A stretch of 63,774 nucleotides of DNA, counting the filler, from Folioceros fuciformis (Eukaryota): assembly GCA_049999805.1 (NCBI GenBank). It is 4 parts of 3 records of this genome, joined end to end, with 100 filler letters (N's around TTAATTAATTAA, not from the genome) between each part and the next. Parts side by side here need not be neighbours in the genome. Positions count along the whole stretch, not along the records: positions 18,494 to 43,645 come from JBNGIO010006281.1; 3 more parts are not named here. The stretch is one strand, 5' to 3'. A model generated the notes under the pieces. It was not told the DNA's origin and did no database searches. It worked only from the letters and a program-made list of their open reading frames with translations. This document shows positions 1 through 63,774 of the stretch, one piece after another. How positions within the stretch are numbered: position 1 is the first letter of the stretch; the number at the start of each line of letters is the position of its first letter. The translations under genes were made by a program, and so were the position numbers.

Positions 1-1459
1 GTAAGGCCAGGGATTGGGTGAAATACAATGTGTCCCAGTACAGAGAAAAGAAGAACGTGAACATCGCGTAAGCATCGAATCTTCCTTGCGTGCTTTCCAT
101 TGTCGACTTCACCTCACGCCTATTCAGGCCCTGTGGAATGGTCTTGCTTTCCGGCTTGTTTGATTTGAGTGACGGAGTAGTTTGCTCCTGCAGTGGCTTC
201 CATGCTTATCTTTCGCCATCTCTTTGCTAGCTTTTACTTCATTTCACTTTGGTTTTCCTGCTTCACAGGAGATAGGTAGGTGGATACTTCGTGTACAGAT
301 TTTGTTCTCATCTTCCAGATGATGTCTCTTACGTAGGTACGCCGCAATAGGAAACGAGCCATTTCTGACAACCTATAATGACAGTTACGTGAATTTGGTC
401 CTGCCTGCGCTGCAAAATGTGCAGCAGGCTATCGTAGAGGCGAAGTTGCAAGGTATTGTAAAGGTTGTGGTGCCCATGAATGCTGACGTGCTCTCGGAAA
501 CGTCAAATCTTCCCAGTCAGACCACCTTCAAGGACAAGTATCTGAATCTTATGTCGCAGATAGTTTCCCTGCTCAACAACCAAGGATCCCCTTTCATCGT
601 TAATCTCTACCCGTACTTGAGTCTGGTTGGGAATCCTGATTTCCCGAAGGATTTCGCATTCTTGAATGGTAACAGCAGTGCTGCTTTTTCTGATGGAGAC
701 TTCAGGTACGCAAATGTTCTGGAGGCCAGCATTGATCAGGTTGCAAATGCCCTGGCTAGTGTGGGAGCACCTAATATGCCTATAGTCTTGGGCGAAGTGG
801 GCTGGCCTACTAACGGTGAAGCGCGTGCAACTATTGACAATGCTAAGGAATTCAATCAAGGTCTACTCAATCACTTCCTGCAGCTGAAGGGCACTCCCAG
901 GCACCCAAATACGTTTTTTAACTTCTACCTGTTCGGACTTCTCGACGAAGATGCAAAGAGTATATCGCCTGGCAACTTCGAAAGGCACTGGGGCATTTTC
1001 GACTATGCTGGGCAGGCGAAATACTCGCTTGACTTATCTGGCCGAGGCTTAAACGTTCCTCTGGTTAATGCTCATGTGCAGTTTCTGGGGAAGAAGTGGT
1101 GTGTTGTGAAAGATGGCTCCACTGCCACCGGTTTACAAGCAAACCTGAACTACGCTTGTGGTAACGGTGCAGATTGTACAGTGATAGGAGATGGAGGGTC
1201 CTGCCATGACTTGCCAATGGCAGGTATGGCCTCTTACGCCTTCAACAGCTACTATCAAGCTCAAGGCCAGCAAGACTATGCCTGCGATTTCCAGAATTTG
1301 GCGACTGTCACAACCACGAATCCGAACTTGACTTACAACTGTCCGTTTACGCTGGCTATATCTACGTCTTCCAGCAGATCATCCATGCCAGTGGTAGCCA
1401 ATTGTGTGTATGCAGTATTTGGGGTATTCTTGGCGGTTGCTTTCCAACTTCAGGTCTAG
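1..1459 (+). CDS. Glucan endo-1,3-beta-glucosidase (GH17 + X8/CBM43 domain, probable GPI anchor); 5' end lies outside the window
   Basis: Exon <1-67, intron 68-336 (GTAAGC..TAG), exon 337-1459. GH17 motifs IGNEPF, GEVGWPT and FERHWGIF; Cys-rich X8 domain (WCVVK..YACGNGADC..ASYAFNSYYQ); hydrophobic C-terminal tail; TAG at 1457-1459. Confidence 0.95.
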
Positions 1460-1829
1460 CACTGGCAGTGTTCCTGCCGTCATCCAGCCATTTCTTTTTA
1501 CTGCCTTTACTTGCGCTGGCTCATACAACAAGCTATCAGTGATGTGCTCCTTCAACCGGTGTTGTAGCCTACCCCAACAGGTTTCCTTCTAAGGCATCCA
1601 CCCACTCATTTTGTCGCTCCCGTGTAGGAGTAGATCCGTGTAGCACGCAGCTAATGTGACATTTTGTCTATAATTTTTGATGCTCTCTAATGTCATCAGC
1701 TTGAAGGATGAAGTGTTTCAACTGGCATTTCGTGACACCTGCGATGTTTGACGTACCAACCGTTAGGGTTTACGTAGCCTCTGGCCCGATTCATTGTGTG
1801 GCAAGTGTGTACACCATAAGGAGGAACTT

Positions 1830-2955
1830 TCACACCACGACAGTAAAGGAATTGACAACCTCCTGTAACATGTCCTTCACATCGGGCCATGAGTCTTCGG
1901 ATGCTTGGGAATTCAGAGAATACAGCAGCCCGCTGCTTGAGCAGTACACTGCTATATTGTGCCTGAAGAAGGAGGTGGCCCTCACAGTGTATTCCAAGGT
2001 GTAGTAGACATCGGCACTGCCAGGCGGTCCTTGCCGCCTGCTCGCACTCAAAAGCGTAGCCATCTTACCCGACCCTTGTGGAGCAATGAACTTGGTGAGA
2101 ATAAGGGCCCCAGCTTCGTCAGGTGCCCCCAGCAACTCAAGCCTGCAAACAGTCGGACAAACATCTTGAATGCCTTGGCTGCGAGCAAAGCGCGACGAGA
2201 ATGCAGGCGAGTCACAAACACGGGAATGCGAAGGCCACCTGAAGCCAGGGTAGACCGGAGCGACCACCACACTGACATTGAGCTGACCATCGCTGCCCGG
2301 AGGACCGAAGGCAACAATTGGTTCAGTGGAAGAGCCGGACTGCCTGGGTCCCTTGAGGGACGGCAAGTCCAGAGACCTCTCCCGCTCCGCCCGTTCAACC
2401 GCTCTATACAGCAGCCTCTGGTCTCCAACCCAATCAGCCGGGTACACGAACTCTGCGGCATCAGCAACCGTGAGCCCAACTAGCCCCACACCCCGTCGCG
2501 TGCCGTTCCGTTCCACGAATCAAGGTCAAGCTATGAGTCTCACCGAAGCCCCTGCTGCTCTCGACGCAGCGTTTGAAGCCCTTCACAGGATACAACACGT
2601 CCAGCTTGAGACTCCTTGCCAGCTGAGAATCCAGCGACAGGATTGCGCCTGTGACGCCCAGGAAGTTGGCCCCCAGGGCAATGACAGCCCCCACTGCTGC
2701 CCCCGCCACTATCCTCCTCCTGAAGGCCGCCTCCTCCGCGGACACTGCCCTAGATTCATCCACCACCTCCTCTTGCGTTTCCCCACGACCGTCACTACCT
2801 GACCGCACCCTCCATCCGCACCCGCCGCCATGCCCGCTTCGACCGGGCACAAGGAGCCGCCCTCGTCCCGAGAGAAGCAGAATTGGATTCGGAGTCCGCG
2901 TGCTCTGAACGAGCGCAGGGGACGCACATGGACATTGAGCAATCGGCAGAGACAT
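1830..2955 (-). CDS. PsbP domain-containing thylakoid protein (PPD7-like)
   Basis: Two exons (2955-2544, 2452-1830) with a 91-bp GT-AG intron give ...LDVLYPVKGFKRC...GF/EFVYPADWVGDQRLLY...IVAFGPPGS..NVSVVV..YYTLEY. Transit-peptide-like N-terminus. Confidence 0.88.
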
Positions 2956-2975
2956 CACATCACATCACAAACGCA

Positions 2976-3030
2976 GGGTAGGGCAGGGCAGGGCAGGGCA
3001 GGGCAGGGCAGGGCAGGGCAGGGCAGGGTA
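2976..3030 (+). repeat. (GGGCA)n pentanucleotide array
   Basis: GGGTA + 9 x GGGCA + GGGTA, about 20 bp upstream of the PsbP-domain gene ATG. Confidence 0.97.
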
Positions 3031-3517
3031 CGAAGCAATGCACACCGTGCCTCCCTTTTCCCCCCTCGTTTCACTCCTCAATGTTACTTCCTCCTCTACC
3101 TCCTCCTTACTATAATACACTTTCTTCTTTTGGTGGACCTCCATATGTAGACATTCGGGACATGATTCTGCCCTAATCCGTGAATCCCTTTATTAATAAA
3201 AATATATTCCTTATTAAATGGGTGTCTTCCTACGTGGGTGGTACACCACTCACTCATCCCAGCTTCATGGTTCTATGCATCAACTTCCTGGCCTCATCTA
3301 TTACACCCTAAATTTAAGTTTTCAAGTGATAACCTGCAAAGTGAGTTACTAATTTGAATGTGGCAATGCGTGAAGAAGAAAATTTTTATTATATTTTATT
3401 AAGGATGCATTTGTGCAAGAATAATTTAATAACTTTGTAATTTTCTGCGATTATTCGTATTTATTATAATATTAAATTATTTGTTGTTTTGGGTTTAAAG
3501 TTCATTTGTCATGTGCA

Positions 3518-3589
3518 GCGTTTGTAGTCCAACGGTTAGGATAATTGCCTTCCAAGCAATAGATCCGGGTTCGACTCCCGGCAGACGCA
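3518..3589 (+). tRNA. tRNA-Gly (anticodon TCC)
   Basis: Acceptor stem GCGTTTG/CAGACGC; anticodon arm ATTGC-CT-TCC-AA-GCAAT; T arm CCGGG-TTCGACT-CCCGG; Pol III terminator T-runs at 3614-3617 and 3621-3626. Confidence 0.96.
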
Positions 3590-3886
3590 GTTGGACTTCA
3601 TAGATGGCAGGCATTTTGGATTTTTTGTCACCGAAAATCGGTGGCTCCTAAGGTAATGTACTTACTCCAGACAGAGCCGTCTTACGGGTGAAGAAATTGC
3701 TTATAATTTCTGGCCCCGTTGGCCGATCCGGGCGGCTGAGTGTAAGCATGGACTGCAAGAGACGCACCAGGCTGGCAGCGGGTGGCAAATGGCCCTCCTT
3801 GCTGTCCTCTAGCGAGCTGAACTGCAGGTGCTTGCTCGCAAATTTCCCGCCTTTCTCTTAGATGTGTCGTCGAGGCGACAGGCAGG

Positions 3887-6787
3887 ATGGGCCTCTGGAA
3901 CGCCATCGACTGCTGGCTGTCGGCGGCGAGCTTTCTGTTCCAGCATCCTGTGGCCATCGCATTTCAGATCCAGGTATGCTTTCCTATGCCTCATTGGGGA
4001 CCTTGCAATGTGGCTCCTGTCTGGGCTGCTACATGTCTCCAGGGTTGCTAGACGGGGACGCCCGGTGGATTTGATTAATCTGGAATCTGCTTCCCACTGC
4101 CTTTCTCGTTGGTCTGCAAGCGGGCTTTTTTTTTTACGAGATTTCAACGCCTGGTGTTTGTCTCATGGCTCAGGGATGCCTCATCTGCCTAGTTTTTGCA
4201 GCAGGATTCGTGTATGCAGCACGCACACGGTACCGCATTGCTCGCGCTCCGTTGCTTGGGCTCAGAGATTGTTTGGTAGGAAGTAGCTGAGATTGCGCTG
4301 AAGCGTGGACCATGGTATGGGTCGTAACGCAGGGCAAGAGAGCTTGAGGAACTGAAGGACAAGGAGAAGGATGGTAACAGTCTGTCCTTTTTGTACCCTG
4401 ACTTGAATGACCTGGAGCATTCAGTTCAGGCAAAGTTGCCGAGGGTGGGAGTCGTAATGCCTGTGAAAGGAGTAGGGGAGTACAGCTTCAGCAATTGGCA
4501 CAGCCAGGTGCGACCAGCCAAGCTGCCATCAGGGGATTATCGTTTTCAAGCATGTGTACTAGAACTGCTTTCTCTGGACATTTGTCTGAAAAAATGTACT
4601 GCAGGTTATTTCTCTATACGGAGGGCCCCTTGAGTTTTTGTTCGTTGTCGAGAGCGTGGATGATCCAGCTTATGATGCTGCTTCACAGCTTCTGTTGGAC
4701 CTGAAGGTTGTTATGTTCAAGACTCCCTCTGTTCCTTCTGTCTTGCAAACATTTGTTTGGCGGTGTAATCCAGCAGGAACTGCCAGACTGCCTATCTCAT
4801 GTTCTGTGTCTATTGTAGGGGCAAGTGCAAGCTAGAATAATAGTTGCTGGATTGGCATCTACATGCAGTCAAAAGATCCACAATCAGCTGGTACCACATT
4901 GCATCTGGGTAGTATAGGTTTTGGCACAACAACAAGCATCTAGAAATCTCTGCTAACCTGTGCGATGGTTTTAGGCAGGTGTGGAGTCCATGCACCCAGA
5001 TACAAAATATGTGCTTTTCCTGGATGACGATGTGCGTCTTCATCCGGGAACCATAGGTTGCCTTGTGGCAAATATGGAGGATCACCCAGAGGTGTGAATC
5101 CTCAAACCTGTGAACGATGTGGACATGAGAACCAAGTTTGTCCATGTTACCTGGTGCTTAGTCTATGTCAACCTCCGTCCTCACCAATTGCAGGTACTTA
5201 AGGATAGGGGGCACCATTGGCTTTTGGCAGATATTTATACAAACGGGTTATCCTTTTGATGTACCTTCAGGAAGTTTGGGGAGCTATTGCATTTACGAGT
5301 ATCACATGGTGAGATTGAGGTCGAAGTTTCTTTGTTGCTTTACTTTTACGGGACTTTCCATCTTACGCACGAGTTTGCACAGCCATGTTCAATAGGTTTC
5401 GCTACAGGTGGAAGGACCATCTTCTTGTGGGGGGGATGCATGATGGTGAGTAGGAACATGCAATCATACTGTTTCTTCGTGACCAATCAGCTAAGCTTCA
5501 CACTTAGTCTAGCCTGAACGCTTGTGGGGTCACTGTTCAGATGCATGCTGCAGATTTCAGGACAGATCGTTTTGGAATGGTCTCAGGGTTGCGCGATGGG
5601 GGCTACTCTGATGACATGACACTTGCTGCGGTTTCAGGTGTTTTTTGTTCGAAGTGCGGTTCTTGATGGTAGCACATGCTCCAGTTTCATGTATCAGCCC
5701 TTTACCACGTTTATAACGATTGCTGTGATCATGCTATACAGGGGCCAACAAACAAGTGATCTGGTCCCCACCAAGGGCTATATTCATTCATCCCCTCGCT
5801 AAAAACTTGAGCTTTCCTCGGTGAGACTGGAGCTACAGAGTCACTTTCACTCGTCTCTGGCAGATCTGAGTTTCTGTGTCTGACTGCTTGCACTTTGCCT
5901 GACTGGGTTTCTGTTGTTGCTTGGTTACAAATGCCTAGGTATTGGAACTACTTGAGAAAGCAGACTATCGTCCTTGAGACATACAACACGCCATTTAATT
6001 GGATGATGAATCGTGCTTTGTTCTCCTCCCATTGCTGGTTGTCTTGGGGCTTTTGCTTCCAATACATCACAGTGGTTGTGCACCTATTGGCTGCAGTGAG
6101 GACACTCATCGGGACTTCTCCCTTTGTTTTTGCCCCCACCGTGTCAGGTTTTAGCTCCTGAACCTTAGGTTGCCTGTTGTTTACTTGCATTGGATTCTCG
6201 TACTTGACTTGTTGTGCAACAGGATTGACACTGTCAGCGATGGTAGCGTTCTGCACTGTGGTTGAAGTTTGTACCATTCGAAATCTGTCCAAAGTGGAAA
6301 TCAACTTGTGCAACGCCTTGTCACCGGAAGCACGACCCGTGTCTTTTCAGAATTACAACTGGCTCCATGTAAGGGTGTTGCTCTCCTCTGCGTACCTCGT
6401 TGTTGCTGCTGGCTCATGTACCGAGCGGGCCTGCGGCTGATGTTTGTCACGAATCATGTGTGCAGGTTTTCATTGCTATGTTCGTGGATAATTTTCTGTA
6501 CCCTGTGTCTGCTTTTCATTCTCACATTTTTCAAACTATTGAGTGGTCTGGTGTTCGATACAAGCTGCGTTCTGGGAAAATTTCGAAGGTGACATGTCTC
6601 GATACGCCCACGGTCTGACATTGAACATCTCAGTTTCTGACGGTTTTGTTGCTTCCCGTTGCAGATGGAACGGATGGGTGGACTGGATACCACAAATCTG
6701 AAAGCCAAGCTTCATGATGATGATCTGGTTCGTCGACTTCCTCTCTCACTCTCATTCTTTCGAAAAAAGAAATTTAACTCGTTGTAA
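3887..6787 (+). CDS. GCS: Glucosylceramide synthase (ceramide glucosyltransferase), multi-exon
   Basis: Spliced translation: MGLWNAID..FQIQ/GCLICL../LEHSVQAKLPRVGVVMPVKG../CSQKIHNQL/..VLFLDDDV../IFIQTGYP../GGYSDDMTLAA../RYWNYLRKQ../IEWSGVRY. First exon 3887-3973; last exon 6665-6787 ends in TAA. Confidence 0.92.
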
Positions 6788-6994
6788 GGACTGTTCGGAA
6801 GACTGTATCACGTTATTCATTGGTTTCTCACGTATTGCAATTCTTTACCATAATGGAAGGTATTCACCGTGTATGACTGGTACTATCACCGTCGTCATTG
6901 GTCTCGTCAAGGCAATGTCACCAACTCTTGCCCTCGCAAGATGTTCAGAGTTTCTCGAGACGAGTGATCAGCCATTCTCACTGCACACAAATTG

Positions 6995-7900
6995 TCAGCC
7001 ACCCTTGGTTTTCCGCCTCCCATTCACTGGGACAGTCTGCCAGCCAGCCTCTCGCTCCTCAGCAGTCAATTGTCCAGCGCTCTTAGAGAAGGCAACTGCA
7101 CTCTTCGAAGGGGCTGGATCTAGATTCTGCTCAATATCCTCAATAGCAGCGTCTTCCATTTCGTCATCGTCCCCCTCAACACCCTCCTCTTCGGTATCAC
7201 TTGGCACGGCGACCTGCATGAGAAGGGCCACTCATGGGGTTAACAAAGTAAAAACAACACACATAAGTACCAAAGCAACCGCATGAACAAAGGCGAACAA
7301 GGGCTAACCGAGCGTCGAGGCGGCGGAGGAGCTTGAGCAAGCTTTTCAACAGTACTGAAGTCGCCGACGAGGCAATCTTCGTGTAATTCCATGATCTTGT
7401 CAGCAAGCTGGACGACAAGAACAGTTCATCGATTAATACTCTACCACAACGTTTCCAAGACCAGCCTCCAGTGAGCAGTAGAGCACCTGCACTTCCATAC
7501 CTCCTCTATGCTGCCATCGTCTGCCTCAGTCCCAAATAATTGCAACAACCTGTCGTCAAGCAGATTCTCAAGCTCGTCCACATACAGAGTTCCTGCCGAA
7601 CACATCCGACAAACACCGCATCAGCACGCAGATCTTGACCCTAACCTACTTGCAATAGATGCAGCACGACACTGGACCAGCCTGAGATACTCGATCTTTC
7701 GGAAGCAGTAACAGACCTTTGGTAGTGGTGAGCCACTTGAGTATGTCGCCATGAAGCTGTTGCACGTAAGCAGGATTGCCGTCGTTATGCTCCAAAGCAA
7801 GTTGCAGAGCCTCCCATCGGCACAAGTAGAGGCGCACACCTTCCCACAGCGCATCTCGTCCTTGCTGCGTTAGCACGGGTGAAGGACCCGCACCCGCCAT
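6995..7900 (-). CDS. TSR2: Pre-rRNA-processing protein TSR2, 4 exons
   Basis: EGVRLYLCRWEALQLALEH; LYVDELENLL..EADDGSIEE; LADKIMELHEDC..GDFSTVEKL; acidic tail ending in GWQTV..RRK. Confidence 0.88.
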
Positions 7901-8349
7901 AGCAAAGAACTGCGGGACTCTTGACTGGTTTAGCCTTCTCCTAGAGCTCCTCCTTAAATTTTATCGATTCCTTTCCTTTCCTTTCCTTCTCAAGCGTTAA
8001 TTGCTTGAGTTCCCTGACTTAAATATAGAGGTGTCCAGTTATAGACATACAGGAGGTACGACGTTTGTGCCAATCGTCTACCCGTTAGTCGATGAAATGG
8101 TTTCTTCAAAATCTTTTCACTGCAGAAATCCATTTTCTGGCTCCGGTGTGGTATTTCGTACTATGGCTGCAATGTGTGGCTCTCCACTTGGCCTACTCTC
8201 CATCCGACCTATTCTCCACCTCTAGAGGGTATCTGTATATATTTTACTTCCCCTGTAACGGCGTGGAGTGCAACACATCTGTACGTTCCTCCTTGGTAGG
8301 GTGGAGGGGATGACCCTAAGGGACGTTCACCCCAGGCCATGTTTACTTC

Positions 8350-8387
8350 AACCCTAAACCCTCTTGCCACGGAGTTTGGTAGGGTTT
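8350..8387. promoter_or_regulatory. Telo-box-like elements in the divergent TSR2 / AAA-ATPase promoter
   Basis: AACCCTAAACCCT at 8350-8362 and TAGGGTTT at 8380-8387 (AAACCCTA on the minus strand). Telo-boxes are typical of plant ribosome-biogenesis gene promoters. Confidence 0.55.
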
Positions 8388-8589
8388 GGCTGAGCATTGC
8401 ACACTCCCCTGCGTTCCTCGCTTGGAGCTCGTGAATTGAATCTTGTTCTTGGCGGCAGGCTGGGTTCGGAGATCCGCAGCTAGGTGTTGAGGCCTCTGTA
8501 GGTGGAACCCGTCGCGACGCTCCAGGATGGTCCGTCCATGGCGGTTTCCGTTCTCCATGTCCGCGTGAGTGAGTGGAAGCAGAGCGGGA

Positions 8590-10325
8590 ATGGGGGCCGC
8601 CGGGAGGCGGGCGGTTTCCATTGGGCAGGAATTGTTTCTCTATGCCGTGAGCGCAGCTCTGAGTTGTCTGGTGCTCTTCGTGGGATTACGCCATTTGGAC
8701 CCCAATCGTGGCCAGGCCAAGAAGGCGGCAGAGCGCAAGAAGGAGATAGCTAAGAGGCTTAATCGGCCGCTGATACAGACCAACACGTATGAGGTGATTA
8801 TTTTGTAGTACTGGGGAGTGAATTGGGCGGCAGCGAGGGATGGGGTTTTGGACTGCCTGCTGTATGTATGTGGTTGTATCAGCGTGTCTGATGATGATGT
8901 CGTTAGCTGACTGTATGGAAGCTATCTGGATTGATCTCGTGTCACATTGGCTCATTTTGGATACGCCGTTTGTGGCAGGATATGATTGCGTGTGATGTCG
9001 TTAATCCGGAGGATATCGACGTGACGTTTAACTCTATTGGGGGGCTCGAGTCTGTGAAGCAATCTCTGATTGAATTGGTGATTTTGCCCTTGCAAAGGCC
9101 TGATTTATTTGAGCATGGAAAGCTGTTGAGACCCCAAAAGGGTGTCTTGCTCTTCGGCCCTCCCGGAACAGGGAAGACGTTACTGGCGAAGGCCATTGCC
9201 AAAGAGTCTCAGGCTGTGTTTATCAACGTGCGCATTGCAACTCTCATGAGCAAGTGGTTCGGAGATTCGCAAAAGTTAGGTATGGAGAGCTGTAGTCTGG
9301 ACTTTCGGGGTGTTTATTGCTTGCTTTGCCATGGGGCCAATAGTCTGTTGCAGCCAAGTGGGATGTGGTTTTTCGAGCCAGCTAGGACTTAACATGCGCG
9401 TCCATCCATATTGCAGTTACAGCAGTTTTTACCCTGGCTGGCAAGCTCCAACCTGCTATCATATTCATCGACGAAGTTGACAGCTTTCTCGGGCAACGTC
9501 AAGTTACGGAGCATGAGGCCCTAACAAACATGAAGACTGAGTTCATGGCTTTATGGGATGGATTTACCACGGACCGTAAGTTCTGCTGCAGCGCTTTGGA
9601 GCACGGGTTCTAACCTGTTTTACCAGAGGGAAATTCAAGTCTACAGTGGCTTGCAGATATTCGCTATTGTGAAGTGGTACTTGTTTGTGATTTTGTCTAC
9701 TTTCGGTTGTTCAGAGAATGCCCGTGTGATGGTACTGGCTGCTACCAATAGGCCCTGGGAGCTGGACGAAGCTATTCTTAGGCGCTTGCCAAGAGCATTT
9801 GAGGTCGGATTGCCGGACGTGAAACAGCGGGCTAGCATACTGAAAGTGATCCTGAAGGACGAAGACGTTGAGGAGCAAATCGATATCGATCGTCTTGCCG
9901 CAATGTGCGAAGGGTACAGTGGCTCGGATCTAACAGAGCTTTGCAAGGAGGCCGCATACCTCCCTATAAGGGTTCTCCTTGAAGACGAAAAGAAGGCTGG
10001 GGAAGGGGTCCAGATACTTGTGAGGGGCTACTTTATACTCCGATACTTAAGACGTGAGACTTGATCTCTTGGACTGATCTTGCGTATTCCATGGGTGCAG
10101 AAACCGAGGCCATTGAAACAAGAGGACTTCGAGACTGTGTTTAGGAAGTCTCGGACCTCCAAGGTAGCCGCGTTCGAGTATCAAAATGCTCGGCGTGCAG
10201 CAACGGAGGCCCAAACACGCGGGACCTCTGGGGAGCGTATCGAGTTCTCCGTCACCGAGTTACTCAGATTGTTGGCAGCATTCGGCAGCGCGAACAATCG
10301 CAGGAGTCCTCCGGATGCGTCGTAG
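8590..10325 (+). CDS. ATAD1/Msp1-type membrane-anchored AAA ATPase, 5 exons
   Basis: N-terminal TM ([28 protein letters not shown]); Walker A GPPGTGKT; Walker [35 protein letters not shown] at 10323-10325. Confidence 0.93.
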
Positions 10326-11393
10326 TTTGCCTGTGACTTGCGATTGAATCTACTGGTTCAGCGTATATTTTTACAAGCCCATGAATTTTACACCAGATTT
10401 TCGGGGTTTAGGCCCATGAGTGTAGAGTACTACATTGATTAGATTCAAGTATCCGGTTCCCTAATTGCGTATTACACAGTACTTTGTAGAAACGAAGGAC
10501 CTCTCTACGACACTGAAGTGTTGGTCTTGTATTTCCCCTTCCTCTAGGGGTATCTGTCCTGTAAGGTCTGTTCTCTAGAGACACGTGCATTACTTACTAC
10601 TTAAAATCAAATTTTGAGTCAAAACCTATTCACAATTGCCTTACGAGGACCTAGAAACTGTCCAAAACGCGGCTCAAAGATGTCCTACGATGCTGGTGAG
10701 CCCTGTCCAAAATGAGTATCAACGGTGGGCATAACCCACCCCGCTGTAACTGTTTTGCCTAGGTGATCCATCAGAAACGTTTGCCGAGCCAAACCCCTCC
10801 TCCTCTCTTTCGCCCAACTACCACAGAGGCGTACCGTTCACAGAGAGTCCAGGACAAATCTTTGTTTTTCTGCGTACAGACCAGCTAGGGGCTGAAACCA
10901 GAGCGAGTTGTTTGCACTTGTGACGCTACGCAACACGTCGGATCAGAACTTCCAAGGGGCCCGTGAAACAGAGACCATTTCATTCCCCTACGTTGTCGTC
11001 GCCGCAGTCTGCATTTTCACACTTCCTGCTGCGATCTTCTCTCTGCTTCATCCACAACCACGTCCCTGACGTCTGCTGATGGGTAGATAGGCGATGTCAG
11101 GTCCTCCAATTGCCAGCCTCCAGGTTGTGACCTCGTCATCGGTTCTTCTTGAAGTCTCCTTGTGGACTGAAGGCCCTGCTTGTACATTGCCAGCACTACC
11201 CAACTCCCCAAAAATCACGTTTACTTCCAAAAACTGGAAGCTCGTGAGGTCCGCAGAAGAGACCGCGAGCGTAGCTACATGTATCACCAGAGCCTCGCCC
11301 CACTAACTGCCTAGTCGTCCTCAACCTAAATCAGAGCTGGGTACAGAGACAGTCGCAGGCCAAATTCTCATAGAAGTAATCCGTAGAAGATTC

Positions 11394-12165
11394 TCAGGCG
11401 AGAGCCACCCCGATACGGCCTGCAACTTGGTCGAGGTCCCGTTGTCCGCTCGATGTTATACGCCTTCCTCTGCGAGGAAAAAGACATCAACATCAGAACT
11501 GCATGCAAAACGAGCTAAACACATTCACGGTAACCAATCAGGATTAATCGAGACTGACCCGCTTGGATCCTTGTTAATAATATCAAGGGCCTCCAGCTGC
11601 TTCAACACACTCCTCGCGATGGCACCGCTGCTCTTGGCGAAGTGCGAGGGTCTTACGCCGTTGCTCTTGCGACCTCCATAAATCTTGCGGAAAGCCCCCA
11701 ATCCAATGCCATGCCGAAGGTAGATCTTCCTGGCCATGGAGGCTGTTCAGATCATCAGCACACCATCTAGAGTTAGACAACAGGTTTCAGAGCAACCACA
11801 TAACAGACCTACCAGACAACCACATACTCCTTTCATCCGGAAAGCATCAATCCCTTCTAAACACGCCTGACTCCGGCTGAAGAACGTCAACGTACCCGTC
11901 CTGATGTAATACCAATCAGGGTCATATGGTGCCAACTCCTTGAAAGTTGCTGTCTTCACAATATCTACCCAAGCTGGGACGTTGATCTTTACAAAGCAGC
12001 ACAGAGTGAGAACGAACCCCACCCAAGCTATCACCAACCACTCCAGCTGCAGACTCGCGAGAACGGAACAAGACATACTTTGCCGGATTTCTTCAGGTGC
12101 GCAGCGTAGGCACGAACAAATTCGTGCGATGGCACATCCTTCACTGTCTTCGCAGGGTCCGCCAT
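11394..12165 (-). CDS. RPS19: 40S ribosomal protein eS19, 4 exons
   Basis: [58 protein letters not shown]../[23 protein letters not shown]../[17 protein letters not shown]; stop at 11394-11396. Confidence 0.97.
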
Positions 12166-13881
12166 GGCTCACCCGGTGAGAGTCTTGCGCCAAGACAATA
12201 TTCAATGGGAAGGACTAGAATATGTAAATGTTAGGTTTAGGGCTTGTTGCCAGAAGGTATGAAAGGTCACTCTCGTCGCCTATCTCAGCCATATACGAGA
12301 AGAAGCCACGAGGGGGTCTAAATTGCACAGCGATGGAGCATTACCCGGAAGTGAGGGCCTTCTGAAACCTTGGGAACTGGTCTTCGGTTTTGTAGCTTGT
12401 CAGAGTTCTGCTGAGGCTGGTCAGATTCTCGAGCCTTGTCTACATTCGCGGACTGGTTCTAGAGTTTCGTATTGAACCGTGCTAAGTACACAGTGTTGCA
12501 GCGTCTAGGTTGATGAGAAGGTGAGTGTAGATTGGCGTGATGTTGAGTCGCAGGGATTGCATCCTTTGCTTTTGGTCCTTGACTGTTGTGGGCCTGGTGT
12601 TCCGTGGTAACCTAAAATACTGTTCTGACCACGTTGCTCCTCTATTAAGCTCTTTCTCGTAGTCTAGGGCTTGTTGGTGCTGTCGAGGATTGTTTTGATG
12701 TGTGTTGGCGAGGATTGGAACGAGGAAGGACACTGGAGGGTTGACCTGTGCCGGTAGGTGTCCGAGAGGGTGCCCTGGCACATCCTGTCATTGCCTTCTA
12801 TGAGTGACCTATTTACACTTGATCTGAGCCGTGTTCTCTGAGCTTGTGGGATCGGGATTTGAGAAAGTATGCCGCTTGGGCTGCTAGGTGCGACTGGATG
12901 CAGAGACATGATGACAAGCATGAGTACCTTGAGAAGTGACTGCCACGCCCCCAGTTTCTTGCTCATGTGAGATTTCGAGGGGTTTAGGCTCTGAACACTG
13001 CGATGAGACCTCATCCTTGCACTGATCCTTGCTCGTTATTCAGCGGAAGGGGACCTTTCTATAATGAGTGGCTAGTCTGTCGAGGGAAAGTGTCGTGGGT
13101 TATGTGGCATGTGGAATGGCTGGAGATGCTGCGGGATCTTTTGTGTGTAAGAATTGAACTCTCAGAGCGGATTTCCACCACGTTCCTGTGACAAGCACCA
13201 AGGATTCTGTGCATTTGCTGGTGCAATATCTAGGCATGACCTGGATAGTGCATCGGCGTGCAAAACCTCCAGCACTCATTCCCGTTTCAATGGTTCAGGG
13301 AGATGGCGACGGCGTCTAATGCCAAAACCCCATGTGCATCGAGCAATCCCTTTTGTCATTCGTTGCGGCTGGTTCTGGATGTTTCCGTATCCCGTCTTCC
13401 CAGGTTTGCCCATCGAAGATATCACCCGTGGTCATGGCTGAGGTACAAGCCTAATGGCACTGTGATTTGACACCGACGGCAAAGGTGGGTCCGATCTCTT
13501 CGAAAATGAGTGTACGACATGCCATGGGGCTTCATTTCCTGCTGTCCTCTCCGTGATCCAATCCGAGCAGCTCGTGTAGTTCACATCCTATATATGGTAG
13601 AGGCACTTTGGCGATCCTGTACTCATACAACGTTTTAAGGATAATAATTTCTATAAATGACATGCCTCGGGATCGATACCTGTCAAGAAGGCGGGGCCTC
13701 GCTCTCGATTGTGGCTAGCGGGTGTGGAGATGGCGATGATGGCTGACTTGTAAATAGATTTAGTTTTAGGGCCCAGGCTGCAGGGGTTGCTGTGATACCT
13801 GCTGTGAATTTTGGACTGTTTGAGGGTCGATGCCGGCGGGAAACGCTTGTTCAAATTCCATCTTCGTTGGGGCCGGTTGAA

Positions 13882-15375
<1,494 letters not shown>

Positions 15376-16583
15376 GTGTCCCCCTCCGGTCCTCTCCTCT
15401 TGCCCCGCTCCCCGTACCACAGACGTATTCTAGGATGCAAACTAGCTTGCAAGCACTGGCATGCCATATTTTGATGCCGTGTCTGGTGTTGGCGGATTCC
15501 AACTGATATGGTGGGGCACATGCTTTGCCCAATGGGTGGACACGGTGGATCATTTTACGGGACTGTGTTGTGCGTGTGAATGCTGAGACGAAGCAGAGGC
15601 CTAATCTTGTTTGCCTGTGTTGGAGGCGGCGCAGCGGAGTGGAGCTGTGACGACTCTCGGCGTTCAGTGGCCTGGTAGTGCGGTCTCCACCAGCATTCTG
15701 ACTGTTGCCGGGTCCACAGTTGCAACCGCAATTTTTGTCACTCCTTGAGATGAGCTGCCGGCAACCCCGACGTTTTGATATTTTCAACGGGTAGGTTCTA
15801 TCGCCGAATTATGTATTTGGTGATTGGCTCGTTTTCAAAGATGTTATTATGCCAACCGTCACGCAGCTTCACAGGGCCCCTTATCCGCTTATTAGGACGC
15901 GTCAAAACCCCCTTTCCGCTTTTGGCTACTCCCAGCCCGCTTTTGCCCGTATTCCGTGGTTGTGGTCTGTAGTAGGTATTAGGCCTGCGATAGTGGCGCA
16001 GAATGTGTACCATTCCTGGAAATTTTATTACAAGCTCGTTTGATTGAAAAGCTTTAAGATTATGTTTGCAGTCCGCTGCAGCAAGCTGATTTGTGACTTT
16101 GTAAACGCACAGCTTTGTACCTATCCAAGCGTCTTGTCCGTGGGAATGTTGTAGATGCGAAATTTTGTTCCAAATGCACTGAATGGTGTTGTGAAGGGAG
16201 TGCACGGCTTGGGATTGCTTTGGGCTTGGGTTTGGTTTCGAGCAACTCCAATCTTTCTTTCTGTGTGATTTTGTTTGTGTGAGAAGATTGTGTGCTCTTG
16301 ATGTAGATTAGACCTCTTGTCTTGTTTTGTATCTGTTTCTATTGTACTTTATAGTTTGATGAATTGCAATATTGCACAGCCATACTACCACCCAGTTTCC
16401 ATAGAGAATGCTCCATGATTGTACTTGGCTTCAAGAGTGAAAACACCAAGTACAGGTTGGTGCCTTGTTATGGCGATGGATGACCATCCCGACCATTCTC
16501 GCGATGGTGGATGAATTATTGCTCTTACCAAAAGCACGACTATCTACCATTTGTTGGCACTACCGTCCACTATTGACTATCTA

Positions 16584-17122
16584 CCATTTGCACGACGATT
16601 CGCCTTTGGCCCGATTATCCACCAAGCAAGTTATCAAATCGCCTTTGGCACGACCATGCACCAAGCAAGTTGTCAAATTCATCTCCCATTTGCACGAAGA
16701 TCCGTCTGTGGTACGACCATCCACCAAGAAAGTTGTCGAATTCATCTGTATCTAGACACAAAGTAGCACATCCATTATATGTGCTCAGGTGCGGTCTAGT
16801 CTAGTCAGGTCAGTATGCGACCCAAGTCAGATGTTCACATGTGCATGTCCTAAATGTGACACTTCTAAGGTACATGTCACGAGGACATTCACGTGGAATT
16901 GCACCACCCTATCGTGCTGCCACTCCGCTATCCAGAAAGACAAAATCTCATCCCAAGTTGTATAGCCTATAAGCTACTAGAGAGCAGCACCACCACCCAA
17001 CATCCCACTTCCAAGTTGTACAGCCTACAAGCTACCACAAAACACCAACACCCAACATCCACTTCCCAAAGTTGTACAACCTATAAGCTACCATACAACA
17101 CCACCACCCAACATCCACTACC
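16584..17122. repeat. Two blocks of degenerate tandem repeats, probably from a transposon interior
   Basis: 16584-16750: 3 copies of a CCATCCACCAAGCAAGTTGTCAAAT-like unit. 16952-17122: 3 copies of a roughly 56-bp CCAAGTTGTACAGCCTACAAGCTAC..CACCACCCAACATCC unit. Confidence 0.7.
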
Positions 17123-18393
17123 AAGAAAGACAAGTTCATGTTGTACATACACACTTTCGATAGGACCACTTTTCTCCACTCATGTGGAGTCCCACCACCC
17201 AACTCAAGAAAGACAAGTCCTCAATGGTACTGTACATATCTGCAACACCACCACCACCCATGTGGAATTCCAACCTCGACCACTCCATTATCGAGAAAGA
17301 CAAACATGAATTGTACACTACATATCTAAAACTGTTGCGCTGTAGCCCTCCTTCCACTATCCTATCGAGACAAACAAATCTTGAATTGTACAGTATATCT
17401 CTGCAACACCACCACCCCTTGCCCACCTAACAACCACTATCGAGAAAGAAAGAGACAACCCAACTATACAACGCTGATCACATACATGAAGTTCAAGTTC
17501 AGCTATCGCATGAAAGAAGGAGCGCATGCTGCACCTTAGCATATTCCCACAAAGTTTCATGGAACACTGAAACATGGACATTGTAGAAAGTTAAGCAACA
17601 AATGCTCCCTAATGTCCAGCAACTATGGTGTCCAATATCTCATGCTCAATGAGTGATGGAAGGTGAAAGTGAAGAAGATTGACCAACTTGGTTATGGTCC
17701 TTAGAACGATTTATTTGATGTATAAATTATTATATTTTACTTGCTTTGTACAACATAAGAGGACGTGTCCCAACCTATCTTGGTGCAGCCATGTTGCAAA
17801 TAACGGTTTTGGATGGTGTGACCTAAATGACCCGCTAACGAGACATGTGTGTACGTACAGTAGGTGGCGGGCAGTGGAAGGAGAAGGAGAAGTGGCGACA
17901 TACAAAAACGGGTAGGGTAATTTGGGAGCGAGATGGTCAACTGCAGTTCGCAAATAGAGTTGGAGGCGGCGGAAAAGAAGGTGTTTTCGGTTTTGGTTCC
18001 CGATAAGGAAACAGGCTATATATGCATGTATGTATGTATGTTCCCGGGAAGGAAACCGGGGAGGGAGGAACGGGGATAGGGCGCCCTGGGCTAAGAAAGA
18101 AATCTAGCGAGACCTGAGGTTATACACACACACTGACAGACAACCCTACCTGTTGGAGACTTGTACGTACTGCTTGCTTTCTCGTTGGCTTTCCTTGCCT
18201 GCATTCCTCTGAATACGGTACGAATACAGCCAAGGCTATTGAAGGGGAAATAGAGTTTGAAGAAGTGCCACGAAGGCAGCAGCATACTGCTCCTGCAGCC
18301 ACCGCATGGACATGGCGGATGCCTTTTCTTGCTCGCTTCCCCCTTCCACCACCACCACCCTGCTGCAGTGCCCTGGGTCCGCGCCACACACCT

Positions 18394-18493
18394 NNNNNNN
18401 NNNNNNNNNNNNNNNNNNNNNNNNNNNNNNNNNNNNNTTAATTAATTAANNNNNNNNNNNNNNNNNNNNNNNNNNNNNNNNNNNNNNNNNNNN
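18394..18493. other. Assembly gap with artificial TTAATTAATTAA linker
   Basis: 100-bp block of N with a central stop-in-all-frames linker; the same structure occurs at 43646-43745 and 60300-60399. Confidence 0.97.
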
Positions 18494-20281
18494 AAATAAT
18501 TCCCTGTGGAGTCATATGTCAGATGATTAAGTTTAGGGTTTAGGGGGTTTGGGGTTATAATCCCTAATAAGGGTCATTAAGGGGATGAATTGTGAACGGT
18601 GGCGTTGTCTCTCGATACATGGTCTCTTCACGTTATTTTGGGGGTGGAGTTGGTTGGAGTACATATGAACACTTTTGTCTGATCTAGAGAATTCACCTCC
18701 GATTCAGGACGGCCTTTTCAGTCTCTAACCAAAGGATCAGCCGTTAAGACCCGTGCTCCTTGCGGATGCTCAAGACGTTTCTATAATGTATATATTAAAT
18801 TATTTCAAAGTTCTGTTGACGAGTTTTGCGAACCGTCGCAGAGGGAGCGCGTCGATACTTTAAATTGCGAATAGGCCAACGCTACTTAACCTGTTATTGA
18901 TGGGCCTATTACACAACCATTCGAATACAGTGTATTCACGTGAGAGAGAGTAGGAGTGGCTACTATCTCTCCGTGGCAGGCGCGGGGCCGCTGGTGCTGG
19001 ATTTTTGGGCCGGTAGCCGGGGAATGGGCCCGGTGCCCCCGGCACGGATGCTCGTTGATGCCCACTTGGTGGCACCTCCACGATCACGGCTGGCAGCCTA
19101 CAGGACGGGCTATGAAGTCAAGTGGCCATGGCATCGAGGCGCGAATCGCATCCCAGCGGAATCGTTGCCGGAGTTAGCTACAATGCTGCTTCACCGCTCA
19201 CCATGGCCTAGTCCTGCGGACGACTTCTGTACTTTGCTACCAACATTTTACTTATCTACATGTCGGACACTCCATGGGTGCATCTCTGTTGGAGTTAGCT
19301 ACAGGGATTCCATGCCCGCGCACTCATGTCCCAGGTGCAGGGCCGGCTGGCCCAAGCCCTGGCCTCGGCACCGGGCCCGGCACCTGATGAGAGACACGCC
19401 GGTCAGACTCCGCTCTTCACTCGTGGAAGCCATCAATGTGGCAGCGGCAACCCCACCCCCCCCTTGAAGAAAACTCGGGAAAATATCGGCATTCTGTCTC
19501 GCTACTACTGGAGGTAGGAACGCAAATCGGAATGTTCCCGAGGAAGACACCCTGTCGAGTGGCGACAAAACCGACTCCCTCCAACTCCGCCATTATCAAA
19601 CCTCATCACCAGCTAGTGTCTGTATCTGCTGCTGCCCTTATTTTCCCGCCTTGCTCCCTTAAGTTTCTCTTTCTCACTCAACTCCTATGATCGCGCCGCA
19701 TCTAGGGAGCAGAGCAAGGAGTAGGAGGGAGTGGACTGCGGGCCGGCGCAAGTGCTCGCAGGTAGCATTGTTGAGCGTGGTGTTGTGAGGTGTGTGTTTC
19801 CGTCCACACGGCGTCGTGGTTGAGATGCCTGCTCTTCTGCCTCGGAGTGTGTCCCGCAATTAGGAGGGGCCACGAATCGGGTGCCGGATCTCGATGTTTG
19901 TGCGCGCTACCTGCAGCTCAGCTCGCCCGCACCAGGTGCTGGATCCGCGTCTCGGAACTTGAGCTTGTGACGGCGGGTGCCGGAGATTTCTCCGGATTGG
20001 CGGAGGAAGGGCAGGCGCTTTGTATGGGACGGCGATTTGTGGATCTGTTTGGATTTCGTGCAGGGGAATTGGAGCGCGGATGCAGAAAATCAGGATTCTG
20101 TAAGAGCAGACGTACTCCTCGGTTGCTGCATTTCAGCAGGATTTTGAAGCCTGGGGCATCTGCCTTGCGTGTTCCGGCTTGCTTGGCGGTTGCATGGGGA
20201 ATCCGGTAGATTTGGGGATTCCACACTCTAGTGTAGCGCCCGGAGCTTCGGAATGCGTGGTTTGAGCTGCCAGGATTTGTG

Positions 20282-23200
20282 ATGGAAGACCCCACGCTCG
20301 TTTTCTTGCTGTTGCTGCTGCTGCACCTTCTTTCGCATCCGCGAGTCGGGGCTCAGTCGGAGAGTCTAGTGCCGCCTGTTGCACCTCTCAACTGCACCAC
20401 TCCGGACGTCATCTCCGAATGCACCTCTTACTTTTATCGTCCCGTCAACGTGAGCGCAGCCAACGAATCAGCCGGGGATGTGGCTAGCTTGTATAATGTT
20501 CCTGTGCAGACTCTCCTCTCTGTGCCCAACAATGCTCCTCAGCAGACCTTCATTGTGCCTCTCACGTGTCAGTGTGCTCCTCTCCCTAGAGGGTACAACA
20601 ACTCTCAAAGTGCAAAGGTGTACACTTCACAGGTCCCCTACACAATGAGCTCGGATGACCGGGACTACTCGTCAATTTCCTCCAGATTCGACGATGCAGT
20701 CCTCATTCCGGAAGACTCAACGGTCGTACCAGGGAGTCAGCAAATCCTGTATCTTGCCTGTGGCTGCCTCCCTCCGGACCTGGGGGCACAGAGTGCGTAC
20801 ACTGCTGTGGTTACCTACAAGATTGTAAGCCAGGACACCTTGTTCAAGCTCAGCAACTTTTTTGGGAGCAATATGTCCGCAATTCAGTCTTTGAACAACA
20901 TCGCCAACATCAACTTTATCTATGCAGGCCAAGTTATTTACATACCGGTCAAGAATGGTGACTACTTTCTCTTCCTTTCCTTTTGCTTTGCTTGAGTCAT
21001 TTGGGACATCTCGCTGCCAGTGATTGTTTGCTCTGTAGATCTTTCTTGATTTAGAGTGATTTTTTTTTTTGGATGTCAGGTTTTCCCACTGGGGTTCTAC
21101 GGTGGCTTATCTTTGTGTCTCTTTGTTGGTGTGCTGTAATGTGCAACTACGTGGGATCATGTTATCCGCAAAGTTTCAAACATTGGTGGACCAGCGTCCG
21201 CAGGTATTATCTTCACCAGCCTTTGTCTCCGCTAATCCTGGTTTCATTTTCTCGGTTTGGGCAAGGCCAACAGTCTGCGGGTCCAGGGTTGGGCTGATCC
21301 AGCAACCTTTGAATGCAGTACCCCCCGCAAGTGTACAGCAGCCCAAACACAAGTCCTCTCCAACCTTGGGGATCGCACTGGGCATCGCTGGGGTGGTCAT
21401 CGTTGTGTCTCTTCTACTGCTTGGAACTGCACTTTACTTTCGGTCAAAGAAGTCGGAGAACAGCTTGAGAAAAGCCTACAGCGATGGCAACGTCAATGTC
21501 ACTGGCCACTCTGTGCATTCTGTGCTGTCCGCCCACTCTGGCACTCAAGATATTGAGAGCGGTGGAATATTCAGGGGGATTGGAAACTTCTTTGGCTGTT
21601 CTCCTCTCAAGCGGAGTGGCACCGCCAAAAACAACAATGTTAAGCGCAGTATCACCTTGCCGAAAGGTCTGTTCAGTCCTCGTGCCTGTTGTCTATCATG
21701 TCAATTCTGTAATGTCGGGGACTTAACTACCAACGTTGTGGAACTGCAGAGGCTAATATTGTCTTTGACTCCGAGAAGCCAGTTGTTTTCACGTACGATG
21801 AGATTGTCGTGGCGACTGACAGCTTCAATGAGAGTAAGAAGATTGGACAAGGTGCTTTCGGTCTTGTCTACTTTGGCAATCTAAGACAGCAGGTGAACAC
21901 CTGCGTGTGACTCAATCCTCCTGTTCCTCTAGCTTAGTATTGACGTAATCTAACCTAGGCTGTGATGTTCTTCTCTGTAGGATGTGGCTGTTAAGCAGAT
22001 GAAGGCAACCAAATCTAGGGAGTTCTACGCCGAGTTGAAAGTTCTCTGCAAAGTGCACCACACGAACCTGGTGAGAAAAGCTTGTCGTTTTCCAGAGAGT
22101 GTGGTTGTCAGCGTTGGGGAATTACGACATGGTTTGGCTGATCCTCTGAATGATCTTTCCGTCGTACAGGTCGAGCTGATAGGCTATTCAGCTGGTCAGG
22201 AACATCTCTACCTAGTGTATGAGTTTGCTGAGAATGGAGCTTTGAGTGACCGTCTTCACAACCCTTTAAGCAAAGGTACAGGCTACGGGGTCTTGCAGCA
22301 GCGTCCAAATCTTGCATTGCAAAGAGGACATTTCTGATCTGGGACCGTCGGATCAATTTTGCAGGTTTCACTCCTCTTAGCTGGACTCAAAGAGTGCAAA
22401 TAGCAGTTGATTCTGCTAGAGGACTCGAATACATACATGAGCACACAAAGGCGCACTACGTACACCGGGATGTGAAGACGAGCAACATTCTCCTGGACAG
22501 CGATTTTCGGGCCAAGGTAGACTCCGCTGATGCTTCTTCGCCTTGAAATGTGTTGTATATCGCAGTACCTCGCAAGAGATTCTAAAAAATCAACGGGCTT
22601 CTGCAATTGTCCAGGTAGCAGACTTTGGACTCGCCAAGCTGGTGGAGCAGAGTGGAGAGGGGGGAGAAGGCCTCACAACTCGAGTGGTTGGAACATTTGG
22701 CTACCTTGCTCCTGAGTAAGTTAACTTTGCCACTTTCACATCACCTAAGCGCCAACGGTGTGTTGCTTGCCGTTGTGATCTGACCGGATACTGGGCGTTG
22801 CGTTTAGGTATGTACGAGATGGCCATGCTACATCCAAAAGCGATACGTATGCCTTCGGAGTTGTGCTCATGGAACTTCTAACAGGCTCCGAAGCCATCTC
22901 TAAGTCAAAAAGTGGTTGCAACGAAGGTGGCAACGACAAGCGCTCAATCATCTCCTTGGTGAGGCCTCTGTACGTCTTCTTCCCGATGGACATTGTACGG
23001 ACATCTCGCCACTCAGTCTGACATTTTGGAGCATCTGCGCCTCAGATGTTGTCGGTGCTTCTGGACAACGATGCGTACGGGAGGTTTCAAACCATTGTGG
23101 ACCCACTTCTTAACGACAGCTACCCTAAAGACGGGGCCTACAGGGTTAGTCATCAACCCTCCTACATCACAGCAGAACTTCTGTTCCCGCGTCTGGTGTA

Positions 23201-23412
23201 GAGAATGGCTGACGTAGCTGCCCAATGTGTCCTTCCTTTTCCCGCAGATGGCTGTGCTGTCTAAGGCTTGCGTGGACGAAGACCCCTCCATGCGACCAGA
23301 CATGAGGCAGGTGGTGCTCACCTTGTCGCAGATTATGCTGGCCTCCATTGAATGGGAAGCCTCGCTTGCAGGGAATAGTCAGATATTCAGTGGCTTGGTG
23401 CAAGGCAGGTAA
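20282..23412 (+). CDS. LysM receptor-like kinase, LYK3/EPR3-type, with intact kinase motifs
   Basis: Signal peptide; ectodomain with CQC and CGC linkers and a clear LysM3 ([19 protein letters not shown]); [27 protein letters not shown]; kinase motifs [33 protein letters not shown]-terminus [21 protein letters not shown], characteristic of the AtLYK3 clade. Confidence 0.92.
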
Positions 23413-24283
23413 TTATCACTCAGTTTCGGGACCTGTAACTCGTCTCGATTCCTAGCAGCAATCGACATCTGACCAATACTGAGGACGCTTCATCATGAGT
23501 ACCTAATATCACAGCTAGGTTACGAGTATTGACGGTCCTCAATCCACCTACGTCTCTTCCACATACTAGGCCTAGGGAATCGATTGGAATTGGGATTTGA
23601 AAGAGTTGAGAATTTATATCATGGAACTTACCCAGTTGTGGCTCTTATAAGTTCGCTTAACCTGTAAGTGACCAAACTCACTTACAATCTTGTAATTGAT
23701 TTAACTTACCCACCATCATGATCTACTATCATGCATTTACTAACCCACTTACATTCCTCTTAAGGCTAAGTTATCCTCTAATTGAGGGACGCACTCACAA
23801 ACCTTTATGTACTCAATTTTTTCAGAACTCTTTAAATTAAGTTATTCAAAATAAAGTATTTTGTATATTTTATAATTTTTATTAAAAAAATCCATTTTTA
23901 AAATTTTATGATAAACCAATTCAATCTAGGGCTGCTACAATTGAGTGCAGTAATGAATGCTTGCATGTTGAAAATTGAGTAGAGAAGCCTTCTTTTTCTA
24001 CTCAAGCTTTTGTACTTTCTTCACATATCTTCATAAACTGTATTTATAGGGAAGGAAGGTTTTTCCTTCATGAATCCAAGCTTCAACTCGTCATCTCATG
24101 TTTTTGCTGCATGCAACACACATTCAACTCCTTGAGCTTCCATGTAAAGAGGGAAGTACTAAAATAGAAGTGTAATTGTGAAAAATGTATAGACTAGAGG
24201 GAAGAGTCTGTCTTCCAATCCTTCAACTACAATTGTCATTTCCCATCTTGGGTTCCATTAGAGGATAAGTACGTCACTCACTA

Positions 24284-26053
24284 CAGTCAAACCCCTCTAA
24301 TTGGGACCCCTATAAATTGGAACCCCCTTAAACCAAACCCCTCTAATTGGGACCCCTATAAATGGGAACCCCCTTTAAATGGGACGCCCGAGCTTACTCC
24401 TTTGAATGTGCTACATGCTAAATGGGAAACTCTCTAATTTGTAAATGGGAACATATGTCTCCCAAACATTCAATGCAAGTACACCTTTGTAAAAGGGAAA
24501 ATACATATTTAAAAAAAATAATTGAGGAAATCATCTTATCGAGATTAAATCATGAGTTATTGAGATTATGTCAAGTTAAAGGCTATCGAGATTATATCCT
24601 AAAACATAGACAGTCATCGAGATTGGGCTATATATGTAGTAGTTTTGTACACTATGCTTTGTGCTCAGAAGCATTGTTCCTAGTGCATAAGTTGTTTCAT
24701 TGTACAAGTTATCTTATGGTGTTGTAAGTTGTTGTCTTGCTGTGAGATATTTTGTATGTGTTCTTTACCCATTCTCTTTGACGTGTAAGAACAATGCCGC
24801 CCAAGCCACCGCGCAAGCATGCTACCATACCAAAGCAAAAAAAGAAAGAGGTTTACGAATATTATGTCCAACAATCTTGCACACTTAAGGAGTTAACTAG
24901 ATGGACAACATAGTCTTTAATAGTTTCAATAGTAGCTTCTAAAAGTGCATTGTCTAGGATTGTGAATGACAAAGACATGGTTGGACCCTGCCATTGGTCC
25001 AACAACTAATATGGCAGGAATGAGGGATAAACTAACCATATGCCCACAGGTTGACCACGCAGTACACGTTTGGGCTCTTGCAATCCAAGCTCAAAGTGCC
25101 ACAATTTCAGATGACTTGCTTTGCGAGTGCATCAAGTTGTATCGTAACTATCAAGCAGTGGTTATGCTAGTAAAAGCTTGGACTTCATTTGTGAGTCCTC
25201 ATACCACACATAATTGTTGGAGGCATAGCACTTTGGATGCGGAATTGCGTGCACAAGATGCTCGGTTCCGTAAGTCTTTGGATCTAAACAGCGCACCGTA
25301 TGATCCAGATGATCCATTGTCGGATCTTCAAAATTACTCTAATTTGCTGGAAACGCAGGTAGAAGAGCTACAACGGTCTATGCGAAGCTTAGACCGTTGT
25401 AGCTCCATTATTAACATCTGAGGATATGACAGGAATTGCTGATGTTGGATATCCAACGATGACAGCTGAAGAGTATCTGAACTTTGAGGAGGATGAAGGA
25501 TTGGAGACTACGTATATTCCTACAGAGGACAAAATATGGCAAGCACTAATCCCTGCGCCTGTCAATGAGGAGGGTGAGGAGATTGATACAACGTCAGTAG
25601 AGACCATAACGCCAAGACTACGTACAACAAAGGATGTTGTAGATAATGCTATGAGGATAGCGAAGATGTTTTTGGAAGAGATGCCATATAACACTCTTGA
25701 TGCTTTGAAGTTGCATTCTTAGTTGGAAAAACATAAACATATTGCTAGTCATTGGATGAAAGCAACTCAGTATCAATCAAGGATTGATGATTATTTTAAC
25801 CCAGCAAACTAGAATAAGGTTGGCAGCTATGTAGTACAAGGGAGCATTTTGGATTTTTTAGAAGCTTTTAAGCTCTTTCAAATTTTTGATTTATTTATTT
25901 TTAAATATTTTTATTTTCAAAAAAAGATAAAAATATCTAAACGGGAAGCCCTCTATATGGGACGATTTTTGCTACTCCTAACTATTCCCAATTAGAGGGT
26001 TCTGACTGTATTTTTGCTACTCCCAATTGTTCCCAATTAGAGGGGTCTAACTG
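24284..26053 (+). mobile_element. pogo/Tigger-like (Tc1/mariner) DNA transposon, internally deleted and non-autonomous
   Basis: Left end TA|CAGTCAAACCCCTCTAATTGGGA at 24284; inverted copies TCCCAATTAGAGGGTTCTGACTG|TA ending 26008 and a second ending 26053; subterminal repeats. Transposase remnants: CENP-B-type HTH (PQVDHAVHVW..ATISDDLL) and post-DDE motif (LVKAWTSFVSPHTTHNCWRHS). Confidence 0.85.
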
Positions 26054-26315
26054 TATTATAATAAAGGGACATCTCTAACATGTTTATCATAATAATTAGA
26101 TAGATAAGGAACCAAAATGATGATAGGCCTTGATAATGTAGTTCTCGGCATCATACTACTAACATTTTATTGAGAATGTGATGTTTACAACTATGTCACA
26201 AAATACAAGTACTCAAAGTAGTGCCACAAGAACCTGGGGGACAAGCCATTGACTAGACTACGAATAGCTAAGTACTTTCCCTTGTTTGAGTGCTTGATCT
26301 CCTTCTATACACCTT

Positions 26316-26536
26316 TGAAGAAGCCTATTGCATGGGTGATAGATGCCTTGATTGAGGAAGCCTATTGCATGGGCGATAGATGCCTTGATTGAGGAAGCCT
26401 ATTGCATGGGTGATAGATGTCTTGATTGAGGAAGCCTATTGCATGGGTGATAGATGCCTTGATTGAGGAAGCCTATTGCATGGGTGATAGATGCCTTGAT
26501 TGAGGAAGCCTATTGCATGGGTGATGGATGCCTTGA
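26316..26536. repeat. 37-bp minisatellite, 6 copies
   Basis: Unit TGAGGAAGCCTATTGCATGGGTGATAGATGCCTTGAT starts at 26316, 26353, 26390, 26427, 26464 and 26501; head-to-tail with no spacers. Confidence 0.95.
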
Positions 26537-26913
26537 AAGCACAAAATCCACACGACATGGTTCTAGACTTGACATATCGGGCTTCAAGATTGCGAGTGGT
26601 GCAAGTTTGTAGCCTCTATTTCATGATTGCAGTGTTTGACCAATTGGATGACACAATGTTTCTAAATAACTTAAGATAAATTTTCCATGTATGTTAATCA
26701 TGGAACCTATTGCTGATGATTAGTAAACAATAAGTACCTACGAATAGTACTAGTTTCAATATACCACCTAGATAATCTTATCCTAAACGAATTGTTAGCT
26801 AAACTAGAGGTCCATATTGAAGTTTCCTTCTCAAATCAATCTTGCAATCTATGAGAAAAATAAAATGACCTTTTATTTTTTACTACAAAATGGCTTTGCC
26901 AAAAGGACTATTA

Positions 26914-27520
26914 AGTAACAATACTGGTTTGAGTGCCAAGCAAGTAAGCTCCATGCAGAGGCATGTTTAGCAGAGCAAGTTACTAAGAGCATGAGAAGCA
27001 TGCAGCTCTAGGAAAAGTGTGTCGTAGTGAATAATAGCTTAAGGCTTAAGTAAGTACTTAAGTAAGTAGTTGCTAAGTTAGTGACTAGAGCTTGTGTATA
27101 AAAGGGGACCTAGCCAAGGGCTAAGGCAAGTTCAATACAATGGAGTTGAGATCAGTATCTTCTCAAAGCCTTGAGAGCACTGGGTGCTTGGGCTATGCCT
27201 TGAGAGAATGTGTTGCTTGGGCTGTGAGAGCACATGAAAGGTGCTGTAAAGGAGCTGTGCGAGGAGGTCAAGAGAAGGGAGAGCTAAACTCCTAGTTTAG
27301 GCAAAGATGGGGAGTTCTTTCTAACCCTCCAGTATGTTCTTGTTGACTCGTGATTTGAATAAAGAGCAGCAGCAAGGGTGCTGGCTGCGAGTCCTCCTGT
27401 GAGAGGAGGGCGGGCTACTTGGAGGCCTAGTCGTGTGTCCGATGTTTAAGAACTGACCCTTGCTTTGGCTTCTAACTGCGTGGTTCTGCCCCACCCCGTT
27501 GAAGGGGGTGTGGTGTTACT
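26914..27520 (+). mobile_element. Probable solo LTR (607 bp) with AG...CT termini and 4-bp TSD
   Basis: ATTA|AGTAACA ... TGTTACT|ATTA; TATAAAA at 27097-27103; AATAAA at 27358-27363; short internal direct repeats; no ORF. Confidence 0.72.
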
Positions 27521-28060
27521 ATTAGACACTTCAATGAAGTGTAAAATATCTTGAGAAATTAAAAGAATAAAAATAACTTTAAAAGAGACTAAAAAATATT
27601 TCCTAGCTAAATTATTAGGTTAGTGGACAAAGAACTGCACAAAATACTACATATTTTAATGAACAGCTGTTAACGATTTCATTAGCTCGTCTTATGTGCA
27701 ATTCCCCTAAGGCGGCCCCACCACTCTCACATAAATCTCGGAGACAGGACATGGGTCACATATCTTTGGTGGAGGCAGTTATGGAAGCACCTGGAAGAAA
27801 ACTGAAGTACCTAGCATTTTAACTTGTGATCAGCGACCGAAACAAAGGGCAACCTTTCTAACTGATCGCTCACCTGGACCAGTTCGTGGACTCCGTCTCC
27901 AAGGCTTTACGGAGAAAACCTCGAAGCATTTTTTTTTGCTCCCATGCGAGACTTGCAGGTCCTCGATTTCTTTCGAGGCGATTCGATTTTTGAGCATCTG
28001 AAGACGAAAGGGCTTCTGGTTACACTTCCCAAGTCTGTTTCGAATCCGTTTGCCAGGGAG

Positions 28061-28978
28061 ATGGGGTCTTCAGGAAGGCTTCTCTGCATGTCCGCAGCCT
28101 CCAGAAACGGAGCTGGAGCAGGTTTCGCGCACTTGAGTGTTTCTGCTCAGGTGCATCCAGTGCTGCAGTGGACGGAGTGTTGGACAGTCCGCTCTAGATA
28201 CCGTTGGCAGGATGGGGTCCTTCGGCTACAATTGCACTGCTGTACGCCTACGAATGGAGCTATGCCCTGGAAAGGAGAAGTAATGGTTCTTGCACCATGT
28301 TTTGCGATAGTCTTTCTGATGTCGGTGTGCAATTGCGTTCGGTTAATGGTGCAGGTTCCTGAAATCCCTGCATCTTTGGAGTGTCTGTAGCCATGATTGC
28401 TTGGCTTTGAGGCTGGTTGTTCGAGTGTGCTGAAGCATGATTGATGAGCTAGAGACGGACTTTTCTGAGCTGTTTGAGCTGGAAGCTTGATGTGTTAACT
28501 GCTATAATAGCAACTGTGATGTCTGGCTGCATCAGGCTAGTGGGAACCAACCAGGTGGGAACCCCACGAGCAGTTTGGACCGAGCCAGGAACAAGCTGGA
28601 ATCGTTATTTATCTCTAACTCTTCTAGCCCTAGGGAGGAAGGCGTGAAGCCAATTAGATTGCCTTCCAAAACGCGTTCTATAGGAAACAAGCCCAGCTGT
28701 TCATTGTGTGAAGCGAAAGGGGCCATACAGTGCGCCACTTGTACTGGCTCAGGCTTGTATGTGGACTCGATCCTGGAAAGCCAGGGAATCATTGTCAAGG
28801 TTAGATGTCTTGGTAAGTGGTTTCTGCACTGGGTTAACCTCAGGGACTAATTTATGCCTACATCGCTTGTCGCTGCAGGACGATTAAAGTGTTCGCTGGT
28901 TGATTTCTATTTGTTGCAGGCTGTGGTGGCACTGGAGACATTCTTTGTCCGACTTGTGGTGGTCGAGGTCATGTCTGA
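28061..28978 (+). CDS. DnaJ-like Cys-rich zinc-finger protein (four CxxCxGxG-type repeats), 3 exons; start uncertain
   Basis: CSLCEAKG-AIQ-CATCTGSG-LYVDSILESQGIIVKVR-CLG/CGGTG-DIL-CPTCGGRG; intron 28813-28919; TGA at 28976-28978. Confidence 0.85.
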
Positions 28979-29368
28979 GAGCTTTATTGGGTTTGCTTCG
29001 GAATCCGGAGCACTAACAAAGTGCTGGGCCTTTTGGCCTGGGCGTGTTTCAACAGGGAATATTTATAGCTATTTGTGTGAACGCAAGGGTTCACAGCCTG
29101 ACACCGAGATCCAGCTTCAGAAGCTGCCCAATGAGACAAGTGCATGTAAGGTATCTGGCATGTTGTCCGGAGCAAATGACGACCCTTGCGGTCCAACATA
29201 AAAGACGAAGGTTCCGATTGAACCTGTGGTCCTTCCAACAGAGTTGAGTTGAATTCATTGTAGCCCACGATTCCAACGTAAAAACTTCCAAACCTACCTT
29301 TCCAATGCAGTCTTCTCCTCGCGTTCTATGTACATCAAAATTTTCCTCACGTCCCATCTCACAGAAAA

Positions 29369-30547
29369 TCAAAGGAGACCCGACTCTATCAGAGTCTTCT
29401 TTGTTAAAGCTTTGTCAACCAAGGTGAAAGTATGCTTAACAAGCATCCGATCGAGAGCCGTGGTTCTGTAGATCCGAAATTCCCGGTGTATGTTCGTTTC
29501 TTGATCTGTATTTTGCATATACAGATCAATGAACTTCTGGTGTATGTACTGGAAAGCATGCTCCACTTCGGCCCTCTGTTCCACTTCTCCCTGCCCGATG
29601 GTCAGAGGCTTGTAGTCCTTAAACCACTCACAAACAGACAGCGGGACCTGCAACACTTTCTTCTCGAAGATGTCGAACTTGTTGAGGAAGACGAGGAAAG
29701 AAGTTTTCTCAAACCATGGCTGTTTGAGCACCCATTCAAACAGTTCCTTCGTCTCCATCATCCGGTTGACGGTTTCATCTTCGAACAAAGTCTGGTCATA
29801 CTCGCTAAGAGCAGCACAAAATATAACCGCAGTGACACCATCAAACAGATGCATCCACTTTCTGCGCTCATTCCTCTGGCCACCAACATCAAACATCTTG
29901 TACACTTCGTCAGACGTGGCCTTCTTCTTGGCTTCATCTGTAGGGCAGAACTCAGTTTCAACAATGCCGGTGGTCCTCACCCGGGCATGCAGAACATCCT
30001 CCGCTGTAGGGATGTAGTTGCTGTCTGCCAGGCGATGGACATCCTCGAGGAAATAATGCGTGCAATCGGGAAGCTGCAATTCATTTGCCCGCTCATAAGC
30101 AGCCTGAATGGCAGGAACTCTCCACAGTGTCTCAATTTCCGTGGCAAGCTCCTGGGTCAGGGGCGGCATAGAATTGTTCGCCAACAGAGCAGAGATTTTG
30201 TCGGCCAGATCCTGGACCTCGGGTTGCAAAATATACTGCTCTGCCCCTTCCTCCTCAAGGGCAAATTCCTGGCATCCGTCCAAAAGAATTTTGACGAACT
30301 GATAGACATTAGCATGCACCACGGATGTGTAATTCTTGAGCTCAACATCATCGAAGCCGGTCTGAAACAACACTTTGATCTGCTTGAATATGGTAGACTT
30401 CCCGGACTCCCCTGCCCCCAGCAACAAGAGCTTGCGGACACGTTTTTCCGCCTTCCTTTCCTGCGCTATCCGGTGGTCTATCTCCACCTCCGCGACCTGA
30501 TCCCCTTCCTCCACCAGGTCGCCGCCTCTCGAGCAAGCACTCCCCAT
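29369..30547 (-). CDS. GPA1: Canonical heterotrimeric G protein alpha subunit (GPA1-like), 392 aa, intronless CDS
   Basis: MGSACS (Gly2 myristoylation, Cys5 acylation pattern); G1 GAGESGKS; switch I ARVRTTG; G3 DVGGQ; G4 NKFD; G5 TTALD; C-terminus ESGLL. The upstream 20 codons of the ORF track start at a GTG and are probably UTR. Confidence 0.95.
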
Positions 30548-32495
30548 ACTGCCTCTTGTGCATGAACAGACGGCACCAGTCCAGATCAAATTTGCACACG
30601 AAGACACGCACAGGCAGCAACCTGTCCTCCTGCACTAAATTTGTGTCCGGATTCTTGTGACCTCCCACACCAGTCCAATGTCAACCGTGCAATAAACATG
30701 CCGGACCCGTGATACCGAGACCCGAAGCGAGATTCACCAACGCCTGCGTCCGCCTGCGCATCAGAATCCCAAATCACAGTGCACCATCACATGAGGACGT
30801 GCGCAAGCAAAAACCATCCCAACACAGTACGGCTTAACAGAGTTGGCAGTTCCTCCCATCCACCTAACCGGCACACGCGGAACGCGTGGATGTTGACAAT
30901 CCGGCAGCAATGCACAGGAGCCGTGTGGGAAGGAATGACGCGACGCGCACACGTAATTTCCGAACGCGTGACGATGTCGAGTAACCAGCGAAACGGCAAA
31001 GCTACTCACAGCTGCGCAGCCTTGTGGTATGCCGGCAGCCGAAGCTCCAACCAGTTGCACGACGCAATGCATTCAAGGCAAGTCGGGACATGGTTGTGGA
31101 AGGAGCTGGCTCAGCCCGTTGGCGCTAGCTGAGAAGGGGAGTGGCAAGCCAACGGGGAAGTGCAGGGGGCGGGGCGGGGCGGGGCGGGGGGCTAGGGGGC
31201 GAGAGGCGCGAGGTCGAAGGTAGCACTAGCAAGAGACGTCCACCCTTTTGCGACGTTCGAGACGCCAGTCGATTCTTTAGTCTTTTCATGGACCAGAGGT
31301 GGACGCCGCGCCTTACCTCGTTCTCTGGCCTGCCTGCCAGCCCTTCCTCCCTCCCTGGTTGGGTGGTATCATCCATCCGTAATGCGTCTCTCTCCTTGAC
31401 TCAGTTTCCGACCCGTTGGGACTTGTCAGTCACGTGTGTCCTTCGGCATCCCACGCCGAGCTTGCTATACCCCCATGTGCTTTTGACCAAATTATAATAC
31501 CCAAAATGCCTACTAATAACTGTTTCCTCATACTTAGGCGTGGGTATTTATTGATGTAGACTCCATTAGGCCCGCGCCTCCATGGAATCTAGCATCTATG
31601 GCTTTCATATTTGCCCATCATGAACCCCCGAGCACCGGATTTTCATTCCACATAAAGTTCCTCCACATTGGGATTCATGATCCATTATCTTAGGGTTAAT
31701 TTCAAATTAATATAAATAACTTCTAATAATATAATGGCTTATGGCTTTCTGCAAGCTTATGGTAAGTAATAGGTAGTTAGAGGATGACAACAATAGAGGG
31801 GTTTTAGTCTCCCATTCTTAGGATTGTTTCTAGTCTTGGGGTAGATTACTTAAGAACGCTCATTTTTATTTCATATTAACTCTATTTAAATATATTATTA
31901 TGAAGAAAAATATGTAACAAATTCGAAACAGAAAAGGGAAAGAGGAAAGATAAGAAGACGGTGGAATGAGAGGGCGGAAAAGAAAGAAGGACGAGGGAGG
32001 AATAAAGAAAAGGAACGGGAGGGAGTCAATTATTACGGGACGGGCATGAGAGATGGTAGGATGGGATGGGACATGGAGGGACGCAGCATGAAGCGAGTAA
32101 AGGAGCATGGCGTTCGGGAACGGGTTTGACTATTGGCCAACGGGTTTGGGACGTCGGGCAAAAGGAGAGAGAGTGACAGAGAGAGAGAGAGAGAGACTAT
32201 GACACATGGTAGACGCAAGAGCATGCATGTGGTACGGAGAAATGTCAGCTATCCAGTAGGAATTTGGCAGCCCGCACTTTCCCACCCAGATGGCGACAGA
32301 CGTGGGCCACGCACCAGTTTCTTAATTTAGGCTTGCAAACCGCATTCCAGTGGACGCAGCAAGCATGTCCGATTGTGTACACCCGCCGCAAGGATTTAAC
32401 AGGCCGCCTCACAGCAACAGAAGCAGCCCCACCCCTTACCTGTTGTGGAAGGGACCAGCTTAGCAGCTACAGGATGGCGCATTGCCTGGTAGACG

Positions 32496-35400
32496 ATGGA
32501 TTACTCGTCCGGGCTGGCGAGCTGGGAGTTCCCGCCTCCCCGTTGGATGGGTTTGGTGATACCAGCCTGTGAGAGCTGTGGCTGCTGCCTGGTGAATTGC
32601 AATTTGTGAGCCATGAGGGAGCCGGAACCCGCCACGGGCTGCTTCGCCACTTTCGTTGCACTTCCTGTGTTCCAGGGATGCCTGGCCTTCCAGCCAGAGA
32701 CTTGGAGCACGATTAGCAAATCGGTGAAGGGAGTTCTGGTCGTGCTCCTTGTCTCTGCTTTGTATTTCGAGCTGGTCATGGTAGCAGGGCCGACTGGGCC
32801 GCTCAAGGAATTAGACCTTGTCTCGCTTGTGGCTTCTCTGCCCAATCTGGTAAGAGTGTCGTTTGGCCCGTGCATTCCTGGACACCTCTTCTTTTGCTCT
32901 ATTGCTGGTCCGGTACTTGCTAAGCAAGCTCCTGGATTCAGCTTTGTAAGAATGTCTTCTTACCTGCTCCAATTTGTCCTTTAACCCTGCTTTACTCACG
33001 TCTCGCGCCACGGATCGCAGACGCTGCTGAACGCGGCTCTCAACCGAACCGCCTTGCAAAATCTTTTTCTGGGAGGAGGAGCCAATGTCACCCTCTTTGC
33101 TCCTACAGATTTCGCGTTTCATGAGGTGTTCGAAAAATCTCTCCTCACATGTGTGCACGATTTTTATCAAGCTTCGCCTTGCACCTCGGATGCTGATCTC
33201 CTCACTGCAACGAATCTCGAGGCGATTGTCCTCAATCATTGTAAGCCTTTGCAGATCCAAGTGAGTTCCACAAGTAATACCCCCGTTGTTTGATACTGCT
33301 CGAATGGCATTCGTGGGACGAAACGCAATCACTTGTTGGAAAATGTTCCCAGCCCTTCTAGCTGTGAGAAAGATGGCATTGTTCCTGATGTTTCAGCGGT
33401 GCTCTCTCGTCTGTATTGAATTTTGGTCTGGAGCATGGATGACAATGTAGAGCGTTTGTCCTTCACACTGTGTCAAATGTCTTCTATGCAGTTGTCAATG
33501 GCATGTTTCACACAGAGAACCTGACTGATGGGCAACTACTGCAATCCCTTGGTGATATTGTCATACAGGTGGGATAACGCTTTATCGATGAACTTTTCCT
33601 ATGTTGTGACTGTGACGTAATCTGGCATCCATCTGGATGGGATTTAGTTGTTTTCCTCTTTCCTCCAGGTGACCGACTTACAGTCGGGCTTGTATATTGG
33701 AGATGCGAAGGTGGTTGATTATTTTCTTGCTTCACATGCTGTCATTCACGTCATCAATGGAAGCGTGCTGGGAAGTATCAACCAAATAACAGGTCTCTCA
33801 TCTGATGTATCATTCAACTCATCAGCAGTTCTTGCAGCCTCTAAGCTGGGAGACTTCGACATCTTTGACGATAATAAGGTGACGGACAGATACTCTGAAG
33901 TCGCAACCATTTCCATGCTACACAATGTGGTATCCTANNNNNNNNNNNNNNNNNNNNNNNNNNNNNNNNNNNNNNNNNNNNNNNNNNNNNNNNNNNNNNN
34001 NNNNNNNNNNNNNNNNNNNNNNNNNNNNNNNNNNNNNTACTCTGAAGTCGCAACCATTTCCATGCTACACAATGTGGTATCCTAACGTACAATTTTTCTA
34101 TTTTGTTCCTGATCACTGATAACATTTTAGCTTTGCAGAGAGGCAAAATGGCGGAAGACGTCCAATCGATCAACATACCTATTTACCAATATCACAGGGG
34201 CCTGGTTGGACTTCCTGATGGCGGCATGAAGAACCCTTCCGTCCTCTCTTTTGACCCCAGTTTGAACACAAAGGCCTTCGCCAGCCCCGATCTCAAATTC
34301 AAGTACCCAAGTACCTACGGGGTGAAGCGGCCAGCGAGCGATGAGGACCTTGCTTTTATGACTGTAAGATGTACATGCAAAACTTGTACGGAAGATTTTA
34401 TTTTGTTACTGTTGTGGAAGAGCAGCGAAGGCAGTGTTTGATTCCTGTGCATCCGTGTTTGACACCCGTCAAACTGTCCTATTGTATGACATGGTACTCT
34501 TGTGTGGCTATGATAATCACAGGTTTCAGAACTGGCCTACTTGGTCAAAAACCGGAAGGTAACATCTGCCGAGTTAGTGAAGGTCTTCACGGAACGGCTC
34601 CTTAGGTGGGTTTGGTGTGGATCTCCACCTTCTCGGTTGTCATTTGCCAGGAGAGGGGTTCCTCATTTGACGCAATGGACATTTCAAATTTTCAAAGGTA
34701 CGATGCAACTCTACAAGTGGTCATAACATACACGACAGAACTTGCCCAAGAACAAGCGGATGAAGCCGATGCCTTAATCAAGCGTGGAAAATATCAAGGT
34801 TTGGAGCGTTCTGGTACGATGTCCATTTCATGACTTCATACCACGTTACAAGTAACCTGCCATTAACTTCTGCTGTACAGGTCCTCTACACGGAATCCCC
34901 TATGGACTGAAGGATACAATAGCTGTTCCTGATTACAAGACGACGTGGGGTTCGACTTCCTTCAAAGACCAAGTCATCGATGAAGAAGCTTGGGTTTATA
35001 AGAAGTAATTTTCTCTCCATTTCCTCATGTTTTGTCTCTCCTTGTCATCAGGAGTACAAGCTCAACTTCTGTACTGCAGATTGAAAGCGGCAGGTGCAGT
35101 TCTGATTGCGAAGCTAGCATGTGGGTCCCTAGCATCCGGTGATATCTGGTTTGGAGGTCGAACCAGGAATCCATGGAACATAGCCGAGTTCACCCTAGGA
35201 TCGTCATCTGGCTCTGCTGCAGCCACCTCAGCAGGTACTACCAGGAAGTTGATGCCTGTGAGTCAGGTCGTCGTACACCCACTTCCTCCCCTTACAGTCA
35301 GATGTTACCTTTCCGGTACTCGAAGCAGCTCTGGTTCCATTTGCAATCGGGTCGGAGACATCTGGATCAATCGTATACCCTGCATCCCGCACTGGAGTAA

Positions 35401-36481
35401 CAGCCTTCAGGCCCACTTTTGGCATGGTTGGACGATCAGGGACGATGAGCCTCTCTGAAAGCCTGGTAGGCGTTCTGACGGGCTCACACTACCCATGTTC
35501 CATGCAGAAAGTCTCTTCCTACTGATGTCGACACTTGATTAGTGCAGGATAAATTAGGTCCATTCTGCAGGAGTGCTAGCGACTGCGCCATCATTCTGGA
35601 CGTGCTACGAGGAAAGGATCCAGAAGACTTCTCCTCAAAGGATATCAAGCTGAAGGACCCTTTCGGTATCGACGTGTCGAAGCTGACTGTCGGCTACCTG
35701 GCGGATGCAGATGTCGAGGTGCAGCAGCGGATCTCTTCCTCTAGTTCCACAAGCATCATTCGTAAGCATCATATGCATATTTGCTCGGCATTGCATCTGA
35801 CGGTCCGATGGCTTTGTGCGCCGCCTGTTGTAGCTGCTGAACATTCTGGCTGCCAAGCGAGTGAAGTTGGTGCCCTTTCAACTCGCCTACAGCGTCGACT
35901 CAGCTCCGGCACTGCTTGGTTTAATCATGGAGGCCGACATGCTTTCCCATTTTGACCACTGGCAGAGAGCTGGTCTCGATGACGAGTACGAGGACCAAGC
36001 GGACTGGCCTGTAGCAGCCCGCCGTGCCCGCATGATTTCCGCCGTGGACTACATTCACGCTCAGAGAGTTAGGGGCCTGCTGTCTCAAGAAGTGCTGGCA
36101 TCAATTTCAGAGTTTGATGCCATCATCGGAAACGCGACTGACCGGGAAAAAATTGCGGTGACTAACTTGGTGGGTTTGCCCGTGTTGGTTCTTCCCACGG
36201 GAATGGAGATCAGTCGGGACGCACCTCGTGGAGACAGCCAAGCACGGACGATTATCAGCGCAGGGATTTACGGCGCCCCCTTCAAAGATGGCGAGGTTCG
36301 TTCTTTATGGGAAATGCATGTTCTGCGGGTTGTGATTTCATGTAACAACACGCGGATCATCCGGCTGCAGGTTCTGGCACTGGGCATAGCGTATCAAAGT
36401 GTAACGGGCCATCATCTGCTCCATCCGCCAATAGACGATTTTGTTTCTCATCCAATTTCTCCAAACTATTCTGTGATGTAG
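32496..36481 (+). CDS. FAS1 (fasciclin) domain - amidase signature family fusion protein with N-terminal membrane anchor; start is 32496 or 32613
   Basis: TM GVLVVLLVSALYFELVMVAG; FAS1 motifs NVTLFAPTDFAF, IVLNH and VIHVING; amidase motifs GPLHGIPYGLKD, RTRNPWN..GSSSGS, GSETSGSI and DKLGPFCRS; TAG at 36479-36481. One intron spans the gap at 33938-34037. Confidence 0.85.
33938..34037. other. Assembly gap (100 N) with duplicated 47-bp flanks
   Basis: 33891-33937 is identical to 34038-34084; the gap at 45978-46077 shows the same pattern. Confidence 0.95.
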
Positions 36482-37116
36482 GATGCTAACGTTGTATGTA
36501 TACTCACAACAGCTCGGCACGCGGAGAGGTAACGTTTTCGACCACTGTTGCAACCGTGTGCACTGCTTGCCGTCTCTGGTTGTCGTTGTGATACGCCCGC
36601 AGTTGTGATACACTAGACCATGTTTCTCGAATTGCGTGACGAGATCTCAAGATAGATGTGCCAGAACTTCAGCTGATGCAAACAATCTCCTCGATTCTGA
36701 ATATGAGACTTTGGCATACAATGAACCTTGGGCTCTTGAAGCCAGGTGAAGTACATACTTTCTAAGCTTGTTCTGAGCACCGCAGAGTTATCTTATACAA
36801 GACGTACACAAGTACAAGTGTTTCACTCATCCTGGTGTCAGGCTCACCTGGCGCCAGCTGAGTGCTACACATACATAGCTTCTCCCTGGCGTTGCAATAA
36901 GCCCGCACCATCTCGGTCATCCTCAGGTTAGTGGATGTGGAACGGGAAGCGAAAGAAAGCTCAAAGGCGTTTCTGGATTAATGGGGGCTACATGTTGTTG
37001 TGGGAATGCAAAAACGGAAGTTTTACGGTCGCCCGCCTCTCGGAATCCTTGCTTTCCTGACAAGTAATTTGTGTACTCGTCGGATCTCAAACTACGGAGA
37101 CCCAGCAGCGCTGAGG

Positions 37117-37998
37117 TCAGGAACAGAACTCCTCTCCCGGACTTGAGGAGATTTGAAAGTGCCACAAGTCGCCAACCACCTTCACCAAGTTCCTGACACA
37201 CAGGAATTCCAAGGTATATGCGAACTCTGAAGGGCGGGAAGCATCGTGAAGAAAGATGTCAAGGTGGCCAGGAGCCGTCCGCGTGCGAGCCATCACGGAG
37301 GAGGTGAAGATGGGGCTCATCCGACCTGGAAACGACGAATTCCGGTAGCTACGAGGGCCATCAATAAGAATGACGTCCCACTGCACCGTAAGCAGGTCCT
37401 GCGGCAGCTCCCTGGAGAGCGCTAAAGGGCAGGAGGACGCATGGATGGGCTGATAAGGCCGACATTCCTCCCTGCGCCTACCCCGAGCTATGTCCAACAA
37501 CCTGTCCGAATCCCCCAAACTGGTGCTGTAGTCCACCTTGTACGTCTTCAGCTGCGGATGGCGCTCCCTCATCCGATCTATCCATTCCTGGCTCTCATCC
37601 AGAAACACCGTCCTCCCGCCGTAATTGAAAGTTGCCCACAGCAGGCTGTCGTGCCACATTCCGAACACCAGGAAATTGCAGGGCGATCTCGCCAACAGCG
37701 CTGCCATCACCGCGCCTATCTCCTCCTGGGATTGCTGCGGAACCTCCGACGTGGTGGCGAAGTGCAGAAGCGTCCGGGCGACGTCCTCGGGGACGCGACT
37801 CTGTCGGCTGATTCCGACGTCGGCACTGAAGAAGCTCACTGCAATGACCTTCGCGCTGCTCAAAGAAACGAACAGCAACCAGAGGAACACCGCTGACATG
37901 ACGATGGGAAGTAGCGTCGCAGAAACAGGATGCCGTTTCCTCACGCTCCTCATAACTTGCAAGCTTGATGGAACCTGAGCCTGTAACTGCTGCAACAT
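37117..37998 (-). CDS. DUF579 polysaccharide biosynthesis protein, IRX15-like, intronless
   Basis: Type II TM; SPCNFLVFG, GGRTVFLDE, ECRPYQ, WDVILIDGPR, PGRMSPIFT, EFLC, LWHF. The DGPR variant matches the IRX15 subgroup rather than GXM/AGM (DAP). Confidence 0.9.
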   Translation of the reverse strand: MLQQLQAQVPSSLQVMRSVRKRHPVSATLLPIVMSAVFLWLLFVSLSSAKVIAVSFFSADVGISRQSRVPEDVARTLLHFATTSEVPQQSQEEIGAVMAALLARSPCNFLVFGMWHDSLLWATFNYGGRTVFLDESQEWIDRMRERHPQLKTYKVDYSTSLGDSDRLLDIARGRRREECRPYQPIHASSCPLALSRELPQDLLTVQWDVILIDGPRSYRNSSFPGRMSPIFTSSVMARTRTAPGHLDIFLHDASRPSEFAYTLEFLCVRNLVKVVGDLWHFQISSSPGEEFCS

Positions 37999-38486
37999 CC
38001 TTGCGTCGCTGTACCGAGCAGCTTAATTCTCCTGGTGACCGCCAGTCACTGCCTCGAGCACACAGCAAGCTAGCTGACACTGCGTCCCTGCACTGATCTT
38101 TCATATATTCTGACTTGGTACATATATATCAACTGATCAACTGAACCTGAACAATGACCACCCTGGTCGCTTTTCTGTGTCCAACCTGCGTGCGTCTGAT
38201 CCATGTTGAACCTTTAATGTGGGCCTCTTTCAGTCCTCTGACGATAGCCTCGACGGGGCCCGGGAACTGTTGGGTTGGGCTGTAACCTATCGTAACGGAA
38301 AATCACTATGCACTTACAAGAAGCCAGGCCCTGTAGGGGACCGTAAACGTTGGCTCGTTGGTTTCACAGTCATCTTACTTCAGGCGTGAAAGCGATTGGA
38401 GAGAGTTTACTACCTACAGTCCCAAAAAACATACCATCATGATGGCACCGATGTGTTTCTTCTCCCAACACAAGCTGCCTCTTCAG

Positions 38487-40581
38487 CTAGCTACCCCTGT
38501 ATGTGCTGTAGGCATAAGGAGACAAGAGAACAGGCACATGGAAGTGCTCAGCTGCTTGAGAGGGAGTGACTTGAAACACAATTGAAACGAAGGGATAGAA
38601 TGGCTTTGATCCATCAGGCCTGGCACCAGCTACTCTGAGAAAGTACTGCTCGGTGTGAAACGTGAGCCTGTATCTCCCAGCAGGAATAGCGTTGGAAAGG
38701 GGCATCAGGGGACCAGATCGGCCATCATCATCTGTGACAGAGGTGCCTAGAATCGTCCACTCTCCCTTGTCCAAGTCCTTCGAGCTATGAAGTACTGTTG
38801 CCGGTTTCTCCTTCCACCAATCTAGGGTAACGTCAATGCCCGAACCCGGTCTCCCGCGTGAAACATCCAAGACATGAGTTGTGATGGGAGGCCGGGTTCG
38901 TGTGACTGTTGGACCTTGCTCTGGGCTTGCAACAGCAGCTTGCTGGCTGTTGTCGATCCCTGATCCAGTGATGTGTGCCTCTATTTGAGTCAGCCTTCGA
39001 TGCACGGGGCCCTTACCTGTGGAACAACATGATCAGTAAACTGCTCAAACAACTTCAACAGAACCTCCTGGACCTCACAACCTGGACGGGAGAGTTAACA
39101 AGGGAAGCTACAAGTTTAAGACTCGATCGCGCGTCCAAGTTGTTTCTCAGAAAGCTCAAAACCCACCTTTCCACAAACTTCTGGGGTTCTTATTCACAAT
39201 TGTTTCACAGGAAAGTCGGGAGCCTGAAAAATCAAATCAGAATGGGAAGATGCACTAAGATCCTGCGCATGGAAGGATAGCACAAGCAACTTAAGCTCAA
39301 CCACCAGAGTCTGTACTTCCATTAACGGCCTCACTACAAACCACATCCGACGCCATAGACCAAACTGAACTTGGAAACAAGCACTGAACCATTACCATCT
39401 GCCGGAGCTGCATCATCTGCAGAAGCACCAGATGGAGCGCGTGAACTGGTAACGTGGTCCAAATTTGGGACTTCAGAGTGCCTCTGGGCCAAGCCTTCAA
39501 TCTTCTTGAGGAGGCGAAGCTCTGTTATCTTCTGTTGTTCTGCTGCTGCCACTTGAAATTCGATGATCGGTCTGTTGGTAAAGCGAGACTGGATGCACAA
39601 GTTGCAAAGAGTAAGTGCATACTTGCATAGGGACAAAAACACTTTCTCATACGCTAAAGTGGATACCAGTCTGTCTTTCAGACGTAACAAGAAGAACGAT
39701 CTTGTTGTGTCTGCAACTGTTTTGCAACCCCAGCAACAATGATGGCAGCGCCACTTCTTCTTTTCACCCAGACAAGTATGTCAAGTCAAATAAAAAAGCA
39801 GTAAATTTATCTACCTTCAATACTGCTAGAATCTCAGCACTGCTCTTCCCAGTCGCACATATAAGAAAGATAAACCCGAACTTCTTTTCGTACTGCCGAT
39901 TCCACTCTGCCAAATCCTAAGCACGCAGGTAGACAGAGGGCTCAGCTATCTACCTTTCCACTGCAAAAAAAAAAAAAAAAAAAAAAAACAAGGCCGAAGT
40001 GACCTCATTCACAAGGCTAGCAGATAAAACCTTCAAAATCTGGTCACTGGCAGATCCCAAGGCTTCGGATTGCTCTTCCGCACATACCCTGTTCCATTTC
40101 AGCTGTCAGGCACTGGCAAGAATCTTCGTTCACATGACTCAATACCAATTCCACACAGTGACCGGGTGCCGCGCTCGACATCCTAATCAGTCCGACGCTT
40201 AACTTGATTCCCTTCTCCCTGACCTTTATTAGCAAGGAAATACGCACTCAGAGGCAAACTTCCTGCGAAGCGTATCGACATCACCAATCCGAGGGTGCGC
40301 TACAAACGCTTCCAGCCATCCCAGGATGTCAACCTACACCCAAGTCGCATACAGTAAGGAAACCACATGAGATGCATCGATTGGCCACAGGGGCCAGACG
40401 AAGGAGAAGACGGAAAATGGGATGGGACCTTGCTCCACCAGATCGTCCGTGAAGCCTCGATTGCCTGGTCGAGGCCATCGAAAGGTCCTAATTTTGCAAT
40501 TTCAGCCGCAAATTGCGTGCTCCCGCAGCAGGACAGCCATTCATCCACAGTCAGGTTCACCAGCTCTGGCTTTGCTGCCAT
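38487..40581 (-). CDS. TTL: Bifunctional uric acid degradation protein (OHCU decarboxylase + HIU hydrolase; allantoin synthase)
   Basis: WLSCCGS, WLEAFVAHPRIG, YEKKFGFIFLICATG, EQQKITELRL, then RPPITTHVLDVSRGRP..FHVPVLLSPYAYSTYRGS. Confidence 0.95.
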
Positions 40582-41368
40582 GGTGTACTGTCCAGACAGC
40601 AAACCAGGGAGGGAAACGGACCAGCTGGTAATGCATCCAACACAGCGTTCACGAAATGCCTCGAACAGATTGAAGATTTTGGTACCCGCACCCCTCTGTC
40701 AACCCCAGAACGCCCGCCGTTTCTAGACAATTTTCAACTAAGTAATACATCGAGCTTACATATTATTCTAATCATTTTAATTTTAAAACAAATTAGGACC
40801 AACGTCGTATCCACCAGTTTTGACATACGTTTTATGTGAGTACGTCGTGGTTGTGAAACGCTTGCAAATACCGTCCCAACACGTTCGTCATTGACCGCTT
40901 AAGCCTATTACCAACTATCACTAGTTTCCACCTCCACATGTGGCTATTTTGCAGCCTCAGGCACCTCGCAGTGTGACGCGACACAGATGCCACCCCATTA
41001 CGCACACGCAGCTGTCTCAGCTAGTGAGCTCGAATGTCAAGCTCGCATCGGGGTTGGCAATTCAAAAAAAAAAAGATTTTTTGTTCACAGAAATTGACAT
41101 TGAGAATCCTCTGCCTCGCCTCGGCTCTGAGAATGGTCAGATCCCGTATGCCTATCCACCAGCCTCCAGTCTTTGGTGCAAAATTCAGTTGCTCCTGAAA
41201 ACATCGATGCCCGGGCTTTGAAGATCGTATCCAGAGAGCTTGAAAACTAAGAAGCTCTCCACATTGAGCTATCCATCTCATGTAACCAGGGCTTATCGAC
41301 TGAGTAAATTTGCAAAAATGCGTCAGGGAAAAATGTAGCCAGAAGTATGACTTGCGACCTCACACTCT

Positions 41369-43597
41369 CTAGGGCTTGTATGGCGCAAAAACCACGCACG
41401 AGTTGTGACCTCCAAATCCAAAAGAGTTGGAAATGCCTGGAAGCCAACAAAACAGAAGTGAATTCCGGGCAATAAAATCACAAACTTCTCCCCTGCACAG
41501 GAAGACGACAACTTGGACTTACCAACGTGTACTTCGTGTTGCTTCTTAACATTTGGGACTGTGTCAAATGTGACTTCGGGCTCCCGGTTCTGTTGAAAAA
41601 AACGATGGAAACAGCAGGTTGGAACGTTTGCCTCTAAAACTGAAGTAGGTGAAAACAGAAATGCAAACAACGCAAGGTTGAGCACGGGTACAGTGTCCAC
41701 TTCAAACTCACAAATTGGTTAATCGTTGGGTGCACCCATCCAGTTGTGATAGCCTTGATAGTGGCAATAGCCTCCAGTCCTCCAGCCGCACCAAGACAGT
41801 GACCGATCATAGACTGCGCACAGCAAAATCAACTTAATCCCTTGTATGCATAAAATTTACACACATGCAACCAACCCCAGAAGTTCGATACCTTGGTCCC
41901 ATTCATCTTGATTTCTGAGCCGTCCTTGAAAACTTTCTTCACTGCGTTTACCTCTGCCAAGTCACCGGCAATGGTGGAAGTTGCATGCGCATTGATGTAA
42001 TTCACCTGAGCAAAATAACAGAGAGAGCAGTACGGACCCCTTAGCATACAGCAAACAGCCAAGGGAATGAAGTCGCATTGAGCAGCGTTTGATACCTCTT
42101 CGGGAGAAACACCTGAATCCTCCAGGCTTTTCTCAATGCATGTGGAGACTCCAAGCCCGTCAGCACGAGGGTCAGTCATGTGATAAGCATCACAAGTAAC
42201 AGCGCCACCCAGGTATTCGGCAATAATAGGCGCTCCTCGAGCCAGGGCATGCTCCAAGCTTTCCATGATCTGTACCATAAAGTATAGGAGAAACCTTAGA
42301 GACCAGAAAAAATGGAGACCACACATTCCTACAACGGTATTGAGATTAAGGACGTGCGATGTACCAAAACACCGGCACCCTCTCCCATGACAAAGCCTTC
42401 CCGATCCTTATCCCAAGGCCGAGAAGCCTTTTGAGGTTCGTCATTACGTTGCGAAAGAGCCCTGCAAGCAATAAAACCCCCGAGGCCCACCGGAATGATT
42501 GCTGCCTCCGTCCCTCCAGCGATCATGACGTCCGCCTCACCTCTGCGGATGTGGTTAGCAGCTGCGTAGAAACAATAATTGGCCGTTGCACATGCTGTGG
42601 AGATGGAGTAATTTGGCCCCATGAGCCCGAGCTGAATGGCCAGCATAGCAGAAGCCATGTTGGTAATAGCGTAAGGAATGAAAAAGGGAGTAATTCGCTG
42701 GTGCCCCTGCTCAATGAGTGCCTTAACGCCATCAGAGAAGACACTAAGCCCGCCCATGCCTGTACCTATGAGCACGCCAGTTTTTTTCTTGTCCACCTGT
42801 AGAAGAAGAAGTCGAGGGAAACTCGTCCAAAACATCAGCAGTGGTCCTGGATTTTCAAATCTTCGTCACAACAGGAAACAAGCAAGCTGGTGCACAGTCA
42901 CCACGACACATCCAGCCGGCATGCAAGACCTCTACCTGATCGATCAAGTCTCCACCCAAATTTGCATGCTCCAAGGCCTTCTTCCCACTAACTAGGGCAT
43001 ATCTTATGCAGTCGTCAAGGCGCCGGTCATTCTTCCCATCAATGTACCCCTTGGACGAGAAGTTCCGGATCTGTCCACCAAATTTAGTCGGGAATTTGGA
43101 CACATCAAAGCGGTCGATTATGCTGATTCCGCTCTCGCCTTCAAGCAGCTTATCGTAGAAGGTGTCGACATCATTTCCAAACACAGACACGACGCCCATG
43201 CCCGTGATCACCACTCTCTTCTTCGGGTCCGTCTCTCTCTTCGGCGCGGAGACAGTGGCAGCCATGGACACAGCTCCACCCTTACGGCATTCTGCCACCA
43301 AACCACGACGCAAATGCCGGTGTGACCTCCAAGCAGCCGAAGACCACTCCACAACTCAAATTCAGACTCGGAAAGAAGTGCATGCGCGGCGAGTAGCTCA
43401 CCTGACCTCCCTCTCCGGCCAGCCCCGGCATTCAAAGCCCTGAGCAAAGCCACGTCCGAGCCGGCAGCTTCCCCTGTCCTTAGTCCCTGGAAGCGCACAA
43501 GGGAATGGTCTCTGCGAGAACCACGGCACGAGGAGGAGGCCCCGACTCCAGCAAACGAGGCTGACACAGCGACGCCAGTGCAGCTGGCTGCAGCCAT
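41369..43597 (-). CDS. KASI: Plastid 3-oxoacyl-ACP synthase I
   Basis: Transit peptide; [65 protein letters not shown]. Confidence 0.95.
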
Positions 43598-43745
43598 TTC
43601 GGAGCTCGCTGGTCAGCAGCAAGAGCGAAAGCAGAATGGGACTCCNNNNNNNNNNNNNNNNNNNNNNNNNNNNNNNNNNNNNNNNNNNNTTAATTAATTA
43701 ANNNNNNNNNNNNNNNNNNNNNNNNNNNNNNNNNNNNNNNNNNNN

Positions 43746-46700
43746 GTCATGTGCTGTCCTCTTAGCATGTATTGTGAAGAGGAATATTGTCCAGAAGCCC
43801 TCCAAGAAACAAAAATTTGCTTGGACAGTCAAGCGCCATCATGGTATCTGGAACAACAGCTATTGTTCTCATTTTCAGATAGAATGTTTCAACAACATCT
43901 TCGTGTAAATTGGAGCACGTTTCAGTACACTTTGTGGTGAAGTGGGGCCGTCTCTGTTCATAGTCGATACTCAATTCCGCAAAGCGGTTCCAGTAGAGGT
44001 GAAAGTGCCAATGGCTCTTTACCGGTTGGCTTATGGTGATAAGCTTTGAACCATTGGTGTCTTGTTTGGGTACAGCACGTCTACTGTTGGAAATGTTACG
44101 CATGGCTTTTGCGCTGCTCTTGTCACTAAATTGCACTCTGTTTATATTTCATGGCCTAGCCTCGATATGCAATGCAAGTACTCTCAAGCGTTTGAAGCAC
44201 TACAAGGTATCCCTTTTGTGGTTGGTGCGGTTGATGGCTCTCTATCCCCATTCTTGGGCCATCACATGCCAAGGTAGATTACTACAATCGAAAAGGGTTT
44301 TACTCGCAGCTCCAACTTACTGTCACTGCAAAATGCATCATTTGAGATTACGATTTTGGTTGACCGGATAGTCTAAATGACTGGAATTTATTGAAGAGAA
44401 CAAGGTTGGGTCGTAATTGTGAAAGAGGCATGCTACGCCACTATAGTTTGGTTGGTGATGCAGGTTACTGGCCCAGATTGTATGTACTGACTCCTTTCCG
44501 TGGTTCTCATGATGGCTTGACACCTGTGCAAAAGCATTGAAACTATGCACAGAGTAGCATTTCCATGGCGGTGGAACAAGCTTTTGGTATCCTGAAGGCA
44601 AGATGGAGGTGGTTGTTGACGCACCTAGATATTAGCATTGCAAACGTGCCCAGGGTAGTCCAAGCCTGTTTATTACTACACAACATTTGTATCATACATG
44701 AAGAATGGCTGCAGGAAGCTGCTGTAGAGTGTGAATTGCAATTGGGTGTGGAGAGTACATACACTGACAATCCACAAAGGCAAGCAGCATTGGCAGAACA
44801 TGATGCTTTAGCTTTGCTTCACCGGGTTCGATTGGATGCAAGGCATCCACTGCAAGAGGATGCCATGTCACCCCTTGATGGAGCTGAATTGACACAGGGG
44901 GGTATTGGGAAGGAATGAGAAAGCAAGAGCTTCTTGCATTTGTGCTATTTGCAAGTCCCTAGGGGCATCCGTTTGGTGGAGGGGGATGGTGAAGAATAGG
45001 AAATAAGAGCATGTTACTTTTAAGATAGCCGTCCACAACGTGCACAATCCACAACATGCCTTGTCTTAAAAGTCTATGTCATTCAAGTTTGTCCAAGGCT
45101 TAAACAGCAAATTGATCACAATTCTACAACATAGAACTTTAGCTATCCTCATTGCACCGCACTAGTGCTGCAACCAACGTCTCTAGTAGTGCAAGCTTCT
45201 TGTCCTCCCTACTAGATATCTTCGCTATCATGTTATCCATGGACTGAATAGCCTTACCCACGTAACTGGCCTCGGAAGCAATAGTTGACTTGGTTTTATT
45301 TTTTAACACTAAAAGCTTCACTACCATTACTTTATCTATCAGCACTTGCAATGTCAGCCTCAGGATCAATATTATTGAAATTGCAACCTCTCACTAGCGA
45401 GTTATGCGAATCGGCATGTGCCGAACAAACTACATGGGCCCTTGAATGCATGTATTGGTCCACCAAATCAAACCACTGACAAGTGTCAGACCTGGCATTC
45501 CCTAAAGTGGCATTGGCTGCTTTGTCCTCTTTGTATTCGTTATAAATGGACTTCCACTTCTGCTAGCATGCTTCAGCAGTTTTATCAAAGTTGTAGCATA
45601 TTGGCGAAATTCTGGTTGCCCCTTTGCCCCAAATGTCAATGCCTGCACATCAAAAAGCATAAGCCAAAAGTTACGAAGCCTATAGCTAGAAGCTTAAAGT
45701 TGCATAAATCAAACACGACAACCTAAGATGCTCACCTAGCTTTCTTCCTTTGTTCGAACTCAGCATCCCATGAGTCTGTAACATGTATCAATTGCACAAT
45801 ATGGTTGGCTTTTCACCCTAGATCTGGCTTTTTTCCCGTAAGGTCAATGTAGGTATCTGAAGGTTTAGATGCACTCATAGATAGCCTGCTACATTTCCTA
45901 GCCCGGTTTGAGGAAGGGAGTGTTGTTACATCCAAATTAATTATTGCAGGTGTCTTGGGTGGAGCCTGCACATATGGNNNNNNNNNNNNNNNNNNNNNNN
46001 NNNNNNNNNNNNNNNNNNNNNNNNNNNNNNNNNNNNNNNNNNNNNNNNNNNNNNNNNNNNNNNNNNNNNNNNNNNNNTCCAAATTAATTATTGCAGGTGT
46101 CTTGGGTGGAGCCTGCACATATGGAAAGTGGGTCATGGGAAAAGGTAAGGGCACAATAGCATTTGGAAGGGAGACACCAAAAGGTTACGTGGAAGGGGGG
46201 GCTGAATCCATCATCAGATCTGGGGCTAAAGAGGGGTGCAAGGGAGTGGACACATAGTTTTGGAAGGACTCGTTGGAGGCTCTATAAAAGGGGTCCAAAC
46301 CTACAAAAGCTGACAAATGCAATGAAAATGTGTGGAGTCAACCATACTAAACAAATACACTGAAAATCTGTTTAGTACCTAATGCAACCACGGCCGAGTC
46401 TGGAGGCTCAAAATTTCTCCACTGTTGGTGAGGAGTAGGTGTGGCAGAGTGACAATATTGCTTAGAGAGAACAACAAACTTGAATAATGAATAATGTATA
46501 TATGATTACAAAGTGTTGGTCTTAAATACTAAACCCTAAGTAACATGTCTAACCCTAGTCTAGGTAACCCAGCGACCGTGGTTACTATAATAAACTATGG
46601 GGTTTAACACGGAGGAAGCTACAACAACATAGCTGAAAGTGAGAAACAAGAGCATACGAAATTTGAACTTGCCAATAAGGGCTGCAAGCCCGAAGACGGA

Positions 46701-47186
46701 GGCACAATTGTTGGCCATGCCTGGGGTGTGGTAGAGGGCTGGCTGCTAAGCAGGGACATCATCAGCCATTAAGTCTTGTGTATGGTGAGCAGGCTGGTCC
46801 ACCTTTGCGAAATGTAGGCTAGCGCAAGGACAATGGAAACCCACATCGTGATCGGCAGCGAACTCCCCATCAACCGAAACCCTATCAATCACAGTAAATC
46901 AACCATTGCTAGTAGATAAAAACAAAAATCCAGCAGACGAGTAAATAATGGTACAGGTGTTGGTGGCGGATTGGTGGAAGGTGTCAGGACTGAAGGGTGT
47001 CAGGCACCACCACCCTCGAAGGGTAGGTGGGGACCTGACGTTGTCACACCCAACCACATTGGTGCCACCGTATTTCCAAGTCAGATTGCGGACAACGACA
47101 CCACCGGTGCATGTAAAACACATTATGGTCGTCTAGCCAATGGCTATCTTGCACAAGGCCACTGTTGGTCTAATGTAAAACCACCC
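43746..47186 (+). mobile_element. Degenerate PIF/Harbinger transposon; left end lost in the gap
   Basis: Frameshifted DDE_Tnp_4/HARBI1-type transposase at about 43749-44918 (GAVDG, YYNRKG, GDAGY, VEQAFGILKARW, ACLLLHNIC); convergent minus-strand ORF remnants at about 45139-46250; candidate right TIR CTAATGTAAAACCACCC ending 47186 and followed by TAA. Confidence 0.82.
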
Positions 47187-49421
47187 TAAATCCGAACCTA
47201 CTCGACCCTATGGTCCAGTACCAGAGCTAAACTTCTCCAAGCTTGGTACCAAATCTATACCCACTCTAATAACCAAAGTAATTACTTACTAGTCAATTAA
47301 CCTAATTAGCACAAGGAAAAACTGTTAGAAAAACAGTGGTCAAGAACAACTATCATTATTAGATGTAATCACTCCAAAAAAAAGCCCAAATTTTGCATCA
47401 ATTCACATGCCAAGAACACAAAACAACCTTGAAATGAAATAAGACTTCCTAACCTATATATATGTCTATATACATGTAGTTCTTGATGTGTCGAGTATGG
47501 GGTTGTAGAATTACCTCCATATACATTATATATAAGTATATATATATCTTATTTGTACCCTTTGTAGGGTACATCCAACGTGTCCCAATGCTGCAATATG
47601 ACTAATTGCATTGAAATATCCAATTTTTATCCTTTTGATTGATCAATGTATGCTACAAAGCCTTAGCATTAAACAATTTCACCTGCATGACATCTATTGG
47701 AGCCCATTTAAGCATAAACTTCCAATATAGTAGGTACTTGAACCACAGCCTTCTCCTCCGCGTTTCAAACAAGCCATGCTCCATGCATTCCAAATAAATC
47801 CTATATGTAAGTGAAGGATTTAGTCCCTTGGTAGGGATCTCATCTCTTATACTCCTTAAGAAGGAAGTTGCCCTCTTGTAAGGTTTGCACATGCTGAGTG
47901 TTCCAATTGGGCCTCTAACCTTTATACAAGAGTTTGTGGTAACCGTTGCAACTCTCAAAGAAGACATGGTGATCTACATGAGCCATATGGTTTGTATGAA
48001 TGACCTTGCCAAATCCATGGAGACCCATGGGTGGCTTTGGCATCTCTCTTCATGTTTTGAGTGCTACCAAATTAGGAGACCCATGGGGGCTTTTGGTATC
48101 TCTCTTCATGCTTTGAGTGTAGCCTAAGATATCTTCTTTGCATTTTACCCCCTTCTTTGACATTCCTCATTAGTTTGAAGGGCTTTGATAAGATGATTAT
48201 GCAAGGTTTTGGAGCCATCATTGGTCATGGCATATTGGAATGTGATGTCCGGATCTAACTATATGACAAGCATGAGTCTCCCCATCCTATAAGTATATGT
48301 TAGCAACATAGTTTTTGCCATCGGCAGGTTTTTCTAGAAGTTGAGCTTTTTAAATCCCATCTTAGGTTCTCAATTCGTTTTTGGAGATTTTTGCATTTTG
48401 GAATCTTTCATCCTTAGTATCAAGAAGGTGCTTTCTCTTGCAAGCATTCCTAAAGGTTGTGAGGGACTTTCTTTATTGAAGCCAAGAGCCATTACGCCTC
48501 ATTTTTCATCATAAGTTCATACGCTCAATGCTTAAACATTAACAACATTCGATCCTTTTGCCCAGGGGTTTCAATAGCTTTGGATTTTAGAGTACATTAC
48601 ACGGATTTATTGTTCTCATCCACCTTGCCACATCATCCAACCCTACGTATAGACCGTATAGCCGATTTAGACCGATTCTTTAAAGAGCAGCGCAGCTCGC
48701 CTTGGGACTCCAGCTATGGAGCGGATTCCAATGGTGGGTGTGCCTTCGTTGCATGGATTGTGCTCTCCTCCCTTGCTTTTCCGCCCTGCTGCCTTCCAAA
48801 ACCCAAAATGCAGCGTTGGGTTGCTTCTAGGACCTCAGTTTTGCTTTGGTATGCTTGTTTTGGTTGCAAGCAACCGTGGCGTTTAGAGGTTTAGGGTTGC
48901 CAATGTGTGGAATTTGATGTCCGGGTGCTTGGAAACAGGCGGACACCGAAGAGTGGTTCTACAATCTCGAGGAGAGCGAGGACCAGACCACTCAGCATCA
49001 ATTCCGCCCCAACTAGCCGGTTTCTCCTGAGCACTTGCAAGGTGATGATTTTCCCTCTCCCGGGTAGGCTTGGATCTTGGGGATGAGATTTGGAGCGGGA
49101 ATGCCAAGGATTATGCCCAAGCTTTCGTCCTTGACACGGTTTCATGGCAACCATTCCTGCAGCTTCATGGCAACCATTCCTGCAGCGTTGGGAATTCTCA
49201 TCTAGAAGCTGGACGCAAACACTTATTTGGACAACCCGGTGCTAGAGGATAAAAAAGGAGCACGAGTACAAGCACTGGGTACGTTGGAATTATTAGATTT
49301 GTGTTGTACAGTCACAACTTTCCGGGATCTCCTCATCCGCTTCCGGCATCGGGCAGGGCAGCCAGGGCAGGGCAGCCAGCTCAAAGACAGCCTTCTGTCA
49401 CTCATGTCAAGGATGACTGAT

Positions 49422-49574
49422 GGCGTGCCATGCGCAACATCTTCTGGCGTGCCATGCGCAACATCTTCCGGCGTGCCATGCGCAACATCTTCNNNNNNNN
49501 NNGGCGTGCCATGCGCAACATCTTCCGGCGTGCCATGCGCAACATCTTCCGGCATGCCATGCACAACATCTTCC
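49422..49574. repeat. 24-bp minisatellite, at least 6 copies, interrupted by a 10-N gap
   Basis: Unit GGCGTGCCATGCGCAACATCTTCC; gap at 49493-49502, so the copy number is a minimum. Confidence 0.93.
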
Positions 49575-50810
49575 TGCCTCTGTTCCATAAATCAAGTATC
49601 GTGAACTACCTACCAATGATGACAACAACATGCTTATCCCATTTCCTAAGGTGAGAATTCAAAATAACACTATTTACATATTTTCTCTATATAGCTCTTA
49701 CAATTACTACAATTACCTTCTCAATTACTACAATTACCTTCTCAAACGAAATGTAACCTCCGCTCTTGTAAAGGAAACTAAACTTCGCTCCCAACTTTCG
49801 CTCCCATGATGAGCAAAAACAAGGTCGTAGGATGGACTACATAATCCATGCAAAGACCGGGCTATGGGTGGGACACTAGACGGCGTCGCAAATGGTGTCT
49901 AGAAGGTGTCTTTAGATGGACAGAACCCCACATGCAGACCTTGGCCCGCGCACCCCGTGCGGGTGGACAAACCCGGAACAAGAGAGACCGTCTTAATGAA
50001 AACGTTAGACTGGATAAAATTAGAAAGCATAGCATAGTATTCTCGATGGGAAGCTCAATGAGCGGCCTAGTAGTAAAGCATATCCCTAGACCCTTAGGCA
50101 CACTAGGGTTTAGGGTTCAATGTGGCTGTATGAATAAAACATACAAAACAACATACTAGGACATCAACGTACTTCTGTCTGGGTCCAAAAAAGAAGTTTG
50201 CCAATAAGATATATCAATTAAAAAACGACTACGCAGGACGACTAGGTGTGAATGAGCAATCGCCTTCGTCAACTAAATAGTACTTAACAACTTCAGCTAG
50301 GTAGGTAGGTAGGCGGATAAGATTCATCGATTGAAAAGAAGACTGGCTAGAAACGGTAAAAATTATAACAGAAAAAAAAGAAGCAAAATTGAGCTGACAG
50401 CAAGATGTATGGACAACCATCACCTTCGTCTACTGCAAAACAGTACTTTCACTTCGGGTAGCCTCAGTGTAACAGCCAGGGGAGGGCTTGATACTGATCT
50501 TGCAAAGCCGCCCTCTTTTCTTTCTCCTGTACCAATCCAGACTCGAAAACTGTAGGGGCTTACACAAGAGCCTCAACTGACTAAACAAAACCACTCACGC
50601 AAGCACCACAGCTTAACTTCTAGTCCAGGCATCTTCTTTCCCACTGCAGCACTTTCCAATTGAAGCACCAAAAAATGATGGTTTACAATGGAGATAACCT
50701 GAACCTTGGCTCTTTGGCCTAGATTTTCAGCCACCATGAGCAAAGATCCCCGTCCCAGCACAGCAAGTCACTCATCCTACTAGACATTGCCGTGGACATG
50801 CACAGTTTAG

Positions 50811-53800
50811 TCATGGCTTCATCTTAACTTGAATCTGTTTATGGACACGAACAAGGAACTCCACATATGATATCTCTTGAGATTTATCTTCCACCAGAAG
50901 GGAGAAGAACAACATTTCTGCAAAGAGCGGAACAAGGTTTAGTGGCTTCCCAGTTCTGTGGAAATTCCTTAAAAATAATGCTTAAATGCCTTTGAAATAA
51001 CTCACCTAATGGATCTCCTCGTTTAATCAAGCGCAGCCTGGCACGAATGAGAATCACGTGGTCAAATGCATGGCCAAACACAGATTTATGAAAGAAACGA
51101 AACGACAAAAAGAACAATTACCGCAGGTAGGAACACCGTTGCCGCCGAATCTCATTAACAACCTCGTTCAGCCTTTTCGAGGCTTCATTATCATATTGTT
51201 GCAGCAAAAACTGTGAAGTTGAGGGTAAGACTGATCAGCAGCGCCATAATTTCCAGACAAACACAAGCCACTCAGACAGTTATACTTGATTGTGAAGGAT
51301 AGTTAGTGCTACTTACTTGTCCAGATGTGATCTCATCAACTGATTGGATACCAAAGAGCTGCTGAAGGGTATCCCTTGATGCCGCTTTTGCCACGAGGAT
51401 GAATGCATCTTCTCCATTCTCAAGTAAAAGAATACTATCATGATCCAAATTGTCACTAGACAAGGGCAAAGGAGTGGGCAGCACCTGTCCACCTTCCTCC
51501 TAACAGAACACAATGCACAAAAAAACTCCATTCATGGATCCATCCATAGACTATGTGCAGAAAGGTGTAAGCTTGGAAGACGCCAACATGAGTCTATGCT
51601 AGAAGACCATACCTTCGCTGCAAGGTCGTGAATGGCAAACATGCGCGGGTAGACAAGTGGAACAGCCAAAGATGCTGAAAGTAATGCGACTCGTGAGAGC
51701 CAATACGATCTTTCATCAATGCGAATGTCCGACCGCAGTCCCATACTCTTAGTCAGGGCTGCATGAAGACAGTGCAATATCAGTTTCCTTTCTCCGACTT
51801 TGCAGGATGTCTGCAGAAACGACTTAAGAAACTAGGTCATCCGCAAACACTTACCCAGAGTGTAGAGTGGCAACAGCTTAAGCGCTTCTGGCAGTATCAG
51901 CTGTCCGGACGATGATTGACTAGCACAGTATTTTCGGTACGTGTACAAAATGCTAACACATTCCTCAGCAACTTTGTCCTTCACCTGTAGCAAAGGGATG
52001 CTTGTAACATCGTTCGCCGCTGTATTTGGCACACAGCAACACACACACACACAAATGTTGGCCCTCAGCTACAGAATACTGCAGCATTTTCAAAGATAGA
52101 ATTCACACAAGAGGTGGGACAGCAAAAACGTACCACTCTTCAAGAAATAAGTGAACTGTGCATCTAGATCAGCTCCGCGGAATAGATTCACCAAGACAGC
52201 AGACGCTGGCAAAGAGAGCGTGCTCACCCGGATGCGCCGCTCTCCTGATAAGGTGGTGTAGAGAAGTGCACACTGCAATGAGGTAATCAGCAAGTTATAT
52301 GATACATGCCTAAGGGAACAGATTCTACAATGCTTATTCCAAGCTACGATGTAACAATTGCAGCAATACAGTACAAGGTTGCGAAGCCTTAATAAGACTT
52401 CCAACCAGCCATATGAATAAGATCGACCACAAATATCTTCACCTGAAAACAGCATTCAGAATCCTCTTGTAGCTTCTCATCATGCTTGAAGGTAACCATT
52501 ATTGTCTTGTCGCAGTCAATCTGGCAACGATAATTCAGCTCGGGAACAAGAGGGGAGCCAAAATCAAGAGCTACCCATACTAGCAACAACCAGCCAACAC
52601 TTACAGCTGGGAGATCAACGTCAGTCATGGTGCGCCTACTGAAATTGCCGACGTACTCCTGTACTTGAAGACCCTAAAATGAAAAATGAAACAGAGAAAG
52701 AACACACACGTGTTCAGATCAAAGTGCAAGCCAGTCAACACAGCGGCCACCCATCCCAATAGCTCAGTCATAACAGAATCGCACGAATCCACCTGACTGC
52801 ATCGAACTCTCATGACGGCTTCCAGACCCTGAGGCCTTGTAAGGTTCCAACGAAGATCATTATAGAGCTTTGCAGAGTCTACGTTTGCATTGAACTGATT
52901 ATAATAATAGATCTGCACAAGAAAAAACTCAGTCAGCCCTCACTACAGCTGAGGAGCAAGTCATAAAAGCCCTGGAACCATCAAACTCAATGATTTTTCC
53001 ATTACAAGGGAAACCCACGATGGCCCTAACACGACTATTCTGCCTACCTGCCCTCCAGTTGTCCTAGGGACAACAGCTAGAGATGCGACATCAACATAGC
53101 GCTGTGTAGTCATAAACAGGTCGACACAGACCTGCGTGTTATCACGAGTAAACAGTCAGACCTTTTCATTGCGCAGGAACCCTGCAACACACCCACCTCA
53201 GCCACTTTCCGACACTCACTAGCACCTAAGACTTTTCTGCAAACACGTTGCTAGGAACCACATTGCTTACCTGAAACTCAGCAAACTCAATAGCCATGGT
53301 CTTTAGGACTTTATCAGCTGGCAAGAGGAGCTTGTGCGCCTCCTTGAAACACAAACATTAAAACGTAAGTGACTCACATCACAGATGAGATAACATCGGC
53401 ATAGCAACAGGCGTGTCTAACCTTTTCATTGCCTGTGGAGCCAACCCTTCCTTCAACTTCCCTTGCAGTCAAGGCACCTAACCCAACAGATGGTAATACT
53501 GTGGGAGAACGTAACCACGAGCCTGCTTTGTTACTGACCAAGGCACATGAAAGATCCACACAATGCTTATGAAACCAGAGTAAAGACTCAAACTCCATAC
53601 CTGATTGGAAAACAAGCAACTTGCCTCCAGTTGACTTCAGGGCTAGATAAGCACCCTGCACAAACAAGAGGCCATCAAAACCCACTGAAGTGTACAAATG
53701 AGCACTCACACCAAAGACAAAATTGTGGCAAAAACTGAAACTGTAGGGAGAAACAGCCAGGACAGCGATGTCTGACAGACCTTGATAGCAGCCCCGAACG

Positions 53801-56740
53801 CAGAGTCTGGAATTGGATTGTCTTGAAACATGCTTGGCAAATTTTCCAGCAACTGCTCCAGATGCCCACGACACTGGGAACCAACGGAAGAATCATCGTA
53901 GGATATATGAGACTCATCAATACTGCAAACTCTGTCAGGACAAATATCAAAGAATAAAGAGAAGATGAAGGCAGATTGCAGCTGTGATCCAACATGAGAA
54001 ACTCACGTCAACAACGGGAACAATAAGATCCGTGTGCAGAGGTGTATACACATCTTGTACATCTGGTACCACCAGCATCGCAGGCTGCATCACCACACAT
54101 GCTATCCGCTCTCAGACAAATATCAATGCCCAACCAGGAAGAGCAGAACACATTTCATGAAACTTCAGCATGAAACAAGAGGAACATTCATAATGAGAAA
54201 TAACCTGCTGCAAGAGTTTATTTAGATTGTAAAAGTGTATAGACGTATCAAACGTGGCAACACCAACCCTGGCCCGATCCCCTCCCTGTCAAGAGGGCAG
54301 TCTATCAAGATGGGTGAAAGGAGACAACAAGATGCTCCAACATCAGACATCAAAGAAACAGCCACCCAAGTACCGGGAGGTCCTCCAAAGCTCGATGAAT
54401 CGCACTACAGGCTGCGGCTGTAGCCCCCGTTTGCACAGCAGTCATTGACACGTCTACAAGAAAGAAAAACACAGGAGGCATTGGATCCCGCACCTGCATA
54501 TCAAAGACAAAAATTCAGGCACGAGAAAACTTTGCTCTGATCCACGCTGGTGTAACTAAGTCTAGCATCAAGTTCCACATCTTAGGGGCCTTTGTTCAAA
54601 GGAGCTCTTAAGTAAGGCAGTCAACCATGTACTCCTTTGATGCTACGAACTCCACTGTGCCTTTGCATAGCTCTGGCCTCTCATCAGCATCCCTTCTCCT
54701 GCCATCAGGTCCTAAATTGCAAATGTAATCCCGCGGTGTTTCATTGACAGCTCCTGTGTAATAAGACGAGTTCTCAGTTGATCCAACCAGAAATTAATTG
54801 ACACCAAAATATGAAATGTTCCCCACTTCACTCTCCTTAAAAGCGCCAAATCATCAGCATTACCACCAATGTCAACTATGTGAAACTAGGAAAAACAAAT
54901 GCCTTCGCACCAAACCTTACCACAGAAATTGCAGACAAACTTTCTACCCTGGTCAGTGAACTTGAAAAATGGATTAACATATCCCTTGCACCGTGAACAG
55001 CGTACTGGCCCCACATCGCCAAAGTCAACAACCTACAGCCAAAAGCCCATACCACTCACTCAGGTGATTGTGAACAGAAGAGATTTCCCGAGAGCAATGT
55101 TCGGTCAATTTGCAGTACTCTGTAGCTCTCCAAAGGAGCTGATTCAGAGAACCAAGCATCACTCACCTCCTCTCACAATTATACAGAAAAACAAGAACAA
55201 GACATGCAGTCCCGATAACCTTTACGCGTCAACAACCTGCAGTCCCCTTGAACAGCAAAAAGAACAGCTAACCTGAATAGGATCTTCAGCTGGATGTGGC
55301 AATGCAAGAGGCTGCACCATGAGTGCTAGAGGCATTCCCGAGTTCGCAAGCAAATCAGCAGAGCAAGGAATCTGTACATGAACATAACATACATCTGTTA
55401 CGCATAGACTATATATTACTTCTAAAGCACAAAAAAGGCCCAAACCCCCAATCCAACAAATCAACCACAACCTCACCTGGTTCAAGGTGCACCTCATAAT
55501 GCGTGGACTGCAGTTGCCTGTGTCCCTGACAATGAAGGAGCTCGTTGCAGACTACATATCCAAGAGAAGGAAAAGACATAAGAAGGAAAGGACAGACTGG
55601 AAACAGCAAGCTCAGCTCACTTAGGACATTCTTCAAACCCCAATCCATACGAGACGCACAACCATCACATACCGGGGGGACGTTTGCCTGGCCATTAACA
55701 CGAGTCTCAAAATACTGAGGACCAGGAGCCGGCTGTGGCCGTGGGATCTGATTGGGATCGATCCGTGAATTGGAACCAGGGGGCGCACCAGCTGGTGAGC
55801 CAGGTTGGGACAAGGCAGGGAGGGGAGCACCAGGGTAGTGAGCCATGCCAGGTTGAGGAGGCGGAGGCAAAGTTTGCGTAGGAGGCAGTCCAGCTGGGGG
55901 ATTCTGCAAACCCAGTAACTCGGTCAAGCTTCAGACCAGATCGGAATCCATTGATGACGGCACACTCTGACATAACCTCAATCAAAGAATTCAGCAGGAA
56001 AGGCAGCTCCTGACATCCAGATCGCTTACAGACTGCGGGATCCCATATGGATCCGGATACACTCGAGCCGGTGGTCGAAACTGCCAAGTTGTAGGACCTG
56101 CAGGACGTGCCCCAGGTATAGGAGGAGCGACTGGCCCTCCTGGCGCAATTTGATTTCCTGCTGGGGGCCCGTAGAAGTTCACGGGTCCATTTGGATGCGC
56201 CTGCTGCGGGGGCGGTCCTGCCACGGGAGGTCCCCCTCCAGGCCTAGGTGGTTGCATCTGCGGTCCTGCAACAAGGACTCCCATACTGGGAGTCTGCTGA
56301 GGCGGCCCAGGGAAGGGACCATCCATCGCGCCAGGGGACGGACCAGATCCAGGGAATCTTGGAGGCGGGGGTTGTTGAGAGGGACGCAGCGATGGAGGAG
56401 GAGCACCGGGAGGTGGCACGCCGGGTGGAGGCATGCCAATTGCCGAAGGAGGAGGAGCGGCAGCCTGCACACCGGGAGGAGGTGCTGAAGGAGGAGGTCC
56501 CGGAGGCCAACGAGGCTGCTGCTGTTGATGCTGCTGCTGCATGACACCCGGAGCAACGGACCCTGTGGGCGGAGCTGCTGCCGATGCAGGAGGCCACGGA
56601 GGAGGAGCCGATGCAGGAGCTGCAGGCCAGGATGAGCCCGGCGGGCCAGCTGCGGGAGGAGCCCAGGACGGAGGAGGGCGTCTAGGTGCGCCAAAGCCAG
56701 CGCCTGGCCGTGCAGCAGGACCACCAGCAAAGCCTTCCAT
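50811..56740 (-). CDS. SEC24: COPII cargo adaptor SEC24C/CEF-like, many exons
   Basis: Pro-rich N-terminus; SRIDPNQIPRP; DTGNCSPRIMRCTLNQ; zinc finger RCSRCKGYVNPF..CNFC; GGKLLVFQS; LRWNLTRPQGLEAVMRVRCSQ; GQLILPEALKLLPLYTL; SYVEFLVRVHKQIQ; stop at 50811-50813. Confidence 0.95.
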
Positions 56741-58280
56741 TCTTCTCCCCGATCGACCACTCAGCTCAACAGCCCAAATTTCTGCCTGCTTCTTGCTCTT
56801 GCTCGCTTCAGTCTCAGAGACCTAGAGTCCCTACCAAACTTACTGAGTCTGGACACTCAACATATTCACTGCAAGTAGAAAATTTAGGCCCGCAGTATCG
56901 TAGGATCTGCTCTCTCGGGAGCAGCCCGCATCAGTACCTCGAGGGTCTTGCCCATGCGTTCTATTTGTACCTCATCCCTCAAGAACACAAGCTTAAATCT
57001 TCCGGTAAAAGTTAGGTTGACACCAATACTTTGTATTCGTTTCGTCCGCTAATGCCATTCATTCGGCTGTTTTTTTTTTTTAAACCTTCATCTTTCTTTG
57101 TACAATCTTCATCTTCGGCACCCGTGGTAAGTAAGCCTTATTATAATCTTCTCTTCGGCGCCAGAGGTAAATAGATCTTGTTATTCATTTGGACATTTTG
57201 AGAATAATAAGTAGTTTTTGAGAATGATGTTAGAAGGGAACAGTACCCATTTGGCCTTTGGTTATGTTCAATTGGGTTATTCTTCAAGATATTATTTCGG
57301 TTATTCTTCTAATCTGGGAGTAGATAGACTTTCCATCTCTTTTCAATAATAGAAAATATCTCTCTAGTTATTTCAAAGAATATTCTCATGATACAACTGC
57401 AAACTTGTGTGTTGGAAAATTAAAAATACATTAAAATGGATAATTTATGTGGTGATAAACCACCTTGAACCTTAGACGGATCATATATGGAAAAACTTAC
57501 ATGCCGAGTATGTCAAGGAAGCCACATCTTAGTATTTGCTAATCTTTGATACACTATATTTGCTAGTTTCTTCTTGATACAAAGCATTGAACAACCATTG
57601 TACAAAAAGAAAGCCACATTACAACCTAAAAGGAGACGAATCTCATTCTAGCACAAGTGCTAAACATTAACATAATCCTTAGACAAACATGAAGAAACTT
57701 GCTACACCACAACCACATAAGTATATGATGAGTGAAACTTCCTATTCACTCATGCCAAAAGTTGATTTTGGTTCCAAGTCACACTAAACTTATGCTTATC
57801 ATTTAAAGAAAGTCCTTTCATGGAATGGTAAAACTCAATTGAACTTGACTTCATATCCTTTCCACCAACTCTACGAGAAGCTCACAAAATATTAGGATTT
57901 GTTTGTTTGCACTCTAGAATCTTTGCCTTCAACAATTCCTCTTTGCAATCCAAATATGTATTAGTTGCTTTTCAATTCTTGTAGTTTACCATTGTTGCCT
58001 TGGTGCACCAACTATCTTAAAAAGGCTGGTGTTCTTGCTCATGCGTCATCCTCATATTAATGATTTGTTCATAACTCTCAACTTCTTGCAACATGCTCCA
58101 TTTTGTGCACACAAACCATGCACCTTACTATGTACATTCACATATTTCATTTGTACATTAGATATACAATCGTTTTATGATAGTGATACTCCAACTATAC
58201 CATCACACTTATGTATGCACATTTTATATATGCTCACAAATATTGTATTAAGTAGGACTAGCATCCACAATACTTGCCAG

Positions 58281-58460
58281 AAAAGACCCATGGTTCTACT
58301 TGTCCTCATGCATCATATATATCTCTTAAGCAAAAGAAGGACAACCCATGGTTGTACTTGTCCTCATACATCATATATACCTCTTAGGCAAAAGAGGGAC
58401 AACCCATGGTTCTACTTGTCCTCGTACATCATATGTATCTCTTAGACAAAAGAGGGGCAA
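58281..58460. repeat. About 58-bp degenerate tandem repeat, 3 copies plus a partial copy
   Basis: Core ACCCATGGTTCTACTTGTCCTCATACATCATATAT..CTCTTAG; units start near 58281, 58332, 58390 and 58448. Confidence 0.85.
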
Positions 58461-58829
58461 TCGCTAAAATTCATTGAGGGTTGTGTGCTTGGTTTCCTTC
58501 ATGTGGTGGGGCATACCACCCTTATCTCTCATATTGTGACTTGCAACTGGGAGGACGAGCCAGGTGAGTGCACCATGTGAACACAAAGTAACATATGTGA
58601 CCATTGTGAACACATGAGCACATATATGAGAACGGGATAGCGCTTCGGCACATCATGCACACATATGAGAATGGGGAACCCATCCCATGTGAGTGACAAA
58701 GAACCCTAAGATGTAGAGCACTCGTGAGCGAGACTTGGTATATGATGTGCACCTTGTCGTACATGTCTTGTGCTAGACATAACCAAATTTTGGTACAAGT
58801 TTATCAAATTAAAGCTAGTCTAAAAGGTG

Positions 58830-59025
58830 ATACACTCCTAAGACAATAAAGTGAGCACCTAATCTTTTGATATAAATGTTACTATCAAAGTTCAACTTAG
58901 TAAAACCTCGTTCTTTAAGATTAACATCTAACGTAGTAAAACTTAGTTCCTTAACATCTAACTTAGAGTGCCATTTCATAGCACTTTGCTTAAGTCCATA
59001 TAAGGACTTTAGTAATAGGCAAGCA
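58830..59025 (-). mobile_element. Ty1/copia reverse transcriptase fragment (old relic)
   Basis: CLLLKSLYGLKQSAMKW...GFTKLNFDSNIYIKR..IVLGVY; breaks off where the YVDD motif is expected. Confidence 0.85.
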
Positions 59026-59924
59026 TTGTGTTTTGCCCTATGTGGAGGGGAACTTGCACCCAAGAACCACCAAGGGCCACACTTCCCCCTTATTATCGTC
59101 GTAGTACTAGGATTCGCTCCCAAGGGAGTGAACTAGCGTCAAGGTCTCCTACAATTTCCCCCACTCTGCCCTCATCGGATCCTATATATCAGCCGGCTCC
59201 TAGACCTAGCGACACTACATTAAAAAGATCAGAATTCTGTCTTCAACACCAACTACAACCCCAATTGAATGAGGACTCAGCATCATCTTCAGCTCCCACT
59301 CCTAGCTCCGGGTATTAGCCGCCTCAGCAACTGAGAGGAGGTTCCAGCCCTGGCCTCAACCTCCACTCTCAGCCCTAAATGCCAGCGACCTCAACAGCTG
59401 ATTGAGAACTTCAGCACCTAAGCTCCTCACCTCAGCACAACAACTCTCTACTCCAGCACTTCAAGTTTCTACTCCAGCATTCCAACTCTTCAATCCTTCA
59501 CCGTCACGTCTCACTCCTGGATTTTGAAACACAGCAGCCCCTCACTTGCAGTCCTTGAGGCAGGGATGTGCAGACCTAGGCTGGATGGCCCCCTCGGCTC
59601 ACAGCCCTGCAATCCGTCGCCTTGGAAACCCCTTAGGAACGTCAAGGTACCCCAACCACCCAACCAGCATGCAAGAAAGGTCAGCCACGGATCTGGCCAC
59701 CCAGATCTCGGCGATTTTGGGAGCCGCCACGTTCTCCTAGTGGCATGGGGAATCAAGGCCGAGGCACATCTGCACATTGGGTTAAACCTCTAACCCAGTA
59801 GCCTGCACACAAGGTCAAGGGAGCTCTCACCAAAAAAACCTTCCCCCTCAATGAGTGGCCTGGCCTCTTATATTACCTTCACCCAACCCTCCATCTCTCC
59901 CTACTAGGGTTAACCTCAATCAAC

Positions 59925-60132
59925 CACCTAACAATCTCTCTCTGACCTAAGCCGCACCTAACTCCGACCTACACCCAGTTCTGACCTAAACCTAAACCAA
60001 GTCTGACCTAACCCTAATTAGGTCTAAACCTAGTCCTAAGTCTGACCTAACCTAATCAGACCTAAACATAGTCAGACCTAGTTTTGACCCCAACCTAAAC
60101 CAAGCCTAACTCTAACCTACCCCTGCACCTAA
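59925..60132. repeat. ACCTAA / CTGACCTAA-rich low-complexity repeat region, probably transposon-derived
   Basis: Many ACCTAA-like motifs clustered within about 200 bp. Confidence 0.65.
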
Positions 60133-60399
60133 TTGCCCGTTACCCCCTTGGACACCACTGGTTTCCCCTTATCCAAAATTATCAGCCTCACAACTAGCAA
60201 AAATGAGGAGTGCTTCTCAACACCCTCCCCTCCTCTTTCGGATCAGATCATCCCTTCACCTCAGATCATCCTGCACCCTTCAAAGACCTCCATCTCCAGN
60301 NNNNNNNNNNNNNNNNNNNNNNNNNNNNNNNNNNNNNNNNNNNTTAATTAATTAANNNNNNNNNNNNNNNNNNNNNNNNNNNNNNNNNNNNNNNNNNNN

Positions 60400-62818
60400 A
60401 TGTTGAAATGTGCAGGTATTTGGGGAACAGAGTCGAAATATGGCTTAGCAGGACTTGTGAGCTCTCGAAAGGTAACGCTCCTTGCAAAAACGGCAGACTT
60501 GGTAAGTGGGTCGTAGAGCTTGTACGCTTTTGCTTCCTCGCCATATCCTACAAACAACAGTGGCCTGGCACGAGCTTCTAATTTCTTCCGCTTCTCCTCA
60601 GGTATATATGCATATGCTGGAGAGCCAAAAACTCGAAGGTGGAGGAGGCTAGGCTTCCTACGCCATATGACCTCATAAGGAGTTTTGTCATCCACAGCAC
60701 TGGTAAGAAGGCGATTGAGGATATAGGTTGCAGTTACCACGGCTTCAGCCCAGTACGCTTTGCTTAGGCCTGACCACTCTAACATGCTGCGTGTCATGCC
60801 AAGCAGGGTCTGGTTGCGACGCTCAGCAACCCCATTCTGCTGCTGGGTATATGGAACAATAAGCTGGCGCATGATCCCTTGGTCTAGCAGGAATTGATTG
60901 AAATTGCCATGAGTGAATTCGGTACCATTATCAGTACGCAGGCACTTCAACAGGCAGCCTGTCTGTCTCTGCACAATCTGCAGCCATTCCTGAAAGAGCT
61001 CAAAAGTTTCTGTCTTGAGGCGCATGGGGTAGGTCCATGAATACCTACTAAAATCGTCTGTAAGAGTAAGATAATACAGAGCGCCACCAAGAGAAGGTAT
61101 GTGTATTTTCCAGAAGTGTCAGCATGCACGAGTTCCAGAACCTGTGAAGCTCGATGTGCTGTCAGCTTAGGAAATGGTATCTCCTTTTGTTTTGCTATCA
61201 CACAAGCATCACACAAAGGCAGATCCTTGAAACACTTGGGCAGTGGTTCTCTGTAGCAGGTTAGATTTGACATCTTTATCAGCTTGTCGCGATTAGCGTG
61301 ACCTAATCGTGCATGCCAGAGACTGGCCTGGGCAGCTTGTGACGACTGAGCAACATGGGCTGAGTCTACAGGTATGGCCTTTAAATCAAGCTGGTACAAG
61401 TCATGTACTATGTGTCCTGTAGCAACGACCTGACCTCTCTCCCCTCTCTTCTTAAGTTCACAACGAGAAGAAGTGAAGAGCAGGTCGTACGTGCGTAAAG
61501 ACATAAGCTGGCTAACAGAGAGCAAGTGTTTGGCCATGTGTGGTACATAAAGAACATTATCCAAATGAAGGACTGTGCCATCATGCAAGGGGAAACGACA
61601 AGAGCCAAATCCTTCTATCTGCAGTCCTGTACGAGTAAGCTCATCCCCCAATAGCACTTTGTCAGAAGTTTTGGATGACCGAAAGTGGCTGAGCAGTGAC
61701 TTATCATTGCAGATGTGAGAAGTGGCCCCTGAATCTAGGTACCAACTCTGTGGGGAAGAATTAGTAGAAGATGCCAAGCAAACCGTCATGACGACATGTG
61801 GTTTGGTGGGAGTCGACTGTGATTGTCGATCCTTGGCAGCCACGTGAGCTTCAGCCTGTCTGGTGGGCTTCTCAGCTTTTCGGGGCTCGCCAGCTTTCTT
61901 CTTTCTACACTCCCGCTCCCAGTGGCCCTGTACACCACACCAATTACAGGCGCCAGCTCTTTTCACGGAAGTGGGTTTCGAAGGACCTGCACCGGCTCCA
62001 GAGGTGGGTTTCCTTCGATTATTTCTGCCTTGTGTATAAAGCACTTTGTCTGCCTTTGTGCGTCCAGCATGCGGAGCCGAACTGAACCTGCTTTGTTCTT
62101 CCTGTAGCAAGGCTCCAATAACATCAGCCAAATTGATGTTGGTAGGCTGCCCTGCAGCGCGGGCAGCATCAGCAGCACGGACCGTCACACCATAACTGGA
62201 GACGAAGGTCTGGTAGCTGGGAGGCAGGCTCGTCAATAGTTGGCTGACAGCATCAAGCTCCGGAAATTGTGAACCGAGATTGATGAGTTGGGCGCGCAGT
62301 TGACGGAAGCGAATGACAAAAGGCGAAACCTTGTCACCTTCCTTGAGTCTCAAGGAGAAGAGTTCGCCTCGAACAACACACATGGTAAGGATATTCTTAG
62401 CTTCATATGTCTGTGTAAGGAGGGTCCAGATTTCTTCAGCCTTGGTCAAGAAGGCAACATCGGCAAGAAGAGTCTCGTCCAATCCACTTATCAAGACAGC
62501 ACGAGCGACGTAATTAAGGTTAGCCCACTTATCCTTTTCCTCTTGAGTGGCAGATTGTGCAGGTTCCTTAAGCGTGCCACTAACAACTCCCCAAACGTGC
62601 CTTGCTTGCAGGGCAGCTGTCATGCGCACCTTCCAACCTTCAAATTTCATGCCATTAAAGCGGTCCCGCTCTTTAAATTCAACAGAGTAAGTTGGTTGTG
62701 GAATCACTGGCACAGGCGGGAGTGGGAGGGCAACAACGCCTCCTCCCCCTGCGCCTCCTCCTCCTCCTGCACCTCCTCCTCCTCCCCCTCCACTTCCGCC
62801 TCCTACCCCTGTGGCCAT
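60400..62818 (-). mobile_element. Ty1/copia gag-pol (gag, Zn knuckle, protease, integrase) with one frameshift; truncated by the gap
   Basis: CNWCGVQGHWEREC; WYLDSGATSHIC; LWHARLGH..CDACVIAKQ; frameshift near 61106-61109 after VHADTSGK; LRTDNGTEF; QQNGVAERRN; HLRVFGS. Integrase directly after protease is the copia domain order. Confidence 0.95.
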
Positions 62819-63143
62819 GCTGACCTGCTTTGTGAAGAAAGGCTAATCTGGGTGATCAGGCCGGAACAGGTTCTTCTTCAAAGAGTGGGTCGAGATGGCT
62901 GAAAGGTGGCGCAACAAGCCAGAATTCACAGCAAGGGAAAAGCGAAGTGAAAAGGTAAGGGAAGGGTAGTCAGGTGGCAACCGACATAACTCGCCGCTTC
63001 AGAAAAGGACGCTAAGCAAGGTCCCGACGCTTCGCTGCAGGATGGAAGCGACGCGAGCGACTGGGAAAGGACACATCGGGCGCAGTCATCGACACTTCAA
63101 TGAGAAGAGTCGACGATGCCACGCAAGCTGATGACGCGCCCCC

Positions 63144-63638
63144 TCAACGAGCAGATGGCGACGATTGAAATCTCGATTGCTCGCGCACCGGGGCCAGGGA
63201 ATGAAGCAACTCTGTTGCAGACAAAGATGGGCTGGTGTCGGAGCCAGCTTGCCGCCGCAAATCTGTCACCAAAACCGTAAGTTTTCGAACATCCTCTTCC
63301 AGCGATGTCAGCTTGCGCAGGAAAAGGTCGATTGCTGCCAAGGCTTCCTGGTGTCGGGCGGTGTGAACCTCGCCTTGCCGAGAGAGGACAGTAAGAGGAA
63401 CTGTTTCCGTCGTAGTCAGGCGTTGGTTAAGCGCCCTGTACGCTCCAACGATTTCTGGTAAATCGGGGGCTCGGAGAATGTCCTCCTGCTCCTCTGCCGT
63501 GTGGTGTGCAGGCCCAGCTCTGTAATTTCTGCAAATCACAGGATTGCTGGGAGCTCTATCAGCCTGATCCCACGCTCTATATTGGTGGCAGGTTGGAAAG
63601 GATGAATGCTCGACACGAGATCGTCCCCGTCGAGGCAT
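63144..63638 (-). CDS. Hypothetical 164-aa coiled-coil protein upstream of copia gag
   Basis: ATG at 63638 and TGA at 63144-63146; same strand as gag and 325 bp upstream of it; heptad segment IDLFLRKLTSLEEDVRKLTVLVTDL. Confidence 0.5.
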   Translation of the reverse strand: MPRRGRSRVEHSSFPTCHQYRAWDQADRAPSNPVICRNYRAGPAHHTAEEQEDILRAPDLPEIVGAYRALNQRLTTTETVPLTVLSRQGEVHTARHQEALAAIDLFLRKLTSLEEDVRKLTVLVTDLRRQAGSDTSPSLSATELLHSLAPVREQSRFQSSPSAR

Positions 63639-63774
63639 CTTCAGCCCGCTTTAGAGTAGACAAATCTGCTGCTTCATAGCAGCTAGATCCGCGCAGCGGA
63701 AATCTTGCATTCGCATTTTCTATTTGTAATATCTTGATCAGGAAAACGTCACTGATGCTGTTATGTAGGTAGGG

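Follow-up and report, generated by a model that had tools for sequence, protein, structure and literature searches.

Does a fasciclin (FAS1) domain share one gene with an amidase at this locus? In the window (the whole 63,774-nt stretch of Folioceros fuciformis DNA that was analysed), exons for a FAS1 domain lie upstream of exons for an amidase, and an earlier note, made from the sequence alone, had read them as a single candidate membrane-anchored cell-surface hydrolase. We consider it very probable that the locus is one gene of a non-seed land plant, an orthologue within a FAS1–amidase family, with the role proposed below.

FAS1 and amidase exons are spliced into one mRNA

The gene lies on the + strand and has 13 coding exons (CDS 32613–36481) encoding a 770-aa product. 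The hydrophobic segment near the N-terminus of this product is followed by a single FAS1 domain, then by a conserved pre-amidase segment and lastly by the amidase-signature domain. Splicing was assessed with contigs from four public runs (X1, X2, X3 and X7), which represent the species of the window and three relatives at 90–95%; X1 is the same-species run, with a contig 100% identical to the window. The records of these runs do not list them as RNA, and their RNA origin was deduced solely from intron-less GT..AG joints. All 12 introns fit such joints in intron-less contigs, 11 of them with the same borders in at least three of the four runs among the listed rows; the joint 35004/35080 is exact in X1 and X2 and shifted in X3 and X7. 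Single contigs of 2997, 2957 and 2942 nt (X2, X3 and X7, respectively) extend from exon 1 in the direction of the final exons.

Exon 1 (32613–32849) opens with ATG 32613 and encodes the hydrophobic segment (residues 40–59); its joint 32849/33021 is present in four of four runs. The FAS1 exons that follow have AG/GT borders and compatible phases. Exon 2 (33021–33240; tblastn, 51% identity to Ceratodon P0004) carries the H1 motif TLFAPTDFAF and the Cys pair C123/C133 (33150–33152 and 33180–33182), which is conserved in the family as judged by residue mapping to homologues. The middle of FAS1 is encoded by exon 3 (33492–33568), joined at 33240/33492 in X1, X3 and X7 and at 33568/33669 in all four runs, and exon 4 (33669–33878) holds the H2 motif VIHVING, followed in the homologue alignment by a conserved connector, SxDVSxNxS...KLxDxDIF. 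Beyond the junction intron, exon 5 (34139–34363), colinear with homologues, encodes the pre-amidase segment (RGKMAEDVQSINIP...DEDLAFMT). Exons 6 (34523–34605) and 7 (34698–34798) were placed by contig joints and tblastn.

The decisive joint is 33878/34139, a phase-0 GT..AG joint at which 260 nt are skipped in contigs of X1, X3 and X7; in X2 the joint runs from 33872 to 34137, with four other letters between both sides. Since the predicted introns, 33878/34139 among them, appear as GT..AG joints in the contigs, the FAS1 and amidase parts are on one spliced mRNA. A long-read cDNA spanning 33878–34139 had been proposed as one check of the fusion, and the contig joints, with the colinear homologues, bear out the earlier reading of one gene.

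In the junction intron (33879–34138), an exact 47-nt duplicate borders a 100-N gap (33938–34037) on both sides. The gap looks like an assembly artefact, and the intron measures 113 nt if the duplicate is collapsed. Two adjacent genes might have been wrongly joined here, one for a small FAS1 protein and one for a separate amidase starting at the in-frame ATG 34148, with intergenic DNA hidden by the gap. The position of the gap between the FAS1 and amidase exons would suit such a pair, as would the ATG lying 9 nt into the exon after the junction and the TAA that read-through of exon 4 meets after 20 further codons. We give this reading hardly any probability: contigs of X1, X3 and X7 connect 33878 to 34139 with GT..AG ends, both sides of the junction are colinear with fused homologues (..KLGDFDIFDDNK/RGKMAED.. 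versus ..KLADADFFNTSK REEMAEG..) and the exact 47-nt duplication around the gap implies that it hides little sequence, if any. Contig depth is zero over 33917–34063, that is, over the junction intron and gap.

At the 5′ side, record 1 of X1 is colinear with the window over 32370–32848 with 0 differences, which includes the 5′ leader of the mRNA (32370–32612). The leader holds upstream ORFs of 32 codons (32474–32572) and 37 codons (32496–32609, encoding CESCGCCL); the latter is opened by the unspliced ATG 32496 and closed by TGA, and X2 has C for A at 32496. The earlier note had offered 32496–32591 as a possible first exon adding an S-acylatable Cys cluster (CESCGCCLGC). We rejected this exon, there being no joint at 32591/32676 in the X1 record; since the same-species contig runs colinearly through this stretch, 32496–32591 is part of an upstream ORF, and the Cys cluster falls outside the CDS. 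The most likely start codon of the CDS is ATG 32613, which is in frame with the remaining CDS.

The FAS1 domain is full length

When exons were submitted singly, exon 33021–33240 scored 20 bits (E 8.1e-4) against Pfam Fasciclin, just below the 22-bit cut-off, and neither of the other two FAS1 exons, each alone, matched that profile. A FAS1 HMM of 150 positions was self-built from nine FAS1–amidase homologues, four of which score 62.8–70.5 bits against Pfam Fasciclin, the other five having precomputed PF02469; P0001–P0004 score 62.8–70.5 bits against Pfam Fasciclin and 178–188 bits against Amidase. The spliced window protein matched this self-built HMM with E 1.7e-44 from residue 69 (32817) to residue 215 (33779), covering HMM positions 4–150 of 150, so the FAS1 domain proposed over 33021–33240, 33492–33568 and 33669–33878 stands.

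The FAS1 fold was examined on a model of the Ceratodon orthologue, not of the window protein. From this first AlphaFold model (nine-sequence alignment, pLDDT 49.7 overall) the FAS1 part alone was used: residues 34–200 matched TGFBIp FAS1 with Z 18.0 (rmsd 1.9, 137 aligned) and fasciclin I with Z 16.0. The window protein thus carries a full-length FAS1 domain by its match to an HMM of Pfam-passing homologues, with the fold taken from the Ceratodon orthologue. A special kinship to the carotenoid-binding AstaP FAS1 was dropped, as the structural match (Z 16.3) came with a sequence E of 0.01 against 1.1e-14 for TGFBIp.

Fasciclin-like arabinogalactan proteins (FLAs) share a plant FAS1 domain and a secretory-type N-terminus with the window protein. 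They are defined by AGP glycomodules, which are Pro-rich runs of [AST]P, and mostly end in a GPI signal at the C-terminus; an enzyme domain, which the window protein has, is not known in FLAs. Over its 770 aa the window protein has 4.8% Pro and seven [AST]P dipeptides, with no AGP glycomodules; its C-terminus (...HPISPNYSVM) is not hydrophobic and a GPI signal is absent. Plant FAS1 therefore extends beyond non-enzymatic FLAs.

The amidase domain retains the catalytic triad

Three window exons, each submitted singly, place the protein in PF01425 (cut-off, 27 bits): exon 8 (34881–35004) with 28.1 bits, exon 9 (35080–35234) with 27.5 bits and exon 10 (35329–35465) with 40.8 bits, covering the consecutive Amidase profile positions 46–83, 87–140 and 142–185. 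A fourth, exon 11 (35548–35718; contig joints), scores 22.6 bits at positions 188–245, under the cut-off alone. The C-terminal half of the amidase fold is encoded by exon 12 (35834–36295), which has 54–58% identity to P0001–P0006 and is backed by contig joints. Exon 13 (36371–36481) ends in the stop codon at 36479–36481; record 3 of X1 covers 36369–36700, and the 3′ UTR reaches at least 36700.

Residues K370, S442, S443 and S466 of P0004, which do not vary in any of the 78 aligned sequences, map to K395 (GLKD; codon 34910–34912), S467/S468 (GSSSGS; 35201–35206) and the putative nucleophile S491 (GSETSGS; 35367–35369) of the window protein. As judged from the alignment, the Lys–cisSer–Ser triad is intact in its GLKD, GSS and xGS motifs, as the earlier note had described. 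The roles given to K395, S467/S468 and S491 follow the alignment to GatA and, in part, the general features of the family. A model of the Ceratodon orthologue built from a deep alignment (78 sequences; pLDDT 90.5, pTM 0.86) matches the folds of GatA, FAAH and peptide amidase, with TM scores by target of 0.74–0.80 for GatA and Pam and 0.60–0.63 for AtFAAH.

The pre-amidase segment of ~110 aa is conserved also in seed-plant homologues and partly in bacterial ones, and a self-built linker HMM for it matches 122 of 122 plant proteins. When exon 34139–34363 was used as a word-search query for longer proteins, 32 candidates gave no match at E≤0.001, which we put down to the word search itself, because this exon aligns well with the homologues.

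Database names suggest two identities for the amidase. A fatty-acid amide hydrolase (N-acylethanolamine hydrolase) would accord with the names PpFAAH8 and 'FAAH2', with the source name 'Fatty acid amide hydrolase' of some homologues and with the match of the fold to Arabidopsis FAAH (Foldseek E 4.9e-29), and PpFAAH8 is counted among FAAH paralogues in the accessible part of PMC7033180. In sequence, however, the Ceratodon orthologue is much nearer to GatA and peptide amidase (E 4.9e-41 and 1e-30, respectively) than to FAAH (E 1.7e-16). PpFAAH8 has <24% identity to the other paralogues, and the same accessible part holds no assay of it (PMC7033180). An Arabidopsis high-order mutant including faah2 (AT5G07360) had no prominent phenotype in the tested auxin context, according to the available portion of PMC12586335. 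We therefore judge FAAH activity to be quite improbable.

The glutamine-hydrolysing GatA subunit of the tRNA-dependent amidotransferase is the other identity suggested by database source names, here those of many seed-plant homologues, and GatA also provides the best solved-structure matches. In the orthologues tested, though, P0004 and P0010 score 153.9 and 171 bits against the GatA equivalog NCBIfam TIGR00132, below its cut-off of 481.1, and a single window exon gave no match to it. A signal-like N-terminal segment, a FAS1 domain and an extra pre-amidase segment are likewise unfit for a GatCAB subunit. The true Arabidopsis GatA is presumably AT3G25660. The single mutant of this different gene is embryo-lethal in the portion of PMC12586335 available. 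Assignment as GatA is thus extremely improbable. GatA (4wj3, 2df4; sequence E 4.9e-41) and the peptide amidase Pam (1m21/1m22; 1e-30) both share the AS fold and triad, but at merely ~25% identity, and neither has FAS1. Neither 'GatA' nor 'FAAH' as a database name for members of this subfamily is supported by the thresholds and similarities tested.

The N-terminus hints at the secretory pathway

The hydrophobic stretch GVLVVLLVSALYFELVMVAG, which the earlier note had taken for an anchor, is present at 32730–32789 (residues 40–59) and is the sole 19-residue window in the protein with a mean Kyte–Doolittle hydropathy of ≥1.8. In the full-length fused homologues shown, the hydropathy scan places the hydrophobic segment at a start within residues 1–25, in the manner of a cleavable signal peptide. 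By a self-set threshold (15-residue Kyte–Doolittle mean ≥2.0 within the first ~100 residues), 75 of the 111 FAS1-less homologues also have a hydrophobic N-terminus. The FAS1 and connector part contains six N-x-S/T sequons, and the conserved Cys pair is a further hint of secretion. We infer from these sequence features that the protein is a secretory-pathway amide hydrolase.

The window protein differs from the fused homologues by ~25–40 extra residues ahead of the hydrophobic segment. A segment that starts at residue 40 rather than at the extreme N-terminus may be a signal anchor, or the true start codon may be another one. If residues 40–59 were an uncleaved signal anchor, the protein would be a type II membrane-anchored cell-surface hydrolase with FAS1 and amidase outside the cell. 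The 39 residues ahead of the sole hydrophobic segment speak for this topology; the full-length fused homologues shown, with short N-regions typical of cleaved signal peptides, speak against it, as do the location of the Cys-cluster exon outside the CDS of the mRNA and a C-terminus without a hydrophobic tail for a GPI anchor. TMpred, whose output counts in its favour, does not distinguish signal peptides from anchors. It gave PpFAAH8 one TM helix, at residues 13–32, in the accessible text of PMC7033180. We hold the type II topology to be possible but doubtful.

FAS1–amidases are found in non-seed plants

The earlier note had left room for an undescribed architecture. It is not new: PF02469 + PF01425 proteins of ~740 aa are already annotated in Ceratodon, Selaginella, Calypogeia and Diphasiastrum, the Ceratodon member under the UniRef name 'FAS1 domain-containing protein'. 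The same order of parts and the same triad as in the window protein are found in Ceratodon purpureus KC19_1G142400 (P0004, 739 aa), Selaginella moellendorffii LOC9644225 (P0010, 747 aa), Calypogeia fissa (P0011, 751 aa) and Diphasiastrum complanatum O6H91_04G083000 (P0070, 671 aa). End-to-end identity of the window protein to the non-seed FAS1–amidases is 51–58%; to P0004, P0011 and P0010 it is 55–58% over ~690–720 residues, straight through the junction. FAS1, connector and amidase are thus colinear in one polypeptide from one mRNA, as in the rest of the orthogroup; the window protein has a one-residue insertion in the H2 motif. Physcomitrella PpFAAH8 is probably a further member, set there by its description: a 2020 paper states, in its accessible part, that this moss protein "includes fasciclin domain" (PMC7033180). 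That sentence was the sole mention of a FAS1–amidase fusion in our literature search, which returned no functional study of one.

Among 120 listed homologues, PF02469 is present in 10, of which the named ones are one moss, one liverwort and two lycophytes; the other 110 listed rows have PF01425 and lack PF02469, and the named FAS1-less homologues are all seed plants. None of 111 non-fused homologues matched the FAS1 HMM, even at E≤10, in agreement with the statement in the earlier note that seed-plant members lack FAS1. Seed-plant orthologues named 'amidase family protein' (Acorus P0005, Phoenix P0014, Theobroma P0047 and P0017, 'Gb_32412') share the connector and amidase at 55–61% identity and, in most cases, an N-terminal hydrophobic segment with the window protein, whereas FAS1 is absent. 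None of the listed database proteins is close to the window protein: the best BLAST match among 121 homologues is 61.5% over the amidase part (the Ginkgo-like P0017), against 58% full-length. AT5G07360 probably belongs with these seed-plant orthologues. In a table row of Yue et al. 2012 (PMC3493653), the Arabidopsis homologue given for the moss family is AT5G07360.

In a tree from a quick search on the amidase columns alone, the plant clade has an SH-aLRT of 100 and the window protein falls inside the land-plant clade; P0124 and P0125 have long branches. Two changes of the FAS1 label are needed on this tree, and we read them as a single gain and a single loss, the latter at the seed-plant clade (support 99). 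An Atlas search with P0125 returned amidase clusters alone, with scores of 0.88–0.89 (<0.9, a lead only).

Proposed role and origin

We propose that the protein enters the secretory pathway, that its AS domain would hydrolyse an amide bond in some substrate, and that FAS1 may act as a binding or tethering module by which the enzyme is held in place at a wall, a membrane or a ligand. FAS1 would have been present in the land-plant ancestor and lost once on the seed-plant branch, where the orthologues may have retained the hydrophobic N-terminus and the amidase. The phyletic pattern, with FAS1 in bryophytes and lycophytes but neither in seed plants nor in the nearest bacterial relatives, offers a set-up for a domain-loss test of amidase location and substrate, and the locus, with its spliced contigs, supplies a clean model of a gene from a conserved, uncharacterized family of plant enzymes.

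The amidase module would be of bacterial type, not GatA, despite the database names of seed-plant relatives. Exported bacterial amidases, mostly from Bacteroidota/Chitinophagaceae MAGs and isolates (for example, Lacibacter cauensis and Sediminibacterium roseum), conserve the triad and have 37–52% identity (best aligned segment) to the Ceratodon protein over residues ~192–733, which include part of the pre-amidase segment. At the best 80 bacterial loci, none matched Ceratodon query residues before 192, and the plant FAS1 HMM, of limited reach as a plant-derived profile, found nothing at E≤1 in 2715 six-frame ORFs. Since these loci are without a FAS1 match, the FAS1 fusion looks eukaryotic in origin.

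More tentatively, an early streptophyte might have taken up an exported bacterial amidase and fused it with a eukaryotic FAS1 domain, so that extracellular FAS1 docking served the processing of an apoplastic amide signal, the docking later being dropped by seed plants. The docking site of FAS1 would then be a polymer of the wall, a partner in the membrane or a hydrophobic ligand, the signal could be a peptide-amide or lipid-amide, and the closest present-day relatives of the amidase would be Bacteroidota. We consider this full scenario rather unlikely; if true, non-seed plants would keep a mechanism for targeting an amide-cleaving enzyme that is without a characterized counterpart. In our reading of their sequences, the N-termini of the near bacterial representatives resemble twin-arginine export signals.

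Gene structure and transcript evidence

The window is eukaryotic in character, with short GT..AG introns and a G+C content of about 48%. To build the gene model, we aligned P0004 (the Ceratodon purpureus homologue) and P0001 (a transcript-derived homologue) to the region by tblastn and combined the aligned blocks, which are colinear and extend from 33021 to 36442, with splice sites. The resulting model has 13 coding exons on the + strand (32613–32849, 33021–33240, 33492–33568, 33669–33878, 34139–34363, 34523–34605, 34698–34798, 34881–35004, 35080–35234, 35329–35465, 35548–35718, 35834–36295 and 36371–36481), with AG/GT at every exon border and a coding sequence (CDS) of 2313 nt that encodes 770 aa. 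The fusion of a fasciclin (FAS1) domain to an amidase in this protein is genuine and strongly supported, and the 5′ end of the gene model is now corrected.

Public sequencing runs were used to follow splicing. In run X1, from the window's species, 0.55 of the words sampled from 34038–36600 are present, approximately the exonic share; the fraction in 18 other runs is 0.05–0.07. Contigs of X1 and of runs X2, X3 and X7, none of them registered as RNA, were mapped onto 32300–36700. The X1 contigs are identical to the window over this region (four pieces, each at least 99% alike), and those of X2, X3 and X7 are 90–95% alike and therefore come from related organisms. The introns are missing from the contigs of all four runs, and GT..AG joints lie at, or a few bases off, all 12 predicted intron borders (+ strand; 32849/33021, 33240/33492, 33568/33669, 33878/34139, 34363/34523, 34605/34698, 34798/34881, 35004/35080, 35234/35329, 35465/35548, 35718/35834 and 36295/36371). 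Among the joints listed, 11 of the 12 introns have identical borders in three or more of the four runs; the exception is 35004/35080, an exact joint in X1 and X2, with X3 and X7 joining at 35001 and three other letters between.

The earlier note had predicted that the last FAS1 exon splices into the amidase at 33878/34139, and GT..AG joints in X1, X3 and X7 (33876→34137, equivalent to 33878/34139 when the cut is moved by +2) bear this out. In X2 the joint is 33872→34137, and four other letters separate its two sides. X2 (2997 nt), X3 (2957 nt) and X7 (2942 nt) each have a single contig that runs from exon 1 towards the last exons. Because a splice-ended joint needs reads that cross it, the FAS1 and amidase exons share one spliced transcript in four organisms. 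Two adjacent genes, a FAS1 protein followed by a separate amidase, could be read from the DNA, since read-through past 33878 meets a TAA after 20 codons and a new start is possible at ATG 34148; this reading is contradicted by the contig joints across 33878/34139 and by residue-by-residue colinearity with every fused homologue across the junction. The junction intron contains 100 N at 33938–34037, and the 47 bases preceding this gap recur exactly right after it, which looks like overlapping contig ends; once the duplicate is collapsed the intron measures 113 nt, in the range of the other introns. Separately, a low-depth X1 contig (depth 10 versus 36–76 for the spliced contigs) is colinear over 33211–33521, across the intron 33241–33491, and therefore reflects either retention of the second intron or genomic DNA present in trace amounts in X1.

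The 5′ end and N-terminus

A first exon at 32496–32591, contributing a Cys cluster to the protein, had also been proposed and has to be abandoned. X1 record 1 is colinear over 32370–32848, with no splice joint at 32591/32676; unspliced, the ATG at 32496 opens an ORF (MDYSS...CESCGCCLVNCNL) that ends in TGA after 37 codons; and base 32496, A in the window, is C in X2. The Cys cluster therefore belongs to an upstream ORF outside the protein. The ATG at 32613 is in frame with the remaining CDS. A second upstream ORF begins at 32474, so that the 243-nt leader carries two overlapping upstream ORFs of 32 and 37 codons (32474–32609, +), together with a third, in-frame ATG at 32547. These upstream ORFs may regulate translation.

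Counted from ATG 32613, the sole strongly hydrophobic segment comprises residues 40–59, with 39 residues ahead of it, whereas in the full-length fused homologues shown the corresponding segment lies inside the first 25 residues and is signal-peptide-like. Residues 40–59 may be either a cleaved signal or a signal anchor.

Domains, catalytic residues and fold

Pfam was run on single window exons. Fasciclin was matched by 33021–33239 alone at E 8.1e-4 and 20 bits (cut-off 22), and Amidase by four consecutive exons singly at 28.1, 27.5, 40.8 and 22.6 bits (cut-off 27). The spliced protein was judged by a custom FAS1 HMM, for which nine homologues supplied the FAS1 columns; four of these nine passed Pfam Fasciclin (62.8–70.5 bits) and five carry precomputed PF02469. 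The match, at E 1.7e-44, spans residues 69–215 of the window protein and 147 of the 150 HMM positions.

In one model of the Ceratodon protein, residues 34–200 match the FAS1 structures of TGFBIp (5nv6; Z 18.0, rmsd 1.9, 137 aligned) and fasciclin I (1o70; Z 16.0), as well as stabilin-2, periostin and MPB70. In a second model, of the whole protein and based on a 78-sequence alignment (pLDDT 90.5, pTM 0.86), the larger domain resembles GatA, peptide amidase and FAAH structures. The catalytic Lys and two Ser positions are invariant in all 78 aligned relatives; their equivalents in the window protein, K395, S467/S468 and S491, lie exactly where the earlier note had placed intact motifs. The FAS1 Cys pair C123/C133 is invariant in nine aligned fused proteins and present in the window protein, and the more divergent fused proteins P0124 and P0125 have, by eye, two Cys in the same region. 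The Cys pair and the six N-x-S/T sequons of the N-terminal region would jointly be compatible with an extracytoplasmic protein.

Identification as GatA was rejected (equivalog score of orthologues 154–171 bits versus a cut-off of 481), as was identification as a fasciclin-like arabinogalactan protein (FLA), whose hallmarks are missing. Likeness of the Ceratodon orthologue to FAAH is remote (E 1.7e-16 versus 4.9e-41 for GatA).

Distribution across plants

A profile search gave 3843 matches, of which 120 homologues were listed. PF02469 and PF01425 occur together in 10 of these 120, six without names and four from Ceratodon purpureus, Selaginella moellendorffii, Calypogeia fissa and Diphasiastrum complanatum. 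The other 110 have PF01425 without PF02469, and those with names are all seed plants (Gb_32412 we take, from its prefix, to be Ginkgo). Across 122 proteins the FAS1 HMM matches 11, namely the ten fused homologues and the window protein, and finds no match in the remaining 111 even at E ≤ 10, in agreement with the earlier note's statement that seed-plant members lack FAS1. An HMM of the connector, the conserved segment between FAS1 and amidase, matches all 122, and by our own threshold 75 of the 111 FAS1-less proteins begin with a hydrophobic segment. In a 50%-identity library, 28 of the best 150 representatives, picked for length or N-terminal profile reach, were Pfam-scanned; besides P0070 (Diphasiastrum), P0123, P0124 and P0125 proved fused, the last two with just 37–40% identity to the window protein.

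The suggestion that the fusion might be undescribed does not hold, given the annotation in four named plants and a moss protein already in print. Haq and Kilaru 2020 (PMC7033180) describe Physcomitrella PpFAAH8 as a protein that 'includes fasciclin domain', with an N-terminus longer than in any other of the nine moss paralogues and a TM helix predicted at residues 13–32; the enzyme was unassayed there. PpFAAH8 is a probable orthologue of the window gene. The gene is thus a further member of a family already annotated and briefly mentioned in print, and its architecture is not new. Our literature search for a functional study of the FAS1–amidase fusion found none. The Arabidopsis gene AT5G07360 is named 'FAAH2' in PMC12586335, where the mutants described, high-order combinations including AT5G07360, are without prominent phenotype.

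In a tree restricted to alignment columns with at least 60% occupancy, a threshold that excluded the FAS1 columns, all plant sequences fall in one clade (SH-aLRT 100). P0125 and P0124 are its earliest branches, and the window protein lies next, in an unresolved land-plant group; then follows a clade (support 96) in which four unnamed fused proteins stand with the seed plants that lack FAS1 (support 99). On this tree two changes of the FAS1 label are required, interpreted here as a single gain and a single loss; the deep branching order is provisional because the tree search was quick and the branches are long.

Two listed homologues are unusually built. P0006 (Acorus calamus, 1365 aa) joins the amidase to Integrator subunit 7 domains in its database model, and P0007 (Carnegiea gigantea, 1257 aa) has a second stretch without recorded Pfam matches; both are probably merged gene models, not genuine fusions.

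Bacterial relatives

Scanning prokaryotic species genomes, we kept 80 loci, chiefly from Bacteroidota (Chitinophagaceae and allies), which are 37–52% identical (best segment) only across Ceratodon residues 192–733. None of the 80 reaches the FAS1 part of the Ceratodon protein, and the plant FAS1 HMM had no match among ORFs in these loci. The nearest tree representatives are 47–66% identical to such loci, and because several begin with twin-arginine-like signals the bacterial relatives look exported too. The relationship fits a table row of Yue et al. 2012 (PMC3493653) that lists a moss 'Amidase family protein (2)' as a bacterial acquisition, with AT5G07360 as its Arabidopsis homologue.

For 42 loci with full flanks we recorded the next downstream ORF of at least 130 residues. 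In 12 (L008, L012, L018, L024, L025, L029, L031, L041, L044, L062, L070 and L071; ~4500–7300 in each) it is a same-strand PA + M28 + TFR-dimer peptidase, glutamate-carboxypeptidase-II-like, and in 5 it is Amidohydro_3, four of these with an alpha/beta hydrolase upstream. Such neighbours give a hint of peptide-type or peptide-amide substrates, a weak one because many of the 42 loci belong to one bacterial family. Other fusions occur in more distant, presumably bacterial, amidase relatives (P0145, P0156, P0218, P0232 and P0188), where the partner is a BNR, beta-lactamase-type, acyl-ACP thioesterase or DUF6265 domain; several different domains have been joined to the catalytic module.

Neighbouring genes and window features

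The genes flanking the FAS1–amidase gene are unrelated and lie on the opposite strand: a G-alpha ORF (29369–30634, −; Pfam G-alpha, 350 bits), an IRX15/IRX15L/GXM-type ORF (37117–38022, −; 206 bits), a transthyretin/HIUase ORF (38487–39032, −; 112 bits) and beta-ketoacyl synthase exons (41829–43355, −). The G-alpha ORF runs uninterrupted for 421 codons and contains the whole G-protein alpha subunit domain. Since G-alpha genes of plants are usually intron-rich, this copy may be intron-poor or retro-copied. Finally, three pairs of 44-N runs with 12 bases between, a regular pattern that may be masking, occur at 18394–18493, 43646–43745 and 60300–60399, and differ from the 100-N scaffold gaps at 33938–34037 and 45978–46077.
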